Virus record (IMG/VR): IMGVR_UViG_3300011113_000492
Location: 32,001-96,000 of that record
Strand: one strand, 5' to 3'
DNA length: 64,000 nucleotides
Source: a virus
In this document: positions 1 to 64,000 of the stretch, piece after piece
How the letters are laid out: every line of letters starts with the position of its first letter
Position numbering within the stretch: position 1 is the first letter of the stretch
The notes under the pieces: model-generated
Seen by the model: the letters and a program-made list of their open reading frames with translations, nothing else
The model's database searches: none
What the model was told of the DNA's origin: nothing
Translations under genes and position numbers: made by a program

Positions 1-2
1 TA

Positions 3-221
3 ACAGGCGATAAAGGAACTGTAAATTTAACCACTGTTGGTTCATTAAACATTACTAACATTACTCAAAGCGGTGGTGGAGCAAGTGGTCATAATGCTAC
101 TATTAACCTAACTGGATCTAGTAATAGCACCACTATATTACAACAAGGTACTATAGATACTACAGTAAACATAGTAGGTGTTGGTTCGGGAAATACGTTT
201 AATATAACAACTAAGAATTAA
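3..221 (+). CDS. C-terminal part of a curlin-like beta-solenoid repeat protein (5' truncated by window edge)
   Basis: Manual translation TGDKGTVNLTTVGSLNITNITQSGGGASGHNATINLTGSSNSTTILQQGTIDTTVNIVGVGSGNTFNITTKN*; QxG/GxxN repeats; ends 2 nt before the FecR gene. Confidence 0.7.
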   Translation, partial: TGDKGTVNLTTVGSLNITNITQSGGGASGHNATINLTGSSNSTTILQQGTIDTTVNIVGVGSGNTFNITTKN

Positions 222-222
222 A

Positions 223-1335
223 ATGTTATGCAAAACAATAACATTCGCACTCTTGATGATTATATCCGGTATGTCTATAGCAGCATCTATAGGGAAAGTG
301 ACAGATCTGATAAACACTCCTCCCAGTATCCAGAGACAAAAAAGTACTCTGACTGCGGACAAAGGAGTGGGAGTGGAACTGAACGACTCGATAAAGACAG
401 CTCGGGGAAAAGTGGGCATAACTTTTGAAGATGACACTAAAGTACAAATCAATGAAAACTCTAAGTTAGTAATCGATGACTTTGTCTATGACCCAAAAAG
501 TAAAGCAGGTAAGCTAGGAGCTAAAATTGCATTGGGTACTGTTAGATATGCCAGTGGTCAAATTGCAAAAAATAGTCCACAAAACGTTGCATTAAACACA
601 CCCACAGCTACTATCAGTGTTCGTGGAACAGACTTTACAGCAACAGTGGACGAGTTGGGGCAAAGTACAATTATTCTTTTACCTAGTTGCCCCGACAATA
701 AACCTAATAGGACAAAAGAAGACATAGAAAGAAATTGTGTTGTTGGTACAATTATAGTAGAAAGCGACGCAGGACAAGTAATACTCAATCAAGCATTCCA
801 AGCTACAAAAGTTGAAAGTCGTAGTGCTCCTCCCATGAGACCTGCCATTCTTAATTTAAGTGAAGATGCTATTAGTAATATAATACTGTTAAGTCCACCG
901 AAAGAGCTGAGAAAAGAAAACTCCGATAATAAATTAACAACTAAAAATTTTTTAGATGTTGATTTTTTAAAAGAACAAGGATTGGAAAATCAACTTGACC
1001 TGCAACAAGCCAGAATATTTCAAGATAGATTAAGTTATGATTTTTTAGATACTTCATTTTTAAACGGATTGTTTGATATGATTGGCGACATATTAAATGA
1101 AAAATTATTGGATGAAGTAGACACTGTTCTACCAGACTATAGACGTAGCAGTGGCATAATTGCAATCAAAGATGAATCCAGGGTTGAACTATGCAGAAAC
1201 GATGGCAGTAATATTCAATGTGTAGCTACACCGTTTACTCAAAATAGTACCATTTATCAAACACAGGGAACATTGGAATTTAAAAATCGTGTCAATGCGG
1301 GAGGTAATACAATTATTACCTTAATTCAAAGATGA
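223..1335 (+). CDS. FecR-domain exported protein
   Basis: Signal peptide; GVELNDSIKT, F.DDTKVQINENSKLVID, ALNTPTATISVRGTDF are FecR-domain motifs. Confidence 0.85.
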   Translation: MLCKTITFALLMIISGMSIAASIGKVTDLINTPPSIQRQKSTLTADKGVGVELNDSIKTARGKVGITFEDDTKVQINENSKLVIDDFVYDPKSKAGKLGAKIALGTVRYASGQIAKNSPQNVALNTPTATISVRGTDFTATVDELGQSTIILLPSCPDNKPNRTKEDIERNCVVGTIIVESDAGQVILNQAFQATKVESRSAPPMRPAILNLSEDAISNIILLSPPKELRKENSDNKLTTKNFLDVDFLKEQGLENQLDLQQARIFQDRLSYDFLDTSFLNGLFDMIGDILNEKLLDEVDTVLPDYRRSSGIIAIKDESRVELCRNDGSNIQCVATPFTQNSTIYQTQGTLEFKNRVNAGGNTIITLIQR

Positions 1336-2639
1336 TTAAATTTGTAGTATCTGTTATGTTGTTTATATTTTCTGTTAATGCACATTCTGCATTGACAGAT
1401 ATAAAATTTGGTAGATATCAAATTGCTGACAGTCAATGGAATGTCAGTGCCTGTTTAAATACCACCACTTGTCAAATTTATAGTAAACAACCAGGAACCG
1501 CATATAAAATTCCGTGGACATCGGGACAGATAAGTTGGGCCGCAGGCGACTATGTAAAATTTGAACTCAGTGGCAATGCCAGTTATCCCTATTTGGCAAA
1601 ACAATACAATAGCCTAGGACAATTAAAAGCAACAGTTGGCACTGGTAAAATTGTTAACATGGGTCCAGATTATTTCTTCTTTGTGGGCAATGACAATAAT
1701 ACCGGACAATTATTCAGTGGTAGTAGCGGTATGAGCGGTACTGGTGGTGTGTCGTGGACAGGGACACTGAATCCAACTATAGCACAGGCCGATGCTTATG
1801 CAAATGCGAACTACAGCACTGAGCCGTTGGGAGCAGGACAAACAGCCACAACTACTCCAAATAATGCAGGCGGTGGAGGCGGCGGCCCAGTTTATTCGTC
1901 TAACATAACTGCGGCACAGCAGACAAGGGTAAATGCTTGGGCAGCTAAAACTATTACCGACAATGGTATATACATTGATCAAGTGGGCAATAACAATAGT
2001 CTAACTATTGTTCAAACTGGAAATAAAAATCTTATTACAGGCATTGGCCAACAAGCAGCTAAAATTCAGGGAGATCAAAATAGCTTAACCATTAATCAAG
2101 GTGTAACCAGCACAGGACAAAATGAAATAGGACTGCGAGTTATTGGAAATTCAAATACTATCAATATAGGACAAGCCAGAGATCATACAGGCACGGCCTT
2201 AGGCAGCAACGGCCATTATCTGTCATTGGATATTTACGGAAGTACAAACAACTTAACTACTCAGCAATCTAATTCGGGAGGAGTGGGCGGCCATTACATG
2301 GAAACAACTATATCAGGTAACAATAATATTATTACCAATAAGCAATTAGATAATGGTAATAAAATTATGTTCGGCACAGTGACCAATGGATCAAATAACA
2401 ATGTCACGGCTGTGCAACAGGGCACAGGTCAACATTATTTAGACTACAAGCTAACGGGCAACGGACATACTGCAAATATTAATCAAACTGGATCAACACA
2501 GAATAAAGCAACTATAGATTTAACCAATGCAGGTGGAGCTGCCACACTTAATCTAACTCAAAACGGCAATCAAATATTTTCTATAACTCAGAGTTGCAGC
2601 ATGGTGGGCGGATGTGCAACCACAGTGGTGCAGCCGTAA
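1332..2639 (+). CDS. Secreted protein with N-terminal globular domain, poly-Gly linker and curlin-like repeats
   Basis: Signal peptide; repeated QxGxxNxxxxxQ units (IDQVGNNNSLTIVQTGNKN, IQGDQNSLTINQG). Confidence 0.7.
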   Translation: MIKFVVSVMLFIFSVNAHSALTDIKFGRYQIADSQWNVSACLNTTTCQIYSKQPGTAYKIPWTSGQISWAAGDYVKFELSGNASYPYLAKQYNSLGQLKATVGTGKIVNMGPDYFFFVGNDNNTGQLFSGSSGMSGTGGVSWTGTLNPTIAQADAYANANYSTEPLGAGQTATTTPNNAGGGGGGPVYSSNITAAQQTRVNAWAAKTITDNGIYIDQVGNNNSLTIVQTGNKNLITGIGQQAAKIQGDQNSLTINQGVTSTGQNEIGLRVIGNSNTINIGQARDHTGTALGSNGHYLSLDIYGSTNNLTTQQSNSGGVGGHYMETTISGNNNIITNKQLDNGNKIMFGTVTNGSNNNVTAVQQGTGQHYLDYKLTGNGHTANINQTGSTQNKATIDLTNAGGAATLNLTQNGNQIFSITQSCSMVGGCATTVVQP

Positions 2640-2643
2640 TAAT

Positions 2644-2673
2644 TTGACTGGTTGGTTACTAATACTATATAAT
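2644..2673 (+). promoter_or_regulatory. sigma70-type promoter, probably leaderless
   Basis: TTGACT-18-TATAAT, ATG 5 nt downstream at 2679. Confidence 0.6.
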
Positions 2674-2678
2674 TGTGT

Positions 2679-3503
2679 ATGGACACAAAACTTCAAGTAT
2701 TTGGGGGCCTGGGATTCGTTGGCTCCAATTTTGTTAAACAATATCCCGATGTTATAGTCAATGATCGCAATGATTACACTGTAAAATCCAAAAATATCTT
2801 ATATCTAATCAGTACCATTAGCAACTATAATATGCTCACAGACCCGTATGTGGATATTAATACCAATTTAACCACATTAATGCGTGTACTAGAACAATGC
2901 AAGGATCAGGATGTAACATTTAATTTTGTCAGCAGTTGGTTTGTCTATGGGGACACTGAAATGCCTGCTCAGGAAAACAGTCCTTGTAGGCCAACTGGAT
3001 TTTATAGTATAACAAAAAAAGCAGCAGAAGATTTATTAGTCTGTTATGCCAAAGTTTTTAATATCAAATATAGAATATTACGGTTAGCAAATGTAGTAGG
3101 CCCAGGCGATCCAAAAGCCAGCCTACAAAAAAATGCACTGCAATTTTTAATCAACGAAATTAAAGACAACAAGGATATCAAAATCTACGATGGTGGTAAT
3201 ATGTATAGGGATTATATGCATGTCATTGACGTAGCAAGAGCAATTAAATTAGTGATAGACCAGGGAGATATTAACACTGTATATAATATCGGTAACGGAA
3301 AGCCTATTAAGTTTAAAACTATAATCGAATACGCACACACCATTACCAATAGTTCCGGAAGATTGATTAACATCGAACCTCCCGAATTTCATAAAATTGT
3401 TCAAGTTCATAGTATGTTTATGAACACAGAAAAATTAAAAAAATTGGGGTACAAGCCTTTGTATTCTATGGAACAGATTGTGGAAGACATGATTCCTCGC
3501 TAA
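2679..3503 (+). CDS. NAD-dependent epimerase/dehydratase (extended SDR)
   Basis: GGLGFVGS dinucleotide motif, SSWFVYG, YSITK (YxxxK), RDYMHVIDV; start set to ATG 2679. Confidence 0.9.
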   Translation: MDTKLQVFGGLGFVGSNFVKQYPDVIVNDRNDYTVKSKNILYLISTISNYNMLTDPYVDINTNLTTLMRVLEQCKDQDVTFNFVSSWFVYGDTEMPAQENSPCRPTGFYSITKKAAEDLLVCYAKVFNIKYRILRLANVVGPGDPKASLQKNALQFLINEIKDNKDIKIYDGGNMYRDYMHVIDVARAIKLVIDQGDINTVYNIGNGKPIKFKTIIEYAHTITNSSGRLINIEPPEFHKIVQVHSMFMNTEKLKKLGYKPLYSMEQIVEDMIPR

Positions 3504-3513
3504 ATACTAGACT

Positions 3514-4872
3514 ATGATTATACGCGGTAGCACAATTAGGGGTGTAAGAGTTGCAGCAATTACAGTTCCATCCAGTCAAGTTGAATTTACAACACCTGGC
3601 ACTTATTCGTGGACAGCACCGGCCGGTGTTACTTCAGTGAGTGCAGTATGTATCGGCGGCGGCGGAGCAGGAACTCGAGGCACCAGTCCTAGTGATGTAG
3701 ATCAATTACGCAGAGGCGGTGGTGCTGGTGGCTTAGGGTGGAAAAATAATATTCCAGTTACTCCCGGACAGACTTATACTGTAGTAGTGGGAGCCGGCGG
3801 AACTACATTGGCCACTGGTACTCCAGTATCGACTTCGTCCAACTCTGTACAGATTGTAAATTCTGGCACAGTTAGTTTTACACTAGATAGCCCGACAACT
3901 TTTGCTTTATACAACGACATAAAAGTGTCGCCCATAGCAAATCCCAGTTACTATATGTTAGGTACTATAACATCTTTGTCTGCTAATAAAACTAGTCTAA
4001 CAATGTTGGTAGAAGGCCAAGTGGGCACTGGAATTTATTTAGGTTGGAACTTGTATTTTCAGGGCGAAGTTGGTCAAGCTGGCAATACTAGCTATTTTAT
4101 AAGTTCGAACACTGTGGCTGGACTTGGGGGACAAGGCGGCAGCAATTTTGCTAACGGGGCAATAGGCGGTGGATATGTTGGTGATGGCGGTGGCACTGGA
4201 GGACAGGGCGGCCGAGCCCCCAATAATCCAGCATCTTTAAGTGGTGGTGTTGTATATAGAGTTGGTGGCGGATCTGGAGGTAGTACAGCAGGATATTCCG
4301 GTAACGGTGGTAATGCAGGAACAGACGGTTCTACATTAAACTCGTCAAATCCAAGGAATATTGTTTTACCGACAGCGGGTACAGGAGGCGGCGCCGGCGG
4401 ATCGTGGAATAGGACTCCTACCAATTTTGTACCAGGTCCAGGTGGGTTAAGTCCTTATGATTATAGTTTTGGTGCTGGTAGTGGTGGTTCGGGTGTGGGT
4501 CTGAATGGTCAAGGATCATCGGGTGGATACTGGCGTTCGTCAACACAAACCTACATAACTTCAGGAAATGCCACAGCCTACGGAATCGACGAAGGAGCAG
4601 TAGGACAATCTGGCAGTGGTGGTGGCCCGACAATTACAGGACAAAGTTATCCGGGCATAGGCGACGGATTTGGCGCTGTGGGGGTATACAATTCAAACAC
4701 TTTACAACGAGGCGGCGATGGAGGCTTATACGGTGCAGGAGGCGGATCTGTTGGTCCACAAATGATATTCAATCCAACCAATGATAGAATTGGATTCGGA
4801 GGCAATGGCGCAGTACGACTTATTTGGGGTCCTGGTAGATCATTTCCCAGTACAAACACAGCCAACGTGTAA
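3514..4872 (+). CDS. Glycine-rich virion protein (tail fibre-like)
   Basis: FTTPGTYSWTAPAGVTSVSAVCIGGGG ... GGNGAVRLIWG Gly-rich domain; TAAATA 7 nt upstream. Confidence 0.7.
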   Translation: MIIRGSTIRGVRVAAITVPSSQVEFTTPGTYSWTAPAGVTSVSAVCIGGGGAGTRGTSPSDVDQLRRGGGAGGLGWKNNIPVTPGQTYTVVVGAGGTTLATGTPVSTSSNSVQIVNSGTVSFTLDSPTTFALYNDIKVSPIANPSYYMLGTITSLSANKTSLTMLVEGQVGTGIYLGWNLYFQGEVGQAGNTSYFISSNTVAGLGGQGGSNFANGAIGGGYVGDGGGTGGQGGRAPNNPASLSGGVVYRVGGGSGGSTAGYSGNGGNAGTDGSTLNSSNPRNIVLPTAGTGGGAGGSWNRTPTNFVPGPGGLSPYDYSFGAGSGGSGVGLNGQGSSGGYWRSSTQTYITSGNATAYGIDEGAVGQSGSGGGPTITGQSYPGIGDGFGAVGVYNSNTLQRGGDGGLYGAGGGSVGPQMIFNPTNDRIGFGGNGAVRLIWGPGRSFPSTNTANV

Positions 4873-4881
4873 AGACATACC

Positions 4882-6936
4882 ATGAATCATAAACTTAAAA
4901 AACTATTGTTAAGTCCCTGGACTGCGCTGTTAACATTAGCACTTATTTTAAGTATAAGAATTGCCGATCCCGCTTTTATAGAAAGTGTGAGATTAAGATA
5001 CTTTGACACTCTTATCACACAAAAAACTTCTACGGACAACAATATATACACAGTCAATATAGATGAATCTAGTCTAGAAAAGTACGGCCAATGGCCATTA
5101 CCGAGGACAGAATATGCGAAAATTATTCAAGACCTTTATGCTCGCAATGCTGGCCTTGTTGTTCTCAATGTTCTTATGGCTGAGCCTGATCGTACTGGTG
5201 GAGATGGCGATCTTAGTGCCATACTTAAAAAGTATCCTGTAGTATTAGGTTCTGTGCCTAGTAACAAAACAAAAAATGAGCCGCGAGTTCCTGGATCAGC
5301 GGTCCTAGGCCCAGAATGGATGGACCAAATCGTTACATATCCAGGACTGATTGCCAACGTTCCTAAATTAGAAAATAATGCCGCAGGGGTCGGTATAGTG
5401 AACACACTACCAGAAGTAGACGGTGTTAATCGCCGTGTTCCTTTAATTGTAACTGTTGATGGAAAACTATATCCCGGACTGGCATTGGAAACATTGCGTG
5501 TGGCTACAGGCAATGACACATTTCAAGTTAAGTTATTCGAAGGAGGCGTTGAGAAAATGCGATTGCCTGGAGAAGTTGGAGTCATCAACACAGACAATCT
5601 TGGTCGCATATGGATTGATTGGAGCCAACAGAATAAATCGGTTAGCTTAACAAACTTACCAAAAGATTTTAATCGTGCTATTGTTGTAGTAGGACCCACT
5701 GCCGCTGGTATTGCTAATCCGATTCCAACTAGTAAAGGTGCAATATTTCCGCATGATGTACAAGCTGGCGTAATTGCTACAATAGCTAACGGTGTTGTTA
5801 TTCAGCGTCCGGACTATGCGGATGGCTTAGAAATTATTGCTATTGCAGTTTCGGGATTGTTATTACTGTTTTTAACAAGGTGGACTTATGTTGGACTTGC
5901 GTCGGTTATTGTATTGGTCGCTGGCGGTATTGCTGGCAGTTACTATGCTTACAGCAACTTTTTATTCTTATTTGACAGTACTGCCTTTGCAGTTAGCACA
6001 GTCCTGGTCGCTTTGCATGCCTACGGTGTCAAGTTTGTCTCAGAGTTCTTACAAAAGCAGGCCATAAAGAAACAATTTGCTGGCTACTGCTCAAAAGAAG
6101 TAGTGGAGATGTTACAAAAAGATCCGGACTTAATCAAGCGTGGTGTGCGTAAAGACGTATCGGTCATGTTCAGTGACCTACGTGGCTTTACACCTATCGG
6201 CGAACACTACGGAGATGATGTTGCTGGACTGGGCAAATACATGAATGGTTACATGGACAGCATCAGCAAGCCTATCATGGATAACAAAGGCATGGTCATC
6301 AAATATGTAGGTGATGCAAGTATGCACATACATGGTGCTCCTATTGAAGATCCCGACCACGCTCGCACTATCGTTAAGGTAGGATTAGAAATGTTAGATG
6401 CTGTTGACGAGTATACCAAGCTGATGGAAGCACAGGGCTTACCACCAGCCGCCATGGGCTGGGGTTGTAACACAGGTATTGGCTTTATTGGCGAGATGGG
6501 CAGCACTGATAGACACAGCTATGACATTTTGGGTGACATGGTTTCAACTGCGGCACGACTAGAAGCACGTTGTAAGGCCTATGGTGTGTTGGCTATCATT
6601 GGTGCTGAAACATATAATAGAACTAAAGACGACTTCTTCTATTTGTTGTTGGACAACTTACAACCTAAGGGAAAGACCGTGGCAGACTTAATCTATACAG
6701 TGATACGACCACGTGGTGAAGATTACAGTAAAGATCGAGAACAACACGAAGCAATGCATGCCTTGTATAAGGCTAAGAAATTTGACGAAGCTGCCGCTAT
6801 GTGTAAGAAGATGAAAGGTACCTTCGGTGGACAAATGGACAAGTACTACAAGATATGGATTGAACGCTGCGAATTTATGAAGCAACAGGATTTAGGTCCA
6901 ACTTGGAACGGCGAATTTATAGCGCACGAAAAATAA
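4882..6936 (+). CDS. CHASE2-domain membrane adenylate cyclase (class III)
   Basis: N-terminal TM, CHASE2-like region (VNIDESSLEKYGQWPLPR), 3 TM helices, MFSDLRGFT, KYVGDA, YDILGDMVSTAARLE. Confidence 0.9.
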   Translation: MNHKLKKLLLSPWTALLTLALILSIRIADPAFIESVRLRYFDTLITQKTSTDNNIYTVNIDESSLEKYGQWPLPRTEYAKIIQDLYARNAGLVVLNVLMAEPDRTGGDGDLSAILKKYPVVLGSVPSNKTKNEPRVPGSAVLGPEWMDQIVTYPGLIANVPKLENNAAGVGIVNTLPEVDGVNRRVPLIVTVDGKLYPGLALETLRVATGNDTFQVKLFEGGVEKMRLPGEVGVINTDNLGRIWIDWSQQNKSVSLTNLPKDFNRAIVVVGPTAAGIANPIPTSKGAIFPHDVQAGVIATIANGVVIQRPDYADGLEIIAIAVSGLLLLFLTRWTYVGLASVIVLVAGGIAGSYYAYSNFLFLFDSTAFAVSTVLVALHAYGVKFVSEFLQKQAIKKQFAGYCSKEVVEMLQKDPDLIKRGVRKDVSVMFSDLRGFTPIGEHYGDDVAGLGKYMNGYMDSISKPIMDNKGMVIKYVGDASMHIHGAPIEDPDHARTIVKVGLEMLDAVDEYTKLMEAQGLPPAAMGWGCNTGIGFIGEMGSTDRHSYDILGDMVSTAARLEARCKAYGVLAIIGAETYNRTKDDFFYLLLDNLQPKGKTVADLIYTVIRPRGEDYSKDREQHEAMHALYKAKKFDEAAAMCKKMKGTFGGQMDKYYKIWIERCEFMKQQDLGPTWNGEFIAHEK

Positions 6937-6940
6937 TTTT

Positions 6941-7330
6941 TTAGCCTTCGCCGGCTGCTGCTGTTTTCTTATCTTCTTCGTCGATTTTTTGGCTTGTTGT
7001 CTTAGCTTTTTCTTCATCCATACGCACAGCTTTGTCGAATTGTTTTGCTGCTTCACGCTCAACTTTAACACCTTCCATAACACGGTCCGACTCAATCATT
7101 TTACCGCGCAGGTGCAATACTGTGTTAACTTTCTGATTTAACCGAATAAGGTCATTGTCCAACATACGTATACGATCTATTAGGGCAATAAGCACAGTGT
7201 TAGCTTCACTGATAACTGGTTTAACTTCTTTGGTTGACCATTCCCACACATATTTTATAATATATCCTAATCCCACGGCCATAACAATCGGAAAACCATA
7301 TTTGTTGATTAAGTCTATAATCTGGTCCAT
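6941..7330 (-). CDS. Small membrane protein, YvrJ-like/holin-like, paralogue of 8140-8421
   Basis: IDLINKYGFPIVMAVGLGY TM start followed by coiled coil. Confidence 0.6.
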   Translation of the reverse strand: MDQIIDLINKYGFPIVMAVGLGYIIKYVWEWSTKEVKPVISEANTVLIALIDRIRMLDNDLIRLNQKVNTVLHLRGKMIESDRVMEGVKVEREAAKQFDKAVRMDEEKAKTTSQKIDEEDKKTAAAGEG

Positions 7331-7920
7331 TATTTTACTTTCTTACAATTATCAAAGTGGTATCTGTTCATATTATGACCTTCTTTGCCTGTTACTCCGC
7401 AATGTGGGCACTGTACAGTAGACTTGTTTGCCCATGACTCGGATATTTTCTTTTTAACTTTCGGATCATTTAATGCTTTTAGTACTGCATCTTTATGAGA
7501 TGCAGATTTTGATTGTCCTTTAAGGGCAGAAGCATAGGTGTTTCCTATCATGTCAGATCTGTTTTTTCCTGTTTTACCATCTGATATTTTCTTTTTAGTT
7601 TCGTCGGATCTTTTGCGTCCTTTAAGGACGGAGGCATTTTTATTTCCTACAGCCCATGGCGCAGATCTTCCTGTCAATGCCTTGGATATTTTTTCTTTGT
7701 GATCTTCGCTTTTGGGCGATTTTAGAATTTCACTAATTATCTCGCGCCCGGTCATAATCTTAGATAATCCCATCCATGCTCGTTTATCTTGAACCCTGCC
7801 ATATTGTTTATATAATAGTCGATGCGCTTCTGCATGTTCTTCGATAGATAATTCTATTAAATTATCAGGGTCATCTGTGCCGCCAGCATGTTTGGGTATA
7901 ATATGATGTTTGTGTTTCAT
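7330..7920 (-). mobile_element. Free-standing HNH homing endonuclease gene with NUMOD3-like repeats
   Basis: HKHHIIPKHAGGTDDPDNLIELSIEEHAEAHRLL (HNH); repeated SEDHKEKISKAL / SDETKKKISD; C-terminal CPHC; own TAAATA 5 nt before ATG. Confidence 0.9.
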
Positions 7921-7928
7921 ATCATTAT

Positions 7929-8135
7929 TTATGTTTGGGAATGGTTTTTTGAGTTTTGTCCGTCCATTAGAAATTTCACCAACGGATCTACTTTAACCAG
8001 CATTTTATTTCCGTACGGTGATTCAATTACTTGCCAAAAATCTCCTGTTTTCCACTCTAACTTATCTGTGTCTAATTCTTGATCTGGCATAATTAAAGTA
8101 GGTGTTAAATCCCATACATAATCGACATATTTCAT
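7929..8135 (-). CDS. Hypothetical protein (68 aa)
   Basis: ATG at 8135 follows the upstream stop; MKYVDYVWDL... Confidence 0.6.
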   Translation of the reverse strand: MKYVDYVWDLTPTLIMPDQELDTDKLEWKTGDFWQVIESPYGNKMLVKVDPLVKFLMDGQNSKNHSQT

Positions 8136-8139
8136 TATT

Positions 8140-8421
8140 TTAGTCCCTGCGAGCATCGTTTTTGCCATCGGCCCTAGCAATACGGTCTACGTCCGGACGC
8201 AAACCTAAAGCATTCGAAACAATAGTATCAATACGTACTACGTCATGATTCATTGTTTTAACACGATTATCTAACGCTGTGATAATACCAGCCATTCCCC
8301 TAATAGAACCCAATACGCCCTGTAATAACAGTTTAATAGTCAAGTAAACAAAATATCCACCAGCCAGTGCTACTGCAATAGGGAATCCTAGATCTCCTAT
8401 TAATTTGAAAATATCTCCCAT
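8140..8421 (-). CDS. Small membrane protein, YvrJ-like/holin-like
   Basis: FKLIGDLGFPIAVALAGGY; AAGGAG RBS and TAAATA upstream on the - strand. Confidence 0.7.
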   Translation of the reverse strand: MGDIFKLIGDLGFPIAVALAGGYFVYLTIKLLLQGVLGSIRGMAGIITALDNRVKTMNHDVVRIDTIVSNALGLRPDVDRIARADGKNDARRD

Positions 8422-8461
8422 TTGACGGCTCCTTTTATATCATCGAAAGCTTATTGATTAT

Positions 8462-9619
8462 TTATTTGTACAAAATGTTTTTAACTTGATCAAATTTGAT
8501 ATTAGAAATATTAACTTTGCTGTCAGTAAAATCACAAAGAACTTGACGAAAGTTGTCAACTAATTCATTAACTATAAGAGTTTTAAAGTTTCCGTAAAAA
8601 TGGTTAAAGTTATAATCTACTGTAGACTTTACATCGACATACATATCATTGAGTTGGGAGTTTGACATCGAACAAAGTTTTTCTATTTGTTCAGTGATTA
8701 GCAATATTCTTTTATCTGGATCTAATTCATTGTCGTAACTTTCGTCTATCCAGCGATCAAAAGTTTTAAAACCGTAGCTTTTTAAATATGCAAGATTGCC
8801 CGGAGCACCTACTAAAATAAATGGTCTTTTCGACACAATTGGTTTAAAGATCTTTTCAGTGAGATGTAATTTGTGATCATAAAACACCGTTTCGGTGACT
8901 ACGTGCCAAAGAGCAGATTTATGCATAGAAATTTCTGCTATTCCTGTGTTAGCACTAGCGTGTCCTGGAGGATTGTCGGAATCTATAATTAATCCGTCTT
9001 TTAATTTTCCGATATTTTGCTCAACTCGGGCTTTGGCTTCTGGACTTAATCTTGACTGCGGATCCAGAAGTTCTTCCTGCCACGTTCCCAGTCCGTTGTC
9101 TCGTAATATTAAACTTACATGGCCGTGCTTTAAAAGATTCTTTTCATATAAATGACTTACTAAATTTAATCGATAACTTCTATCTTTTGTCACTAGTCTG
9201 TTGTAGCTAATAAATACTTTTGTGAAATGATTTTCGAATGTGGGTATATATTGATAGTCTCTGTACCAAGCTAGTGCAGCAAATCCATGAAAGAAATAAT
9301 ACCAATTTTTAAATTTAGTTTGTAGACATATATTGTCTACTAAATCTGATTTTTCGCTGTTGGCAAAAATTATTTCTTTGTTTGGAATTAGTTGTAATGA
9401 CTTATGATTTGCAATACAAGTTTGTACAATATTAGCATTTATAGGTTCTTGATCATAAAAAAAGCAATGATTTTTATAAAGTCTAATTTCTTCATGTATA
9501 CCAAACGCCAGATCATTGACAGCAGTGCTGCCGAATGGAAAAAAATAGCAGTCGGCTAGGTTTGCGGGTTTAAGTAAATTTGTGTATAATATAAGATATA
9601 AATTCTCTAAGGAAAACAT
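8462..9619 (-). CDS. Putative glycosyltransferase-like protein
   Basis: HVVTETVFY...LTEKIFKPIVSKRPFILVG...LKSYGFKTF motif resembles the GT10-like C-terminal fold common in large phages. Confidence 0.55.
   Translation of the reverse strand: MFSLENLYLILYTNLLKPANLADCYFFPFGSTAVNDLAFGIHEEIRLYKNHCFFYDQEPINANIVQTCIANHKSLQLIPNKEIIFANSEKSDLVDNICLQTKFKNWYYFFHGFAALAWYRDYQYIPTFENHFTKVFISYNRLVTKDRSYRLNLVSHLYEKNLLKHGHVSLILRDNGLGTWQEELLDPQSRLSPEAKARVEQNIGKLKDGLIIDSDNPPGHASANTGIAEISMHKSALWHVVTETVFYDHKLHLTEKIFKPIVSKRPFILVGAPGNLAYLKSYGFKTFDRWIDESYDNELDPDKRILLITEQIEKLCSMSNSQLNDMYVDVKSTVDYNFNHFYGNFKTLIVNELVDNFRQVLCDFTDSKVNISNIKFDQVKNILYK
9562..9590 (+). promoter_or_regulatory. sigma70-type promoter for the ugd cluster, inside the opposite-strand gene
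   Basis: TTGCGG-17-TATAAT. Confidence 0.55.
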
Positions 9620-9620
9620 T

Positions 9621-10871
9621 ATGACTTTCGAAAAAAAGAAAATTGGCTTTGTAGGTATTGGAAAACTGGGTTTAGATTGCGCCGAAGTTATGGCCGAAAA
9701 ACACGACGTCTGGGGCTATGATATTTACCCACGCACCAGTGACACTGTGAAAGTTTGTGATATTAAGGAACTATGCGAAAATGCCGAATGGATTTTTATT
9801 GCTGTTCCTACTCCACATGCAGAAGGATATGATGGCTCAGTGCCATCTAGCCATATGGAACCAAAAGACTTTGGCCATGATGCTGTTATTGATGCAATTA
9901 ACAAAGTTAATCAGTATTCCAATACCAGCAAAAAAGTGGTATTAATTAGCACAGTACTTCCTGGCACTACTCGAAGAAAATTTATTACTCTACTAGACAA
10001 AAAACATCAATTTTTGTATAACCCTTATTTGATTGCCATGGGCAGTGTTAAATGGGATATGGCCAATCCGGAGATGGTTATTATTGGTACCGAAGACGGC
10101 AGTCTTACTGGAGTAGCCGGAGAGTTGATCGACTTGTACAAGACTATGATGCAGAACGATCCCCGTTACGAAGTAGGAACATGGGATGAATGCGAAGCTA
10201 TTAAAATCTTTTATAACACATATATCAGTGCCAAAGTGGGCATTGTGAATATGATTCAAGACTTTGCCATGAAGATTGGCAATATTAATGTGGATGTGGT
10301 CACTAATGCATTGGCCCGTAGTACCATGCGTTTACAAGGACCCAAGTACATGACCGCAGGCATGGGCGATGCTGGTGCTTGCCACCCACGTGACAACATT
10401 GCACTACGTTGGCTTGCTAATCACTATGAAGTTGGATACGATTTGTTTGATACCATCATGCATGCCAGAGAAATTCAAGCAAAGAATTTGGGATTATTTT
10501 TAGTCGAACAATCCAAAGCTACAGGTTTACCTATTGTCATTCATGGTAAAGCATATAAACCGGACGTTGAATACTGCATCGGTTCTTACTCTACCCTAGT
10601 AGGACATTATGTTAAAGAAGCTGGATGTGCAGTATCATATGTAGATCCATTGGCAGATAATAAAGATGAAGTCGTAGCAGAAGTGAATGGACCAGCTGTT
10701 TATCTGTGGGCGCATAATCGTAAAATTACCTATGAATACACAGGCGAACAAGCGGACACAAAACCGTATTGTGTAATCGCTCCTGGCAGTATCATTGTTG
10801 ATCCGTGGCGTAAACTAAGTTCGGCAAACGGTATTACTGTAGTACACTATGGCAATACGCGACATCACTAA
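9621..10871 (+). CDS. ugd: UDP-glucose/GDP-mannose dehydrogenase family
   Basis: IGFVGIGKLG, FIAVPTP, ISTVLPGT, YNPY, CEAIKIFYNTY, GDAGACHPRD, KAYKP; RBS AAGGAA before ATG 9621. Confidence 0.9.
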   Translation: MTFEKKKIGFVGIGKLGLDCAEVMAEKHDVWGYDIYPRTSDTVKVCDIKELCENAEWIFIAVPTPHAEGYDGSVPSSHMEPKDFGHDAVIDAINKVNQYSNTSKKVVLISTVLPGTTRRKFITLLDKKHQFLYNPYLIAMGSVKWDMANPEMVIIGTEDGSLTGVAGELIDLYKTMMQNDPRYEVGTWDECEAIKIFYNTYISAKVGIVNMIQDFAMKIGNINVDVVTNALARSTMRLQGPKYMTAGMGDAGACHPRDNIALRWLANHYEVGYDLFDTIMHAREIQAKNLGLFLVEQSKATGLPIVIHGKAYKPDVEYCIGSYSTLVGHYVKEAGCAVSYVDPLADNKDEVVAEVNGPAVYLWAHNRKITYEYTGEQADTKPYCVIAPGSIIVDPWRKLSSANGITVVHYGNTRHH

Positions 10872-10872
10872 G

Positions 10873-11367
10873 ATGCACCTTGCGAGGTTCTGGGATGAAG
10901 AATACAAAAATTTAAACTATATCCAAGAACCTTTCAATGATTCTGACAGTGTGGCTCAGTGGGTCACCCAGGGATACTCTGGACCTTTTACAGGGTGGAT
11001 GTGTGACATGCGTAATCCCCAACCAAGCTGGAATCAAAAATTTATTGACATTTTTGAAGCTAAAGGTTGGAAAGACATAGGCACTAGTTATTATCGAATG
11101 GATACAGGCACTGTATTGCCCAATCATCGAGATCTTTATAAAAAGTACATTGAATTATTTAATTTGCAAGGTCGCGAATATAATATATATCGCGCTATTG
11201 TTTTTCTAGAAGATTGGGAGTCTGGACATTATGCCGAATATGATAATAATTCATTTGTGGGCTGGCGAGCTGGTGATTGTGTAATGTGGCGTTATGATAC
11301 ACCACACATGGCCGCTAATCTAGGATCATTGCCAAGATATACTCTTCAAATAACAGGTCATCAATGA
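10873..11367 (+). CDS. 2OG-Fe(II) oxygenase-like protein
   Basis: HRD...H(MAAN)...RYTLQITG facial-triad pattern; alternative start 10849. Confidence 0.6.
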   Translation: MHLARFWDEEYKNLNYIQEPFNDSDSVAQWVTQGYSGPFTGWMCDMRNPQPSWNQKFIDIFEAKGWKDIGTSYYRMDTGTVLPNHRDLYKKYIELFNLQGREYNIYRAIVFLEDWESGHYAEYDNNSFVGWRAGDCVMWRYDTPHMAANLGSLPRYTLQITGHQ

Positions 11368-12377
11368 AAATAAACAGTAAAAACGAATACGATAAATTAA
11401 TGTCTTGTGTAGTCGGTGACGCCACTGCTGCCCGCTTTCCTGAATTAGATGAAATCTTTAATTATAATAAAGAAGTAACTAATTGGAAAGAAACACCGTT
11501 ACCTCATGGTAAATTTTCACAGTATATTATAGACGAAGCAAACGAAGATTTACAAATACTTGCAGATACTCTAAAGTCTTCAGGAGTAGATGTATATCGT
11601 CCCACAGACATAGATCATGCACATATTGTCAAAACACACGAATGGGAAACAGATGGTATGTACAATTACTGTCCCAGAGATGTATTGTTAGTTGTCGACG
11701 ATCTAGTTATTGAATGTCCTATGGTTTATAGAAGTCGACAGTTCGAATCGGCCGCGTATTTTAAAATTAAGACAAAAGCTATTCAAGATGATGCACGATG
11801 GATCAGTGCGCCTAGGCCAAGATTGCTGACTCAAGACACTTATGTAATGGATGGAAACATTGTTCTCAGCGAGAGAGAACCTATGTTTGATGCTGCAAAT
11901 ATTCTAAGACATAACAATGACATTTTATATCTTGTTAGTAACAGTGGTAATCGACTTGGAGCAAAATGGTTACAGAATATTTTAGGCAAAAAATATCGAG
12001 TACATATAATCGACAATCTCTACAGTTATGCACACATAGATAGTACAATAAGTATTTTACGTGATGGATTGGTAGTATTGAATGGCAGTAGAGTCAACGA
12101 AACTAATTGTCCAGCACTGTTTAAAGGTTGGGATAAAATATATGTTAATGATGTTGTGCCACAAAATTTTCATCAATATCCTTATGCCAGCAAATGGATA
12201 GCACTTAATATGTTAAGTATAGATCCCAATACTGTTATTGTAGATAAAAATCAAACAAATTTGATTACAGACATAGAAAAAAAAGGAATTACAGTTGTCC
12301 CTTTAGAACTCAGACACAGTAGAACATTGGGCGGCGGATTTCATTGTGTAACGCTAGACTTACATCGTCAGCACTAA
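11364..12377 (+). CDS. Amidinotransferase (glycine/inosamine-phosphate amidinotransferase family)
   Basis: YNYCPRD, MFDAAN, HIDST, RTLGGGFHCVTLD (Asp-His-Cys triad). Confidence 0.9.
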   Translation: MKINSKNEYDKLMSCVVGDATAARFPELDEIFNYNKEVTNWKETPLPHGKFSQYIIDEANEDLQILADTLKSSGVDVYRPTDIDHAHIVKTHEWETDGMYNYCPRDVLLVVDDLVIECPMVYRSRQFESAAYFKIKTKAIQDDARWISAPRPRLLTQDTYVMDGNIVLSEREPMFDAANILRHNNDILYLVSNSGNRLGAKWLQNILGKKYRVHIIDNLYSYAHIDSTISILRDGLVVLNGSRVNETNCPALFKGWDKIYVNDVVPQNFHQYPYASKWIALNMLSIDPNTVIVDKNQTNLITDIEKKGITVVPLELRHSRTLGGGFHCVTLDLHRQH

Positions 12378-12403
12378 ATAAATTATTGAACAATAATAAT
12401 AAT

Positions 12404-13120
12404 ATGAGTCAATTTAATAATTATAGCAATGTAATCTTTGATGCGTTTTGTCTGCATACTAAAAGAAAAGAAATTATCGATCGTAAGCAAGAGATCATTG
12501 ATAGAATATTAGAATTTTACAATTTTGCGGCTGACAGTATTTTATTTGTGGGATTTAATCCTGCTATTTTTTCTAGTAGAGTCAAAGAAATTTTTATTAC
12601 AGAAGTAAGCGATGAAATATTTAATTGGTTACGCAGTCAAGGTATTCTTGTAAATAAATTTGATCAGCCTAGAAAATTTGATATTATTGTAGCATTTGAT
12701 GAATATTTAACCTTTGCGGACAATGAGGATGATCAAAAAAATAAAATTGACTCTCTCTGCAAATTAGCCAATAACTTGGTTATTACAACTATTAAAGATT
12801 ATAAAAATCAAGAATTCAAAGATAGAGAGTATAGTCAGCCTGTAATTATCAAATCTGATAATAAGTTGACAGCATACACTGAAATTCACGACTGGGATAT
12901 GCGCGATAAGAATGTATTTACTACAGCGTTATATCAATTGAGCGGTAAAGAAGCGGTATGCTGTGATATGTTTAACAGACGAACTCTTTATTTTAAACAG
13001 TTGGCTAAATTTTCCTTAGATGCCGGTGCTGACAGTTTTTTAGTGCATAAAAACTTAATGTATAAAAGTTTAATCAAAAAGAATTACGAACACGTTGTAA
13101 GTATTAATTTCGAAAAATAA
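12404..13120 (+). CDS. Hypothetical protein, possibly degenerate class I methyltransferase fold
   Basis: SILFVGF and FDIIVAFDEYLTF resemble MTase motifs; weak. Confidence 0.45.
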   Translation: MSQFNNYSNVIFDAFCLHTKRKEIIDRKQEIIDRILEFYNFAADSILFVGFNPAIFSSRVKEIFITEVSDEIFNWLRSQGILVNKFDQPRKFDIIVAFDEYLTFADNEDDQKNKIDSLCKLANNLVITTIKDYKNQEFKDREYSQPVIIKSDNKLTAYTEIHDWDMRDKNVFTTALYQLSGKEAVCCDMFNRRTLYFKQLAKFSLDAGADSFLVHKNLMYKSLIKKNYEHVVSINFEK

Positions 13121-13124
13121 ATCA

Positions 13125-14423
13125 ATGTTTGACAAAACTTTTTGCTCTAGTCCCTGGTTCCACCTAAAATTAAAATACGACGGCACTTTTGCAGAATGTA
13201 GATGGGGGGATAAAAAATCCAATCATAATTTTACCACAAGTATTGTGCAATTTTACAATAGCAAGCAAATGTCCCATATGAGAACGCAGCTATTAAATGG
13301 AGAGAAACCCGATATTTGTGAAACTTGTTATTATGAGGAAACATTTGGAAAATTAAATGGCAGAATTCGTCAATTGAATAAGAGCGGAATTGATAAAAAT
13401 AATTTTGCATTAACAACAAGAAGTAGTCCGCATTACAGATTATTTGAATACAGTCAAAATAACAATGGGCAAGCAAATTATGAACCAGTCGATTTACAAA
13501 TAGATTTGGGCAACGTTTGTAATAGTGCATGTATTATGTGCGACCCATTTTCAAGTAGCAGATTGACATCGGATTACAATAAACTTAGTAAAACAAACCC
13601 GTTATTTCCTGTACCAACTCCTTATATATCTTGGACTCAGAATCCAACTCGACTAGACCAGTTTGTTAATGAACTTATTGAAATAAAGAATTTGAAATAC
13701 ATTCACTTCCTGGGAGGGGAGACACTATATGATCCTGCATTTTATACAATTTGTGAAAAACTAATAGACGCTGGTATTAGTAAAAATATCACTATTGGCA
13801 CAACAACCAATGGCACAATATATGATGATAGAGTGGTGAGATTAATAAATGAATTCGGCGGGTTTCATTTAGGTATTAGCATAGAAGCAGTTACTCCTAT
13901 CAATGATTATATCAGATATCCTGGCAAGTTAATTGATATTATTCCTAATATAGATAAGTTTTTAGAATTAAGAAAAACAACTAATCTTTTTGTCAGCCTA
14001 CGAATAACTCCTAATATTTTTACAATATACGATATAGATTTATTGATTAGATACATGCTTGAAAATCAAGTTATAGCAGAGAGTTGTAATATATTACAAA
14101 AACCAGCACAGCTCAGAATGGAATTATTGCCAGATGATATAAGACAGGAAATCGTTGCTAAGTTAAAAAAAGTAATAGAAGAGTTTCAATTAGAAAAATA
14201 TAACATAGTAAATGTACGGGTCACTGAATCAATTAAAAAAGTAATATCCGACATTGCTTATGAATATTTGAATTTTTTAGAAACATATTCCTCTCTGACA
14301 AATGAAGAAGAATTAAGACATAAACTAGTTGACTTTATCAAAGGATTTGAATCTCTGAGAGAAAATAGTATTTTAGATTATGCACCACGATATGAAAAAT
14401 TTCTCCGACATTACGGCTATTGA
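13125..14423 (+). CDS. Radical SAM protein with N-terminal Cys-rich (twitch-like) domain
   Basis: CNSACIMC (CxxxCxxC), FLGGETL, TTNGT, N-terminal FCSSPW...C...CETC. Confidence 0.9.
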   Translation: MFDKTFCSSPWFHLKLKYDGTFAECRWGDKKSNHNFTTSIVQFYNSKQMSHMRTQLLNGEKPDICETCYYEETFGKLNGRIRQLNKSGIDKNNFALTTRSSPHYRLFEYSQNNNGQANYEPVDLQIDLGNVCNSACIMCDPFSSSRLTSDYNKLSKTNPLFPVPTPYISWTQNPTRLDQFVNELIEIKNLKYIHFLGGETLYDPAFYTICEKLIDAGISKNITIGTTTNGTIYDDRVVRLINEFGGFHLGISIEAVTPINDYIRYPGKLIDIIPNIDKFLELRKTTNLFVSLRITPNIFTIYDIDLLIRYMLENQVIAESCNILQKPAQLRMELLPDDIRQEIVAKLKKVIEEFQLEKYNIVNVRVTESIKKVISDIAYEYLNFLETYSSLTNEEELRHKLVDFIKGFESLRENSILDYAPRYEKFLRHYGY

Positions 14424-14766
14424 AACTACTCGCGTATTAGATATAAAGTTGGACTATCGTGTTCATGGTAGGTGTATATTTAACATGAGTATAAACGATC
14501 ACCAAATCGAATCTGGTGAATCTATTAAGTTAAATCTGTTTGATAACATACTTCTTAAAATTGAACTACTAGATTTTGATGAAGGCACAAGTGGCGTCGA
14601 AATCGAACACTTTAGTATCAACGAACTAGAAATATTACCAAAATATCAACATCTATCCAATAATAAAAAATGCTATGTCGATAATCTGGGATTATGGTAT
14701 TTCGAAATATCCGCACCATTTTATCCATGGTATCATCGTATTACAGGGCAAGGATGGATTGCTTGA
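14392..14766 (+). CDS. Hypothetical protein
   Basis: ORF overlapping the radical SAM stop, phage-like codon use. Confidence 0.6.
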   Translation: MKNFSDITAIETTRVLDIKLDYRVHGRCIFNMSINDHQIESGESIKLNLFDNILLKIELLDFDEGTSGVEIEHFSINELEILPKYQHLSNNKKCYVDNLGLWYFEISAPFYPWYHRITGQGWIA

Positions 14767-14791
14767 CAGATAAATTAAATGCTGCTATAAT
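14763..14791 (+). promoter_or_regulatory. sigma70-type promoter, leaderless
   Basis: TTGACA-17-(TGC)TATAAT; ATG lies at the expected +1. Confidence 0.8.
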
Positions 14792-14797
14792 TATGGC

Positions 14798-15838
14798 ATG
14801 ACTACCACTATTACCCGACGTATTGGCTTTGCCTGCAAATGGATTGATAATGCCACTCAGATTGACGGCATTAAGGCCAAGGACGACTGTAAAAAGTATA
14901 ATACTGGTACAACTACCATTACTTGGTTAAATAAACAAAGTAAACAGGTTGCTGAAGAAAAGCTTTGGACATTGATGCGCCAGAATATCGAAGCAACAAA
15001 ACTCTTAGTAGAAAAGGTCAGTACACTTGAACCGCATCTTAGAATGGTACGACTCAGCAGTGATATACTGCCTGCTTACACTGAGCCAAGCTGGTCTTGG
15101 TTTTATAGATTACCCGATGTCCGAGCTTACGCAGAAAGACATTTCGGAACCATCGGTGATATTGCTAGGAAGATGGATGTTAGGCTTAGTATGCATCCTG
15201 GTCAGTTTGTGGTTCTGGCTAGTGATAGAGCAGATGTTGTAGATCGTAGCATAGAGGAATTTGAGTATCATGCGGATATGGCGAGATGGATGGGGTATGG
15301 TCAAAGATATCAGGACTTTAAGATCAATGTCCACATTGCCGGTAGAGCCGGTCCCCAAGGTATTCGCGCTGCCCTCAAAAGACTTACCCCCGAAGCAAGA
15401 AACTGCATCACCATCGAAAATGACGAAATCACATGGGGAATCGAAGACAGCCTCGAACTGGTCAACGATCTCGCTTTGGTGCTAGACATCCATCACCATT
15501 GGATTAAAACTGGAGAATACATTGAGAACAATGATGACCGTATTAAAAGGATTATTGATAGCTGGCGTGGTATGCGTCCTGTTATACATTACTCCGTTAG
15601 CCGTGAAGATGTACTTGTCGGCTATCCCGGACACGAACGCCCCTCTCTTGGTCCGTTGATGGAACAGGGCTACAAAAAAGGTAAACTACGAGCACACAGC
15701 GATTTTTACTGGAATGACGCGGTTAATACATGGGCAGTGACTCACAACGAATGGGCAGATATCATGTGCGAAAGTAAAGCCAAAAATTTGGCCAGCTTTG
15801 AACTGGCCAAATATGCTCAACTTAAAAATCTAATTTAG
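14798..15838 (+). CDS. uvsE: UV DNA damage endonuclease
   Basis: RIGFACK, MVRLSSD, RLSMHPGQFVVLAS, NVHIAG, ITIENDE, LVLDIHHH, VIHYS, RAHSD. Confidence 0.92.
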   Translation: MTTTITRRIGFACKWIDNATQIDGIKAKDDCKKYNTGTTTITWLNKQSKQVAEEKLWTLMRQNIEATKLLVEKVSTLEPHLRMVRLSSDILPAYTEPSWSWFYRLPDVRAYAERHFGTIGDIARKMDVRLSMHPGQFVVLASDRADVVDRSIEEFEYHADMARWMGYGQRYQDFKINVHIAGRAGPQGIRAALKRLTPEARNCITIENDEITWGIEDSLELVNDLALVLDIHHHWIKTGEYIENNDDRIKRIIDSWRGMRPVIHYSVSREDVLVGYPGHERPSLGPLMEQGYKKGKLRAHSDFYWNDAVNTWAVTHNEWADIMCESKAKNLASFELAKYAQLKNLI

Positions 15839-16170
15839 ACTGTTTTTTTCTTTACAGTTGTTTTCTTAGCTGGAGCTGCCTTTTTAGCAGGTGCTTTTTT
15901 GGCTGTCACCTTTTTAACAGGTGCTTTTTTAACAGGTTTAACTTCTGCCGCAGGTACTGGATCGACTGCCTTGACTTCAACTGGTGCAGTCATCGGAGCA
16001 GGTTCCGCTTGTGGCGGTTCTACTTTATACGGTGCTTGTTTTTCAACCGCATTATCATTGATGATATCCAATGGATGTTTGTCAGATGATTGATCTTTTT
16101 TGGCATTGTTTGCGTTCCAGGCCCAGTATCCTAGAACAGCCAATACCACTAGTGCTACAATAATTTCCAT
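15835..16170 (-). CDS. Membrane-anchored protein with Lys/Ala/Pro-rich histone-like tail
   Basis: N-terminal TM; KKAPAKKAAPAKK repeats; AAGGAG RBS and TAAATA upstream on the - strand. Confidence 0.75.
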   Translation of the reverse strand: MEIIVALVVLAVLGYWAWNANNAKKDQSSDKHPLDIINDNAVEKQAPYKVEPPQAEPAPMTAPVEVKAVDPVPAAEVKPVKKAPVKKVTAKKAPAKKAAPAKKTTVKKKTV

Positions 16171-16237
16171 TCTTATCTCCTTGCAAGTTATTTGAATGTA
16201 TTATATTTACATCAGTGATCGAACACTAAAAAATATA

Positions 16238-16266
16238 TTGATTTATGTTGCAACCGCACATATAAT
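16238..16266 (+). promoter_or_regulatory. sigma70-type promoter with a TGC-N4-GCA site in its spacer
   Basis: TTGATT-17-TATAAT; ATGTTGCAACCGCACAT at 16245-16261. Confidence 0.6.
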
Positions 16267-16338
16267 TGCTAAATACTTTGTGGGATGCTACATTGGGTGG
16301 GTCCCAAAAGAAGTAAATTTCGTCTTAAGGAGAAAATT

Positions 16339-16608
16339 ATGTTTACATATGACACATTAATCGACACCGTTCAAACCGGTAAAAAACAATTCGTGAATAC
16401 TTTTATTCAAAACGAAGCTGTTAAAAATGCAATGGTTACGTTCATTGATGCACAATCGGACTATACTAAAAAAGCCGCTAAGGTTAGTATGGACACTGCA
16501 ACGGTTCTTACCAGCGAATTCATGAAAGCTTCGCAAGAAGCTATGAAATTCGATTACAGTAAGTTTGGTGAAGGTTTTGGCAAAGCATTTTCTGCTGCCA
16601 AAAAGTAA
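16339..16608 (+). CDS. Phasin-like small helical protein
   Basis: AAGGAG RBS; amphipathic helical Ala/Lys/Thr-rich sequence (FIDAQSDYTKKAAK). Confidence 0.55.
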   Translation: MFTYDTLIDTVQTGKKQFVNTFIQNEAVKNAMVTFIDAQSDYTKKAAKVSMDTATVLTSEFMKASQEAMKFDYSKFGEGFGKAFSAAKK

Positions 16609-16635
16609 TACTCAAGTACTACTTTTAATCCATAA

Positions 16636-16664
16636 AAACCTGCTGTTTTGGCGGGTTTCTTTTT
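16636..16664 (+). terminator. Rho-independent terminator
   Basis: AAACCTGC/GCGGGTTT stem plus T tract. Confidence 0.7.
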
Positions 16665-16708
16665 GGTTGACCAATATTCCCAATTTTGCTATAATAATGG
16701 AATAGTAA
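16661..16708 (+). repeat. Early-promoter cassette, 48 bp copy identical to parts of 32271-32349 and 43188-43266
   Basis: TTTTGGTTGACCAATATTCCCAATTTTGCTATAATAATGGAATAGTAA. Confidence 0.9.
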
Positions 16709-16724
16709 ACAAAACGGAGTAAGA

Positions 16725-16961
16725 ATGATTACCGCAGACAAGCTCGCCCTCCTGACTAATTTCCCTGCATTCATGCTTACTCAACTGATCCAGCAGGCAG
16801 GCTACAAGAAAGATAAGTTCAACACTGCCAAGTTTTTGGGACTTACCAATGGTGGCCAATTCTGCTACAGTGTTACCTACGTCGAGGACGGCGAAGAATG
16901 TAATACCAAAGTATTTCTAAATTATGACTCCGTTGCAGACGCAGTTTCTGCAGATTATTAA
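16725..16961 (+). CDS. Hypothetical early protein
   Basis: GGAG RBS after an early promoter. Confidence 0.75.
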   Translation: MITADKLALLTNFPAFMLTQLIQQAGYKKDKFNTAKFLGLTNGGQFCYSVTYVEDGEECNTKVFLNYDSVADAVSADY

Positions 16962-17018
16962 TATTGTAAAAAAACAACAATAATTTCGGTTGCTCGAAAT
17001 TCCCAATTTTGCTATAAT
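16962..17018 (+). promoter_or_regulatory. Early promoter with imperfect upstream palindrome
   Basis: TATTGTA-aaaa-AACAACA, then TTGCTC-17-TATAAT. Confidence 0.7.
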
Positions 17019-17049
17019 AATGACATCAAGTAACAAAACAGGAGTTGAT

Positions 17050-17406
17050 ATGTCTTACGTATTGTATCACACCAAAGAACGTGGTCGTCCACAAATCCTT
17101 CGTACCTATGCAACTCGCAAGGGTGCGCTGATCGGTATGCGAGCCAGCAACCGCAATGCTGGTTATGACATTCGTTATGCTGTGAAGACCAGCGCCAACG
17201 GCACTTTGGTTGAGACTGCTAGTAAAGTTGGTGTGTTCGCTACACTTCGCGCACCGTACGGTGTTATGGAGTACGAACTGTTCAACACCACTTTTCCTGT
17301 AGGCACCAAGACTGTGAAGAACTTGATGACCGGCAAGGATGTCGAAATCGCTGAAGATACTCCTTGGTGTTGCAATCCTGCATCTGAAACTTATTGGAGC
17401 ATGTAA
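17050..17406 (+). CDS. Hypothetical early protein
   Basis: AGGAG RBS before ATG 17050. Confidence 0.75.
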   Translation: MSYVLYHTKERGRPQILRTYATRKGALIGMRASNRNAGYDIRYAVKTSANGTLVETASKVGVFATLRAPYGVMEYELFNTTFPVGTKTVKNLMTGKDVEIAEDTPWCCNPASETYWSM

Positions 17407-17681
17407 TGTCTCAGTCTGACACTGTTATTCCTGTTATCGATCTTAAATTTTGTGAATACGACAAAACTCGTCGGGTGCTTAAATTGCCCAGTGAATATGT
17501 TGGCATGCCCTTGACATTCTTTGTTCGTAGTCATCACACTGGTAAAGAAGTTAGATTTGTTCCTGTCACTCCCGCTGATGTTTTGTTTGATCAAGATCAA
17601 TGGGATGGCGAACAACAAATTTATCGTCCTTTGGGAAATGTCTCTGGTGTAGATCATATGGTGATTTATCATGCGTACTAA
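17406..17681 (+). CDS. Hypothetical protein
   Basis: TAATG overlap with the upstream gene. Confidence 0.7.
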   Translation: MSQSDTVIPVIDLKFCEYDKTRRVLKLPSEYVGMPLTFFVRSHHTGKEVRFVPVTPADVLFDQDQWDGEQQIYRPLGNVSGVDHMVIYHAY

Positions 17682-17943
17682 AACAATCATTGAAGGCTTT
17701 AAGAACAGCCAAAAATTTCGCTTCATTCTTCAGTCCACTGATGGTGCTGAAGTTGGCATGGTAATTACCATCCAACAGATGAGCGATTGTTTTGCTACAC
17801 GAGATGCTCGTATCGCTGTCTGGACTGCCCTTAATAAACTGGCACTGGATCGCAGTAGGGCAAAATATCTCGGCGAGACTTTGCCCACAGGATTGGTTCG
17901 TCAAGCCGATGGGTTTCATCAAGTTCAAGTTGATCTTCACTAA
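17671..17943 (+). CDS. Hypothetical protein
   Basis: Operon context. Confidence 0.7.
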   Translation: MRTKTIIEGFKNSQKFRFILQSTDGAEVGMVITIQQMSDCFATRDARIAVWTALNKLALDRSRAKYLGETLPTGLVRQADGFHQVQVDLH

Positions 17944-17952
17944 GGAGTTTTT

Positions 17953-18450
17953 ATGAATTGCAGTCCTACTCTTACCGCAGATGAGTTCAAAACCGTTCAC
18001 AATGCAGTCTGTGAATTGGATCACCTTGTGCATCGTCTTGAGGAAGTACTCAAGCCTGAACTGTATATGTCACTGGTCACTGCTCGCAATAACATCCGCA
18101 AAGGGCTCGAAGGAGCTTATAAACAGGATGATGATTCTTTTGAAACAAAGAGCCGTCACTACGACGATGTTAAAGCTCAGTTGGGCATGGACCACAGTGA
18201 GTGGAGCATCTACGAAGTAGACAACATGGCCGATCGCCATCCCTTTGAAGGCGTGGATCGTGTAGTCTATCGCGACCACTGGGGAAACAAGCCTGTGAGT
18301 TGCAGTGTCAATGGCTTGACTTGGGCTGCTCTGTGGATTGCTGCTAACGCCTGTATCAGGGATAGTGGTGACAGTCATCATGTCTATGTCGAACGGTTTA
18401 GTCCCGACAAAGATGATTCGCGTACCCTTATTCTGCAAACTGGTTCGTAA
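17953..18450 (+). CDS. Hypothetical protein
   Basis: TAAGGAG RBS. Confidence 0.8.
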   Translation: MNCSPTLTADEFKTVHNAVCELDHLVHRLEEVLKPELYMSLVTARNNIRKGLEGAYKQDDDSFETKSRHYDDVKAQLGMDHSEWSIYEVDNMADRHPFEGVDRVVYRDHWGNKPVSCSVNGLTWAALWIAANACIRDSGDSHHVYVERFSPDKDDSRTLILQTGS

Positions 18451-18465
18451 TTAAGGAATAATATT

Positions 18466-18690
18466 ATGAACGATTGGGATAGAGATAATCTTAATTTCAT
18501 TATGACGGCCAGCAAACAAGAATTGGCCGCATTCTATGACGAGTGCAACAGCGAAGACTTAAATTATCTATTTAGGCTTGTAAATTGGGAAATAAGCCGA
18601 CTTCGTGTAGCAGAGGTAGAAGAATTTGATCGAGTTGTCGAAATTGACAAAGCGCAATCTATTCTTAAAAAATTTATGCTCAATAAATAA
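18466..18690 (+). CDS. Hypothetical protein
   Basis: AAGGA RBS. Confidence 0.7.
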   Translation: MNDWDRDNLNFIMTASKQELAAFYDECNSEDLNYLFRLVNWEISRLRVAEVEEFDRVVEIDKAQSILKKFMLNK

Positions 18691-18693
18691 TTG

Positions 18694-19161
18694 ATGAATT
18701 TAGTTTTCATTAGTCACAATCTCAAAGATCCAGAGGCATGGAGATTAGCTCTTGGAGTAGAAAAGTTAATTCATTTTAATAATCCAGATAAGCTAAAAGG
18801 GTTTGCCGAAATATCATTAATGGTGGATGAGCTAATATATGAAGGAAAATACCCTGTAGATTGGGTATTATATTGCAACAACGAAAAAGGTATTAAATGG
18901 AACGAATTTCTTTCGATAGAATCATACATCGATGACAGGTCTGACACATTGTTTTTAACTCAGACTCGTATACAAGGAAAAGCGAAAAATCCAGTGCCCG
19001 ATCTGTTAGGAAATTTTTATTGTAAACCGCATGTTTTTACATTGTTAGGTAGTCTGTATAAGGTACAAGCTGATATGATTAAAGATACTAGATCAGACTT
19101 AGAATCTACAAAAATTTTATTTGGATTGACTCGGGCAGGATTTAATATTAAATTAATATGA
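18694..19161 (+). CDS. Hypothetical protein
   Basis: TAAATA 4 nt before ATG. Confidence 0.7.
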   Translation: MNLVFISHNLKDPEAWRLALGVEKLIHFNNPDKLKGFAEISLMVDELIYEGKYPVDWVLYCNNEKGIKWNEFLSIESYIDDRSDTLFLTQTRIQGKAKNPVPDLLGNFYCKPHVFTLLGSLYKVQADMIKDTRSDLESTKILFGLTRAGFNIKLI

Positions 19162-19982
19162 CCGATTCTTCGAAAACTATAAACAGACTTGCAGTAATCT
19201 TAGTCGGCGAACTAAGAACATGGAAAATTGCCAGTCAGTATTTGTTTAAGTTATTCGAAGAACGTGCTCATCAAGTTGATTATTTTTTTGTTACATGGAA
19301 TGTAACTTCTCAGACTGGGGAATTAGTTTCAGTCACTGACTCTGATGTACTAACTCCGTTTCAATTACATAATAAAAATTTGATATCGTATAAAATATTG
19401 GAACCTATTGGCCGTCACAGAACAACATTTTATAATCAAGCCTGGCTGGCCAAATTTGGTAATATGTTAAAGCGTCGTCATGAAATTAATAACAATTTTG
19501 TATACGATCAAGTAGTCGAAACTAGACCCGATTGTTATTTTAGACGCAGTGCCACTCCTTGGATTATATGTAAAGATTTTGAGTATGAAGGTGCAGCACC
19601 TAAGACTTGGGCCAGCGGCCTATTAGGTATGACTGATGTTTACTTTAGAACCACGAGTAGTACCAACGATTTAATTGCAGATAGATACTATTTTACTAGA
19701 TCGGCTGACCACTCTCAAATAATAAACGAAACCCATTGGCAATTTTCTAATCATCATTGGGTTATGTGTGAAATTTTTAATAAAAGATTATTGGTACCAG
19801 TTAGTCATAACGACACCGGTGATTTCAATTTTTTCTGTTGCATAAGGCCCAACTTTCCAACAGACACCGACTTAGATAAGATTCATTGGAAAACTCTAGA
19901 TGAAATATTTGTTGGGTGGGGGAGACCATATGATGACTTTTTCTATGGTCCCCGGAGCTCCGAACCAATAATAGAAAATTAA
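19158..19982 (+). CDS. Hypothetical protein, possibly glycosyltransferase-related
   Basis: RLAVILVGELRTW start and YDQVVETRPD resemble motifs of phage sugar-locus proteins. Confidence 0.5.
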   Translation: MTDSSKTINRLAVILVGELRTWKIASQYLFKLFEERAHQVDYFFVTWNVTSQTGELVSVTDSDVLTPFQLHNKNLISYKILEPIGRHRTTFYNQAWLAKFGNMLKRRHEINNNFVYDQVVETRPDCYFRRSATPWIICKDFEYEGAAPKTWASGLLGMTDVYFRTTSSTNDLIADRYYFTRSADHSQIINETHWQFSNHHWVMCEIFNKRLLVPVSHNDTGDFNFFCCIRPNFPTDTDLDKIHWKTLDEIFVGWGRPYDDFFYGPRSSEPIIEN

Positions 19983-19989
19983 TTACTGG

Positions 19990-20018
19990 TTGATTTAAAT
20001 TCATATTCGTAGTAAACT
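19990..20018 (+). promoter_or_regulatory. sigma70-type promoter
   Basis: ggTTGATT-17-TAAACT. Confidence 0.55.
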
Positions 20019-20049
20019 ACACATCTGTTCAACTTTTATCAAATAAATT

Positions 20050-20496
20050 ATGGGACTTGATCAATATGCTTATGTGGCAGCTCGTGCAGGCCAAAACACA
20101 GAGTGGTGGGACGGTGCTGAATTGGATCCCGATACTCGCGATTATAGAAATTCTAAGGTAGACAAACCGCGTGAATTGGCCTACTGGAGGAAACATCCAA
20201 ATCTGCAGGGATGGATGGAGCATCTGTGGCACAAGAAACGTAATGCAGAAGGCAATCCCGTTGTCGAAGATGCCGATGACATGGGCACATTTAATGGTGT
20301 AGAGCTCGAGCTCACGTGGCAAGATATCGATGAATTAGAAAAAGCCGTAAAAAAACGTAAACTACCATCAACTCAAGGATTCTTTTTTGGTAATGATGCT
20401 GATCAGCACTACTACGATCAAGATTTAGAATTCATTAAAAATGCCCGAGCAGAATTGTTTCTGGGCTTGAAAGTGTTTTATAACAGCTCTTGGTAA
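20050..20496 (+). CDS. Conserved hypothetical phage protein (MGLDQY type)
   Basis: MGLDQYAY, YWRKHPNLQGWM, GFFFG, VFYNSSW. Confidence 0.8.
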   Translation: MGLDQYAYVAARAGQNTEWWDGAELDPDTRDYRNSKVDKPRELAYWRKHPNLQGWMEHLWHKKRNAEGNPVVEDADDMGTFNGVELELTWQDIDELEKAVKKRKLPSTQGFFFGNDADQHYYDQDLEFIKNARAELFLGLKVFYNSSW

Positions 20497-20519
20497 AGAG
20501 CATTTTTTGGAGAAGAGCA

Positions 20520-20678
20520 ATGAGCGAAAAAACTTTGAACACGGCTAATCAAGCCATTTTTCATATGCAACTTAACACCGACGAAGCAATTCGTTACGTG
20601 GTAAAACATGCCAGTGTCAGCCCCAAAGAGGCTGGTTTGGCCATCAAGGAGACCTTGGTAGGCTATAAAACACGATAA
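20520..20678 (+). CDS. Hypothetical protein
   Basis: GGAG RBS before ATG 20520. Confidence 0.6.
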   Translation: MSEKTLNTANQAIFHMQLNTDEAIRYVVKHASVSPKEAGLAIKETLVGYKTR

Positions 20679-20698
20679 AATACTAGCATATAATCAAC

Positions 20699-20737
20699 GC
20701 CCTTTACAGTGACTAAATACCGCTGAGAGGGCTTTTT
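20699..20737 (+). terminator. Terminator-like hairpin with late promoter TAAATA in its loop
   Basis: GCCCTTTaCAGTG / CGCTGAGAGGGC + TTTTT; TAAATA at 20714-20719. Confidence 0.6.
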
Positions 20738-20738
20738 C

Positions 20739-21236
20739 ATGGCTAGACCTAATCCCATTCGATCTATAATGGCGTACCCGTTACCCAGTATAACATATCA
20801 AAGGAAAAAAAGCTTTAGACCCACTGACGAAGATATTATCTACGCATATAATATATTAAACAAATATATTTTTGATAATCAATTAAGACGGCCCGAAATC
20901 AATCAAGGAATTATTCACAAAGCGTGGGGGCTGTGTCAATGGTATCAACAAGAACAAGACACAGGATCTTTCTGTTCTATTCGACTAGTAGACAAGTGGT
21001 TCTGTTCGCAATGGTTCCTAAACACACTTGCACATGAAATGGTGCATCAGTATCAATGGGACATAGATCGATGGAACCACATCGAACAATACGGAAAAGA
21101 CATTAACCTTAGTGGCGGTGCCCATGGACCCAGTTTTTATGCCTGGCGCGAACGATTTGAATACTACGATTTAAATTTAAAAGTCAGTTTTGGTCAGCGT
21201 CGTTGGTTTAGGCATCAAGACTTTAATAAATGTTGA
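20739..21236 (+). CDS. SprT-like zinc metallopeptidase
   Basis: TLAHEMVHQYQ (HExxH) ... HGPSF. Confidence 0.85.
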   Translation: MARPNPIRSIMAYPLPSITYQRKKSFRPTDEDIIYAYNILNKYIFDNQLRRPEINQGIIHKAWGLCQWYQQEQDTGSFCSIRLVDKWFCSQWFLNTLAHEMVHQYQWDIDRWNHIEQYGKDINLSGGAHGPSFYAWRERFEYYDLNLKVSFGQRRWFRHQDFNKC

Positions 21237-21261
21237 CAACTCTACTATAGTTGTCTATAAT
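21233..21261 (+). promoter_or_regulatory. sigma70-type promoter of clpP with inverted repeat in the spacer
   Basis: TTGACA-17-TATAAT; GACAACT-N7-AGTTGTC at 21235-21255. Confidence 0.7.
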
Positions 21262-21288
21262 TAGGTATAATTCACTATAAAGGAAATT

Positions 21289-21879
21289 ATGCCCAATTTT
21301 GTACCAACAGTGCTAGAAAAGACCAGCAACGGTGAGCGAGCCTATGACATTTACAGCCGATTGCTTAAAGATCGTATTGTGATGTTAGACACTGATGTCA
21401 ATGAACACAGTGCCAGTCTTGTAGTAGCGCAAATGCTATTTTTAGAAAGCGAAAATCCCGACGCAGATATCTTATTTTATATTAATAGCCCGGGCGGTGT
21501 AGTGACTGCTGGTATGGCTATCTATGATACTATGCAATTCATTAAACCCGAGGTGTCCACAATTGTCATGGGACAAGCATGTTCAATGGGCAGTTTATTG
21601 GCACAGGCGGGGGCGCCAGGAAAAAGACTAATGTTGCCCAATGCGCGACACATGATTCATCAGCCCAGCGGCGGAGCTCGAGGGCAGGCCACTGACATGT
21701 TGATTCAAGTTGAAGAAATTTTGTCAATGAAACGAAATTTAACCAATATCTATGTAAAGCATAACAGTGCATCTAAGACATTTGATGAATTGACTGCGGA
21801 CATGGAGCGAGATAATTTTATGAGCGCCGAACAGGCCGTTACATATGGATTAGCAGACAGTATTGTTGAACGTAGATAA
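21289..21879 (+). CDS. clpP: ATP-dependent Clp protease proteolytic subunit
   Basis: [27 protein letters not shown] (Ser), MIHQP (His), ERDNFM (Asp). Confidence 0.97.
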
Positions 21880-21904
21880 ATATTTTCCTACATTCAACTT
21901 AACT

Positions 21905-22369
21905 ATGATAACACATCAATCTTTAACAGAAACCAAAACCGTCGTTAAACCTTGGGGACAAGAGAAATGGATCCAGCAAGGACAGGATAATCATTCTTAT
22001 GTACTTAAAGAAATTATCTTAAATGAAGGATTTAAAACTAGTTTACAAGTACACAAATACAAAGCGGAAACAAATTACATATTAGAGGGTCACGGTCGAC
22101 TAATATACAGTGATGTTGATTTCGACTGTGACAGGTATGTTGAGGGAAAATATACTGAGCAGGAGTTAGATCAAATTTTGATTAATTTAAAAGTTCAATC
22201 TTATGGCCCGGGCAGTGTAATGTCAATCGAACCTGGTACCATTCATAGAATGATTGCAGACACTGCACTACGATTTGTTGAAGCCAGTACTTGCCATTTA
22301 GACGATGTCATTCGATTACAAGATGATGCTAATCGTCTTCACGGTCGAATCGATTCAGAACACAAATAA
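21905..22369 (+). CDS. Cupin protein (mannose-6-phosphate isomerase type II C-terminal-like)
   Basis: VVKPWGQEKW, TSLQVHKYKAET, IEPGTIHRM, DDVIRLQDD. Confidence 0.8.
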   Translation: MITHQSLTETKTVVKPWGQEKWIQQGQDNHSYVLKEIILNEGFKTSLQVHKYKAETNYILEGHGRLIYSDVDFDCDRYVEGKYTEQELDQILINLKVQSYGPGSVMSIEPGTIHRMIADTALRFVEASTCHLDDVIRLQDDANRLHGRIDSEHK

Positions 22370-22370
22370 T

Positions 22371-23915
22371 ATGTTAACAGTATTGATATTAGCCGCAGGC
22401 TATGGCCGGCGTATGGGTCCGTTTAGTCGCATGGTCAACAAAGCACTTATTCCCTACGACAATAAACCGTTAATTAGTCATATCATGGAAAAGTTTGACC
22501 TTGATACCAAATTTGTTATTGCCTGCGGACATATGGGACAACAGGTAAAAGACTATGTCAGTGCAGTACATACAGACAAACAAATAGTCTATGTGGATAT
22601 TCCCGACTATAGCGAAGGCCACACCGGTCCTGCCACTACAATTCAACATTGTGCAAAACATATCAACGGTTCTTTCTTTTGGTTAAGCTGCGATACATTA
22701 TTTGATTTTGATTATAGAGATAAACTGGACCATAACTGGATCGGTGTTCATCCCGTAGACAGTGATATAGCACAAGACTATTGTTGGGTCGAGCGAGAAG
22801 GCGAAACAATTACAATTATTAAGAATAAACAGCCCAGCAAGTTAGCAGTGGATGCTTTTATTGGATTAATGTATTGTGTAGATACCGCATACCTCGACAA
22901 CCTCAAAGCAGTTAGTGCCCGTGAAGCCTATGAAGGGTTCAATGATAATCTTAAACTCCAGGCGCACACTGTCAGAGGATGGAAAGATTTTGGTACGTAT
23001 GATAAGTGGGTTGAATTAAGTTCGGGACTTAAAGAGATTAGTTTTCCTAAACCCAACGAAATTTTTTATCACGACAATAATAAAATTATTAAGTTTACAG
23101 TAGATAGTACATTAACTGACAGAAAAGCAAATCGAGCACTGCTAAATCCTGTGTGTATGCCCAATGGTATTAGACGCAGTGGACAATTTTTAGTCTACGA
23201 CTATGTGGATGGTGATATCATTTACAGCCAATTGACCAATGAACTTATGCACAAAGTAATCTCATGGGCAGACAAAGACTTATGGAAACGTAAATGGTTT
23301 CCTAATACCAGTAATATTTGTCGAGACTTTTACTATAAAAAAACTCAGGATCGATTACAGCAGTTCCGAGTTAAGTACAGCGATTGGAGCGAACCTTGTA
23401 CAGTTAACGGAGATCCAGTAGAATCCATAGACACTTATCTTAGTAAGATCGATTGGGACTGGTTATGTAACACCACCGAATGGGCCTTTATTCACGGCGA
23501 CTTTCAATTTGAAAATGTGATATACAATCCCCAAGCAGATATATTTACTGCCATTGATTGGCGCACAGATTTCGGCGGCGACAGTTACGGTGATTTGTAT
23601 TATGATTTAGCCAAGATGGTGGGTGGCATTCTATTAGACTATCAAGCAGTTAAAGCAGGCAAACTAGAATACAACGAACACGCAGACTCTGCAACTTTAA
23701 ATTATTGCGGAATACAGGATGCACAAAATTATATTCAAACTGTTAAAGATTATTGCAATTTAAAAGAATTAGATTGGAACAAAGTAGAATTGTTAGTGGC
23801 CATTATCTATTTGAATATGAGTCCGTTGCACGATGCACCGTTTGACAAATACTTATTTGCTTTGGCGCAGTTACATTTTTCGAGATATTTCAATGAATCT
23901 ACAGACAGCAATTAA
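22371..23915 (+). CDS. Sugar nucleotidyltransferase fused to a choline/aminoglycoside-kinase-like domain
   Basis: LILAAGYGRRM...NKAL, LSCD; C-terminal IHGDFQFENV, IDWR, YYDLAK. Confidence 0.8.
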   Translation: MLTVLILAAGYGRRMGPFSRMVNKALIPYDNKPLISHIMEKFDLDTKFVIACGHMGQQVKDYVSAVHTDKQIVYVDIPDYSEGHTGPATTIQHCAKHINGSFFWLSCDTLFDFDYRDKLDHNWIGVHPVDSDIAQDYCWVEREGETITIIKNKQPSKLAVDAFIGLMYCVDTAYLDNLKAVSAREAYEGFNDNLKLQAHTVRGWKDFGTYDKWVELSSGLKEISFPKPNEIFYHDNNKIIKFTVDSTLTDRKANRALLNPVCMPNGIRRSGQFLVYDYVDGDIIYSQLTNELMHKVISWADKDLWKRKWFPNTSNICRDFYYKKTQDRLQQFRVKYSDWSEPCTVNGDPVESIDTYLSKIDWDWLCNTTEWAFIHGDFQFENVIYNPQADIFTAIDWRTDFGGDSYGDLYYDLAKMVGGILLDYQAVKAGKLEYNEHADSATLNYCGIQDAQNYIQTVKDYCNLKELDWNKVELLVAIIYLNMSPLHDAPFDKYLFALAQLHFSRYFNESTDSN

Positions 23916-24633
23916 GTGGAAAAAGAAATCTAAACTATTTGTAAGTCTTGCGGGCCGTCCGGGCAAGACTGGTGAAAACTTTTATTCTACATTATTTGAA
24001 TATCATAATATAGATGCCGAATACATAGCCTGCGAGTGTAAAGATTTTCTCCAAGACATACTTTTGGTTCGCGAACACTGCGCCGGGGCCAGTATTACCA
24101 TGCCTTTTAAACAACTTGCCAGTCAACATATAGATAGATCCGAATCGCCTAATTCGGCTATCAATACTGTGATAAATTACTCAAGCTTACTTGTTGGCTA
24201 TAATTGTGATTATCTAGGACTCAAGGAAGTATTGGGCGACAGATTAAAAGATCAAACTGTGGTAGTTCTCGGTGATGGTGCAATGGCGGAGAATGTCATT
24301 ATGTTATCGAATCAGGCCTGTAGCGTTATTCAAATATCCAGGCGTAAAAATAATTGGGATCAACGACACACAAACTGTGATGTGCTGATTAATACCACTG
24401 GTATTGGTATGGGCACAGATCAATCTCCGGTTGATTTTATTAATGCCCACACTGTGGTTGATTGTGTTATTGGTAAAACTTCATTGATAAGACAAGCACG
24501 AGAAAAAAATAAAAAAGTGATAACCGGAGCAGATATATATCAAGCACAGTTCAAACACCAATTTAAATTGTACACACACCAGGAACCCGACTCGGCAATA
24601 GTTAGTTTGGTAGCAAAGAGAGTATTTGAATGA
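23893..24633 (+). CDS. Shikimate-dehydrogenase-like oxidoreductase
   Basis: GASITMPFK, AINTV, GYNCD, VLGDGAMA, INTTGIGM. Confidence 0.75.
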   Translation: MNLQTAIKWKKKSKLFVSLAGRPGKTGENFYSTLFEYHNIDAEYIACECKDFLQDILLVREHCAGASITMPFKQLASQHIDRSESPNSAINTVINYSSLLVGYNCDYLGLKEVLGDRLKDQTVVVLGDGAMAENVIMLSNQACSVIQISRRKNNWDQRHTNCDVLINTTGIGMGTDQSPVDFINAHTVVDCVIGKTSLIRQAREKNKKVITGADIYQAQFKHQFKLYTHQEPDSAIVSLVAKRVFE

Positions 24634-25100
24634 TTAAAACATTTATCAGTGACGTAGACGGATGCCTCAATGATGGCCGGATCTATTGGGGTGCAGACGG
24701 TAAAAAGCCATTTAAAGCCTTTGGTAATTACGATCACGACGGTGTTAAACTTTTAAAGGACCATATTAAACTAGTTTTTATCAGCGCAGATCGCCATGGA
24801 TGGGACATTCTAGAATCTCGAATTGTTAATCATATGAAGTGCGATTTATTTTATGTACCTGAAAAGGACCGTTTCGAATTTGTAAAAAAATACGGATTTG
24901 ATGAAGTGGCCTTCATGGGAGACGGAATATATGATGCCAAAATTATTAAACATTCGAAGATTGGCATCGCTCCAGCACAGGCCAGAATAGAAGCCAGGCT
25001 GGCCGCTGACTATGTAACCCCTAGCAATGGTGGAGAAGGTGCATATTTGGATGCTTGCATTCATATTATGAAACAAACAGGTATACTTTATGAATTTTAA
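24630..25100 (+). CDS. KdsC-like HAD phosphatase
   Basis: SDVDGCLND, ISAD, FMGDGIYD, GGEGA. Confidence 0.8.
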   Translation: MIKTFISDVDGCLNDGRIYWGADGKKPFKAFGNYDHDGVKLLKDHIKLVFISADRHGWDILESRIVNHMKCDLFYVPEKDRFEFVKKYGFDEVAFMGDGIYDAKIIKHSKIGIAPAQARIEARLAADYVTPSNGGEGAYLDACIHIMKQTGILYEF

Positions 25101-26067
25101 ATTAGGCCTTGGGCCCATGAGCGTTCGAATAAACGACATATTGGCTAGGTATGCCAAAGAATACCAACGCCCATTAATGTTTATCGCCAGCAGAAATCAA
25201 GTTGATGCAACCAGTGGATACGTAATGACCACGGCCGAGCTGGCTAATCAAATTAATCCTTTACGCAGTGATTATCTAATGCTGTGTAGAGATCATTGCG
25301 GTCCTTATTTTTTGGACATAGAAAAGAGTCTGAGCCTTGATAAAGCAGTAGAAGCAACTAAGAAAACTATAGCCGGGGATATCGAAAACGGATTTGATCT
25401 TATACATATCGATACCAGTCGATGTGACAATCCATATCATGTCGCCGACGAACTGTTTAACTTTTGTTTAAAATTAAACCCAAAAATCAAATTTGAATTT
25501 GGCACAGAAGAAAATGTGGGCGTGGCTGCGGGTATTAAGAAATACCAAGAAGATGTCAAGTTTGCCAGTCAGTTTCCCAACATGGAATTTGTGGTAGCTC
25601 AGACTGGCAGTTTGACCATGGAAGATCGACAAGTTGGTAGCTTTGATGTGGCCATGGTCCGCAAATTAGTGGGGTATGCAGAGTCTGCCAGAGTTAAATT
25701 AAAAGAGCATAATGCAGATTATTTGTCAGCTGAACAAATTTCTTTACGTAAACAAGCAGGAGTACATGCCTGTAATATTGCGCCGCAGCTAGGTGTTATC
25801 CAAACAAAAACAATATTGGATCTTGCTGATCAATTTGGAGTAGACTCTGTTGATTTCAAGCAAACAGTATTAGACAGTGGTAAGTGGAAAAAATGGATCA
25901 TTGACGGTGACGATGATGTAAAAATTGCTGTTGCAGGACACTATTGTTTTAATTCTCCAGTTTATTCTCTATTAGAACAAAAATTGGCCTACTTATGTGA
26001 TGTCGAATCAACGGTTGAACAAAACATCAAAATTTGTTTGGATCAATATTATACCAATTTATACTAA
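25090..26067 (+). CDS. GatZ/KbaZ-like (tagatose-6-phosphate epimerase family) protein
   Basis: ASRNQVD, CRDHCGP, IHIDTS, FEFGTEE, LKEHNADY, NIAPQLG. Confidence 0.75.
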   Translation: MNFKLGLGPMSVRINDILARYAKEYQRPLMFIASRNQVDATSGYVMTTAELANQINPLRSDYLMLCRDHCGPYFLDIEKSLSLDKAVEATKKTIAGDIENGFDLIHIDTSRCDNPYHVADELFNFCLKLNPKIKFEFGTEENVGVAAGIKKYQEDVKFASQFPNMEFVVAQTGSLTMEDRQVGSFDVAMVRKLVGYAESARVKLKEHNADYLSAEQISLRKQAGVHACNIAPQLGVIQTKTILDLADQFGVDSVDFKQTVLDSGKWKKWIIDGDDDVKIAVAGHYCFNSPVYSLLEQKLAYLCDVESTVEQNIKICLDQYYTNLY

Positions 26068-26095
26068 ATAACTTAGTATTTAAAGGCGTAGTTTG

Positions 26096-26530
26096 ATGAA
26101 AAAATTATTAGTTTTATTAGCATTTTTACCTTTTGTAGCTTTTGCACAAAAAACACCTCAAGGGGCAACCTACGATGCACAAATTGTACGCATCAATGAC
26201 GGCGACACTGTAGTCATAGCTGCACCATTTTTGCCTGCACCATTAAAACCTGAACTGGCTGTTAGAGTTTTTGGTGTCGATACTCCTGAAAAAGGTTTTC
26301 GTGCCCAATGCCCGCAAGAAGATCAACGTGGACAAATGGCCACAGCTTTCACTAAGCAAGCTATTGCAGCCAGTCAAAAAAGACAGGTTACCTTGTACGG
26401 ATGGGATAAATTTGGTGGCAGGGTATTGGGAGATATCATCTTAGATGGTAAAAGTCTGCGAGCCATGCTAATACAAAACGGGTTTGCCAGAGAGTACTTT
26501 GGCGAAGCTAAAACAAGCTGGTGTAATTAA
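26096..26530 (+). CDS. Secreted thermonuclease (SNase family)
   Basis: Signal peptide; INDGDT, VRVFGVDTPE, DKFGGRVLG, LIQNGFA. Confidence 0.9.
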   Translation: MKKLLVLLAFLPFVAFAQKTPQGATYDAQIVRINDGDTVVIAAPFLPAPLKPELAVRVFGVDTPEKGFRAQCPQEDQRGQMATAFTKQAIAASQKRQVTLYGWDKFGGRVLGDIILDGKSLRAMLIQNGFAREYFGEAKTSWCN

Positions 26531-26549
26531 TACAGTTTGATGAAAATTT

Positions 26550-26574
26550 AAAGGGCCTATGTGGCCCTTTTTTT
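26550..26574 (+). terminator. Rho-independent terminator
   Basis: AAAGGGCC-tatgt-GGCCCTTT + T tract. Confidence 0.75.
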
Positions 26575-26610
26575 ATTAAAAATAAATATAATATCCGACA
26601 ACTATTATCT

Positions 26611-28995
26611 ATGAGATACCAAGAAATTAAAATAATACAGGAAGACGAGGACTTATTTGAAATAAACATGAGTCCTGGTAATCTTGACAAGTTAGCTAGT
26701 CAAATTGATGCCCGGGCAGGCATGGAGTTTGAAATGATCGTACCAGGGGTTAAAGATCAAGAATCAGAATTTGAACCCGACTATGACAGTGATGAAAGCT
26801 GCCGTAGTATCGACGATGCTGTGGAGTTTTTCCATGACGGAGACTATAATAGTCGCAACGACGTTAGGCGACTGCAAATTCAAATGCAGCAGGACTACGG
26901 AGAGTGGTTGATGGAAAAGATCGACGAAGATTGGGATAATGATCCCGAAGAACACATCTATCAGTATCTTGTGGCCGATGTCGACACAGCAACCATTGGA
27001 GAAATCATTGGTGTCGATCTTTCAGACACTGACGGTGCGACCAAGCAGCAGGTGGCTCAGGCAGCAGAACTGATCAATGAAAATGAACTACAGCCCTTTT
27101 TCAATGACGCTAGAGATTGGCACAGAGCAGAAAATGACGGTGCCTGGGACGAAAGCGACTGGTTGGACGAGGCAGATCTTGACCGTATGAGTGCCATTGA
27201 AAACGCCTACCAGATCACTTGGCCGCACTGGACCTATAGTAGCGGCGAAGACAACGTAGATGTAGATCAAGTTGCCGATGAATTTGGAACAGCCATGCAA
27301 CGTCCAGTAAATGCCAGTAGATCATATCACGGTGCTCGTCGTGAAGCTGGCCATTATGTAGTAGAGCCCGACGGCAGTTTAGACCCAGACGGAGATGATG
27401 ACATGGGTTTGGAATTTGTAAGTCCACCCTTGCCTCTAGAAGAAATGTTCAGTGACTTAGACAAAGTTAAAACATGGGCAGATAGAACAGGATGTTATAC
27501 AAATGAAAGTACGGGTTTGCACATCAATGTCAGCGTACCTGGATTCAACATTGATAATTTAGACTACATAAAATTGGCATTATTAATGGGTGACAAATAT
27601 GTGCTGGAACAATTTGACAGATTGGGTAATACCTATGCCAAAAGTGCCATGGACAAAATTATCGACCGTGTCAGACAAAGACCTGAAGATGCTGAAATGC
27701 TGCTGGTTAAGATGAAAGAAGGATTAGGCAAGCTAGCAACTAAAGTAATTCACAGCGGTATAACTGACAAATATACCAGTATCAATACAAAAACGGGTTA
27801 TGTGGAATTTCGGAGTCCGGGCGGTGATTGGTTAGGCGATAAATTTTTTAATCAAATAAAACCAACACTACTAAGATTTGTAGTTGCATTAGACGCTGCC
27901 ATGGATCCAGAAAAATATAGAGACGAGTATCTTAAAAAACTTTATAAACTACTGCAACCTAAAAGCAAAGAAGATACACTAAGTTACTTTGCCAAGTACG
28001 CCGCAGGAGAAATGCCTAAGGCAGCATTAAAGAGTTTCATTAAACAAGCACAATTAGAACGTAAAATTTCCAAAGACCCCACTGGTGGAGAGAAGTATTG
28101 GTGGCGTGTGGGGCGTCCAGGTTACGGTGGATCTGTTGAGGTAGTAGCCACTAGTCGAGCAGAAGCTATTGCAGCAGGAAAGAAAGAAATTCCTGAATGG
28201 GATTATGCCAAGGACATGACTGCTACTCCGATTCGTCCGTACAGCGACAGTCCGATAATCGGCAGAATACGTGAACCCGAGCCGGTTGGCGCAATGCGTC
28301 CAACCAATCCTGATGGCAACTATGTAATTTTTGCCAATAACAGCAGAGCCGGCGATCCTCCTGCTTACCGCTTTATGGCCGCAGACGGGGACGATGCAGA
28401 AACAGTGTTGAATCAATGGAGACGTGCAAATCCTGGTGATTGGGAAGTACATTATGATGCCAACCAAAGACTAGGACAGCCTCCTGTGCCGGGCAGTACC
28501 CTGGACCGTCAACGTCAGCGAGCTGCACAATCGGGCGGCAGCTTTGAATTTGAATTGAGTCAAACTGATATAGAAAATCGCCTGGGTTGGCCTGATCAAA
28601 CTGCTGATGCCAACTATGAAGTTGTAAATAGAAATACCTTGCAGCCAGTGTATTTGTTCATTGCCAATACCGACCAGGATGCTGCAAGAAAATACAGTCA
28701 AATCATAGATGCCATGGGCATGCCTGGCGCAGCCGAAAACTATGGCTACAGAGCCAGGGGCAGTGTAATGCCACCCGTGGATCGCCAAGGAGCTCAATCA
28801 AGTGACCGGCGTCCTGCCACCGGTGGTAACTTCACTGGTGTTTGGCTGATTTTAGATCCCGATGGCAATGTCATACATAGTTTTGCTGGGGTAGGCAACG
28901 TGCAGAGTGATGCCAACCGTGTGGCCATTCAATGGCTGCGAGCACACCCTGGCGCCATGCAGGCTGGTGTCACAGTGGTACCAGAGATGAGATAA
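26611..28995 (+). CDS. Putative amidoligase (glutamine-synthetase-like COOH-NH2 ligase) with acidic insert and C-terminal repeats
   Basis: GMEFE, VEPDGSL, GLEFVSPPL, TNESTGLHINVS, YVEFRSPGG. Confidence 0.8.
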   Translation: MRYQEIKIIQEDEDLFEINMSPGNLDKLASQIDARAGMEFEMIVPGVKDQESEFEPDYDSDESCRSIDDAVEFFHDGDYNSRNDVRRLQIQMQQDYGEWLMEKIDEDWDNDPEEHIYQYLVADVDTATIGEIIGVDLSDTDGATKQQVAQAAELINENELQPFFNDARDWHRAENDGAWDESDWLDEADLDRMSAIENAYQITWPHWTYSSGEDNVDVDQVADEFGTAMQRPVNASRSYHGARREAGHYVVEPDGSLDPDGDDDMGLEFVSPPLPLEEMFSDLDKVKTWADRTGCYTNESTGLHINVSVPGFNIDNLDYIKLALLMGDKYVLEQFDRLGNTYAKSAMDKIIDRVRQRPEDAEMLLVKMKEGLGKLATKVIHSGITDKYTSINTKTGYVEFRSPGGDWLGDKFFNQIKPTLLRFVVALDAAMDPEKYRDEYLKKLYKLLQPKSKEDTLSYFAKYAAGEMPKAALKSFIKQAQLERKISKDPTGGEKYWWRVGRPGYGGSVEVVATSRAEAIAAGKKEIPEWDYAKDMTATPIRPYSDSPIIGRIREPEPVGAMRPTNPDGNYVIFANNSRAGDPPAYRFMAADGDDAETVLNQWRRANPGDWEVHYDANQRLGQPPVPGSTLDRQRQRAAQSGGSFEFELSQTDIENRLGWPDQTADANYEVVNRNTLQPVYLFIANTDQDAARKYSQIIDAMGMPGAAENYGYRARGSVMPPVDRQGAQSSDRRPATGGNFTGVWLILDPDGNVIHSFAGVGNVQSDANRVAIQWLRAHPGAMQAGVTVVPEMR

Positions 28996-29011
28996 GTTTA
29001 AAGGATGAATT

Positions 29012-29956
29012 ATGAAAGCTAAAGAAATTATTCCAGAAGTCCGAAGAAGACCAGACATAGAAAATATTCCCTATGGTTTTGGCTCAGGGGCTCCAGTTGG
29101 TGGTGGCATTCCTGCAGGAAGAATAGAACCTACACTGGGACAAATTGGATCTCAGGCTGCACAATCTGCGGCACGAATTAAATCAGTGAGTCCTAACCAG
29201 CCATTGCCAAGCCCAAACGTTTGGCGCAGTGGAAGAGATAATACTCCAATGAGATCTCCAGGAGATAAAGCACAAAACATAGACGATGTTGTGCTACGAC
29301 AAACACATCAAGCCGCTGGACGAGGGCCTCAAGGCGGACCAATCCCAGTACCTGGTTCGACTACTGGAGAAAAGATAGCAGCCGTTGCTGGTGCAACAGG
29401 AGCAGTCGGAGGCATAGGAGCGTTGTTAACAGCACCACTGGGTACTAAACCTACAAGTGGTCAATCAACTCCGCAGGCTCCAGCAAGAGATCCAAATATG
29501 ACTCAGCAGACGCAGGATAGATTGGGGATATCATTGGACAGTCGGGGACGAACAGCTTCCGGAGCCACTTCGCCACCAGCAGCCAAACCCGCTGGACCAC
29601 AACAGGGCGTGGTTGGCTCAGATCTGGCCCGCCTCAGTGGTGGTGAATTTGCTAGCCGAGCCGATAGATTGAATCAGGCCAGAGTTGATGCTATATTAGG
29701 TTCTGGGTACAAAGCTGGCAGTGCTGCTGCCAACACAGCATTGAGAGATTATTACAAAGCCAACCCACCCATGTCAGACGCCCAAAGACAAGAGTTAGGA
29801 CAGGAAATTTTCAATCGGAGCATGGAACGTCTTCGTCAGCAGGCTGCTGACGCCAATGTCACAGTACGACCAGCTGGCAGTGACAATTCCACCGAGCCTG
29901 TGCCCGAAGATAAAAATGCATTGACGAGATTGATGAAATTGTCGGGTCAACGTTGA
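29012..29956 (+). CDS. Low-complexity Pro/Gly/Ala/Gln-rich protein, possible virion internal protein
   Basis: MKAKEIIPE start; C-terminal LTRLMKLSG. Confidence 0.6.
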   Translation: MKAKEIIPEVRRRPDIENIPYGFGSGAPVGGGIPAGRIEPTLGQIGSQAAQSAARIKSVSPNQPLPSPNVWRSGRDNTPMRSPGDKAQNIDDVVLRQTHQAAGRGPQGGPIPVPGSTTGEKIAAVAGATGAVGGIGALLTAPLGTKPTSGQSTPQAPARDPNMTQQTQDRLGISLDSRGRTASGATSPPAAKPAGPQQGVVGSDLARLSGGEFASRADRLNQARVDAILGSGYKAGSAAANTALRDYYKANPPMSDAQRQELGQEIFNRSMERLRQQAADANVTVRPAGSDNSTEPVPEDKNALTRLMKLSGQR

Positions 29957-29959
29957 AAA

Positions 29960-30625
29960 ATGATTCTAGCAGATTTTTTAATAGAAGCAGAAGCAGGTAC
30001 TAAAAATTCTGCTGCAATTTTCAGGAAGTTAAAAGCAGCCGGCTATAAAAAGCTAGGATCTGGCGCAGATTCTGTGGTATGGGCCAAAGACGACGCCAGT
30101 GTTATTAAAATTCTAATGCCTGAAGACAGCAACAGTTTAGCAGAAAAAACTTTTTTAAAATTTTATGATTTTGTGCAAGCAAACAAAGACATTGCCAATT
30201 TACCTAAATTTTTAGAATCTAGTCAGACCATGAATATAAATGGCAAAGACTATACCTTTGTGGTCATGGAAAGATTACAACACATACCGCGTGGCAGTAT
30301 CCAGGAAGCCATGGTCTGGATACTCAGCGACTATGCTGCTAAAAAAATGCAATGGAAAGATGTATTCAAAGAATTAACTCAACCCAACACATGGAAACAT
30401 TGGGAACCTCCTCCTGCCAAAGAAAAAATAATTAATATTATAAAGAACATGAATCAGCAAGATATTCTACAATATGCTGTTTTATATTCTGTAATGACCT
30501 TGCTATACCATACCGGAAGAATAAACAAACTAGGATGGGATTTGCATACAGAAAATGTAATGCAACGACAAGATGGGACTTTAGTTATAATAGATCCTTG
30601 GTTTGCTTTAAATGATGGCATTTAA
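29960..30625 (+). CDS. Ser/Thr protein kinase-like protein
   Basis: LGSGADSVV (G-loop), VIK, VMERL, DLHTENVM (catalytic loop), IDP. Confidence 0.8.
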   Translation: MILADFLIEAEAGTKNSAAIFRKLKAAGYKKLGSGADSVVWAKDDASVIKILMPEDSNSLAEKTFLKFYDFVQANKDIANLPKFLESSQTMNINGKDYTFVVMERLQHIPRGSIQEAMVWILSDYAAKKMQWKDVFKELTQPNTWKHWEPPPAKEKIINIIKNMNQQDILQYAVLYSVMTLLYHTGRINKLGWDLHTENVMQRQDGTLVIIDPWFALNDGI

Positions 30626-30651
30626 TATTTTAGTACTACAAAAAAATTTGA

Positions 30652-30680
30652 TTGACTGATAATCAAAATAACCGTATAAT
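30652..30680 (+). promoter_or_regulatory. sigma70-type promoter
   Basis: TTGACT-17-TATAAT. Confidence 0.75.
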
Positions 30681-30713
30681 AACGACTTGTTTATTTAACC
30701 ATTGGGGTTTATT

Positions 30714-31814
30714 GTGGCAACTAAAATCAGCAAGACTAAACAAAAAGAGCAGCGTATTCGCAATTTCTTGAGTAACTATACTGTTCCTTTTGAAATGGAA
30801 GATGCTGCCATTGATTTGCGTACTATGGCGCAGAATTACCAAAATGGTATTATTCCAAATAAAGACATTGGAGATGCCGTTAATGCAATTTTAGGACCTA
30901 GTGCAATTCCTCGTTGTAGCATTGATCCTCGACAATTGGGTGTACCACAATTTGCATGGGCGCCCATGGATGATGTAGGCATTGACCCTCGCTTTCAGCG
31001 TGATGTGGCTCCAAATCATGTGCAAAAGATTGAAGCAGATTTTCAGGCTGACATGATTATTGTGCCCTGTGCTATTAAAGATCCTAAAACTGGCAAATAT
31101 TTGCTGTGGGACGGGCACCACACGACTCGAGTCTGCGAACGTATGGGTTGGACTCATGTGCCTGTTTGGTACACTGAAGCAGACATTGACGACGAACACA
31201 GCCTGCAGGAAGCAGAACGTATCCTTATCCTTAAAGCAGGACGCAGTTTCCTTACTATTAATAAAAAGAACAAACGGCCTGTAAGTAATTACGATGCTCA
31301 TATGATCAGTGTTGAGTGCGGCGAGCCCGAAGCAGTCACAGTGCAGAGAATTGTAGACGCTAACACTTGTCAAGTTAAACGTGCTAGTACAAAAGCCGGT
31401 GACATCAGTCACATTGAACACCTTTATGGTGCTTATGACCTTGTGCAGGCCAGTTCAGGCATCAAAGGCATTTACCTTGCTCGTAGTCTGAAGTTTCATC
31501 GTGACACTTGGCCTAAAGAAGAAGTGCGCGGCATTATGATGTTGGCGATGGCCCGTTTGTATCAGCAAACGGAATTGCAAACTGGTCAGCTACTGTCCAA
31601 CGAATTTGATGTTGAATTTGGAAACATCCTTAAAAAGGTCTATGGACAAAGCGAAAAAGTTCATACTCGTATCAAGGAACAATTTGAAAATCATTTCGGC
31701 AGTCTAGGTGCTCACCCTGTTGTGGTTACCAGTGGCTTGGTGCTAACTTATTTGAAACATAATAAGAAAGGCTTTAAACTTAGTCAGCCCGAAGCTACTT
31801 ATCCTGTGAAATAA
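30714..31814 (+). CDS. ParB/DndB(DGQHR)-like domain protein
   Basis: IDPRFQRD ... LWDGHHTTR; GTG start chosen. Confidence 0.6.
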   Translation: MATKISKTKQKEQRIRNFLSNYTVPFEMEDAAIDLRTMAQNYQNGIIPNKDIGDAVNAILGPSAIPRCSIDPRQLGVPQFAWAPMDDVGIDPRFQRDVAPNHVQKIEADFQADMIIVPCAIKDPKTGKYLLWDGHHTTRVCERMGWTHVPVWYTEADIDDEHSLQEAERILILKAGRSFLTINKKNKRPVSNYDAHMISVECGEPEAVTVQRIVDANTCQVKRASTKAGDISHIEHLYGAYDLVQASSGIKGIYLARSLKFHRDTWPKEEVRGIMMLAMARLYQQTELQTGQLLSNEFDVEFGNILKKVYGQSEKVHTRIKEQFENHFGSLGAHPVVVTSGLVLTYLKHNKKGFKLSQPEATYPVK

Positions 31815-31815
31815 A

Positions 31816-32232
31816 ATGCGTCCTTATGTTCTATATCTTCGCAAGTGCCCTGGGGTCAAAGACCCTAGGCACTTTAAGATCGGCATTGCGGCATTGGACA
31901 AAGTTCGTACACGTCTTGCGGCATATCAAAATGCCGTGGGTCCAGTGTACACTGAAGAATTCATGCATATTTGGCTAGGTGAAGATATTGATGTTAAAGA
32001 AGCAGAAAAAAAGATTAAATTAAATTTCAAAGATCGAATCAGCAGTGCTGAAGCAGGATTAAGTGAATGGATCTGCGACATCAACAAACAAGAAATTCTT
32101 GATTTCATTGTCGAATTACGCACCGATTATTTTATCAAGCTTCAAGACGGGCCCGGTGAACTGCAACCTTTGACAATGAATAATTGTGAGGACTTGCAGG
32201 ATTGGTATGATGAAAATTTTATAACTGAATAG
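31816..32232 (+). CDS. T5orf172/GIY-YIG-like nuclease domain protein
   Basis: YVLYL...FKIG...RTRL...EAEKKI...SEW. Confidence 0.6.
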   Translation: MRPYVLYLRKCPGVKDPRHFKIGIAALDKVRTRLAAYQNAVGPVYTEEFMHIWLGEDIDVKEAEKKIKLNFKDRISSAEAGLSEWICDINKQEILDFIVELRTDYFIKLQDGPGELQPLTMNNCEDLQDWYDENFITE

Positions 32233-32254
32233 TCATAAAAAGTAGTACAATTTT

Positions 32255-32349
32255 AGGGCTTTTGAGCCCTATTTTTGTTGTATTTTTACAACAAATATTT
32301 TGGTTGACCAATATTCCCAATTTTGCTATAATAATGGAATAGTAAGTAA
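32255..32349 (+). repeat. Stem-loop + palindrome + early promoter cassette, copy A
   Basis: AGGGCT/AGCCCT hairpin; TTTGTTGTA-tttt-TACAACAAA; TTGACC(32304)-17-TATAAT; 32271-32349 identical to 43188-43266. Confidence 0.92.
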
Positions 32350-32362
32350 ACAGGAGCTGGAA

Positions 32363-32539
32363 ATGAACTTTGAACAAGCACTGAATGTCGTAGAGCAATA
32401 CCAGCAAGATTGGGCCTTGCCCGGACTGCTAGAAACCTTGATGCAGATGCAGGATTCTTTGGACGAACTGACCTTCAACGAGGCTCGTGCCTATCGCGTG
32501 GTTTTTCGTGCAATGGGCAAGCTCTTTGCCCCGGTTTAA
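32363..32539 (+). CDS. Hypothetical early protein
   Basis: AGGAG RBS, ATG 32363. Confidence 0.75.
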   Translation: MNFEQALNVVEQYQQDWALPGLLETLMQMQDSLDELTFNEARAYRVVFRAMGKLFAPV

Positions 32540-32568
32540 TAATACCGTTTCAACTCAAAGGAATTCAA

Positions 32569-32736
32569 ATGCAATATCCTGAATATTTCACCGCAGACGA
32601 TATCATGGAATTTGAGTACGAATATAACCGTATTCGCGATATCGAAGAAAACGTGGGTTTTTGGAAAATCAACGCTGAACTTCAACTTGTTGCACAAAAA
32701 CAACAAGAAGAACTAGAAGAACTTTTGGTTGACTGA
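32569..32736 (+). CDS. Hypothetical acidic protein
   Basis: AAGGA RBS, ATG 32569. Confidence 0.65.
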   Translation: MQYPEYFTADDIMEFEYEYNRIRDIEENVGFWKINAELQLVAQKQQEELEELLVD

Positions 32737-32757
32737 AATTCCCAAATTTGCTATAAT
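32729..32757 (+). promoter_or_regulatory. Early promoter (cassette variant)
   Basis: ggTTGACT-17-(TGC)TATAAT. Confidence 0.8.
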
Positions 32758-32788
32758 AATGGCATACAGTAACAAGACGGAGTAAGAA

Positions 32789-33073
32789 ATGACTGCAATT
32801 TATCAAGCACTCACTGAGCAAGAAAAACGTGAAGTTCGCATGTACGGTTGCACCGAAGCACAGATGCGCGAAGCTGTCGAAGAAAGCATTACATTCCGTT
32901 TTTCAGGTCCTGCTATGATGGCCGCAAGCCTCATGAGCGACTGCCAAGAGATGGTCAGCTACGGTCCTTACGATGGCGACACACTGGCCAACATTCTCGA
33001 AGATCAGCGCCAAACACTGAACCGCGCCAAGTGGATTTTGTTTACATACTGCATGAACAAGGAGACTGCATAA
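32789..33073 (+). CDS. Hypothetical early protein
   Basis: GGAG RBS. Confidence 0.75.
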   Translation: MTAIYQALTEQEKREVRMYGCTEAQMREAVEESITFRFSGPAMMAASLMSDCQEMVSYGPYDGDTLANILEDQRQTLNRAKWILFTYCMNKETA

Positions 33074-33243
33074 TGAGTAAAATGAGCGAACTTAGCATTG
33101 ACATCCAGGGTATGCTAGTAGAAGGGCACGACCCCCGGGCCATTGCACGATATCTTGAAATTCCTGTGGAATGGGTCTACGAAGAACTGTCTAGGGAATC
33201 TGAAGAAGAATCCTTTAGCCCTTTTGAAACTTGCAATAGTTAA
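33073..33243 (+). CDS. Hypothetical acidic protein
   Basis: AAGGAG RBS, TAATG overlap. Confidence 0.65.
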   Translation: MSKMSELSIDIQGMLVEGHDPRAIARYLEIPVEWVYEELSRESEEESFSPFETCNS

Positions 33244-33251
33244 AATTTTGG

Positions 33252-33280
33252 TTGACCAAAATTCTCAATTCTGCTATAAT
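33252..33280 (+). promoter_or_regulatory. Early promoter (cassette variant)
   Basis: ggTTGACC-17-(TGC)TATAAT. Confidence 0.8.
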
Positions 33281-33303
33281 TTAATTTTAAACAAGGAACT
33301 GCA

Positions 33304-33477
33304 ATGATTAAATCTTTTGTTACTCATCTGGGCGGCACTGTTACTTTTACCCCTACTGGTTTGATTCACAAGGCAGGCAGCGGTGCGTATAGCGGTCGAC
33401 TGGCTGAACTGAATCAGAATGCTGTGGTCACTGATCAGCCCAAGCGTGGTCGTGGTCGTCCTCGTAAAGCTAAGTAA
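33304..33477 (+). CDS. 57-aa protein with C-terminal AT-hook (not in ORF track)
   Basis: AAGGA RBS; MIKSFVTHLGG...DQPKRGRGRPRKAK*. Confidence 0.75.
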   Translation: MIKSFVTHLGGTVTFTPTGLIHKAGSGAYSGRLAELNQNAVVTDQPKRGRGRPRKAK

Positions 33478-33489
33478 TAGGAGACTGCA

Positions 33490-33642
33490 ATGAAAGAATA
33501 TCTACGGCGTGTGGATCTTGTAGTCAGTATATGGATTGATGAAGATGCGGATGTACAAGAAGTAGTGCAAGAAATGAACTATTCTTTTGACCATCCTGCT
33601 ATTCATGAACACTGTATTGAAGACATCTTAACCGAAATTTGA
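33490..33642 (+). CDS. 50-aa hypothetical protein (not in ORF track)
   Basis: AGGAG RBS; MKEYLRRVDLVVSIWIDEDADVQEVVQEMNYSFDHPAIHEHCIEDILTEI*. Confidence 0.65.
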   Translation: MKEYLRRVDLVVSIWIDEDADVQEVVQEMNYSFDHPAIHEHCIEDILTEI

Positions 33643-33653
33643 AAGAAATATAA

Positions 33654-34013
33654 ATGAACAGTTTGAACACTTGCATGAGTTGTGCCAGACAGCACGATAG
33701 TTGGCGTGCATATTGCACCAACTGTATGCAGACTCAGGCTATTATTAAACAAATGGAAGAAGCTGAGCGGCGTCGAAATTTTAATTCGCCAGCCAATTCG
33801 CCTTTGCCGCCACCTAATTATTCGGGTTACAGTGGCGGGTCCTATGAACCAAGTCGATTTTCTTGGCTGTGGACCAGCGGAATCGGTGCATTTGGGTTTT
33901 TCTGTTGGATATTGTATATGTTTTGGACTTTGTTGTTCAATGGCGCCAATTTTACGGGCATGGACCTTGTTGCCGGATTGGTATTCTTGTCTTGGTATGG
34001 CAACGAATACTAA
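33654..34013 (+). CDS. Zn-ribbon-like membrane protein
   Basis: CMSC...CTNC, Pro-rich linker, two hydrophobic segments. Confidence 0.6.
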   Translation: MNSLNTCMSCARQHDSWRAYCTNCMQTQAIIKQMEEAERRRNFNSPANSPLPPPNYSGYSGGSYEPSRFSWLWTSGIGAFGFFCWILYMFWTLLFNGANFTGMDLVAGLVFLSWYGNEY

Positions 34014-34040
34014 TTTGGTAAACCAGAATTCATAATATGG

Positions 34041-34069
34041 TTGACATCAATTTCGTTTTCAACTATAAT
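34041..34069 (+). promoter_or_regulatory. Early promoter
   Basis: ggTTGACA-17-TATAAT. Confidence 0.8.
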
Positions 34070-34135
34070 TTGAATATGTTAGCAAATGGATGTTAACATT
34101 TTTTTCAACTAACTTGTTTTTTCTAGGAGTATTTT

Positions 34136-34471
34136 ATGTTTAAAGTTGCTGGTGTTTCCGTTCTCAAGGGTGAAGTCAAAGTTCGTTTTGCCAACGACAT
34201 GACTCGTGTTAAGGTGTTGGCTAAAAATGGCCACACTGATATTGAACTGCTTGAGCTGCCCGAGGCCATGGACAAGCCTGCTGTGGTCACTTATCTCAAG
34301 TCCACTGCACTGTATCAAGACAGTCGCTTTACGGCTGCAATTGATGCTGCTGATTCTAAGTACAACAGTTCTGCAACTGTTAAAATCAGCAAGCCCAAGG
34401 CAGAAAAGCCCAGAATTGACGCTATCAAGGCTCGTGCTAAAACAGCTAAGACTGAGCCCGTGGCAGAGTGA
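34136..34471 (+). CDS. Hypothetical protein with basic C-terminal tail
   Basis: AGGAG RBS, codon use of a highly expressed gene. Confidence 0.75.
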   Translation: MFKVAGVSVLKGEVKVRFANDMTRVKVLAKNGHTDIELLELPEAMDKPAVVTYLKSTALYQDSRFTAAIDAADSKYNSSATVKISKPKAEKPRIDAIKARAKTAKTEPVAE

Positions 34472-34491
34472 TCGGCACAAGTGTGCAGGAC

Positions 34492-34511
34492 AAGGCCCGT
34501 ATGGGCCTTTT
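34492..34511 (+). terminator. Rho-independent terminator
   Basis: AAGGCCC-gtat-GGGCCTT + TT. Confidence 0.65.
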
Positions 34512-34532
34512 CCATTGAATAAATATGATAAA

Positions 34533-34676
34533 ATGGTAATACTTAATTTAATTTTTTTGTTGGCACTAATTGGTATCATTGGATTTTGGATTCATTCGGT
34601 GGCCACCTACGATTGGTCAAAATTTGATGAAGACAGCAAAGATGATGATTTCTTAAAGCCATATGATGACAAATAA
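34533..34676 (+). CDS. Small membrane protein (47 aa)
   Basis: TAAATA 7 nt upstream; TM followed by acidic tail. Confidence 0.6.
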   Translation: MVILNLIFLLALIGIIGFWIHSVATYDWSKFDEDSKDDDFLKPYDDK

Positions 34677-34686
34677 GGAATAAATT

Positions 34687-35079
34687 ATGAAACAAATTCT
34701 TGTAGGATTATTATTTGCATCAAGTGCTGCCATGGCCCAAGATGTTTATGTAGTGTCTGTGCAACCAAGATTTACTACAGTCTATCAACAACAGTGTCAG
34801 ATAGTCGGTGTACGCGAAGACAACAGCGGTGTGGGTACCGTCATCGGTTTAATTGCGGGCGGTATTATCGGCAATCAAGTCGGCGGTGGCAGTGGTCGAG
34901 ATATTGCCACAGTGATCGGTGCTGGAGTAGGAGCCAGTGTAGGTAACAGGATCGGACAGGATCAAGTTTCTAATGGTCAGCGGCAAGTGTGCCAAAATGT
35001 GCCGGTGACTGTGCAGAATGGTGAAACCGTGACATTTAACTATCGAGGTAGGGTGTTCACGCAAGTATTCACTCATTGA
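34687..35079 (+). CDS. Glycine-zipper 2TM domain protein
   Basis: Signal peptide; GTVIGLIAGGIIGNQVGGGSGRDIATVIGAGVGASVG. Confidence 0.85.
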   Translation: MKQILVGLLFASSAAMAQDVYVVSVQPRFTTVYQQQCQIVGVREDNSGVGTVIGLIAGGIIGNQVGGGSGRDIATVIGAGVGASVGNRIGQDQVSNGQRQVCQNVPVTVQNGETVTFNYRGRVFTQVFTH

Positions 35080-35199
35080 TAAATATTTGACACACAGATA
35101 ATGGCTAGGTGAAACATCTCAAAGAAGTCAACATGGGATATTTCTAAAGGTTTTAGTAGTGGCAGACTTAAATCAAGTATGTTGCAAAAAAGTATAGTA

Positions 35200-35562
35200 G
35201 TTTAACGCTTCGATAGAAAGAAGTTCTGGACCCGGCTAGCATATGCCGGCAGGTCCACCAAGTATGCTAGTCCGGTAGCGATAGTGTGAGTGACTACAGT
35301 CTTGTGCGAGTCAAGACCATACCTGATGGGCCTGAAAAGATTCGACAGGGCAACAAGTATTGACAAGATCTACTCGGCAATGTAGAAGCCGTTAGGATTG
35401 GGGTCACCCGGTCGAAGACACACAAACCGTAAATGCAAAAGCATCTACATCTGGTAGCTTCAAGTTCAGCGGAAAAGGCGTAAAGCTTGCTTCTGCTCGT
35501 CGTGAAGCTGTATTGGCCTAAGTAGCCAAACCCGGGGTTGGTAACCTTGTAACTCAATAACC
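35200..35562 (+). ncRNA. ssrA: Circularly permuted (two-piece) tmRNA; outer boundaries approximate
   Basis: Acceptor piece ends CAGGTCC-ACCA at 35260; coding piece starts GGGCCTG at 35328 (7-bp stem with G3:U); GATTCGAC follows; AGGGC/GTTCT and TATTGA/TCGATA pairings; tag ORF 35435-35521 AKASTSGSFKFSGKGVKLASARREAVLA*. Confidence 0.88.
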
Positions 35563-35567
35563 TAATT

Positions 35568-35587
35568 AGGACCTTCGGGTCCTTTTT
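35568..35587 (+). terminator. Rho-independent terminator after tmRNA
   Basis: AGGACC-TTCG-GGTCCT-TTTT. Confidence 0.85.
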
Positions 35588-35607
35588 ATTTGTTCGAATG
35601 TTCGAGA

Positions 35608-35636
35608 TTGTAATCTTTCTGTAATCAATTTGACAT
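35608..35636 (+). promoter_or_regulatory. Pho box upstream of pstS
   Basis: TTGTAAT, CTGTAAT, TTGACAT at exact 11-bp spacing, resembling the PhoB CTGTCAT repeat. Confidence 0.75.
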
Positions 35637-35667
35637 TAAATATCATTACAACTATCAAGGAGATTAA

Positions 35668-36675
35668 ATGAAAAAAATCACAGCATTTATTAGTGCATTA
35701 CTAATTTCTACATCTGCATTTAGTGCAGACATTACCGGTGCAGGTGCAACATTCCCTTTCCCAATCTATGCTAAATGGGCAGAAGCATATAAAAAGGCCA
35801 CTGGCACAGGTATGAACTATCAAAGTATTGGCAGTTCAGGTGGCATTAGACAAATCAATGCTAGAACTGTGGATTTTGGTGCAACTGATGCTCCAGTTAA
35901 AGGTGAAGACCTAGACAAGCAGGGTCAAGTTCAGTTTCCTGCTATCATTGGCGGAACAGTGCCAGTGGTAAACCTAGATGGTTTTAAACCAGGCGAACTA
36001 CGCATCACCGGACCAGTTATGGCCGAAGTGTTCATGGGAACTATTTCTAAATGGAATGATCCTAAACTGGTAGCATTGAATCCAGGCAAGATTCTGCCCA
36101 ACACAGAAATCACTGTGGTTCATCGTGCTGATGGTAGTGGCACAACATTTAACTGGACAGATTATCTTACTACTGTGAGTCCCGAGTGGGAGAAGCGTGT
36201 GGGTCGTGGTGCCGCAGTTAAATGGCCAGCAGCCACATCGGTAGGTGGCAAAGGCAACGAAGGTGTTGCTGCTAATGTGAACAGAATTAAAGGTTCGATC
36301 GGTTATGTAGAGTATGCTTATGTTAAAAAGAACAACATGACATTTCTACAACTACAGAATAAAGCAGGTCGATGGGTAAGTCCAGATGACTTAACATTTG
36401 CCGCAGCAGCAGATGGTGCTGATTGGTTTAGTGTTCCAGGCATGGGATTGAGTATTGTGGATCAGCGTAATCCTAATGCGTGGCCAGTGAGTTCAGCAAG
36501 TTTCATCATCATGTACAAAGAGCCAAAGAACAAAGCTGCCAGCGATGAAGTATTAAAGTTCTTTGATTGGGCATTTAAGAATGGTAAGAAGATGAGTGAG
36601 GAATTAGATTATGTACATTTACCTACCGTATTACAAGATCAGATTCGTCAGCGAGTTTGGAGCCAGATAAAGTAA
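35668..36675 (+). CDS. pstS: Phosphate ABC transporter substrate-binding protein
   Basis: ITGAGATFPFPIYAKWA, YQSIGSSGG, DFGATD, HRADGSGTT, IGYVEYAY. Confidence 0.97.
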   Translation: MKKITAFISALLISTSAFSADITGAGATFPFPIYAKWAEAYKKATGTGMNYQSIGSSGGIRQINARTVDFGATDAPVKGEDLDKQGQVQFPAIIGGTVPVVNLDGFKPGELRITGPVMAEVFMGTISKWNDPKLVALNPGKILPNTEITVVHRADGSGTTFNWTDYLTTVSPEWEKRVGRGAAVKWPAATSVGGKGNEGVAANVNRIKGSIGYVEYAYVKKNNMTFLQLQNKAGRWVSPDDLTFAAAADGADWFSVPGMGLSIVDQRNPNAWPVSSASFIIMYKEPKNKAASDEVLKFFDWAFKNGKKMSEELDYVHLPTVLQDQIRQRVWSQIK

Positions 36676-36718
36676 ACCGACCACAAAGATAGAGTGGCGC
36701 TGGAACTCGTAACCAGTA

Positions 36719-36742
36719 TAGGACCTATAGGGTCCTATTTTT
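36719..36742 (+). terminator. Rho-independent terminator after pstS
   Basis: TAGGACC-tatag-GGTCCTA + T tract. Confidence 0.8.
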
Positions 36743-36757
36743 ATTTCAACGGGTACA

Positions 36758-36775
36758 TTGTAATAATCTTGTAAC
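36758..36775 (+). promoter_or_regulatory. Pho box upstream of the plcP-like gene
   Basis: TTGTAAT and TTGTAAC 11 bp apart. Confidence 0.6.
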
Positions 36776-36807
36776 ACTGAGACGCAACATTTACAGTAAA
36801 TATGATT

Positions 36808-37701
36808 ATGTCAACACAACCTAAAACTTATCGAAGTATTTTTATCAGCGATGTTCATTTAGGGACTAAAGACAGTCAAGCGGACAAGTTAAACAACTTT
36901 CTCAAACACAATACCTGCGACACGCTATATCTAATAGGCGACATCATCGACGCTTGGCGTATACAACAAAACAAGTGGCGTTGGAAACAAAGCCATACCA
37001 ATGTGGTCCGTCGTGTGCTAGGACATGCTAAACGAGGCACTCGGGTGGTTTATGTAGCAGGTAATCATGATGAGTTCCTACGTCCAATGATACCTTACGG
37101 GTTCAGTTTTGGTCTAGTAGAAATACACAATCAAATTGAACATATAGGTGCTGACGGTAAACACTATCTAGTCACTCATGGCGATTTGTTTGATGGTATT
37201 ACTAGACTAGCACCTTGGATCAGTTTTTTAGGCGACAAGGCCTATGACTTTGTCTTAATGTTAAATGCTAAATTCAATTGGTTCAGACACAAAATGGGAT
37301 TTGGTTATTGGAGTCTATCAAAGTATCTAAAACATCGCGTTAAAAAAGCTGTAGATTTTATGTTTCAGTTTGAAAAGAATCTAGCAGGCTATTGCAAGAA
37401 GCGTGGTTTTGATGGAGTGATCTGTGGGCACATACATCACGCAGAAATTAAAGAAATAGACGGGGTAACATATATGAATGACGGCGACTGGGTTGAATCA
37501 TGTACTGCACTAGTAGAGCATTGGAACGGCCGTTGGGAGATAGTAATTTGGACCAAGGAGAGAGATGATGTGGATAATGATACTGCTAGCGATTCATTCA
37601 AAAAATCCAAACGACATCCCAGGAAGAATAACGCTGACATTCCCGGACCAGGTATCGTGCGAATCGGTGCTCAAGACGATGTCGTATCAACTAAAGTTTG
37701 A
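36808..37701 (+). CDS. plcP: PlcP-like phospholipase C (LpxH-like metallophosphoesterase)
   Basis: FISDVHLG, LYLIGDIIDAW, GNHDEFLR, HGDLFD, ICGHIHH, YMNDGDWVESCTAL; adjacent GT4 gene; alternative start 36802. Confidence 0.75.
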   Translation: MSTQPKTYRSIFISDVHLGTKDSQADKLNNFLKHNTCDTLYLIGDIIDAWRIQQNKWRWKQSHTNVVRRVLGHAKRGTRVVYVAGNHDEFLRPMIPYGFSFGLVEIHNQIEHIGADGKHYLVTHGDLFDGITRLAPWISFLGDKAYDFVLMLNAKFNWFRHKMGFGYWSLSKYLKHRVKKAVDFMFQFEKNLAGYCKKRGFDGVICGHIHHAEIKEIDGVTYMNDGDWVESCTALVEHWNGRWEIVIWTKERDDVDNDTASDSFKKSKRHPRKNNADIPGPGIVRIGAQDDVVSTKV

Positions 37702-37744
37702 AAGTTTTAAGGTAGTAGGCGAATGCAAAAAACAATTCTCATAG
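37565..37744 (+). CDS. 59-aa overlapping ORF with hydrophobic N-terminus (not in ORF track)
   Basis: AAGGAG at 37555-37560; MMWIMILLAIHSKNPNDIPGRITLTFPDQVSCESVLKTMSYQLKFESFKVVGECKKQFS*. Confidence 0.6.
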   Translation: MMWIMILLAIHSKNPNDIPGRITLTFPDQVSCESVLKTMSYQLKFESFKVVGECKKQFS

Positions 37745-38733
37745 TAACAGACAATTTACCGGAGCAGATCAATGGCGTGGTTACGACCTACAAAAATATT
37801 GAGGTTATGGCGGTTCTCAACGGTTATCGTGTTGTTTATCTTGATCCCGGGCGGTTCCGCTATGTTGATTGCCCTGGCTACAACGAAGTCAAGATTGCCT
37901 TTCCCCGGAAAGTGGGCCAGATACTTGAGGAGATCAATCCGGATCATATCCACATCGCCACGGAGGGTCTTGTGGGTCTGCGTGTTAGACAATATCTTGA
38001 CAAACACGGTTATCGCTACAATACTGCTTATCACACTAAGTTTCCAGAAGGAATTAAGAAGCTGTTTGGAATACCTGAGGCCCTTACTTGGCCTTTAGTG
38101 CGTTGGTTTCATAAGCATAGCGGCAAGGTGTTAACCACCACAGACTCAATGGTCAAGGAGCTACAACAACATGGATTTGATGGAGATATTGTATCTTGGA
38201 CAAGAGGTGTTGATAGGAACATTTTCTATCCTAGCGATTCTTTTACTAACACTGGCATTCTCTTGTGCGTTAGTAGAGTTTCTAGAGAAAAAAACTTAGA
38301 AGATTTTTTTAAACTAGACTACCCGGGTTATCGTAAAGTCATGGTGGGTGATGGACCTATGTTGGAAACATATCAATATCAGTACCCTGATGTTGAATTC
38401 GTGGGTTATAAAACTGGTAAAGAATTGGCTGACTACTATAGACAAGCTGATGTATTTGTATTCCCTAGCCATTGGGAGACATTTGGTATAGTTATGATTG
38501 AGGCAATGGCCTGCGGTACTCCGGTCGCAGCATATCCTGTACAAGGTCCCCTGGATGTAATAGACCAAAATATAACTGGTTGTATGAATGATAATCTGAT
38601 TCAAGCAATCAATGACGCAATCTTGCTTGATCGACGAAAAGTTTGGAATGGCAGTCACCGTTGGAGCTGGAGTCGAGCTTGGGAAATTTTTAGAGATAAT
38701 TTAATTGAAAAATCTTCTACTAGAATCAATTGA
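37723..38733 (+). CDS. GT4 glycosyltransferase, Agt-like (diacylglycerol glycosyltransferase)
   Basis: IVTDNLPEQINGVV, HIATEG, YHTKFPE, WTRGVD, SRVSREKN, FPSHWETFGIVMIEAMACGTPV. Confidence 0.8.
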   Translation: MQKTILIVTDNLPEQINGVVTTYKNIEVMAVLNGYRVVYLDPGRFRYVDCPGYNEVKIAFPRKVGQILEEINPDHIHIATEGLVGLRVRQYLDKHGYRYNTAYHTKFPEGIKKLFGIPEALTWPLVRWFHKHSGKVLTTTDSMVKELQQHGFDGDIVSWTRGVDRNIFYPSDSFTNTGILLCVSRVSREKNLEDFFKLDYPGYRKVMVGDGPMLETYQYQYPDVEFVGYKTGKELADYYRQADVFVFPSHWETFGIVMIEAMACGTPVAAYPVQGPLDVIDQNITGCMNDNLIQAINDAILLDRRKVWNGSHRWSWSRAWEIFRDNLIEKSSTRIN

Positions 38734-38816
38734 AACTCATGACTAGCACCAAAGACTGTAAGGTCCTTTTTATTTTAATGTAATTAGTGTAAATACTATT
38801 TTAAGGATGAGCCACT

Positions 38817-39137
38817 ATGAAAAAATCGGCAGTGGCGTTCCTATTCTGCTTAACCAGCACCATAGCCAACGCTCAAAATAATTCTAATTTTACACAAGTA
38901 CCCAAACCTGTCGTCTGTGGTCCCACTGAACTAATTTTTAAAGCGTTGATTAATTCTGAGATAAACGAACAACCGGTATGGACAGGAAAGAATGAAGATG
39001 ATCGAAGTGATTACGCATTATTCATTAATCCTAAAACTAATACGTTTACCATAGTTCAGTTTGCAAAAGAATGGGCCTGTATTTTAGGCACCGGTTTTAA
39101 ATCACAAAAATTTAGTAATTTTACCAAAAGTCTTTGA
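38817..39137 (+). CDS. Secreted hypothetical protein
   Basis: Signal peptide; KPVVC ... ACILGTG. Confidence 0.7.
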   Translation: MKKSAVAFLFCLTSTIANAQNNSNFTQVPKPVVCGPTELIFKALINSEINEQPVWTGKNEDDRSDYALFINPKTNTFTIVQFAKEWACILGTGFKSQKFSNFTKSL

Positions 39138-39198
39138 ATATTACTGTTGTACATGTATAATACTTAATTGGTATTTGTTTTTAAATTAAGGAGAAAAT

Positions 39199-39750
39199 AT
39201 GAAAACAGTTGGCGACCGCCTAGAACCTTTTGTTGTGACCGGTGTGAATCCTGGCAGCGACAAGTTTTTTGACATCACAGAAAAGAGTTTTGAAGGCAAG
39301 TGGAAAGTAATCGTTTACTATCCCAAGGACTTTACATTCGTTTGCCCTACAGAAATTGTGGCCTATGATAAGTTGGCCAAAGACTTTGCAGATCGTGATG
39401 CTGTATTGCTCACAGGCAGCACTGACAATGAGTTCTGTAAACTGGCATGGCAGAAAGCCCATCCTGATCTGGCCAAGATCACTCACATTCAATTTGCTGA
39501 CACTCAGCGTTGGAATGATCATACAGGTCATAATATGAGTTTGATTGAACAGCTGGGTGTGTTCTATGCTCCAGCAGGTGCTGCACTTCGCGCAACATTC
39601 ATCGTTGATCCAAACAATGAAATTCAGCATGTCACTGTGAACAACTTGAATGTTGGTCGTAGCCCAGAAGAAACTCTGCGTGTTCTTGATGCGCTACAAA
39701 CTGGCGAGTTGTGTGCATGTAACCGTACCGTCGGCGGCGAGACTCTATAA
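39199..39750 (+). CDS. ahpC: Peroxiredoxin
   Basis: YYPKDFTFVCPTEI, ALRATFIVDP, TGELCAC. Confidence 0.95.
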   Translation: MKTVGDRLEPFVVTGVNPGSDKFFDITEKSFEGKWKVIVYYPKDFTFVCPTEIVAYDKLAKDFADRDAVLLTGSTDNEFCKLAWQKAHPDLAKITHIQFADTQRWNDHTGHNMSLIEQLGVFYAPAGAALRATFIVDPNNEIQHVTVNNLNVGRSPEETLRVLDALQTGELCACNRTVGGETL

Positions 39751-40415
39751 TGCTTGAAATGCTGTGGGCCCTGTTGGCCATTGTGTTAATCGATGTTGTA
39801 TTAGGCGGCGAAAATGCTCTGGTTATTGCTATGGCTAGCCGCGGCTTGCCCGAGCACCTACGGCGCCGAGCATTGATTTGGGGCACATTTGGTGCTGTAG
39901 CTGTGCGTTTCTTATGTGTAGCAGTACTGACTTATCTGCTGATGATTCCAGGACTTCGATTAGTCGGTGGATTGATGCTGATTTACATTGCATGGAAACT
40001 TACAGCCAATGAACAAAACCACGGTGATGTCAGGGCTGCCACTACATTTTGGGGTGCTATGGCAACCATTGTTTGGGCTGATGCCGTAATGGGCTTGGAC
40101 AATGCACTAGCCATTGCAGGTGCCGCAGGGGGTAATTGGTTACTGATTATCTTTGGTCTATTACTCAGTGTGCCCATCATTTTGTTTGGCAGTACTATTG
40201 TTGCTAAAGTTATAGACAAGTATCCAGACAGTATTTTTGTTGGTGCATTTGTGTTGTATGTTGTGGCCATTAAAATGATTGTACACGAGCCTTTCATCGA
40301 TAATCATCTAGATCCGTTACACGATTTTTACGAACATATTTTGCCGTGGGCCGGTGCTGTAATTTTAACTGCTAAACAGTATTACAGATCACGAATCAGG
40401 AGTAAACATGCTTGA
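39750..40415 (+). CDS. TerC/YjbE family integral membrane protein
   Basis: IDVVLGGENALVIA, ADAVMGLDNALAIA, GLLLSVPII. Confidence 0.85.
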   Translation: MLEMLWALLAIVLIDVVLGGENALVIAMASRGLPEHLRRRALIWGTFGAVAVRFLCVAVLTYLLMIPGLRLVGGLMLIYIAWKLTANEQNHGDVRAATTFWGAMATIVWADAVMGLDNALAIAGAAGGNWLLIIFGLLLSVPIILFGSTIVAKVIDKYPDSIFVGAFVLYVVAIKMIVHEPFIDNHLDPLHDFYEHILPWAGAVILTAKQYYRSRIRSKHA

Positions 40416-41070
40416 AACCATCTGCGAAACACTGGTAGAAGCTTACCGACGTAATTGGATTACCAGTCGCGATGGTAATGTTAGCATACGCCACCACGAT
40501 CGTGATCACTTTTATATCACACCTAGTGGTGTGCGTAAACAAACTTTGCAACCAGATCAGTTTAAGAAGATTGCAATTCATAAACATATTCAAAGCGGAT
40601 TTGGCACCGCATCTTTTAACTATGCTTGGCAAGATGTTCCCTACACTGACATTAGTTCTAACTTAAAACCCAGCGGAGAAATTCCACTACATTTCGGACT
40701 ACAACGAGAAATGGGACAACACAAAGATGATGTTAGAGTCGTAGTTCACTTGCACCCCACTTACTGTGTTGCAGCCATGCATGCCGGTATTAATTTGAGT
40801 ACCATTGTCAACGACTTTCCTGAGCTAAGTCGTTATACGCGAGTGGCACCCAATGTGCCAGATGTGCCGCCCATCAGTCAAGAGCTGGCAGATCGTTGCC
40901 ATCATAACTTACAACTGGATAAGGATGGCAACATTTACTATGACATTGTGGGCATCAAAGGTCACGGTGTTGTGGCCATTGACACCAGCCCGTGGCGTGC
41001 ATTTGAACATATTGAACGTCTTGAGCACATTTCTAAAATTGTATTAGCCAGTAAAGGTTATCATGATTGA
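40408..41070 (+). CDS. Class II aldolase/adducin family protein
   Basis: DGNVSIR, ITPSG, PSGEIPLH, VVHLHP, GHGVVA. Confidence 0.85.
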   Translation: MLETICETLVEAYRRNWITSRDGNVSIRHHDRDHFYITPSGVRKQTLQPDQFKKIAIHKHIQSGFGTASFNYAWQDVPYTDISSNLKPSGEIPLHFGLQREMGQHKDDVRVVVHLHPTYCVAAMHAGINLSTIVNDFPELSRYTRVAPNVPDVPPISQELADRCHHNLQLDKDGNIYYDIVGIKGHGVVAIDTSPWRAFEHIERLEHISKIVLASKGYHD

Positions 41071-42208
41071 TCCAAAAATAGAATTAGCACTGCTCAATGA
41101 GAGTATTAGACAGAATCAAACCATTGAACTGATTGCCAGTGAAAACTATACCAGTCAAGCAGTCATGGACTTGTGCGGCAGTATATTGACTAACAAGTAT
41201 GCCGAAGGCCTCCCAGGCAAGCGTTACTACAATGGATGTCGTAATGTAGACGAGATTGAAAACATTGCTATTGAGTATGCTACTAAGTTGTTTGACTGTG
41301 CGTTTGCCAATGTGCAACCACACAGTGGTGCCAATGCCAACCTAGCAGTGTTCAAAGCATTCTTGAACATGGGAGACACAGTGGTGGGCATGGACTTGGC
41401 CAGCGGAGGACATTTGAGTCATGGCGCTAAAGTCAACATCAGCGGCAACTGGTTTTTCAGTCACAGTTACGGAGTCGACCCGCAGGGTTTTATCGACTAT
41501 GATAAAGTGGCACAGTTAGTATGGGATACAAGGCCCAAACTAGTTATTGCTGGCGCTAGTGCCTATAGTCAAATCATTGATTGGGCCAGGTTTCGTGAGA
41601 TCGCTGATTCAGTTGGAGCACTGCTACTAGCAGATGTGGCTCATTATTCAGGATTAATCGTGGGCGGAGAGTATCCCAGTCCTTTTCCCTATGCAGATGT
41701 TGTTACCACTACAACACACAAAGGTCTACGTGGACCACGAGGCGGTTTAATTTTGTGGAATGATGCAGAGTTTTCAAAACAACTTAATAGTGCTGTATTT
41801 CCAGGTACACAGGGCGGCCCACTGATGCATATCATTGCTGGCAAGGCACAGTGTTTCTATGAAGCACTGCAACCAGAGTTTAAAGACTATGCTAGGCAGG
41901 TTAGACTAAATGCTGACGCTATGGCAGAGACTTTTATCAATGCTGGTATCAATATTGTCAGTGGCGGTACTCGGTGTCATATGTTTACCATTGATCTACG
42001 CAATGAGTCATTGAGTGGGCGCGAGTATGCCGACAAATTAGAAGCACAGGGCATCACTGTAAACAAAAACGGTGTACCAGGTGAAACTCGGAGCTTTGCC
42101 GAAACATCGGGTGTGCGTATCGGTGTAGCAGCAGAAACAACTCGTGGTCATGATGAAAAATGGTTTCGCGATTTAGCGCATCGTATGATTAAAATTCTAA
42201 GAGGTTAA
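41063..42208 (+). CDS. glyA: Serine hydroxymethyltransferase
   Basis: LIASENY, NKYAEGLPGKRYY, VQPHSG, TTTTHKGLRGPRGG (PLP Lys), FPGTQGGP. Confidence 0.95.
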   Translation: MIDPKIELALLNESIRQNQTIELIASENYTSQAVMDLCGSILTNKYAEGLPGKRYYNGCRNVDEIENIAIEYATKLFDCAFANVQPHSGANANLAVFKAFLNMGDTVVGMDLASGGHLSHGAKVNISGNWFFSHSYGVDPQGFIDYDKVAQLVWDTRPKLVIAGASAYSQIIDWARFREIADSVGALLLADVAHYSGLIVGGEYPSPFPYADVVTTTTHKGLRGPRGGLILWNDAEFSKQLNSAVFPGTQGGPLMHIIAGKAQCFYEALQPEFKDYARQVRLNADAMAETFINAGINIVSGGTRCHMFTIDLRNESLSGREYADKLEAQGITVNKNGVPGETRSFAETSGVRIGVAAETTRGHDEKWFRDLAHRMIKILRG

Positions 42209-42210
42209 CA

Positions 42211-42624
42211 ATGATAGAATGTTTAATTATTGGTGATAGTATTGCTGTAGGTACTGCTATGGCTCGTAAAGAATGCGTAAGTTATGCCAAGGGCGGTTGG
42301 AACAGTTGGCAATGGAACAAAGATTATTTGTCTCAGGCCGCCGCCCAACCTGCTCGAACTGTGATTATCAGCTTAGGTGCTAATGATCACAAAGGTGTAA
42401 AGACTGAGTTTGAGTTGCGTAAGATGCGTGAAGCAGTTCGAGGTCAGCGTGTTTTCTGGATTGATCCTGGAAAAGATCGCAAGCCTGTGCCGCACGATGC
42501 AATTGTAAAAATCGCACAAGAATATGGAGATACAATTCTGCCTCGACCCAAAGATCATATGAGCGCCGACGGCATTCACCCTACAGGCCGAGGATATAAA
42601 ATTTTAGGAGAACAGGCACGATGA
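42211..42624 (+). CDS. SGNH/GDSL hydrolase
   Basis: IIGDSIA, SLGAND, DGIHP. Confidence 0.85.
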   Translation: MIECLIIGDSIAVGTAMARKECVSYAKGGWNSWQWNKDYLSQAAAQPARTVIISLGANDHKGVKTEFELRKMREAVRGQRVFWIDPGKDRKPVPHDAIVKIAQEYGDTILPRPKDHMSADGIHPTGRGYKILGEQAR

Positions 42625-43139
42625 CACAATGGGTAGATGCATTAAAGGAATCTAGTATTCCTGATTATGCAAAGGATACTAAACTTAATTTGGATGCCGT
42701 AATCAAACGCAGCACATTACCTGCAGAAGAAGCCGAAGCAGTTGCAGTTGCAGCCGCATTTGCCACAGGTAATAGTAAATTTTGGACTTGGTTACACAGT
42801 CAAATTGCAGATCGCAAAGAAGCAGACGCGGCACTGACTGCCGCAAGCATTATGTCAATGAACAATACTTGGTACCCATATGTTGAAATGGCCAACGACG
42901 AAAATCTAAAAGGTCTGCCAGCACAGTTACGCATGAACGCTATTGCCAGCCACGGTGGTACAACTAAAGCCAAATTTGAAGCATACAGTTTAGCTGCCAG
43001 TATTGTTGGCAAGTGTCACTTCTGTGTAAAAGCACATTATGAAACGTTAAAAAAAGAAGGATACACAGTGGAGCAACTTCGTGACATTGGGCGTATCGCC
43101 GCAGTAATTGTCAGCGTGTCTAGGGTATTAAGTTCTTAA
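42621..43139 (+). CDS. ahpD: Alkylhydroperoxidase AhpD
   Basis: IPDYAKDTKLNL, MNNTWY, LAASIVGKCHFCVKAH. Confidence 0.9.
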   Translation: MTQWVDALKESSIPDYAKDTKLNLDAVIKRSTLPAEEAEAVAVAAAFATGNSKFWTWLHSQIADRKEADAALTAASIMSMNNTWYPYVEMANDENLKGLPAQLRMNAIASHGGTTKAKFEAYSLAASIVGKCHFCVKAHYETLKKEGYTVEQLRDIGRIAAVIVSVSRVLSS

Positions 43140-43170
43140 TACTATTTTGTTATATAAAAAATAACAGATT

Positions 43171-43266
43171 TGGGGCTTTTTGGCCCCATTTTTGTTGTAT
43201 TTTTACAACAAATATTTTGGTTGACCAATATTCCCAATTTTGCTATAATAATGGAATAGTAAGTAA
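43171..43266 (+). repeat. Stem-loop + palindrome + early promoter cassette, copy B
   Basis: TGGGGC/GCCCCA hairpin; 43188-43266 identical to 32271-32349; TTGACC(43221)-17-TATAAT. Confidence 0.92.
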
Positions 43267-43279
43267 CAAGGAGCTGGCG

Positions 43280-43420
43280 ATGACTGTAAAAGAAATGATG
43301 GAAGTGTTGAAGCAGCTGGATCCGAACCAAGAAGTTTCGATCTATGATCCAGAGTGGGAAAACACCTTTCCTGTGGAACGCATCGAAGTTGAGCAGGATG
43401 GCGAGGTTGTACTGTACTAA
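43280..43420 (+). CDS. Hypothetical early protein (46 aa)
   Basis: AAGGAG RBS, ATG 43280. Confidence 0.7.
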   Translation: MTVKEMMEVLKQLDPNQEVSIYDPEWENTFPVERIEVEQDGEVVLY

Positions 43421-43430
43421 GGAGCTGACC

Positions 43431-43622
43431 ATGAAGACCTACAAAGAAGCGATCTGGGAACTGGCTCTGGACAAAGCTCACCAGTATCATAGCGGTGCTT
43501 TGTGGCCCGTGGCAGAAGGAGCAGAGACTGTGGCTTGGATCTTCGAAGTGTCTTTGACGACAGTTCACAAAGACATCCGTGAAGTGTTCCCAGCAGCCTG
43601 CAAAAAAGTCTCGCACGGTTGA
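43431..43622 (+). CDS. Hypothetical early protein
   Basis: TAAGGAG RBS, ATG 43431. Confidence 0.7.
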   Translation: MKTYKEAIWELALDKAHQYHSGALWPVAEGAETVAWIFEVSLTTVHKDIREVFPAACKKVSHG

Positions 43623-43647
43623 CTAGACTATCCAAATCTGCTATACT
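43619..43647 (+). promoter_or_regulatory. Early promoter
   Basis: ggTTGACT-17-(TGC)TATACT. Confidence 0.75.
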
Positions 43648-43667
43648 ACACACATAGACATACTGTC

Positions 43668-44024
43668 ATGCAATTCTATCAAGAAACTACTAAGTGGAAA
43701 GATGCTGTTCCCAACGGCATCTACTTGCTGGATGACAGCAAAAGCAAAATGTATGCTTTTATTAAGGCCGGCGAAAAGTCTGTGTTTACGTTCAAGAACC
43801 CTATTCGAATTAGCACTAGGGGTCGTACTTTCGTTCCGGTCAAGAATACATTCAACTATAAAATTAAAGAAGATACCACTGAACAGAAATGGACAGTTAC
43901 CGGTAGTAAAGGCGACAAATATATTGTCCGGCTCATTGATAATGTGCTACAATGTAGCTGTACCGGTTACAAATACCACGGCAAGTGCAAACATGCTGCT
44001 CAAATTCAAAAGGAAATTAAATGA
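43668..44024 (+). CDS. SWIM zinc-finger protein
   Basis: VTGSKGDKYIV ... CSCTGYKYHGKCKH. Confidence 0.8.
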   Translation: MQFYQETTKWKDAVPNGIYLLDDSKSKMYAFIKAGEKSVFTFKNPIRISTRGRTFVPVKNTFNYKIKEDTTEQKWTVTGSKGDKYIVRLIDNVLQCSCTGYKYHGKCKHAAQIQKEIK

Positions 44025-45337
44025 CTGATCCCTGTCACAGTGTTATTGCTAGCCTCGAAGATCATAACAGCCGATTGAATAAAGAAGCTATTATTTTGAT
44101 GCAGGCTGAACAAGGCAATGATGAACTTTTTCAAGGATTCCGGCTGGCCTTGGATCCTATGATTACTTTTGGGCTTAAACAAATTCCGGAGAAAAAAGAT
44201 GCGGATGGTCCTGGGTTGGATTGGGATAGTTTTATTTTCATTATCGATGGTTTTATTAATCGTTCAGTCACCGGTAATGCTGCCCGAGACACTGTGGTTG
44301 AACTAATGGATCGAGCTACTAAGGCGCAATGGAACCGATGGTACCGTCGTATCCTTATCAAAGATCTGCGGTGCGGTGTCAGTGAAAAAACTGTTAATAA
44401 AGTAGTAGAAAAGAAATGGCCTGACTATGCCGTTCCGGTGTTTAGTTGTCAACTAGCGCACGACAGTGCCAATCACGAAAGCAAAGTCACTGGACGAAAA
44501 CTCATTGAAGTCAAACTTGACGGCGTTCGAGTTCTAACCATTGTGTATCCTGACGGTCGAGTTGATCAGTTCAGTCGCAACGGTAAAGAGTTTGCTAACT
44601 TTCCGCACATTAAAGAACAGTTTGCCAAAGTAGCATCTGGGTTGGCTGCACCTTATGTGTTTGACGGCGAAGTAATGAGCAGTAGTTTTCAGGATCTCAT
44701 GAAACAAGTGCATCGCAAAGACAATGTCAATGCCGGCGATGCCATCTTGTATCTGTTTGATATTGTTCCACTTGAAGACTTCCAAAAAGGTGCTTGGAAT
44801 ATGAAGCAGTCAGAACGCACTGCTATTCTACAGAATTGGTTTGATAATGAACAAACTAATCTGCCCAGTGTTCGTGTTCTCGAGCAAGAGGAAGTGGATC
44901 TTGGCACCGAAGAAGGCAACAAAGTCTTTAAGCAAATCAATCAAGACGCCATCGACGGAGGCTACGAAGGCATCATGATTAAAGACCTCAATGCGCCCTA
45001 TGAATGTAAACGCAGTCATGCTTGGCTTAAACTTAAACCTTTTATCGAAGTCAGCTTAAATGTTGTTGCTGTAGAAGAAGGCACAGGTAAGAACATAGGC
45101 AAGTTGGGTGCCTTGGTCTGCGAGGGTGTGGACGACAATAAGAAAATCGTCGTTAATGTAGGCAGCGGGTTTACTGACGAACATCGTGACGACTATTGGA
45201 TCAATAAAAATAAGTTGTTGGGCATGGTCGCCGAAGTTCGCGCAGATGCAATAACACAGAATCAAGATAGTACTTATAGTCTGCGATTCCCTCGCTTCAA
45301 AGGCTTTCGCGGATTTGCAATTGGAGAAAAACTGTGA
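44021..45337 (+). CDS. lig: ATP-dependent DNA ligase
   Basis: EVKLDGVR (motif I), FDGEV, LFD, EGIMIK, WLKLKP, RFPRF. Confidence 0.95.
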   Translation: MTDPCHSVIASLEDHNSRLNKEAIILMQAEQGNDELFQGFRLALDPMITFGLKQIPEKKDADGPGLDWDSFIFIIDGFINRSVTGNAARDTVVELMDRATKAQWNRWYRRILIKDLRCGVSEKTVNKVVEKKWPDYAVPVFSCQLAHDSANHESKVTGRKLIEVKLDGVRVLTIVYPDGRVDQFSRNGKEFANFPHIKEQFAKVASGLAAPYVFDGEVMSSSFQDLMKQVHRKDNVNAGDAILYLFDIVPLEDFQKGAWNMKQSERTAILQNWFDNEQTNLPSVRVLEQEEVDLGTEEGNKVFKQINQDAIDGGYEGIMIKDLNAPYECKRSHAWLKLKPFIEVSLNVVAVEEGTGKNIGKLGALVCEGVDDNKKIVVNVGSGFTDEHRDDYWINKNKLLGMVAEVRADAITQNQDSTYSLRFPRFKGFRGFAIGEKL

Positions 45338-45567
45338 ACGAACGAATTAAAGAACTTGAAAAACGGGCAACCGAAGAAGTGATGAGGAACACTCCCAGTT
45401 TTCTGGTCACAAATGAAATGTGGAAGGAAAAGTTCGCCGAGTTAATTGTTAAGCGAATGATTGACAATGTTGAATGTCACGCTGATTTATATGACTCGCC
45501 TGACATTAAGTTTATTTGCGAGAAAATTGTAAATTCTATAAAGTTTGATTTTGGAGTTGAAGAATGA
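45334..45567 (+). CDS. Hypothetical protein
   Basis: GTGA overlap; MNERIKEL...KFAELIV pattern. Confidence 0.7.
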   Translation: MNERIKELEKRATEEVMRNTPSFLVTNEMWKEKFAELIVKRMIDNVECHADLYDSPDIKFICEKIVNSIKFDFGVEE

Positions 45568-45686
45568 GCCAAGAATTTATCCGTAGTCAGATAGAGTATT
45601 ATAGAAAGCATTTGAACTGTGGTTCCAGTCGAGATTGGAATCAAATTCTTGGACTGTATCAGTATTATAAAGGATTACTGAAATGA
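45564..45686 (+). CDS. 40-aa hypothetical protein (not in ORF track)
   Basis: ATGA overlaps at both ends; MSQEFIRSQIEYYRKHLNCGSSRDWNQILGLYQYYKGLLK*. Confidence 0.6.
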   Translation: MSQEFIRSQIEYYRKHLNCGSSRDWNQILGLYQYYKGLLK

Positions 45687-46126
45687 AACTATTCCTCGAC
45701 ACAGAATTCAATGGATTCAACGGTCGCTTGATCTCCATGGCGCTTGTACCTGAGAAACAAACTGATTTTGAATTCTATAAAGAACTTGAAATTAAAGATC
45801 AACTACATCCGTGGGTCCGCGAGAATGTCGTACCACATTTGATTCTGCCACCGATTGGTTATGGAGAGTTTCAGAATTCTTTGGCTAATTACCTTTGGGA
45901 AATCGGCGACTGTACGATTATTGCCGATTGGCCAGATGATATTCGCCATTTCTGCGAAGCGTTGATCACTGGGCCCGGCCAAATGATTAGACTGATGCAT
46001 AATGTAAAATTCGAATTGGATCTTGGTATTGAGTACGAATCTTTGGTGCCGCATAATGCACTGCATGATGCAAGGGCAATCCGTGATTTCTATATGAAAC
46101 GAGAGGCAACTAATGAAATTCAGTGA
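45683..46126 (+). CDS. DEDDh 3'-5' exo(ribo)nuclease
   Basis: LFLDTEF, ADWPDD, HNALHDA. Confidence 0.85.
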   Translation: MKLFLDTEFNGFNGRLISMALVPEKQTDFEFYKELEIKDQLHPWVRENVVPHLILPPIGYGEFQNSLANYLWEIGDCTIIADWPDDIRHFCEALITGPGQMIRLMHNVKFELDLGIEYESLVPHNALHDARAIRDFYMKREATNEIQ

Positions 46127-46439
46127 ACTAAAACGATTGGTTGATTTACATCATCGGCCTGATCATTATGAAGATCCAGAGGTAGTTATTCAAATTAAAC
46201 TACCATACTCTACAGTAGGCGGTATGCCTACTGTAAAACTCAAAAGTGTTCAGATGGGATTTGATTGGGATCATGGCAAATTTATTTTAGTTCCTGAAGA
46301 AAATCTTACACCCAGTGATCGAGACTTTGCTGAACAAATGAAAAAGATGCAGGAACGGGCAGGTTGGGCAGATTATGAAAATCGTAATCTAAAAGCGGAA
46401 ATTAAACGATTGAAAAAACAATTGAAGGTAGAAGAATGA
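46113..46439 (+). CDS. Hypothetical protein
   Basis: GAGG RBS; coiled-coil C-terminus. Confidence 0.7.
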   Translation: MKFSELKRLVDLHHRPDHYEDPEVVIQIKLPYSTVGGMPTVKLKSVQMGFDWDHGKFILVPEENLTPSDRDFAEQMKKMQERAGWADYENRNLKAEIKRLKKQLKVEE

Positions 46440-46609
46440 AAGATAAAATTTTTGAATGGATTGGACGTAATAGACAAACTATTGGATACACTGCTGGTGC
46501 ATGTAGTATGCTGGCAGCACTAAGTTATGCATTGCAGGGAAATAACGGTCTTGCACTACTTTGGTTGGTAATCGGTGGCATGATTGTTATTGACACTCGG
46601 AGACTGTAA
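46436..46609 (+). CDS. 57-aa two-TM membrane protein (not in ORF track)
   Basis: ATGA overlap; MKDKIFEWIGRNRQTIGYTAGACSMLAALSYALQGNNGLALLWLVIGGMIVIDTRRL*. Confidence 0.65.
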   Translation: MKDKIFEWIGRNRQTIGYTAGACSMLAALSYALQGNNGLALLWLVIGGMIVIDTRRL

Positions 46610-46890
46610 TGAGCATCGATTTGCAAGGAAGTACCGCGGAAGAACGCGGGCAGTGGATTAAAACTCTATTAGATACAGGTACATACGAAATTACATTTAC
46701 CAAAGTAGATGGCAGTAAAAGGATCATGCCCTGTACTTTGAAATCAGATCTGTTGCCACAACGTGAGCTAACAGAAAATCGTCGCACCAAAGCAAACAAT
46801 CACGAGGTATTGAGTGTTTGGTGCGTGGACAAATCAGAATGGCGTAGTTTTCGTGTAATGAATGTTACCGAAATTAAGCCTATTTTGTAA
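46609..46890 (+). CDS. WYL_2/SH3-like beta-barrel protein
   Basis: ITFTKVDGSKRIMPCTL ... VWCVDKSEWRSFR. Confidence 0.75.
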   Translation: MSIDLQGSTAEERGQWIKTLLDTGTYEITFTKVDGSKRIMPCTLKSDLLPQRELTENRRTKANNHEVLSVWCVDKSEWRSFRVMNVTEIKPIL

Positions 46891-46963
46891 ACCAATGCCT
46901 AAGTCAGGCGTTAAATATTAAGCAAAGACAAATTTTGCAACTTAACTTTATAAAGGTAAAAAA

Positions 46964-47152
46964 ATGAAAAAACTTATCGCTCTTATTGCTACTGCATTTG
47001 CAGTAACTGCATTTGCTCAAGCACCTGCTAAGAAAGAAGAAAAGAAAGCTGATGCCAAACCAGCTGCTGCTGCACCTGCTGCTGCACCTGCTGCTGCACC
47101 TGCTGCTGCACCTGCTAAGAAAGAAGAAAAGAAAGCTGACGCTAAGAAGTAA
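46964..47152 (+). CDS. Secreted Ala/Pro/Lys low-complexity protein
   Basis: Signal peptide; APAKKEEKKAD twice flanking (AAAP)4. Confidence 0.8.
   Translation: MKKLIALIATAFAVTAFAQAPAKKEEKKADAKPAAAAPAAAPAAAPAAAPAKKEEKKADAKK
47021..47139 (+). repeat. Coding repeats: 32-bp direct repeat (47021-47052, 47108-47139) around 4 x GCTGCTGCACCT (47066-47113)
   Basis: Read directly from the sequence. Confidence 0.9.
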
Positions 47153-47168
47153 TCTTAAAGACTATTTC

Positions 47169-47196
47169 AAAAAATTGGGGGTGACCCCAATTTTTT
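47169..47196. terminator. Bidirectional terminator-like hairpin
   Basis: AAAAAATTGGGG-gtga-CCCCAATTTTTT. Confidence 0.8.
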
Positions 47197-47304
47197 TGGC
47201 TATACAGATACTAAGAACGGTAATCTAGACTATTGCAGATTTTCGGCTAGTAGTGCATAATAGATCTAACTGTTAACAACAGTACTTTTAAAAGGAAATC
47301 TATT

Positions 47305-47571
47305 ATGATGTTTTCAACTGAAACTAAAACTGGCAAGCTACTTGCCGCTCTGCAAAACGGTGAAGCACTGACCGAAGGTCAAATGCGTGTTCGATTCGGT
47401 CTTAAGAATCCCCGTGCAACTGTTAGCGATATTCGCTATGCAGGTTTTGCTGTCTATGCTAATCAGCATAAGGACACCAAAGGCCGCGTTACTACCAAGT
47501 ATCGCATTGGCCGTCCTAGCCGTGCAATCGTAGCCGCTGGCTATCGTGCAATGGCCATGGGCATTGTTTAA
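47305..47571 (+). CDS. Winged-helix DNA-binding protein
   Basis: LLAALQNGEALT...RFGLKNPRATVSDIR...KYRIG. Confidence 0.7.
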   Translation: MMFSTETKTGKLLAALQNGEALTEGQMRVRFGLKNPRATVSDIRYAGFAVYANQHKDTKGRVTTKYRIGRPSRAIVAAGYRAMAMGIV

Positions 47572-47592
47572 TACCAAACGGTATTTTACATC

Positions 47593-47616
47593 AAAAGGCG
47601 CTTAGGCGCCTTTTTT
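47593..47616 (+). terminator. Rho-independent terminator
   Basis: AAAAGGCGC-ttag-GCGCCTTTT. Confidence 0.8.
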
Positions 47617-47617
47617 A

Positions 47618-47646
47618 TTGACGTTAAATATTCAATTTGTTATAAT
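47618..47646 (+). promoter_or_regulatory. sigma70-type promoter
   Basis: TTGACG-17-TATAAT. Confidence 0.75.
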
Positions 47647-47680
47647 AAAACATTGTAAATAATTCTTATACGGCGGTAAA

Positions 47681-47977
47681 ATGAAATACCATTGGATCGG
47701 ACATTTTAAAGAAGGCACTTCAGATAAGGTATGGGGTCTAATTAGATTGACAGACTATCCTAGGTACAATGACTATGCAGCCGTGTGGGGGCGACGTGGG
47801 CGAGCCTTACAGACAAAAATTCACAGTGACATCGATGCGTGGGATGCTGATAAACTGTGCAACAAAAAAGAAGACAAAGGATATACGGTGATCGATCTCG
47901 CGAGACTAGATCAAGTATATCCTGAGTTTGAAGAAGATTTACAAAAAACAGCCGTGTGGGCCATGCTGAAAGTATAA
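47681..47977 (+). CDS. WGR-domain protein
   Basis: SDKVW ... VWGRRG ... KEDKGY. Confidence 0.75.
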   Translation: MKYHWIGHFKEGTSDKVWGLIRLTDYPRYNDYAAVWGRRGRALQTKIHSDIDAWDADKLCNKKEDKGYTVIDLARLDQVYPEFEEDLQKTAVWAMLKV

Positions 47978-47978
47978 G

Positions 47979-48803
47979 ATGAAAGTTAATGTTATCAGCG
48001 ATTTACATTTAGAGTTTGCAGACCTTGTCTTGCCAGGTGGGGACGTACTCATTTTGAGTGGAGATATCTGCGAGGCTAAAAATGTAAAACGTGATCACTA
48101 TAACCAAGATCATGTCCAATTTAATTTTGAACAGAAACGCAGTGATCGCTACGTTAGATTTTTCGTAGAAGAATGTATCAAGTATAAACATGTGATTTAT
48201 GTAATGGGCAATCACGAACATTATGGTTTTAGATTTGACAAAACATATAACCATCTTAAAGAAAATTTGCCTGACAACATTCTTTTATTGGAAAAGGAAA
48301 GTGTGGAGATCGACGGTGTTATTTTTGTAGGAGCCACTCTTTGGACTGACTGCAACAATGCTGATCCTATTACCATGTATACACTAAAGCATGGAATGAA
48401 TGATTATAGGGTAGTTCAAAATTTCTACCCGGACAAAAATCAGTATTTTAAATTGATACCCGAATTTACCTATGCAGATCATATCAAAGCTAAAAGTTTT
48501 ATTTCAACAACTGCCAAGAAAAACCCAGATAAAACCATTGTGGTGGTAACTCATCACAGTCCAAGTAAACGTAGCATTAAGCCCAGGTATGAAAAAGACT
48601 TTCATATGAACGGTGGTTATAGCAGTAACTTGGATGAGTTTATCATGGATCATCCCAACATTAAATTTTGGACGCATGGACATACTCATGATGATTTCAA
48701 TTACATGATTGAGCAGTGTCGGGTGATCTGCAACCCACGAGGATATGTTGGCTACGAAGAACGTGCCCAAAATTTTGATCCTACTGTAGGTTTCGACCTG
48801 TAA
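47979..48803 (+). CDS. Calcineurin-like metallophosphoesterase
   Basis: SDLH, SGD, GNHE, THHSP, HGHTH, NPRGY. Confidence 0.9.
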   Translation: MKVNVISDLHLEFADLVLPGGDVLILSGDICEAKNVKRDHYNQDHVQFNFEQKRSDRYVRFFVEECIKYKHVIYVMGNHEHYGFRFDKTYNHLKENLPDNILLLEKESVEIDGVIFVGATLWTDCNNADPITMYTLKHGMNDYRVVQNFYPDKNQYFKLIPEFTYADHIKAKSFISTTAKKNPDKTIVVVTHHSPSKRSIKPRYEKDFHMNGGYSSNLDEFIMDHPNIKFWTHGHTHDDFNYMIEQCRVICNPRGYVGYEERAQNFDPTVGFDL

Positions 48804-48935
48804 AATACTAATATTTCGGTAGTTAACTGCTATTATAAATATTAATTCAACTGATTTATGAGTATATAAGTGTTGACACTGACTCGTAAATAAACTAGAA
48901 TATTTGTTATTCATTAAAAAAGGAAATTTGAACTT

Positions 48936-49832
48936 ATGAAGAAAATTGCAATCATCGCGGCTTTGTCCGCTCTTAGTTTTGCGGCCACTGCTCAGGTCAC
49001 TGTTTCGGGTAAAGTCAGCGAATGGGTTGATAATACCAAAACAGGCAGCATCAGTGCAACTGGTTTGACTGCGGATCCAACTAGTAACATTACTGTCAGG
49101 GCTTCGGAAAACTTAGGCAAAGGACTAACTGCTCGTGTCGTCGTTGACACACGAATTTTAGCCAATGATCCAACATCAGCAGGCACACAAATTGGTGATC
49201 GTCAAAGCACTGTTGGCCTAGCCAGCAAGGTTGGCAGTGTCGACTTAGGCCGTAATGTACATAGTCAGTTCTTGGCAGTCAGTAACAATGATGCTTTTGG
49301 CACATTGTATGGCAGCGTAGCTGGTGATGTTCATAACCTTCGTGGTCTGCGTTTTAGTAATGGTGCGTTTGTTGCAGTAACTCCAATGAAAAACGTGTCA
49401 GTGACCTATGACCGCTCTAGTAATTCTGCTGCTGTGGCAGAGTCAACCAGTTATAGCCTAAGTGCTAAAGTTGCATCAATTGATGCAACGTATGCTCGCT
49501 TTGAACAAGGTTCTGCAGAAGTCAGCGACGTAGTTGGTGTTAAAACTAGCTTTGGTGCTACCACAGTGTTCTATAGTCACAGTGATAACAAGAGCGCAGT
49601 TACAGGCGAAACCAAAAAAGGTAACTTGATCGGCGTCACACAAAAGGTCGGAGTAATCACTGCTAAAGCCAGCTATGGTGAAACCAATACAAAAGTCACT
49701 GCTTACAACGTAGGCTTAGACTATGCATTGAGCAAGCGTACCGACGTCGGTGTCGCGTATCGTAGTGTTAATCTAACAGGAGCAACAAACGATGTTAAAC
49801 AACTTGGTGTCGGTCTAACTCATCGCTTCTAA
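48936..49832 (+). CDS. Gram-negative porin
   Basis: Signal peptide; alternating beta strands, RQSTVGL, YALSKRT, GLTHRF with terminal Phe. Confidence 0.9.
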   Translation: MKKIAIIAALSALSFAATAQVTVSGKVSEWVDNTKTGSISATGLTADPTSNITVRASENLGKGLTARVVVDTRILANDPTSAGTQIGDRQSTVGLASKVGSVDLGRNVHSQFLAVSNNDAFGTLYGSVAGDVHNLRGLRFSNGAFVAVTPMKNVSVTYDRSSNSAAVAESTSYSLSAKVASIDATYARFEQGSAEVSDVVGVKTSFGATTVFYSHSDNKSAVTGETKKGNLIGVTQKVGVITAKASYGETNTKVTAYNVGLDYALSKRTDVGVAYRSVNLTGATNDVKQLGVGLTHRF

Positions 49833-49836
49833 TTAG

Positions 49837-49888
49837 TTGACATTTCTCTAAAAAACGCCTATACTGCTAATAACGGTATAGGCTTTTT
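49837..49888 (+). promoter_or_regulatory. sigma70 promoter whose -10 lies in the 5' arm of a terminator-like hairpin
   Basis: TTGACA-17-TATACT; GCCTATACTG/CGGTATAGGC stem + TTTTT. Confidence 0.7.
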
Positions 49889-49889
49889 A

Positions 49890-50354
49890 ATGACTGAAAA
49901 CAATAGCGCAAAAGGTCGCACAAGTTTTGATGCCAACGTAGGCGGACAACTTGTAAACTTTATAAACAAAAATGTATCAGAATACCCAACTGAGGCAGGC
50001 AGCCCTAAGTTTGATTTAGTACCAGTTACTAAACAAAAAGATATCATGATCAATGTGGCAAGGATGCATGCCAAACAAGAATATGATAGAATCATGGAAT
50101 TGGTCACTGTTCTACAACGGCAAGCCGCTGATATTAAAAAACGGCTGGACATAACTGACATGGTTCATGCTGCCAAATATGATTTTCAATTATATCATGG
50201 TCAAGCTTATTGGTTAGTGTTCGATCAAAGAAAACAAATAACTAGATTAAGTCGCATGGGGCCCAATGATTGGTGTACGGGCAAACCCACAGAATACGAA
50301 TACATCTGCCAGGTACAATGGTTAGGTGATCACACATGGATAGAGGTTAATTAA
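49890..50354 (+). CDS. DUF2452-like protein
   Basis: YPTEAGSPKF, AKYDFQ..HGQAYWL, LSRMGPNDW. Confidence 0.6.
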   Translation: MTENNSAKGRTSFDANVGGQLVNFINKNVSEYPTEAGSPKFDLVPVTKQKDIMINVARMHAKQEYDRIMELVTVLQRQAADIKKRLDITDMVHAAKYDFQLYHGQAYWLVFDQRKQITRLSRMGPNDWCTGKPTEYEYICQVQWLGDHTWIEVN

Positions 50355-50791
50355 TGTCTTACACAAATTACGGAAATATTACCATAGATAATTCATATTA
50401 CACAGGAACATCCTATACCATTGACACCACCACAAATCCCCTGGGAATTTCACCGATGAGCGGCACTGTGCTAGGTGGTGCAATAGGCAACCCATATACT
50501 ATTACTGGTTCCAATGGTACTTGGGGAGGGTTATACAGCAGCAATAGCCCTACGGTAAAACTAGATCAAAAGGGCATCGAAGTCCTTGAATCAGCCGATA
50601 TTAAATTAGGCAACGTCAGTCTTAAAGATTTCATTAATAGAATCGAGCAAAGATTAGCATTATTAAATCCCAACCCTGAACTTGAAAAAGAATGGACCGA
50701 ACTCAAAGAATTGGGCGATAGATACAGAGAGTTAGAAAAACAAATCACCGAGAAAATGAAAACTTGGGATATTCTAAATCGTGAAGATTAA
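50354..50791 (+). CDS. Hypothetical protein
   Basis: Thr/Gly-rich N-terminus, coiled-coil C-terminus. Confidence 0.7.
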   Translation: MSYTNYGNITIDNSYYTGTSYTIDTTTNPLGISPMSGTVLGGAIGNPYTITGSNGTWGGLYSSNSPTVKLDQKGIEVLESADIKLGNVSLKDFINRIEQRLALLNPNPELEKEWTELKELGDRYRELEKQITEKMKTWDILNRED

Positions 50792-50999
50792 ACAAGTCGA
50801 AGACAAATATTGGTTAACTTGGCCTGCTCATATTTTAACAGCACAAGAGGTTAAACGTTGGTGCTGGGAAACGTTTGGTTCAGGGTGGGGTTCTATAAAA
50901 TTAGGCGTACCAAACAATCAAGGTAATGCAAATCATATTCTTGTATTTCACAGACTAGCTCACGCTGAATGGTTTTTATTGCAGTGGAACGTTGACTGA
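50781..50999 (+). CDS. FxLxW-family small protein
   Basis: WCWETFG ... AEWFLLQW. Confidence 0.7.
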   Translation: MKIKQVEDKYWLTWPAHILTAQEVKRWCWETFGSGWGSIKLGVPNNQGNANHILVFHRLAHAEWFLLQWNVD

Positions 51000-51008
51000 A
51001 ATTCAATT

Positions 51009-51203
51009 ATGCAGTATAATGACGAGATGAAATCCATTATAATTGACGGTGATCGCGTTAGTACCTATGACGCAATACAATGGGCCAGTAAACAATTTGG
51101 TTCGAATTTTAGTATTCAACATGAATTTCCAGGTAAAAAATGGCGATTTGAGTTCAACGATTCTAAAGAAGCAATGTTATTTGCACTAAAATGGTCTCAC
51201 TGA
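51009..51203 (+). CDS. FxLxW-family small protein
   Basis: WASKQFG ... FEFNDSKEAMLFALKW. Confidence 0.75.
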   Translation: MQYNDEMKSIIIDGDRVSTYDAIQWASKQFGSNFSIQHEFPGKKWRFEFNDSKEAMLFALKWSH

Positions 51204-51206
51204 ATC

Positions 51207-51635
51207 ATGAATAGAGACATGGAAAAATACGAAGAATTCGAAAAACGCATGAAGGAAAGATTTCCTAAAATGTTCAGCCAACCATATGGCGGTTTTGCTG
51301 TAGGCCCAGGCTGGTGGCCTATCCTGGAATCATTGTGTGCTAACATTCAGCATCACAGTGATTGGAAAGAAAAACAAGGCAATTTTATTCCCCAGGTCAC
51401 TGTGGAGCAGATCAAAGAGAAATTTGGTGGACTGCGGTTTTATTACAGCGGCGGGGACGATGCTATTGACGGCATGGTTCGTATGGCAGAGTCTTGGGCC
51501 GAACATGCTTGCGAAGAATGTGGCAAGCCTGGCCAGAGTCGCGGAGGCGGTTGGATTAAAACTTTATGTGACGAACATGATGCAGAGCGTCAAGCTCGTT
51601 ATCGAGAAAGATTCAAAAACAATGATCAGTCTTAA
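51207..51635 (+). CDS. Conserved hypothetical phage protein
   Basis: GPGWWPIL, QIKEKFGGLRFY, CEECG. Confidence 0.8.
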   Translation: MNRDMEKYEEFEKRMKERFPKMFSQPYGGFAVGPGWWPILESLCANIQHHSDWKEKQGNFIPQVTVEQIKEKFGGLRFYYSGGDDAIDGMVRMAESWAEHACEECGKPGQSRGGGWIKTLCDEHDAERQARYRERFKNNDQS

Positions 51636-51891
51636 TTTCAACTTACGCAATCCTTGGAGCAATACATTTAAAAACTTGTGGTGCTGTGTGTACCATACGC
51701 CATTCAAGAACAAGTTTATTGAACTAGAAATTATTCATGACTTTACTTTGATATCGTTTATGTTTAACTGGACTGTACGGCAAAGTCATGCTGGGTTAGA
51801 TATTGAGTTAGGCCTGCTTGGCTATAACATACATTTTAACTTTTATGATAACCGTCATTGGGATGGGAAATCAAACCGCTGGGAGTCATAA
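51622..51891 (+). CDS. Hypothetical protein
   Basis: ATG 51622, operon context. Confidence 0.65.
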   Translation: MISLNFNLRNPWSNTFKNLWCCVYHTPFKNKFIELEIIHDFTLISFMFNWTVRQSHAGLDIELGLLGYNIHFNFYDNRHWDGKSNRWES

Positions 51892-52157
51892 TGCCCAACT
51901 ACGCAGAATATTTTGCCAAAAAGGCATACAAACCTAAGTATCAGATTGGCGACAGAGTGTTTGGATACTACAAGAAAATTCCATTTATCGGAAGTGTGGG
52001 TAATGACACTTTAATCAGTGAAATCGAAGGTCCGCGCATAAGTGTGCATTTAGACCTGCCTATGAAAATAGATCAAGAAATTCGTAGGGTAATAATAGTT
52101 AAACATAAAGATATAAAATCAAAGTTAGTTAACTATTTCGACACTAAAACTGCATGA
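51891..52157 (+). CDS. Hypothetical SH3-like protein
   Basis: TAATG overlap; KYQIGDRVFG. Confidence 0.65.
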   Translation: MPNYAEYFAKKAYKPKYQIGDRVFGYYKKIPFIGSVGNDTLISEIEGPRISVHLDLPMKIDQEIRRVIIVKHKDIKSKLVNYFDTKTA

Positions 52158-52378
52158 AGTATAGAATCGAAGTTCGTAATTTTCAATCTAAGTCAATCTC
52201 AGTGAGAGTTTCTAAATCAACTATGTTTGATGGAACCTTTATTGAAATTGATAAAACAGTTGCAGACGAAATCGATGAGTGGGTAGTATCGTCTAAAATA
52301 GGTCGACGAATTGCTTGGGATATGTGGCAACTAAAAAACAAACAAGCAGTGACATTGTTTATGATGAAATGGTCATGA
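52154..52378 (+). CDS. FxLxW-family small protein
   Basis: AVTLFMMKWS; ATGA overlaps. Confidence 0.75.
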   Translation: MKYRIEVRNFQSKSISVRVSKSTMFDGTFIEIDKTVADEIDEWVVSSKIGRRIAWDMWQLKNKQAVTLFMMKWS

Positions 52379-52629
52379 CTATAACCTATAAACCTTTAGA
52401 TTTAATTCCCAGCGTTCGTGTACCAGTTTTGCATAAGGTGGTCTATGCTTACACTGCGGACCATGTGCAGGCATTTTATCAACGCAGTTACAAGGATCAC
52501 TTAGTAGATGAATGGTTAGAAAAAAACTGCCGGCATCGTTATTATCACAGTCCAGGCTATCTTCAAGAAAAATTTATACAGTTTGAAGATGACCAAGAAG
52601 CAATGTTATTTGCACTGAGGTGGGCATGA
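52375..52629 (+). CDS. FxLxW-family small protein
   Basis: QFEDDQEAMLFALRWA. Confidence 0.8.
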   Translation: MTITYKPLDLIPSVRVPVLHKVVYAYTADHVQAFYQRSYKDHLVDEWLEKNCRHRYYHSPGYLQEKFIQFEDDQEAMLFALRWA

Positions 52630-52874
52630 CCACTGTAACTCGATACCGTAGCAGTGATTTTGTTTACAAAATCTTGATGCCAAAAGAAAAGAATCAGTGG
52701 CAGATTGATCAATGGTGTATGTATCAGTTTGGGCCCAGATGGAGTGTAACTGAAAATAGACAAGGCCGATGGTGTTGTTTTTGGCGTGGCCCAAGATCCG
52801 AAGACGGCGCTCACTACGAGTGGTTGTTTGTGAACGAAGCCGATGCCTTGTTGTTCGCCTTGAGGTGGTCATGA
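52626..52874 (+). CDS. FxLxW-family small protein
   Basis: WCMYQFGPRW ... FVNEADALLFALRWS. Confidence 0.8.
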   Translation: MTTVTRYRSSDFVYKILMPKEKNQWQIDQWCMYQFGPRWSVTENRQGRWCCFWRGPRSEDGAHYEWLFVNEADALLFALRWS

Positions 52875-53071
52875 GAGAACTTAAAAAAGAACTATGGCCG
52901 CATAAAGTAGTGCTTGACACGCCGGATTCAATAACTGAAATAGAGATATGGTTAGGGTCACGATTGGGAACATTCAAAGGTCGATGGAACGTAGTCTACT
53001 ATCATAATCAAACACATTTTTATTTTCGACTGGGCGAGGATGCAACGTTATTTTCTTTGAGGTGGGCGTGA
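52871..53071 (+). CDS. FxLxW-family small protein
   Basis: FYFRLGEDATLFSLRWA. Confidence 0.8.
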   Translation: MRELKKELWPHKVVLDTPDSITEIEIWLGSRLGTFKGRWNVVYYHNQTHFYFRLGEDATLFSLRWA

Positions 53072-53292
53072 TTCAAGCCAGCGTTCGATTATATCATCCA
53101 CCTCAACGCAACCGTTGGATAGACGAAAGTCCGATCAATGAGTGGTTGCTGGCACATGTGGGAGTTCACGCGAGATTCAAAGATCTTGTAGATGAGGATC
53201 GGCCGTGGCACGTGGATCATGAACAAAAATATCTTGAGTATCATTTTGCCCGTGAGCAGGATGCCATGATGTTTAGTTTGAGGTGGGTATGA
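53068..53292 (+). CDS. FxLxW-family small protein
   Basis: GTG start; YHFAREQDAMMFSLRWV. Confidence 0.8.
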   Translation: MIQASVRLYHPPQRNRWIDESPINEWLLAHVGVHARFKDLVDEDRPWHVDHEQKYLEYHFAREQDAMMFSLRWV

Positions 53293-53492
53293 AAAATTAT
53301 GTTGTAATACCCTACGACCCAACTTGGCGAGCATTAGAGTGGGCCAAAGAACATTGTCCAAGTTACATCACTAATGATCGCGAAGTTACGCAGCCGAGAC
53401 CTTATCCCGATCATAATATTGACGATATTAAAATTCGCTTTTATTTCGGCAACGAACGGGATGCAACAGCATTTGCACTTAAATGGGCGTGA
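53289..53492 (+). CDS. FxLxW-family small protein
   Basis: WAKEHC ... FYFGNERDATAFALKWA. Confidence 0.8.
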   Translation: MKNYVVIPYDPTWRALEWAKEHCPSYITNDREVTQPRPYPDHNIDDIKIRFYFGNERDATAFALKWA

Positions 53493-53752
53493 ACACTATG
53501 TCAGTAATTAAATTATCTCAATTTGAGTGGGACAGTATTTTAGTAAAAATAGAGAATGACTATGGTAAAGCTGTGGCACTGATTCGAACAGCTATGCGAC
53601 GAGAGCTGGGCTGTACCCCAAGAACACATAGATTTTGGAAGCCCGATGAAGGTACAGGTGTCTACGACGGTTATGGGAATTATGTAGAAGAAATTCATTT
53701 GGATTTTTATGATGATGCCAAAGAAACCATGTTCAGATTAAAATATCTATAG
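53489..53752 (+). CDS. FxLxW-family small protein (divergent)
   Basis: LDFYDDAKETMFRLKYL; start GTG 53489 or ATG 53498. Confidence 0.75.
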   Translation: MNTMSVIKLSQFEWDSILVKIENDYGKAVALIRTAMRRELGCTPRTHRFWKPDEGTGVYDGYGNYVEEIHLDFYDDAKETMFRLKYL

Positions 53753-53754
53753 TT

Positions 53755-54018
53755 ATGAAAAAGAAAAGAATGTTAACTAATAAAGATATATTTGCTGATT
53801 GGAAAAATATGCGATTTATTGTTGCGCCTAATTATACATTCAGAGACGATAAGATTAATTTTAAACATTTAATTATTTTAACCGACATTAAATTTTGGGC
53901 ATTGGCCTCAGATGACTTAGACTGTTGGTGCGAAGAAAATAACTGTAAAACAAAGGGAATGACCGTAGAAATCCCATCTGACAGGGAATTAACACTGTTT
54001 TGTTTACGATGGGCTTAA
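53755..54018 (+). CDS. FxLxW-family small protein
   Basis: VEIPSDRELTLFCLRWA. Confidence 0.75.
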   Translation: MKKKRMLTNKDIFADWKNMRFIVAPNYTFRDDKINFKHLIILTDIKFWALASDDLDCWCEENNCKTKGMTVEIPSDRELTLFCLRWA

Positions 54019-54025
54019 ATAATAG

Positions 54026-54745
54026 ATGAAGTATATTTTTTCATTACTACTGTTACTGTGTTCTAATTCGTGGGCATGGACAAATGCTTCATCGATTTTG
54101 GTAATCGATGCCAGCACTGCTCGAATCATTCACGAATATAATTCCAACTCTGTTCGGCCAATTGCTAGCATAACTAAATTAATGACAGCTATGGTAAGTT
54201 TAGAATTGTATAGTCTTGATGATTATGTTATGATAACCAAAAAACAAAAGATATCAGTCAAAGAACTGTTGACCCGATTACTGATCCGCAGCGATAATAA
54301 TGCAGCAGAACTTTTGGCAAAACATCATCCGCAGGGCCGTAATGGATTTTTAGCTGCAATGAATACCAAGGCTAAAAATTTAAATTTGCATGACACTGTG
54401 TTTAATGATCCCAGCGGATTAAGATCTGACAATATTAGCACTGCGACAGAAGTTGCGGCACTGACCATAGAAGCATCAAAGTTTGATTTTATACGAGAAA
54501 TCAGTGTTGTTCCACAGACAAAACAACTCACCAATACTAATTTTCAAATTCTTAAAGACTATCACAACATTTTAGTTAGCAAAACAGGATTTACCACAGC
54601 CGCAGGTAGATGTCTTACAATGTTGGTTGACCATGGACAAACTCGTTACGTAATTATAATTTTGGGAGAATTAACCAAAATGGCTCGAGAAACCACTGCT
54701 CGAACTTTATTACAGGTCAGCGCCAATAAATACAGTTATAATTGA
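54026..54745 (+). CDS. Peptidase S11 (D-Ala-D-Ala carboxypeptidase/PBP7-like endopeptidase)
   Basis: Signal peptide; ASITKLMT (SxxK), SDN, KTG; TAAATA 4 nt upstream. Confidence 0.9.
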   Translation: MKYIFSLLLLLCSNSWAWTNASSILVIDASTARIIHEYNSNSVRPIASITKLMTAMVSLELYSLDDYVMITKKQKISVKELLTRLLIRSDNNAAELLAKHHPQGRNGFLAAMNTKAKNLNLHDTVFNDPSGLRSDNISTATEVAALTIEASKFDFIREISVVPQTKQLTNTNFQILKDYHNILVSKTGFTTAAGRCLTMLVDHGQTRYVIIILGELTKMARETTARTLLQVSANKYSYN

Positions 54746-54770
54746 CATATTTTACAGAAACCAGTAAAAT
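54742..54770 (+). promoter_or_regulatory. sigma70-type promoter, leaderless
   Basis: TTGACA-17-TAAAAT; ATG at the expected +1 (54777). Confidence 0.7.
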
Positions 54771-54776
54771 AACACT

Positions 54777-55277
54777 ATGACCGCAATGAGCAGAAGTCGA
54801 CAAAGACATACCTTTCAGGCAAGACGTGCAAACAGCGACGAGTTTACCAAGATTATGGAAGAAATTCGAAATCAAGATTTCTCAAGAGATAACGATGAGG
54901 AATGGCAGAAAAATAATATGGAATATGATCTACGCACCACTGATTGGATTTTGGAAAAAGTTCGAAATAGTAAAACTTATTCCCAAAATTTATATGCTGC
55001 TATGTGCAACAACGATTTCCAACGAAATGATGTATTACCGATTCTTAAAGATCAATACTGGCATTGCAGTTGGAGATACGCCGGAGGTATCATTGCTGAC
55101 ATGCGTGAAGAAGGGGACTACATTGATTGGTACTGTTCAGGCATAGTGGGAGATTCTGACATCGATGAGGGCGAATATCGTACCAAAACAGGATATGTAC
55201 CTGAGTGTACCATCACCGACGAAATTCGAGAAGACCTATTCAAATTGGGATGGTTGTGTTTTTCTGATAAAGATTAA
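54777..55277 (+). CDS. Conserved hypothetical phage protein
   Basis: YSQNLYAAMCNN, CSWRYAGGIIAD, YIDWYCSG. Confidence 0.8.
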   Translation: MTAMSRSRQRHTFQARRANSDEFTKIMEEIRNQDFSRDNDEEWQKNNMEYDLRTTDWILEKVRNSKTYSQNLYAAMCNNDFQRNDVLPILKDQYWHCSWRYAGGIIADMREEGDYIDWYCSGIVGDSDIDEGEYRTKTGYVPECTITDEIREDLFKLGWLCFSDKD

Positions 55278-55293
55278 TTAACAAGGAGACTGT

Positions 55294-55980
55294 ATGTTTG
55301 CAACTGTGGAAACAAAATTATGGCGAACTGCCAGCGAAGTAAATGAAGCAATGGTTCGAGTTTATAATCATATGCTCATGGCCATTGTAACCAGCGGTGT
55401 AGTAAGTTATTTGGTTAGTTCTAGTCCTGGGCTCATGGCATTTTTCTTCACTGGATTTATGAAATGGGTTGTGCTGTTTGCACCATTGGCTTTTGTGTTT
55501 TTGGTGCCTGTATTGCTAAATTCGGGAATTTCCAGAACGGGCAAAATTTTAACTCTGCACGGCTTTGCTGGACTAATGGGACTGAGCATGGCCAGTATCT
55601 TTGTGGTCTATACACTAGGCAGTATTGTATCGGCATTTTTGGGTGCTGGGGTACTGTTTGGCACTATGAGTCTTTATGGCTATTTTACCAAACAAAGTTT
55701 GGACAGTATCGGTAAATGGTGTTTTGTGGGCTTGATCGCAATTGTGATTGCTAGTATAATTAATATCTTTGTTGGCAGTAGTCTAGCACAAATGGTAATC
55801 AGTGCATTGGCTATCATTATCTTTTTGGGATTGACTGCCTACGATACTCAACAAATCCGAGAAATGGTCAGCGAACACACAGACGACAGCATTGAAATCA
55901 GTGCGGCGTTGACTTTGTATTTGAATTTTATTAACTTGTTTATCAGCTTACTTCAACTATTTGGCGGGAAAAAAGATTAA
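55294..55980 (+). CDS. Bax inhibitor-1/YccA family membrane protein
   Basis: 7 TM; YGYFTKQSL, LTAYDTQQI, ALTLYLNFINLF. Confidence 0.9.
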   Translation: MFATVETKLWRTASEVNEAMVRVYNHMLMAIVTSGVVSYLVSSSPGLMAFFFTGFMKWVVLFAPLAFVFLVPVLLNSGISRTGKILTLHGFAGLMGLSMASIFVVYTLGSIVSAFLGAGVLFGTMSLYGYFTKQSLDSIGKWCFVGLIAIVIASIINIFVGSSLAQMVISALAIIIFLGLTAYDTQQIREMVSEHTDDSIEISAALTLYLNFINLFISLLQLFGGKKD

Positions 55981-56826
55981 ATGGCACAATACGCACATTA
56001 CTGGAGTTGTTCAAATTTTGCAGACTGGGTTCGCGGTACTAAGAAACTCGGTGCTGGCACATCCGAGGAATGGGATGAATGGACCACTGCGGCAAAAATG
56101 AAACACAACTTCCGATATTGGTTAGCAGAAGACGGGTTAGATCATCTTCAAAACTTTGTTTATTACATTCCCAATTGCTTAAATGATATACGATATTACA
56201 TTAATAATCGCTGGGTCTCTCATAGTCATCGCCTTACAGCAAGCCCTAAGGACATCAAACCGGGTTCATGGTGTGATGTGGGCAATCGTTTTTTGCCTTG
56301 TCTATTTAACGAGCTTGTGGATTTTGTTGAAATAGAACAAGCATGGCATCACTGTATGTGGAGTGACGAGGCTAAGACTAAGTTCAACGTGCCTTGGTAT
56401 CGTAAAGGTTGGCTGCGCTGGCGTACATGGCGTTGCCCAGAAGCTGGTCTAGAATATTTGAAATGGGCCGCAGGTCTTAAAGTCGATGAAACTATGGGAG
56501 TCGAGCCTGGTGAAAAAGGCTACGGAGAGCCCACATACCAAGCCAAAGCTGCTAAAGAAATTATTGATCTTTACACTTGGTGGACTGTGACTTATCGCAA
56601 TCGCCCTGATCCCTATGATGCCAGTGGTTGGACTGCTCACTGTGACGCTATGCGAGCAAAGTACCCAGGCAGTTTCTTGTCTAGTATAAACTCAAAAGAT
56701 CCGGTAGATCGTCGAGCCAGCGATAAAGCACACAAGCTGCTTCAAAAGATAGAAGCAGCCTACGCTAAGGAAGACGAAGCTATGATGATTCGTTTAATTA
56801 GAATTCGTGAATCACTGTGGACTTAA
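55981..56826 (+). CDS. Conserved hypothetical phage protein
   Basis: Long Trp-rich ORF; LFNELVDFVEIE, MIRLIRIRESLWT. Confidence 0.8.
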   Translation: MAQYAHYWSCSNFADWVRGTKKLGAGTSEEWDEWTTAAKMKHNFRYWLAEDGLDHLQNFVYYIPNCLNDIRYYINNRWVSHSHRLTASPKDIKPGSWCDVGNRFLPCLFNELVDFVEIEQAWHHCMWSDEAKTKFNVPWYRKGWLRWRTWRCPEAGLEYLKWAAGLKVDETMGVEPGEKGYGEPTYQAKAAKEIIDLYTWWTVTYRNRPDPYDASGWTAHCDAMRAKYPGSFLSSINSKDPVDRRASDKAHKLLQKIEAAYAKEDEAMMIRLIRIRESLWT

Positions 56827-56827
56827 C

Positions 56828-57184
56828 ATGAGCTCGGATACTTTTTTTGAATTTCTTGCTTTTTTTGTACAAGTTATTTTTTGGTGGTTTATATTTCAAA
56901 CAGTGTTGGCTGTTCTCTTGCGTATGCGAGAAAACAAAGAACAACGTTTCAAAAACATGATCGAAAAATTAGACGAAGTTACTCATCGAGTTTTGGTTGA
57001 AAAACACGGGGATATGTATTATTGGTTTGATGCAGATGATAACGAATTTTTAGCACAGGGTAAGAGTCTCGAAGACACCATAGATATCCTTAAAAAGCGT
57101 TTCCCCACCCATATGTTTTTTGTAACCACCGGGGACAAAAAATATAAAATTGCTAGTCCGAATTGGAATTTAGAGCCCTATTAA
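56828..57184 (+). CDS. Membrane-anchored hypothetical protein
   Basis: N-terminal TM; FLAQG. Confidence 0.7.
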   Translation: MSSDTFFEFLAFFVQVIFWWFIFQTVLAVLLRMRENKEQRFKNMIEKLDEVTHRVLVEKHGDMYYWFDADDNEFLAQGKSLEDTIDILKKRFPTHMFFVTTGDKKYKIASPNWNLEPY

Positions 57185-57197
57185 TAAAAAGTATTAC

Positions 57198-57226
57198 TTG
57201 CTCAAAAACATTAATTCTGCTATAAT
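57198..57226 (+). promoter_or_regulatory. sigma70-type promoter
   Basis: TTGCTC-17-(TGC)TATAAT. Confidence 0.7.
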
Positions 57227-57257
57227 GTACACAGTTTAACACTGTCGGGTCATTTAT

Positions 57258-57656
57258 ATGAGTATGCATCTCCATCATCCCAGTCTCAGTCTCAACGGCA
57301 AGAAAAAAGGCAAAGTTAAATTTCGCAATGCCGAAGAAGCTCGCCGAGCTCGCGAACTGGAGGATTCTTGGAAAGATCTACAGAAAAAATGGGGAGTAGA
57401 TGAGCAGGAGCGTAAGCGCAAACGTGCATTGGCTGCGCCGCCCTTGCAGGGGAATTATAAACTCAGTGTGCCCCCTGGCCGAAGTACTGCTCATATTCCC
57501 AGTCTTAACAGCGGTGCTGGAGTAGCAACTTTGGCGCCAGCAAAAGTATACACGGGCACAAAAGTCAAAGGTATTGCAACCATGCATAAATCTAATGCAG
57601 TTCCAGTCTTCAGTGACGAAGAAGCAGTTGAAATTTCTAGAATGAGGCGTGGTTAA
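57258..57656 (+). CDS. Basic hypothetical protein
   Basis: YTGTKVKGIATMHKSNAVPVF motif typical of T4-like phage ORFs. Confidence 0.75.
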   Translation: MSMHLHHPSLSLNGKKKGKVKFRNAEEARRARELEDSWKDLQKKWGVDEQERKRKRALAAPPLQGNYKLSVPPGRSTAHIPSLNSGAGVATLAPAKVYTGTKVKGIATMHKSNAVPVFSDEEAVEISRMRRG

Positions 57657-57703
57657 AACTTGTATTGGTAGGTAAATAGACATTTAAGGAGAAATATTAA
57701 AAA

Positions 57704-57922
57704 GTGGCAAAAGAAGAAGGTATGAAAATGAATGGTGTTGTAACCGAAGTGTTAGGTAACGCCATGTTTCGTGTTAAAATTGAAAACAGCGAGTATCTAG
57801 TTACCGCTTATATCGGCGGAAAATTGCGTAAGCATGACATTAAAGTTATTGCAGGCGATAAAGTAGTCATGGAAATGAGCCCATACGATCTCACTAAAGG
57901 CAGAATTATGTATAGAAATTAA
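57704..57922 (+). CDS. infA: Translation initiation factor IF-1
   Basis: [44 protein letters not shown]; GTG start with TAAGGAG. Confidence 0.95.
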
Positions 57923-57926
57923 CTTC

Positions 57927-57934
57927 TATAAATA
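57927..57934 (+). promoter_or_regulatory. T4-type late promoter
   Basis: TATAAATA, 5 nt before the sod ATG. Confidence 0.75.
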
Positions 57935-57939
57935 GTTGT

Positions 57940-58500
57940 ATGTCCGATCTAAGAAACTTAATTAACCTAGTAGAAGCAAAAAGCAAACAAGATTTAGTAT
58001 TAGAGAAACTTCCTTATACTAGATCGGGATTGGCTCCAGTAATGAGTCAAGCCACCGTCGATTATCACTACGGTGATCTTGCCAAAGGTTATGTGGATCG
58101 TTACAATAAAGGGGAAGGGGATCCTGTTTTCAATGAAGCAGGTGCATTTCTACATAATATTTTCTTCCCACAGCTAATGGCTCCAAAAAATGCCAATTCC
58201 CCAAAAGGTGCCAGTTTAAGTCTAATAAATCGACGTTACGGTGATTTTAAAAGCTTCAAAGAAGAATTTAAAAAAGAAGCCATGAAGATACAAGGTTCTG
58301 GTTGGATCTACATGGCCCGCAACGGTGATATCAAGACTATAAAAAATCATCAAATAAAAAATGATATTGCCTTGCTTATTGACTGGTGGGAACATGCATG
58401 GGCCAAAGACTACGGCGCCAATAAAAGCAAATATCTAGATAATATTTGGCGTTGTATCAATTGGGACAAAGTAAACATTAGAATCTACGCTGGAAAATAA
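57940..58500 (+). CDS. sod: Fe/Mn superoxide dismutase, divergent, with N-terminal extension
   Basis: LPY...[27 protein letters not shown]. Confidence 0.85.
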
Positions 58501-58501
58501 T

Positions 58502-58828
58502 ATGCTAACTTTAACAGAAAATGCAGTACAAAAAATTAAAGAACTTCTGGCTGAAGAAAACAACCCAAGTCTAAAACTTAGAAGTTTCGTTCAGGGCGGT
58601 GGTTGTAGCGGTATGCAGTACGGTTTTACATTCGATGAAACACAAAACGAAGACGATTTTGTAATAGAAAATGATGGTATAGCAGTGTTGGTAGACTCAA
58701 TGAGTATGCAATATATGGATGGTGCTAAAATCGATTATAAAAACGATTTAATGGGTTCGAGTTTTAGTATTGATAATCCAAATGCCCAAACTAGTTGCGG
58801 TTGTGGTAGTAGTTTTAGCCCTTATTAA
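58502..58828 (+). CDS. erpA: A-type Fe-S carrier (HesB/IscA/ErpA family)
   Basis: [33 protein letters not shown]. Confidence 0.92.
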
Positions 58829-58852
58829 GGTTTAGACTAATTAGTCTAAACC
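58829..58852. repeat. Perfect 24-bp palindrome
   Basis: GGTTTAGACTAATTAGTCTAAACC. Confidence 0.9.
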
Positions 58853-58881
58853 CGATAAATAAGTTAAATGGGTTTTAGACT

Positions 58882-59748
58882 ATGACAGATTTCGTTTATG
58901 TATACACCGGTGCTGCACCAAATGACGGCACAGGTAATTCTATCAGGGATAGCTTTACTATCCTAAATGAAAATTTTCGCTGGTTTCACGGCAATATTTG
59001 GCCGGATCAAAGCCAAAACGATTTAACTGCTAATATTACCAGTACTTACATCAGTAGATTTAACTTAGTACAGTCTGGTGAAGTACAAAGCGGCAGTTTT
59101 GGAAATACAGATGCATCTTCTACTTACTTAGGCAACGTTTTTACTGCTAGTAATTCATTTCAAGGAAGGTTAGGCGCACATGGTGGAAATGCTGCTATTG
59201 TATCAACTTTAAGTGCAACAGGAAATGTAGCTGTAGCAAATTTAACAGTTAATGGATCCGCTACATTAAGTTCTCTTACTATCAATAGTTTAAATAATAC
59301 CGTAATAGGCAACATTACTCCAGCAACTGGTGCGTTTACTACTATATCGTCAACTGGAAGTATAACTACAGGCGGGGATGTAATTTTAACCAATGCAAAT
59401 GTTACCAATGTTAGATATCTGAGCAGAAATGTATCAAATTTTCTATCAGCTAATTTACAGTCTAGTGCCACAATTTCATTATCAATAGGTAGCGTCGGAC
59501 AATTCAATGCTGTTAGTATTAATACCAATGCCACACTTGGGTATTCTACTATTTCTACTGGAGTTGAAAGGATATTAGTTGTAAAAAATCAAAACGACGG
59601 TGTAGTTAGACAGATAACATTACCCAGTGCATTTAATAACAAAGGTAATGCCACCATACTAATTGGAGCAAATAGTTCTGCAATGTTACAATTCATACCA
59701 TTCAACACTGATTCCGCAAATGTATACGTAAACATTACTAATACTTAA
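58882..59748 (+). CDS. Virion structural protein (tail/baseplate-associated)
   Basis: GAAPNDGTGNSIRDSFTILNENF (gp10/fibre-type N-terminal motif); Asn/Thr/Ser-rich. Confidence 0.8.
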   Translation: MTDFVYVYTGAAPNDGTGNSIRDSFTILNENFRWFHGNIWPDQSQNDLTANITSTYISRFNLVQSGEVQSGSFGNTDASSTYLGNVFTASNSFQGRLGAHGGNAAIVSTLSATGNVAVANLTVNGSATLSSLTINSLNNTVIGNITPATGAFTTISSTGSITTGGDVILTNANVTNVRYLSRNVSNFLSANLQSSATISLSIGSVGQFNAVSINTNATLGYSTISTGVERILVVKNQNDGVVRQITLPSAFNNKGNATILIGANSSAMLQFIPFNTDSANVYVNITNT

Positions 59749-59751
59749 AAT

Positions 59752-62367
59752 ATGTCAGCACCAATTTGGTTAACCAACCCCGGCGATCTCGGTATTATAC
59801 CAGAACAAGAATATTTTGAATTCTTTTTCGATGCTTATAATCCGGGTGGTGGTTCATTGACTTACAGTGTAATCGCAGGCCAATTACCCACTGGATTAGA
59901 AATTAAATCCAATGGGTCTATGTTAGGTATACCTAGCGGAAAAGTGGGCGGTGTACCCAGTGCTGTGGAAAAAGTGACTGTCAGTGAATTTACAATTCGT
60001 ATTACAAATTCTAATTATCTTGTTGCTGATAGAACTTTTACACTTACAGTAGCTGGTATATTGCCGCAGACTATAACACCAACAGCCACTGATCTAGGTA
60101 CCTTTGTTGATGGCACTTTTATTGAGATCGATATCAATACCATAGAGCCCAATCCTTATTTAGATTCTACATTTTCTATTATCGAAGGAGAATTGCCTCT
60201 TGGACTATCACTGGACCCTATAACCGGCATTATATCAGGTTATGCTGAACCTGTGCAAACAGGGCAGTCATCGGGTAATTCAAATTTTGACATGAGCCCG
60301 TGGGATGAATATGCATTTGATTTTACAGGTATAAGCAGTAGTAAAAATTATCAATTTACCATCAAAGCAGACAACGGTGTAACCATTGAAACTAAAATTT
60401 ACACCATATATATTATTGCTATCTCAAATCTAACAGCAGACAATGATATTTTAAAAGCAGACAACGTAAGTTTAATCACTGCCGATTATGCGCCCCCTTA
60501 CCATACTCCTGTCATTTTAAATACAGCAGGATCTCTGGGACAAGTCAGACAGAACACAGAAGTTAATGTCGAAATAAACGGAAAAGATTTTGATAACGAT
60601 GCTATTAACTATGTCCTTATCAGCGGATCTTTGCCGCCAGGATTATCACTGAACACCACATCAGGGTGGATTACAGGAATTGTTCCTTTCGGACAATTGG
60701 GTAGCACAACTTACACTTTTTCAATCAGTGTTTTTAAAACAGACATTCCCGAATATATAAGCCCAGCTAAGACATTTACATTAGATGTTTTAGGACAAGT
60801 TGACGACATTGTTACTTGGATTACTGACAGTGATTTAGGAATTTTATATGGTGGCGAAATCAGCGAACTGTATATAGAAGCTACCACACCCAGCGGTCGA
60901 TTGTTAAATTATAACATTACTGCGGGCAGCTATGGAAGACTCCCCCCAGGACTAACACTGACTACTAGTGGGTTACTGTCTGGTAGAGTAAGTTTTGAAA
61001 GCTTCATGTTAGACAGTGGAACCACAACATTCGACAACAATACCACACTAACTACATTTGATAGAGTTTTTACTTTTACAATATCTGCAGCAGATATAGA
61101 AAACTATGTTTACAGTACAAAAACATTTACACTAAAAATTAGCGTAAATGATATTAAACCTTTTGAAAACTTATACATATCAATTTTACCAAACAAAGAA
61201 CAAAGAGCTATATACAATTCTATTGTGAATAACGGGGACATTTTTCCCGATAGTTATTTGTATCGTTCTACAGATCCGTGGTTCGGTAAAAATATACAGA
61301 GAAGAAGTTTATTTTTGGCAGGATTAAATCCAGATACTGCGGCTGAATATATTAGCGCAATGACTTTAAATCATTACTGGAAAACTTTGTATTTTGGAGA
61401 AATCAAAACAGCACAGGCCTTGGATAATAATTTTAATTCGATTTATGAAGTTGTTTACGTAGAAATTTTAGATAGAGGGGTAAATGATCAAGGGCTGGGG
61501 CCGAATTTAAGCATATCATTGCCATCTAATAGTAGAAACATTAGCACTGTTTATCCCAATAGTTTCCCCAATATGGCTCAGAGAATAGAAAATAGCGTTG
61601 GATATGAAAATCGAAGTATATTACCCAAATGGATGACTAGTAGACAACGCGACGGAACTGTGTTAGGATTTACAAGGGCACTGGTGCTGTGTTACGCCAA
61701 ACCCGGAAAAGCTGAAGAAATAGCTTATAGAGTAAGACAGATACAACGCGAATTACAATATATAGATTTTACTATTGACAGATACGAATGGGATAATTCA
61801 CTGAGTGACAGTTTTAATAAATCCACTGGATCATTTATTCCAAATAATTTTGCTTATGCATCTGGAAACATTACTGCTAATACAAACAGCAATATTATTA
61901 CAGGATTAACAACAACAATCAATGGTGCAGGAACTATCAGTGGAACTGTCGGAACTACTACACTAATCGGCACAAACACATCATTCGGTACTGAATTTAG
62001 GATAGGAAGGCCTGTGTATAGAGCAGACACTAATCAAGAGATTGGCATAATCAAAAGTATATCTAGTTCAACCAGTTGTAATGTAGTAAATCCACTAGTG
62101 TCTACTATTTCAAATATTTCGTATTTTGCCGAAACAAATACCACAGAATTCAGCACTGAAATTTTTGTTGGAGATACAATACTTGTTGGTAATGTACGGT
62201 TAGGTACTGTAAAATCTGTTAACAGTGATTCCAATATCACATTGTACGCAAACAGTCTTGCAAACGTAACCAATGTGCAATTCTTGCACAACAATAAAGA
62301 TCCTAGTAATCTGCCTGGAGAAGGAGATAAATATCTCAAGTATCCTCAAGTTGGAGTAATAACATAA
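59752..62367 (+). CDS. Baseplate wedge-like protein with putative Ig domains
   Basis: Repeated G.LPxGLxLxxxxGxIxG units; PxWLT N-terminus; FTIDRYEWD. Confidence 0.75.
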   Translation: MSAPIWLTNPGDLGIIPEQEYFEFFFDAYNPGGGSLTYSVIAGQLPTGLEIKSNGSMLGIPSGKVGGVPSAVEKVTVSEFTIRITNSNYLVADRTFTLTVAGILPQTITPTATDLGTFVDGTFIEIDINTIEPNPYLDSTFSIIEGELPLGLSLDPITGIISGYAEPVQTGQSSGNSNFDMSPWDEYAFDFTGISSSKNYQFTIKADNGVTIETKIYTIYIIAISNLTADNDILKADNVSLITADYAPPYHTPVILNTAGSLGQVRQNTEVNVEINGKDFDNDAINYVLISGSLPPGLSLNTTSGWITGIVPFGQLGSTTYTFSISVFKTDIPEYISPAKTFTLDVLGQVDDIVTWITDSDLGILYGGEISELYIEATTPSGRLLNYNITAGSYGRLPPGLTLTTSGLLSGRVSFESFMLDSGTTTFDNNTTLTTFDRVFTFTISAADIENYVYSTKTFTLKISVNDIKPFENLYISILPNKEQRAIYNSIVNNGDIFPDSYLYRSTDPWFGKNIQRRSLFLAGLNPDTAAEYISAMTLNHYWKTLYFGEIKTAQALDNNFNSIYEVVYVEILDRGVNDQGLGPNLSISLPSNSRNISTVYPNSFPNMAQRIENSVGYENRSILPKWMTSRQRDGTVLGFTRALVLCYAKPGKAEEIAYRVRQIQRELQYIDFTIDRYEWDNSLSDSFNKSTGSFIPNNFAYASGNITANTNSNIITGLTTTINGAGTISGTVGTTTLIGTNTSFGTEFRIGRPVYRADTNQEIGIIKSISSSTSCNVVNPLVSTISNISYFAETNTTEFSTEIFVGDTILVGNVRLGTVKSVNSDSNITLYANSLANVTNVQFLHNNKDPSNLPGEGDKYLKYPQVGVIT

Positions 62368-63603
62368 ATGGCAAGCCAAATTAATTATGACATAATCGAC
62401 GGCACATACCCTGTTGCTGGTCAAGACAATAGTAGTCAAGGTTTCAGAGATAATTTTACTAATATTAAAAACAACTTTGAAAGTGCCTACGACGAAATCA
62501 CCGATCTACAAAACAAAGTAATTCTAAAATCTCCGCTTAACAACGGTATTTTTGATAATAATATGCAGGGTAATGTAATTACCAATGCAAAGACTCAAGG
62601 ATTCCGAGATCTGAGATATAATAGAAATAGTGTAAGTGGCTCCATTAATGTAGACTTTAACACAGGATCTTATCAAACAATTAACTTAGTGGGAAACACC
62701 ACTATCAGTCAGTTTGCAAATTTTCCAACAACCACGGATACATTCAGTAGAATCAAACTTCAATTTGAGGTTCCTAGTTCTGGTTATACTGTGACGTTAC
62801 CAAACAGTCCAACCTCTAATGTCAATATTAATACTAGTTCTATTGCAGGATTGAATCCATCTACAAATTTATTGAGATTTGATGGGCCTGGTACTTATAC
62901 CTACGAATTTGGAACCACAGACGGTATAAATTTTAATATCATCGATTTAACTAATAATCGAGACACGGTGCCAGGGGGTAGTTTAACAATTACTACAGGT
63001 GTGGGCGGTGCTGCTACTGCAGGTATCACTATGTCTGTTACCAATATAGGGGGCGTTGCGGTAGGTAATATCACTGCAACAAACTTTTTTGGCAATATTA
63101 CAACTCTTGGCGGCAACTCTGCATCATTTGCCAGCAATGTAACTGCTGGAAATTTAATTGCCAATACTGGCATTGTTGGTACCTTGAAAACCGCACTGCA
63201 ACCTAACATTACATTATTAGGCACATTATCGACATTGTCAGTAACTGGCAATGCTAACGTCGGAAATCTTACTGTTACTGGCATGACAGATATGTGCGGT
63301 GGCTCAATGTATGGTTATCAGTTTGTTGCTGACGCTGCAAACGGTGCAAGCACACAAATTCTCAGTAACGTTGGTTGGTGTTTAATTGCACCGAATTCAG
63401 TGATTTCGAGTTACACTATCATTATGCCGTCAACGCCCAGGGATGGTCACGCTATTAAAATCAGTTTTGCCAACACTATTACAGCATTAACGCATACTAC
63501 AGGCGGAGCATTACTTAAAGGTGGATTTTCTACTGCCAATGCTAATGTGGGCGGTGAATGGATTTATCACTACACAACCAATACTTGGTATAAGTCTTCT
63601 TAA
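62368..63603 (+). CDS. Virion structural protein
   Basis: MASQINY..ID.TYPVAGQDNSSQGFRDNF, EITDLQ; structural operon context. Confidence 0.75.
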   Translation: MASQINYDIIDGTYPVAGQDNSSQGFRDNFTNIKNNFESAYDEITDLQNKVILKSPLNNGIFDNNMQGNVITNAKTQGFRDLRYNRNSVSGSINVDFNTGSYQTINLVGNTTISQFANFPTTTDTFSRIKLQFEVPSSGYTVTLPNSPTSNVNINTSSIAGLNPSTNLLRFDGPGTYTYEFGTTDGINFNIIDLTNNRDTVPGGSLTITTGVGGAATAGITMSVTNIGGVAVGNITATNFFGNITTLGGNSASFASNVTAGNLIANTGIVGTLKTALQPNITLLGTLSTLSVTGNANVGNLTVTGMTDMCGGSMYGYQFVADAANGASTQILSNVGWCLIAPNSVISSYTIIMPSTPRDGHAIKISFANTITALTHTTGGALLKGGFSTANANVGGEWIYHYTTNTWYKSS

Positions 63604-63617
63604 CATAATCAAATTGA

Positions 63618-63646
63618 TTGATCTCCTAGTTTAAATATTGTATAAT
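63618..63646 (+). promoter_or_regulatory. sigma70-type promoter
   Basis: TTGATC-17-TATAAT. Confidence 0.65.
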
Positions 63647-63670
63647 TGCAGTATACTAGGAGTTTCTTTT

Positions 63671-64000
63671 ATGCAAATTGATCTTAACAAATACGCTAAA
63701 TTCGTTGATGCAGTTACTTCGAAGGAATCAAATAATTACGATTATTTACATCGAAGAATTGAAGATCTAAGACATCAGACCGATTCGACACTTAATCCCA
63801 GTCTGTTGTTGACTGCTGCCATTGGATTGGCAGCTGAAGGTGGGGAGTTTGCCGAAATTCCTAAAAAGATCTTTTTTCAAGGCAAACCGTACAATGAAGA
63901 TGCTCGTTTTCATATGAAAAGAGAATTGGGAGATATTATGTGGTATTGGATTAATGCTTGTAGAGCATTGAACTTAGATCCCAATGATGTTATTGCAGAA
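63671..64000 (+). CDS. MazG-like nucleotide pyrophosphohydrolase (3' truncated)
   Basis: Manual translation: LTAAIGLAAEGGEFAEIPKKIFFQGK ... KRELGDIMWYW. Confidence 0.85.
   Translation, partial: MQIDLNKYAKFVDAVTSKESNNYDYLHRRIEDLRHQTDSTLNPSLLLTAAIGLAAEGGEFAEIPKKIFFQGKPYNEDARFHMKRELGDIMWYWINACRALNLDPNDVIAE

Follow-up and report, generated by a model that had tools for sequence, protein, structure and literature searches.

The presence of tmRNA genes in phages still calls for an explanation. Al-Shayeb et al. (2020) described huge phages that encode both tmRNA and SmpB, and 53 two-piece calls, 50 of them aquatic, have been reported in 18,146 phage genomes, together with a two-piece ssrA carried by the Methylophilales phage Melnitz (Buchholz et al., 2022; PMC9004378). 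For a 64,000-nt stretch of viral DNA (the window; bases 32001–96000 of a 123,081-bp IMG/VR virus record rated 35% complete by CheckV), an earlier note had described a phage-borne, circularly permuted tmRNA gene with a long, basic tag. The locus raises two questions: whether a gene with such a tag is a working tmRNA, and what would become of the proteins that receive the tag.

We assessed the identity of the gene with the covariance models of Rfam 15. Across the whole 64-kb window a single match lay above its gathering cut-off. This was RF04321 (tmRNA_permuted), which matched 35196–35462 over the full length of the model (positions 1–213) with 63.3 bits (E 7e-10, gathering cut-off 47 bits), a score far beyond chance and also the lowest in the tmRNA family to which the gene belongs. 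Found on an IMG/VR virus record with phage genes, the match confirms a phage-borne permuted tmRNA. Detection with permuted-gene tools succeeded in part: the covariance model recovered the gene, whereas ARAGORN reported no tmRNA in the window, probably because of an 8-nt T-loop. Since ARAGORN, when applied to 23 family loci, was also blind to 14 of them, phage tmRNA censuses based on ARAGORN are likely to undercount this family. The window gene scored 38 bits against the betaproteobacterial two-piece model RF01850, under its gathering threshold of 84, and no match to the alphaproteobacterial model RF01849 was listed at E up to 10, in a listing that omits one lower-scoring match of the same clan. 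Two phage relatives (L002 and L008) reach 147 bits on RF01850 and other relatives pass RF01849, so the alpha or beta subtype of the family is ambiguous. Neither megablast nor blastn matched the tmRNA region to any of 50,697 phage records, and no clear promoter was found for the gene.

The order of the parts is the one originally proposed (Table 1). The acceptor 3' half, CAGGTCC followed by ACCA, ends at 35260, ahead of the 5' half, in which GGGCCTG starts at 35328 and is followed by AAAAGATTCGACAGGG; the intervening spacer is 67 nt long, and a terminator stem-loop (35568–35583) with a T-run closes the region. Across the two pieces, GGGCCUG and CAGGUCC-A-CCA form a 7-bp acceptor stem.

Table 1. 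Features of the tmRNA locus and protease genes of the same record (window positions, unless a G000 coordinate is given)
Feature	Position	Strand	Basis
Circularly permuted (two-piece) tmRNA gene	35196–35591	+	Rfam RF04321
Acceptor piece	35196–35260	+	Rfam alignment; covariation in 17 unique relatives
P2 3'-side strands	35196–35200, 35210–35213, 35222–35228	+	Rfam alignment
T-arm CCGGC / 8-nt loop UAGCAUAU / GCCGG	35232–35249	+	Rfam alignment, covariation
Acceptor 3' strand CAGGUCC	35250–35256	+	Rfam alignment
Discriminator A and encoded CCA	35257–35260	+	Rfam alignment
Intervening segment, 67 nt, without ORF	35261–35327	+	Sequence; minimum-free-energy fold
Start of coding piece: acceptor 5' strand, D-loop analogue AAAAGAUUCGAC, P2 5'-side strands	35328–35374	+	Rfam alignment
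Acceptor 5' strand GGGCCUG	35328–35334	+	Rfam alignment; stem 100% paired
P2 5'-side end CUACU	35370–35374	+	Four covarying P2c versions in relatives
PK1-position hairpin CGGC-AAUGUAGAA-GCCG	35375–35391	+	Rfam alignment, conservation
Clade-specific hairpin GAUUGGG-GUCA-CCCGGUC	35396–35413	+	Insertion relative to Rfam model
Tag reading frame, 28 codons AKASTSGSFKFSGKGVKLASARREAVLA	35435–35521	+	Resume context, ARAGORN calls in homologues, codon statistics
Stop-codon hairpin UUGGC-CUAAGUA-GCCAA	35513–35529	+	Compensatory versions in relatives
Post-tag hairpin GGGGUU-GGU-AACCUU	35534–35548	+	Covarying versions in relatives
Intrinsic terminator AGGACC-UUCG-GGUCCU, then U-run	35568–35591	+	Sequence read
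3'-end relic of SegE-like GIY-YIG homing endonuclease, in-frame, 20 codons and TAA	35144–35205	+	Alignment with L004, L011, L017, L150, L175
Phage clpP, 196 aa, Ser/His/Asp motifs present	21289–21879	+	Sequence motifs
ClpA-like gene, same record, beyond window	G000:C1:108600–110894		Profile match
ClpS gene, same record, beyond window	G000:C1:27623–27937		–

A scan for the exact T-arm and acceptor sequence picked up 16 IMG/VR contigs, 14 of them with a permuted tmRNA by Rfam. The helices of the window gene were scored for covariation in an alignment of 17 unique genes. Pairing of the acceptor stem is complete (100%), three pairs being changed on both sides, and the alanine determinant G3:U70 is intact in the window gene, as had been noted, and invariant in 17/17. 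The T-stem (100% paired) shows compensatory change at four of its five pairs, and the inner P2 helix (P2a) is likewise 100% paired with compensatory changes. For outer P2 there are four versions, in each of which the two strands compensate: the window has AGUAG/CUACU, whereas UGCUGU/ACAGCA, GACUGU/ACAGUC and UGUUG/CAACA are found in relatives. Similar support was obtained for the hairpins around the tag: the one ahead of it is 100% paired in the seven sequences that have it (two compensatory pairs), the stop-codon hairpin occurs as AUGGC/GCCAU and CUAGC/GCUAG with the stop codon in the loop, and the post-tag hairpin as GGGGCA/UGCCUU and GGGGUA/UACCUU. In a minimum-free-energy fold of 35190–35440, the T-arm forms and the ends of the spacer (AAGUAUG/CAUACCU) pair with each other, lengthening the acceptor stem of the predicted precursor, as expected for a permuted tmRNA.

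Two elements depart from what is usual or from what had been proposed. The canonical 7-nt T-loop of the UUCGA type is absent from the window gene, its place being taken by the 8-nt UAGCAUAU on a stem that is kept and covaries. The same odd loop occurs in L009 and similar ones in L006 and L012, other members having GGCAGUG or the canonical UUCGA; it is thus a peculiarity of the family, with the stem unbroken. The second element is a pseudoknot, TCTAC/CGGC/GTAGA/GCCG, that had been read in the coding piece. The letters are present, but the second stem is 29% paired and shows no compensatory change; UCUAC is a P2 strand that pairs with the acceptor piece. In five relatives (L009, L021, L034, L036 and L040) the hairpin CGGC-AAUGUAGAA-GCCG is kept and is preceded by ACAGUC instead of UCUAC. 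Since ACAGUC cannot pair with GUAGA, the pseudoknot as drawn is unsupported. The hairpin at the PK1 position is itself widely conserved, a 22-nt element (CGGCAANGTAGAAGCCGTTAGG) being present in at least 119 IMG/VR contigs. Judged from its conserved architecture, the window gene is very probably a real, functional tmRNA, and we have high confidence in reading it as a two-piece molecule that would rely on host alanyl-tRNA synthetase (AlaRS), SmpB and processing enzymes.

The carrier was characterized from gene content. The window protein at 4882–6936 has counterparts in phage Melnitz (45% identity) and in Pelagibacter phage HTVC008M (38%). Nearly all fetched tmRNA-bearing loci contain ORFs with homologues in the window's record, and in many long-tag loci, the window included, pstS lies within a few kb of the tmRNA. 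Near-complete relatives with homologous tmRNA genes measure 320–353 kb; they reach 352,754 bp with terminal repeats, and one that has direct terminal repeats is rated 100% complete. Names of carrier contigs include TARA Oceans scaffolds. Considering that the relatives are IMG/VR viruses and share phage genes, we conclude that the tmRNA is phage-borne and belongs to a jumbo-phage lineage from aquatic metagenomes. Pfam models for T4 gp23 and portal proteins gave no match on the 123-kb record; these models were also silent on the control.

In order to define the tag, we compared the resume site with those of relatives carrying canonical tags, in which the GCA resume codon is preceded by GUAAAC or GUAAAU and the peptide is ANDEQFALAA, ANDSQFALAA or the like. 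The window has the same context, GUAAAU followed by GCA at 35435, and translation from there to the TAA at 35519–35521 gives the 28-residue basic peptide that the earlier note had written. Its non-canonical character also stands: the A-N-D start of the canonical relatives is missing, the net charge is about +5, and the end is VLA in place of Ala-Ala. In five homologues with more ordinary T-loops than the window's (L018, L020, L022, L033 and L037), ARAGORN itself calls a permuted tmRNA with the same long tag and the same resume codon.

Tags of the window type (type 1) were recovered as 14 unique DNAs from more than 20 loci, with the frame kept throughout and the consensus A-[KTN]-A-[SN]-T-x-G-[SG]-F-K-F-S-G-K-G-V-K-[LIF]-[AS]-[SA]-x-[RA]-R-E-A-[VI]-[LM]-A. 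They are 27, 28 or 29 codons long, variants differing by whole codons, and all end in hydrophobic-hydrophobic-Ala (VLA, ILA or VMA). Substitutions are mostly third-position or synonymous, or else conservative. Excluding codons fixed by the search pattern, the first, second and third codon positions account for 9, 4 and 11 variable columns; pN/pS, no lower than 0.54, was obtained on a motif-biased sample in which the RNA hairpin also constrains the last codons. At the protein level the window tag is identical to the tags of L021, L027, L034 and L039, from which its DNA differs by synonymous changes only. From the codon pattern, the frame appears to be under selection as a peptide, and the tag is probably translated as read.

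How widespread is the tag? A scan with the core FKFSGKGVK found it on 6 further IMG/VR contigs and 13 metagenome contigs. Every one of the viral matches is a permuted tmRNA by Rfam; the metagenome contigs, judged by motifs, combine the tag with acceptor-strand (CCACCA) or TCGA tRNA-like-domain motifs wherever upstream DNA is present. Anchoring the search on the tag's C-terminal half instead brought up no new variants of the middle. We also took a census blind to the tag, by scanning with the 22-nt PK1-position element (at least 119 IMG/VR contigs) and parsing 123 genes. Among the matches listed, 102 of these 123 carry short tags of 10–14 residues, nearly all canonical (ANDSQFALAA in 30, ANDEQFALAA in 16, plus others), several of them ending in LLAANA or similar, that is, LAA with two further residues. 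Type 1 accounts for 8/123 among the same matches, and a second long type (type 2, ANANTGEVTVSGKNVKFSARTAQRQTLAV and variants) for another 8/123. Long tags, in two sub-families, thus make up about 13% (roughly one in eight) of the at least 119 related IMG/VR tmRNAs.

Type-2 loci contain a permuted tmRNA in 4/4 run through Rfam, and their variable columns are distributed 3/2/10 by codon position, mostly in the third (pN/pS 0.26). Both long types share the core hydrophobic-x-hydrophobic-S-G-K-x-V-K-hydrophobic-[SA], written in different codons (Ser is AGC in one and TCA in the other) with 16 of 33 core bases identical, which points to selection on the peptide. When one genome each of 185,579 bacterial and archaeal species was scanned for the core motif, two chance hits were obtained, none in a tmRNA; the tag family has so far been found only on phages and phage-like contigs. 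A search with the 41-residue stop-to-stop frame that holds the tag returned no longer natural protein containing the peptide, so there is no sign that the tag was copied from the C-terminus of a protein. Neither a full-text literature search nor the supplements of the tmRNA-database and Melnitz papers yielded the tag strings. While the phage two-piece tmRNA as a kind is already published, a point missing from the known cases listed in the earlier note, we did not find the tag itself in print; what is new here is a family of tags, how frequent it is and its association with Clp genes of the phage itself.

Compared to the tmRNA of Melnitz and the pelagimyophages, that of the window is likewise a permuted gene on a large aquatic myophage-type genome, and the Melnitz ssrA matches the same Rfam model (113 bits). 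The Melnitz gene, however, has the canonical tag ANDNYVPVDYALAA and is found by ARAGORN, whereas the window gene has a basic tag of 28 residues, an 8-nt non-canonical T-loop and an extra hairpin ahead of the tag, and is missed by that program. A further difference from Melnitz is that Rfam found no glutamine riboswitch in the window. With the bacterial two-piece tmRNAs of RF01850 (Betaproteobacteria) and RF01849 (Alphaproteobacteria, as Caulobacter ssrA), the window gene shares the order acceptor piece, spacer, coding piece, as well as G3:U70, P2, a single PK1-position element, reduced 3' pseudoknots and a hairpin loop that contains the stop codon. It differs from them in a tag unrelated to ANDExFAxAA and in being carried by a phage instead of a bacterium.

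Since the fate of tagged proteins depends on proteases, the Clp genes of the lineage were examined. Besides clpP in the window, the record encodes ClpS and a ClpA-like protein of 764 aa, which matches TIGR02639 over its full length with 827 bits (under the curated cut-off of 993) and has two pairs of Walker A/B motifs as well as an IGF loop, the element that docks to ClpP. Among the other genomes of the lineage, the four with a completeness of 92% or more (canonical tag in three, type 2 in one) have a ClpA-like and also a ClpX-like gene, whereas the type-1 genome G001 (97% complete) has ClpA without ClpX. The difference can be placed on the map. In G002 (canonical tag) and G020 (type 2) the gene order is [~540 aa]-ClpX-[~150 aa]-ClpS; in the type-1 genomes G000, G001 and G004 the ClpX slot holds a glycosyltransferase-like gene, accompanied in G000 and G004 by a methyltransferase gene. 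ClpX is therefore missing at the shared slot in 3/3 type-1 genomes examined, and because the three are related, its absence together with the type-1 tag may be a single evolutionary event. As ClpA-like genes accompany canonical tags too (G003 being one case among others), ClpA is no special feature of long-tag phages. No SspB gene was found in the phage records.

The reading that we prefer, somewhat better than an even bet as a whole, is that of a working jumbo-phage two-piece tmRNA whose tag would still serve as a handling or degradation signal, with ClpA as the favoured reader. In a single precursor the acceptor stem can form and is lengthened where the two ends of the 67-nt spacer pair; host tRNA-processing enzymes would excise the spacer to leave an acceptor piece ending in the CCA at 35260 and a coding piece beginning with the G at 35328, which P2 and the acceptor stem would keep joined. 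Charging through G3:U70 would fall to host AlaRS, and host SmpB, whose supply is assumed, would deliver it with EF-Tu to stalled ribosomes. Translation would resume at GCA 35435, adding Ala and 28 residues. On this view, the phage lineage has put a tag of its own in the place that ANDxxFALAA holds in sister phages. A Clp-type unfoldase would engage the hydrophobic end of the long tag (A-V-L-A), ClpA (of phage or host) being favoured over ClpX/SspB, and the conserved basic core F-K-F-S-G-K-G-V-K would be a second determinant for a further, putative partner.

The individual parts of this reading differ in strength. Because the A-N-D start is lost, delivery of the SspB type is unlikely, and since the hydrophobic-hydrophobic-Ala end is kept, a retained signal for degradation or handling is favoured. 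In E. coli a C-terminal LVA is about as good a ClpXP degron as LAA (PMC10862746); as the tag has an end of this kind, degradation stays a live possibility. Most likely the tag would remain a handling or degradation signal with its reader shifted, ClpA being the obvious candidate. That it is still a degron in the strict sense we regard as evenly balanced, and that phage ClpAP is its main reader as rather doubtful. ClpS inhibits the degradation of ssrA-tagged proteins by ClpAP in E. coli; the window's phage carries ClpS, which counts against ClpAP as reader of the tag.

More far-reaching, and no better than a tentative proposal, is the possibility that these ~340-kb aquatic phages have swapped the universal ssrA-type tag for a private one of 28–29 residues, basic and possibly hairpin-forming, to be read by a phage-controlled partner (ClpA/ClpS/ClpP or an adaptor), the loss of ClpX being part of the same switch. 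Proteins from stalled ribosomes would then be handled by phage proteolysis and not by host ClpXP/SspB. Long ssrA tags (~27 residues) that depart from the LAA rule, with the protease switched to Lon, were reportedly described by Gur and Sauer in 2008 in Mycoplasma and Mesoplasma. The likeness, which for the phage is drawn from its genes, lies in a long tag and an altered set of AAA+ proteases. The tags of those bacteria are acidic or polar, whereas that of the window is basic and phage-borne, and the change in the phage is one in which ClpX is absent while ClpA, ClpP and ClpS are kept.

Alternatively, the tag could be no degron at all: ribosomes would be rescued and the truncated proteins stabilized, sequestered, or tethered by the basic core to a membrane or to nucleic acid, so that rescue would be uncoupled from proteolysis. 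Stabilized or relocalized products were among the fates that the earlier note proposed; we rank this reading second. The charge of about +5, the loss of both the A-N-D start and an Ala-Ala end, and the lack of ClpX in the type-1 phages examined are in its favour, as are the LLAANA endings in the same phage family, which suggest repeated pressure away from a plain ClpX degron; the restriction of the tag family to phage-like contigs and the apparent selection on the peptide would also suit a re-routed fate. However, the hydrophobic-hydrophobic-Ala end is found in all type-1 variants, ends of the LVA type are efficient ClpXP degrons in E. coli (PMC10862746), the phage invests in its own ClpA, ClpP and ClpS, and no natural protein was found that has the peptide as a localization signal. 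We therefore consider this outcome unlikely and prefer the reading in which the tag is retained as a handling or degradation signal. Sister phages offer a natural experiment on the point: nearly identical tmRNA bodies carry four types of tag (canonical ANDxxFALAA, LLAANA-ending and the two long basic ones), and the same genomes encode ClpP, ClpA and ClpS and vary in ClpX, making the link between tag sequence and choice of protease directly testable. The tag family, with its phage Clp association, is worth a bench test.

A different role would be for the RNA mainly to compete with host tmRNA, by titrating SmpB or occupying stalled ribosomes, thereby blunting host quality control or abortive responses, with the tag of little consequence. 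Mycobacteriophage DS6A has a tmRNA consisting of the tRNA-like domain only, and inhibition of tmRNA by such molecules has been reported (PMC4131195); consistent with such a role, no smpB gene was found in the 123-kb record or in the 97%-complete relative G001. Yet a decoy would have no need of a conserved tag frame, and here the peptide is conserved in two sub-families, tag length changes by whole codons and the stop codon is kept in its hairpin loop by compensation, which makes competition an improbable main function.

That the 84-nt tag is kept as RNA structure only, without translation from GCA 35435, is very hard to sustain: the last codons do lie within a conserved hairpin, codons 4–6 are complementary to the hairpin loop at the PK1 position and nucleotide identity among type-1 tags is high, but against this stand the resume context common to canonical-tag relatives, the third-position bias in both types (9/4/11 and 3/2/10), the whole-codon length variants and a core motif kept with different Ser codons.

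Equally slight is the chance that the window copy is a decaying or passenger gene left by recombination driven by a homing endonuclease and now without function, even with an endonuclease relic adjoining the tmRNA, a mosaic make-up, the lowest Rfam score in the family and a miss by ARAGORN on its side. All helices are intact, the tag protein is the same as in four other loci with synonymous differences only, and the odd T-loop recurs in relatives, so that we retain a working tmRNA as our reading.

The relic itself overlaps the first bases of the window gene, and the block at 35144–35195, considered as a 5' extension or promoter of the tmRNA, is instead the coding end of the endonuclease gene. 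That ORF is intact upstream of the tmRNA in L004, L011, L017, L150 and L175; in L011 (4197–5072) it matches Pfam SegE_GIY-YIG, and in L011 and similar loci the end of the SegE-type gene overlaps the very start of the tmRNA gene. Judged from its matches, the window gene is a mosaic: in the acceptor piece, in P2 and around PK1 it is nearly identical to L011, L004 and L006, which have canonical tags, while the rest, beginning just 5' of the resume codon and including the terminator, matches L009, L021 and L034. It is plausible that endonuclease-driven exchange between co-infecting phages caused the swap of tags.

A relic gene for a SegE-like homing endonuclease of the GIY-YIG type directly abuts the tmRNA gene of the window, and in relatives the intact endonuclease gene terminates within the first bases of the tmRNA gene (see table). 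We consider the SegE-like endonuclease a likely driver of tmRNA mosaicism and tag swapping. Within the same phage tmRNA family, a second family of long tags was found (29 aa, ANANTGEVTVSGKNVKFSARTAQRQTLAV type), together with tags carrying two extra residues after LAA (ANDSQFLLAANA and ANDSQFLQAVNA); the source loci for these tags are L091, L097, L107, L122, L145, L160, L172, L173; L063, L085, L148 and others.

Features of the window and of related phage loci
Feature	Position	Remarks
SegE-like GIY-YIG endonuclease gene, relic	window 35144-35205	20 codons + stop
SegE-like GIY-YIG endonuclease gene, intact	L011:4197-5072	291 aa
Phage ClpP	window 21289-21879	
Phage ClpA-like unfoldase	G000:C1:108600-110894	with IGF loop
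Phage ClpS	G000:C1:27623-27937	
Spacer ORF, example		~84 aa, membrane-type by appearance
Spacer ORF, example		38 aa, hydrophobic peptide
Spacer ORF, example		~85 aa, Cys-rich
Spacer ORF, example		38 aa, two Cys pairs

The record holding the window (G000) encodes a ClpP, a ClpA-like unfoldase and a ClpS of its own. In sister genomes a ClpX gene adjoins that of ClpS, whereas in the examined genomes with the window's tag type (type 1) this slot is occupied by glycosyltransferase-like and methyltransferase genes instead.

In an alignment of tmRNA genes, the window and the related loci L009, L021, L033, L034, L036, L038 and L040 have T-loops departing from UUCGA (UAGCAUAU; GGCAGUG). ARAGORN detects two of the nine aligned genes with such non-UUCGA T-loops (L018 and L033 only). 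Since the genes with a GGCAGUG T-loop also have a changed D-loop analogue, in which GGAUCGAUUGGG replaces GGUUUCGACAGGG, comparison of the sequences suggests that the two elements form a co-adapted elbow.

The loop of the hairpin at the PK1 position of the window (AAUGUAGAA, 35379-35387) has its complement in tag codons 4-6 (UCUACAU, 35444-35450). L018 and L022 carry another loop at this position, GUAGAUG, which matches CAUCUAC in tag codons 3-5. The complementarity could have arisen by chance or could reflect a long-range interaction that masks the tag start.

Many relatives carry a small ORF together with a Shine-Dalgarno sequence inside the tmRNA spacer, the segment that processing is expected to excise; examples are L020 (the 97%-complete relative G001), L021, L027, L039, L040, L011 and Methylophilales phage Melnitz (L044, 1570-1700). 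Unlike these, the 67-nt spacer of the window has no Shine-Dalgarno sequence or small ORF. Its start (35261-35275) is almost fully complementary, in antiparallel orientation, to the 5' strand and loop of the T-arm (35232-35244), but the T-arm is still formed in the minimum-free-energy fold. L009 has the same T-arm as the window but lacks the complementarity with the spacer start.

The genes directly downstream of the window's tmRNA gene (35668-38733) are pstS and those for a metallophosphoesterase and a GT4 glycosyltransferase; in many relatives, too, pstS is no more than a few kb away from the tmRNA gene. The related phage contig L004 carries a tRNA with a CTA anticodon, an amber reader, at 8396-8470 (ARAGORN call). 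In L015, another related phage contig, a GOLLD RNA (2968-3431; Rfam, 200.8 bits) sits near the tmRNA gene within a tRNA array of ~20 genes.

Follow-up and report, generated by a model that had tools for sequence, protein, structure and literature searches.

Bacterial operons that pair the phospholipase C-type metallophosphoesterase PlcP with the glycosyltransferase Agt include those of Sinorhizobium meliloti (SMc00171), Pseudomonas aeruginosa (PA3219-PA3218), SAR11 HTCC7211 (plcP and agt PB7211_960), and Burkholderia (plcP-agt-dagK). The order plcP followed by a GT4 agt is the “type 2” arrangement (PMC4796936). T4-like cyanophages carry pstS (and phoA) and pelagimyophages carry pstS, a phage copy of the gene for the periplasmic phosphate-binding protein, in variable islands of the genome. 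Work by Zeng and Chisholm in 2012 is said to have placed cyanophage pstS under host PhoB control, and Roitman et al. reportedly described cyanophage-encoded lipid desaturases in 2018. Such desaturases are phage auxiliary genes that alter host membrane lipids, but they change acyl-chain saturation, not head-group chemistry or membrane phosphorus content. Phage PstS is thought to raise host uptake under phosphorus stress (PMC12379486).

Here, we analyzed positions 35608-38733 of a 64-kb window (the whole stretch of DNA under analysis) taken from a 123-kb viral record. The locus consists of two transcription units, pstS and plcP-agt, and suggests that the phage strips phosphorus from the host membrane under phosphate scarcity. 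We give a probability of roughly 0.7 to the reading that a T4-like jumbo phage carries here a phosphate-stress island, built of two insulated units and serving phosphorus-mining lipid remodelling. A first-pass annotation had noted periodic repeats, pstS, a metallophosphoesterase, and a GT4 gene; all four were found where it had placed them, so that its observation is confirmed, and its interpretation is supported.

Like the bacterial operons, the phage locus joins plcP and a GT4 agt, in that order, into a single operon with a Pho box upstream; all catalytic motifs are kept, and identities are 46–55% for PlcP and 37–46% for Agt. Unlike them, it is virus-borne, and it lacks the dagK found in Burkholderia.

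Organization of the locus and its pstS gene

All features of the locus are on the plus strand. Unit 1 runs from a terminator through a Pho box and a TAAATA element to pstS, and unit 2 has a terminator, Pho box, TAAATA, plcP, and agt in that order. Our terminator scan placed an intrinsic terminator before each promoter and none between plcP and agt. The first (positions 35568..35593; AGGACCTTCGGGTCCT followed by a T-run) terminates the preceding tmRNA unit and keeps the pstS promoter insulated. The second lies 3′ of pstS (36718..36748; ATAGGACCTATAGGGTCCTAT followed by a T-run).

The pstS gene (35668..36675) encodes a 335-residue periplasmic phosphate-binding protein of the PstSCAB transporter. 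The assignment made from the letters alone holds, as the protein matches PF12849 and clears the cut-offs of NF008171 (391 bits; cut-off 339) and TIGR00975 (369 bits; cut-off 205). It is of the enterobacterial type (PRK10918), with 75% identity to the best cellular PstS among 401 genomes searched but only 35–38% to cyanophage PstS. Like the cyanophage and pelagimyophage genes, it occupies a variable island in a T4-like genome. However, this pstS sits beside a lipid-remodelling operon, and published phage phosphorus-stress islands are not reported with one.

Identity of the phosphoesterase and the glycosyltransferase

The plcP ORF (36802..37701; 299 aa) was assigned from identity to known PlcPs, a phylogenetic tree, and its metal ligands. 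As the first-pass annotation had proposed, the PlcP-type motif set is complete; all seven ligands (D17, H19, D47, N88, H126, H210, and H212) are intact, and they are invariant in 58 unique viral homologues. Identity is 46% with the S. meliloti orthologue and 55% with P. aeruginosa PA3219; these two share only 47% with each other.

LpxH (UDP-2,3-diacylglucosamine diphosphatase) is another member of the calcineurin-like metallophosphoesterase superfamily, with the same seven ligands and an inserted lid region. With an LPS core glycosyltransferase of family GT4, such an enzyme would act on lipid A or LPS. JGI and GenBank do label homologues LpxH, and a sequence comparison with the PDB ranks LpxH structures first, though only at an E value of ~2.5e-4. 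Nevertheless, the phage protein scores far below the two LpxH equivalog cut-offs (45.9 bits against 134, and 35 bits against 190), has 23% identity to E. coli LpxH over 120 residues (~20–23% to LpxH overall), and falls outside the LpxH clade. In the tree, seven LpxH sequences form one clade (99 SH-aLRT), and a PlcP group (97 SH-aLRT) holds both characterized PlcPs and all phage sequences. This phylogeny is the check on which the first-pass annotation had made its PlcP assignment depend, and the assignment survives it. Three bacterial genomes also encode a true LpxH (>238 bits) in addition to a PlcP-like paralogue (36–45 bits), and two alphaproteobacterial genomes that carry the homologue lack LpxH and rely on LpxI instead. 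The 46–55% identity to experimentally characterized PlcPs and the relationship of the neighboring GT4 to the diacylglycerol glucosyltransferase Agt1 argue in the same direction. The LpxH/LPS reading is therefore highly improbable and, judged by these sequences, already contradicted; the enzyme is best classed as a PlcP.

Two described phages carry PlcP-family proteins annotated as LpxH: Pelagibacter phage Mosig EXVC030M (47.7% identity) and Synechococcus phage S-SRM01 (36.5%). In Mosig, this gene is back-to-back with pstS, and the shared intergenic region has a TTAACA-N5-TTAACA repeat of 11-bp period. Both proteins lie outside the monophyletic clade of this record, and neither gene has an adjacent glycosyltransferase. 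Text searches found no mention of phosphate, hydrolase, auxiliary, lipid, or curli in the Mosig genome announcement, and no “diacylglucosamine” in the S-SRM01 paper.

The agt gene (37723..38733; 336 aa) begins 21 nt after plcP, and the gap is free of terminators; from this layout, it is predicted to be co-transcribed with plcP. The protein has both GT4 domains (PF13439 and PF00534), in agreement with the earlier GT4 assignment, and an E-x7-E motif at residues 252–260. It is 37% identical to the P. aeruginosa Agt1 orthologue over 334 aa (E 2e-81), and characterized Agts share 35–41% identity with one another (PMC8528852). In four of five bacterial genomes, its single strong match is the gene right after plcP, and a GT4 of this kind lies no more than 6 kb from plcP in 32 of the 76 bacterial loci. 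These comparisons identify it, at the sequence level, as an orthologue of the plcP-linked Agt, with diacylglycerol as its predicted acceptor.

Pho-box-like sites and the TAAATA promoter core

The first-pass annotation described 11-bp-periodic repeats upstream of pstS and the phosphoesterase gene, and direct repeats are present at both. At pstS, a pair of 7-nt direct repeats spaced at an 11-bp period (35608..35625; TTGTAAT-cttt-CTGTAAT) lies 43 nt 5′ of the ATG at 35668. The plcP-agt site (36758..36775; TTGTAAT-aatc-TTGTAAC) is 27 nt 5′ of the ATG at 36802. In relatives, conservation extends to just two half-sites at each promoter. The third and fourth repeats listed before pstS (TTGACAT TAAA TATCATT), which do not stand, overlap the TAAATA core.

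The motif TGT[AC]A[CT]-N5-TGT[AC]A[CT] has exactly two matches on both strands, in the 64-kb window as in the whole 123-kb record, and these are the pstS and plcP-agt promoters; under a Markov-1 model, 0.28 would be expected per 64 kb. The pstS box has 3 mismatches to CTGTCATNNNNCTGTCAT. The plcP box has 5 of 14 to CTGTCATN4CTGTCAT, which speaks against a Pho box. The half-sites are of the proteobacterial type TGTMAY, unlike the cyanobacterial PyTTAAPyPy.

In contrast to the bacterial operons, both Pho boxes form composite promoters with the TAAATA core of the phage itself. At pstS, this -10-like, T4-late-promoter-like core (35637..35642) is 11 nt 3′ of the box, and at plcP-agt (36797..36802) it is 21 nt 3′, one extra helical turn. 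The latter overlaps the first ATG of the plcP ORF. The real start is probably the ATG at 36808, which would give a nearly leaderless mRNA, another difference from the bacterial operons; the Atlas record of the protein begins at residue 3. TAAATA follows all 57 unique Pho-box sites at a gap of 0, 11, or 21–22 nt (11 nt in 46 and 21–22 nt in 10, or 56 of 57 at these two spacings), and occurs anywhere within 45 nt downstream of 2.7% of random positions. In the genome, 31 of 79 plus-strand TAAATA copies fall in the intergenic 9%, and the element is the general promoter core of the phage, used without a -35 element by ~30 other genes.

Because this core is general and lacks a -35 element, expression could be late and constitutive. 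The repeat would then be no PhoB site; a different factor, of phage or host origin, would bind it, or it would serve to boost a TAAATA late promoter, and the genes would be expressed in every infection regardless of phosphate. The half-sites in this record, TGTAAY in place of the canonical TGTCAY, agree with this. PhoB normally contacts region 4 of sigma-70, which T4-type late transcription does not use. PhoB acting with a T4-type late sigma factor has no known case.

However, several observations make such a role unlikely. The archetypal member of the Pho regulon is pstS, and the strict motif lies 57–70 nt 5′ of it in 12 of 12 related viral loci. The motif precedes plcP in 55 of 80 related loci, in 36 distinct versions and behind 27 different upstream genes; the boxes at the two genes are thus kept across dozens of related phages irrespective of the gene upstream. 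In relatives, this position is occupied by half-sites of the canonical forms TGTCAC or TGTCAT, in some by an exact TGTCAC-N5-TGTCAC. The box length of 18 bp plus 10–11 nt to the -10 element is PhoB-promoter geometry. The same type of box occurs at cellular genes: canonical Pho boxes are enriched at bacterial plcP homologues (19 of 70; 15 of 1400 among control segments), and the cellular pstS genes nearest to the phage gene have TGTCAT-N5-TGTCAC. Finally, five complete related genomes (345–525 kb) encode no winged-helix regulator and no OmpR/PhoB-type DNA-binding domain, and a host factor is therefore needed. These genomes have one or two composite sites each (Pho box plus TAAATA), which drive plcP, pstS, or one unknown gene, and none with a reversed control pattern. 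We infer from these patterns that PhoB binds both sites and that expression depends on it.

Proposed use of the pathway and its distribution among viruses

In the mechanism that we favor, phosphorus mining, the -35 position of each promoter would be taken by a Pho box of the host type, with two TGTAAY half-sites repeated at an 11-bp period and a constant helical phase relative to TAAATA, which lies 11 or 21 nt downstream. PhoB~P would turn on both units because PhoR/PhoB is already active in a phosphate-starved host. PstS would add phosphate binding for the host PstCAB transporter. PlcP, a predicted di-metal phosphoesterase, would remove the phospho-head group of host glycerophospholipids (PE, PG, or PC) to leave diacylglycerol. 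Agt, a putative retaining GT4, would transfer a hexose from a UDP-sugar to form monoglycosyl- and/or glucuronosyl-diacylglycerol, a phosphorus-free lipid that would maintain the bilayer. Phosphate uptake would rise, and membrane phospholipid phosphorus would pass into soluble phospho-head groups, from which host phosphatases may free Pi. We infer these enzyme activities and sugar specificity, as well as a benefit to replication, in which the freed phosphorus would go to a genome costing ~0.7 million phosphates per copy.

The suggestion that a ugd at 9621 could supply UDP-glucuronate is unsupported. That ORF (9582-10871) is a divergent nucleotide-sugar dehydrogenase with 130 bits to TIGR03026 (cut-off 189.8) and at most 90 bits to UDP-glucose dehydrogenase equivalogs (cut-offs at least 670); it is 26 kb distant and has no Pho box.

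The same enzymes could serve to remodel the envelope surface rather than to gain phosphorus, with superinfection block, membrane-stress resistance, or membrane stability in a long jumbo-phage cycle as possible aims. Bacterial lipid remodelling alters phage attachment and grazing susceptibility, according to two reports (PMC9938194, PMC9457565), and glycolipids alter polymyxin tolerance (PMC8528852). In 14 of 80 related loci, a gene for a DesA-type fatty-acid desaturase lies no more than three genes away from plcP, which would also fit membrane tuning. Yet the plcP operon shares with pstS a dedicated box that marks only 1–2 promoters per complete genome, a coupling that a phosphorus-unrelated purpose would not need. 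The bacterial orthologues are likewise Pho regulon members (by Pho-box enrichment; PMC4796936). We thus consider a purely envelope-directed purpose improbable and phosphorus mining the preferred reading.

The pair was not described in any phage in the literature searched, in line with the first-pass annotation. Close plcP homologues are nevertheless on at least 599 IMG/VR contigs, including five complete genomes of 345–525 kb that have a T4-type Gp23 capsid gene. This bears on whether the block could be bacterial DNA misjoined to, or misclassified as, a viral contig. Copies 73–86% identical do occur in four bacterial MAGs (Haliscomenobacter, Polynucleobacter, Fischerella, and a gammaproteobacterium), but these are nested within the viral PlcPs, which form their own monophyletic clade (99 SH-aLRT), and the Polynucleobacter MAG has its own different plcP-agt pair (52% and 43% identity). 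GC content is uniform across the window, neighboring genes are common to phages Melnitz and HTVC008M, and the promoters are built on the phage's own TAAATA core. Contamination is already contradicted, and we regard it as extremely improbable.

In this phage clade, plcP with a glycosyltransferase is the general rule. One follows plcP in 75 of the 80 related loci fetched, as a GT2 in 60 and a GT4 in 15. Most phage relatives, unlike the bacterial operons, thus pair plcP with a 240-aa GT2 instead of a GT4. The full pstS-plcP-GT4 trio is mosaic and rare, being found in this record and in 2 of the 80 loci.

The pstS 3′ region also holds a conserved two-hairpin RNA-like element (36676..36716; CGACCAC...GTGGCG, then CTGG...CCAG), present in one copy per genome. 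Related phages have 12 further distinct versions of it; these stand behind a variety of genes and show compensatory changes within stem 1.

Layout and promoters of the pstS and plcP-agt units

The block at 35608–38733 is arranged as two insulated units; in both, a phage promoter has a Pho-type box where the −35 element would be. All of its features lie on the plus strand. The pstS unit follows an intrinsic terminator (35568–35593) and comprises a Pho-box-like site, TTGTAAT-cttt-CTGTAAT (35608–35625), the phage's −10-like core TAAATA 11 nt further on (35637–35642), and pstS itself (35668–36675), with AAGGAG in the leader ahead of the gene. PstS is assigned with confidence by both NF008171 (391.1 bits, cut-off 339) and TIGR00975 (369.4 bits, cut-off 205). 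After a second intrinsic terminator (36718–36748), the other unit begins with TTGTAAT-aatc-TTGTAAC (36758–36775) and, after 21 nt, TAAATA (36797–36802). It contains the metallophosphoesterase ORF, plcP (36802–37701), and, across a 21-nt gap, the GT4 glycosyltransferase gene agt (37723–38733). A terminator scan found none between plcP and agt, and the same terminator and promoter scan reported no −35-like hexamer at either promoter. TAAATA overlaps the ATG at 36802, and in relatives the plcP start codon lies 4–6 nt after TAAATA without a Shine-Dalgarno sequence. Therefore, the true start is probably the ATG at 36808, which would make the mRNA nearly leaderless. The Atlas record of the phage PlcP starts at residue 3.

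One RNA gene and one RNA-like element were also seen here. Just upstream of the pstS unit, Rfam detects a permuted (two-piece) tmRNA (35196–35462, +; RF04321, 63 bits, gathering score 47), although ARAGORN reported no tRNA or tmRNA. After the pstS stop codon lies a conserved two-hairpin element of about 40 nt (36676–36716, +) with no Rfam family match. It occurs once per genome, usually with a terminator downstream, and we found 12 other distinct versions in related phages, following pstS, a GT4 gene, a GT2 gene or a gene of no known family. Stem 1 shows compensatory changes across these phages.

The first-pass annotation had described repeats with an 11-bp period ahead of both pstS and the metallophosphoesterase gene. 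Such repeats are present at both sites, each as two 7-nt direct repeats related to CTGTCAT. Ahead of pstS, the first two of the repeats it listed hold, and the third and fourth are the spacer plus the TAAATA core. Compared with CTGTCATN4CTGTCAT, an E. coli-type consensus, the pstS box has 3 mismatches in 14 positions and the plcP box 5 in 14. The stricter pattern TGT[AC]A[CT]-N5-TGT[AC]A[CT] has exactly two matches in the window, and no more in the full 123-kb record, with both strands counted. The two lie at these promoters, and the chance expectation under a Markov-1 model is 0.28 per 64 kb.

We then compared 80 IMG/VR loci, fetched from at least 599 stretches, with phosphoesterase homologues 77–92% identical to that of the phage. 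The strict motif lies just upstream of plcP in 55 of the 80; there are 36 distinct versions of it, and 27 different genes precede it. Several loci that lack a plcP box of their own have pstS directly upstream, with the box then ahead of pstS. For viral pstS, the sequence reached far enough upstream in 12 cases, and all 12 carry the motif 57–70 nt before the start codon. Downstream of the box, TAAATA is present at all 57 unique sites, with a gap of 11 nt in 46, 21–22 nt in 10 and 0 in one; any TAAATA falls within 45 nt of just 2.7% of random positions. In five complete relatives (345–525 kb), the composite pattern occurs only once or twice per genome and a reversed control pattern not at all. 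These composite sites precede plcP, pstS or one gene for an acidic protein of 215 aa. This third gene (L135:7706–8353, with counterparts in L192, L194 and L195, all related complete phage genomes) encodes about 215 residues rich in Ala, Val and Glu with coiled-coil-like ends; it has no family match and is absent from the window.

The TAAATA element itself is probably the phage's general late-type promoter core, judging from its distribution. Over the whole record (window −28487 to 84208; examples at 26583, 38790 and 57929), 31 of 79 plus-strand copies fall in the 9% of sequence that is intergenic, compared with 7 of 39 on the minus strand. It ends 0–60 nt before 30 of 157 plus-strand ORFs. No conserved −35 element was found ahead of the TAAATA copies, and by analogy these promoters may resemble T4-type late promoters. 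A PhoB site is expected to replace the −35 element, some 10 nt ahead of the −10 element. The Pho-box-like sites fit this layout, with the gap to TAAATA being 11 nt at 46 of the 57 sites and 21–22 nt at 10.

A search for OmpR/PhoB-type DNA-binding domains was negative in the five complete relatives and positive in 10 of 14 control genomes. Therefore, either a host factor or an unrelated protein of the phage must recognize the box. That something other than PhoB reads it is possible but disfavored, as half-sites at the matching position in relatives are TGTAAT, TGTAAC, TGTCAC or TGTCAT, and TGTCAC/TGTCAT is the classical Pho-box core. The fixed geometry of box and TAAATA also speaks against such a reader. 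Among bacterial plcP homologues, a site with no more than three mismatches to CTGTCATN4CTGTCAT lies within 200 nt upstream at 19 of 70 loci, against 15 of 1,400 control segments, and the cellular pstS nearest the phage gene carries ATGTCAT-gtag-ATGTCAC.

Identity of the phosphoesterase and its glycosyltransferase partner

The phage PlcP has a calcineurin-like phosphoesterase fold, matching PF00149 and PF12850. As had been proposed from its motifs, it carries the full PlcP-type set: the seven di-metal ligands (D17, H19, D47, N88, H126, H210 and H212) align with those of characterized PlcPs, as well as of LpxH, and do not vary among 58 unique viral sequences. With reference proteins taken by name from PLSDB, a database that includes mislabelled chromosomes, the phage protein shares 46% identity with the S. 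meliloti orthologue (E = 2e-83) and 55% with the PA3219 orthologue of P. aeruginosa (E = 1e-96); these two are 47% identical to each other. Characterized PlcPs are published as 46–47% identical among themselves, with 46% for this pair (PMC8528852). The P. aeruginosa homologue is followed by a glycosyltransferase and an adenylate cyclase gene, which is the PA3219-PA3218-PA3217 arrangement (PMC8528852). The S. meliloti homologue adjoins a LuxR regulator and an AHL synthase. We take these neighbors to be the sinR/sinI neighborhood of SMc00171, the first characterized PlcP.

Databases systematically annotate this enzyme as LpxH, the UDP-2,3-diacylglucosamine diphosphatase, which would place it in LPS synthesis. 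This reading is contradicted by several results. The phage protein scores 45.9 bits against NF003743 (cut-off 134) and 35 bits against TIGR01854 (cut-off 190), where true LpxH proteins reach 239–319 bits in the same kind of profile search. Its identity to E. coli LpxH is 23%, across 120 residues. The PDB holds no close relative, the only matches being LpxH structures at E ~2.5e-4. A phylogeny against PlcP and LpxH had been suggested as the check, and our maximum-likelihood tree of 65 rows places the phage enzyme with PlcP. The seven LpxH rows form one clade (SH-aLRT 99), apart from a PlcP group (SH-aLRT 97) that holds both characterized PlcPs, 24 bacterial homologues and all 29 viral rows. Three bacterial genomes carry both a true LpxH (239–281 bits) and a PlcP-like paralogue (36–45 bits), and Hirschia and Roseomonas have the homologue and LpxI with no LpxH. 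The orthology of the neighboring gene to Agt1, described below, likewise speaks against an LpxH function. The Pho box (36758–36775) and linked diacylglycerol-consuming gene (agt, 21 nt downstream) expected of a PlcP are both found. In a class-wide search, a PlcP homologue was detected in 144 of 401 sampled alphaproteobacterial species, a count that takes in one unpublished genome (G210), on which no other result here depends.

The gene after plcP had been called a GT4 glycosyltransferase, and its product bears this out, with the two-domain GT4 architecture (PF13439 with PF00534 and PF13692) and an E-x7-E motif, ETFGIVMIE, at residues 252–260. Over 334 aa it shares 37% identity with the P. aeruginosa Agt1 orthologue, whose gene also follows plcP. 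Agt1 is a diacylglycerol (DAG) glucosyltransferase, and characterized Agts are 35–41% identical to each other (PMC8528852). Five bacterial genomes each returned one strong match to the phage Agt (212–276 bits, 38–46% identity), the rest scoring at most 79 bits; in four of the five, the strongly matching gene directly follows the plcP homologue. A GT4 of the Agt kind lies within 6 kb of plcP in 32 of 76 bacterial plcP loci. The phage gene order corresponds to the bacterial "type 2" arrangement of PMC4796936. PADLOC gave no defense-system match for PlcP or the GT4, though the latter has a weak Pfam "GT4-conflict" match. Taken together, sequence comparisons show PstS, PlcP and Agt to be genuine orthologues.

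Published sugar donors are UDP-glucose for Agt1, UDP-glucuronate for Agt2 and both for the SAR11 Agt (PMC8528852, PMC4796936). The first-pass annotation had pointed to a ugd gene as a possible source of UDP-glucuronate, which did not hold up: the ORF at 9582–10871 (+) encodes a divergent nucleotide-sugar dehydrogenase below all NCBIfam cut-offs. Its neighbors include a radical SAM protein (13125–14423) and UvdE (14798–15838), which do not belong to a sugar pathway, and we dropped the idea as unsupported.

Across the 80 viral loci, the gene after plcP encodes a glycosyltransferase in 75, of which 60 are GT2/GT21-like transferases of about 240 aa and 15 are GT4 as here; L162:5223–5942, in another fetched locus, is an example of the former. 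Judged from these loci, the partner of viral plcP is exchangeable, yet almost always present, and the comparison shows that plcP is tightly coupled in evolution with both the box and a glycosyltransferase. In 14 related loci, a fatty-acid desaturase of the DesA family (400 bits) is found no more than three genes from plcP. Together with the glycosyltransferase partner, this indicates that lipid genes cluster around plcP in this phage clade.

Phage group, gene sources and relatives

The source record has a CheckV completeness of 35%, and no isolate phage matched the block when searched for near-identical DNA. A CHASE2 adenylate cyclase at 4882–6936 (+) shares 45% identity with its counterpart in Methylophilales phage Melnitz and 38% with the one in Pelagibacter phage HTVC008M. 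As this cyclase is common to both, we place the phage in the Melnitz/pelagimyophage-like group of T4-like phages. Phages of this group are known to carry curli genes and two-piece tmRNAs (PMC9004378). The Gp23 capsid gene was not found in the 123-kb fragment; all five complete related genomes (345–525 kb) carry a T4-type Gp23 gene.

The nearest cellular relatives of the phage PlcP are in the Hyphomonadaceae, at about 61% identity. The phage PstS is of the enterobacterial type, and its nearest cellular counterpart among the 401 genomes searched, 75% identical, is in one high-GC genome of the same GTDB class as a Polynucleobacter MAG. The two genes thus suggest different donors, and the host cannot be read from either. 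Bacterial contamination of the contig is contradicted by the tree, where the viral sequences form one clade (SH-aLRT 99) that includes four copies binned into bacterial genomes. These lie on contigs L003–L006, assigned to Haliscomenobacter, Polynucleobacter, Fischerella and a gammaproteobacterium, and their nested position makes it probable that they are phage contigs binned into MAGs by mistake. The MAG of Polynucleobacter additionally holds a different plcP-agt pair of its own.

Among isolate phages, a PlcP homologue was found in only two: Mosig, where it adjoins pstS, and S-SRM01. Neither has an adjoining agt. In Mosig, a Pelagibacter phage, pstS and the PlcP homologue are transcribed away from each other, and the region between them (L001:5842–5991, the fetched Mosig locus) holds TTAACA-aaaac-TTAACA, a repeat of 11-bp period similar to the cyanobacterial-type Pho box. 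Mosig and Pelagibacter are in culture together and could serve to test a part of the idea developed below. Pelagibacter strain HTCC1062 reportedly lacks the renovation genes (Carini et al. 2015), in which case remodeling seen there could be put down to the phage.

A possible route to membrane phosphorus

Phosphorus supply is a recognized bottleneck of phage production in oligotrophic waters, and known phage responses are uptake (pstS) and scavenging of dissolved organic phosphorus (phoA). A virus-encoded PlcP-Agt pair would add a third route, the internal recycling of host membrane phosphorus with the envelope intact. In the mechanism we propose, PhoB~P of the starved host would activate both units. 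PlcP would cut PE and PG to DAG and a phospho-head group, Agt would add a sugar to the DAG, and host phosphatases would free Pi from the head groups. The phosphorus so freed would feed DNA synthesis, in which a ~350 kb genome would need about 0.7 million phosphates per copy. Complete genomes of 345–525 kb imply an unusually high phosphorus demand per particle. That the envelope is remodeled for purposes other than phosphorus gain is possible, but this would leave the box common to the operon and pstS unexplained.

A more far-reaching version of the phosphorus-recycling reading holds that a large clade of T4-like jumbo phages (345–525 kb) itself swaps phospholipid for glycolipid, possibly in hosts without the pathway. 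Host PhoB~P would dock in strict helical register on a −35-less, late-type TAAATA, so that host phosphate sensing gates the phage-modified polymerase, and membrane phospholipid would be a quantitatively relevant phosphorus reserve for virus production in phosphorus-limited waters. We regard this version as tentative, with a probability of roughly 0.3. The rigid Pho-box/TAAATA promoter would be a compact, testable case of a host two-component output wired into a phage transcription program.

The lipid-remodeling pair had been thought uncharacterized in phages. In agreement, full-text searches, whose coverage takes in subscription journals in part, returned papers on bacterial PlcP-Agt and on phage pstS and none describing a phage-encoded PlcP or Agt. 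Term searches of the text available for the Mosig genome announcement, the pelagimyophage paper and the Melnitz paper gave no mention of the gene, and "diacylglucosamine" is absent from the text available for the S-SRM01 paper. What is new is that a known bacterial pathway is seen as a module widespread among viruses, under a hybrid promoter of its own: plcP homologues occur on at least 599 IMG/VR contigs, complete 345–525 kb genomes included. One ocean AMG catalogue drops contigs containing glycosyltransferases (PMC11360552), which, together with the LpxH annotation, may explain why the module was overlooked.

Directly after agt lies a 106-aa ORF (38817–39137, +) with a signal-peptide-like N-terminus, preceded by an off-phase TGTAAT-tag-TGTAAA and a TAAATA. 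It gave no match in Pfam, NCBIfam or PADLOC searches and is conserved at 77% in one relative (locus L089). The auxiliary-type gene run at 39199–43139 (+) encodes an AhpC/peroxiredoxin, a TerC membrane protein, a class II aldolase, a serine hydroxymethyltransferase (478 bits), a CMD-family protein and a short GDSL-lipase-like protein (42211–42624), the last of which could be a further lipid-acting enzyme.
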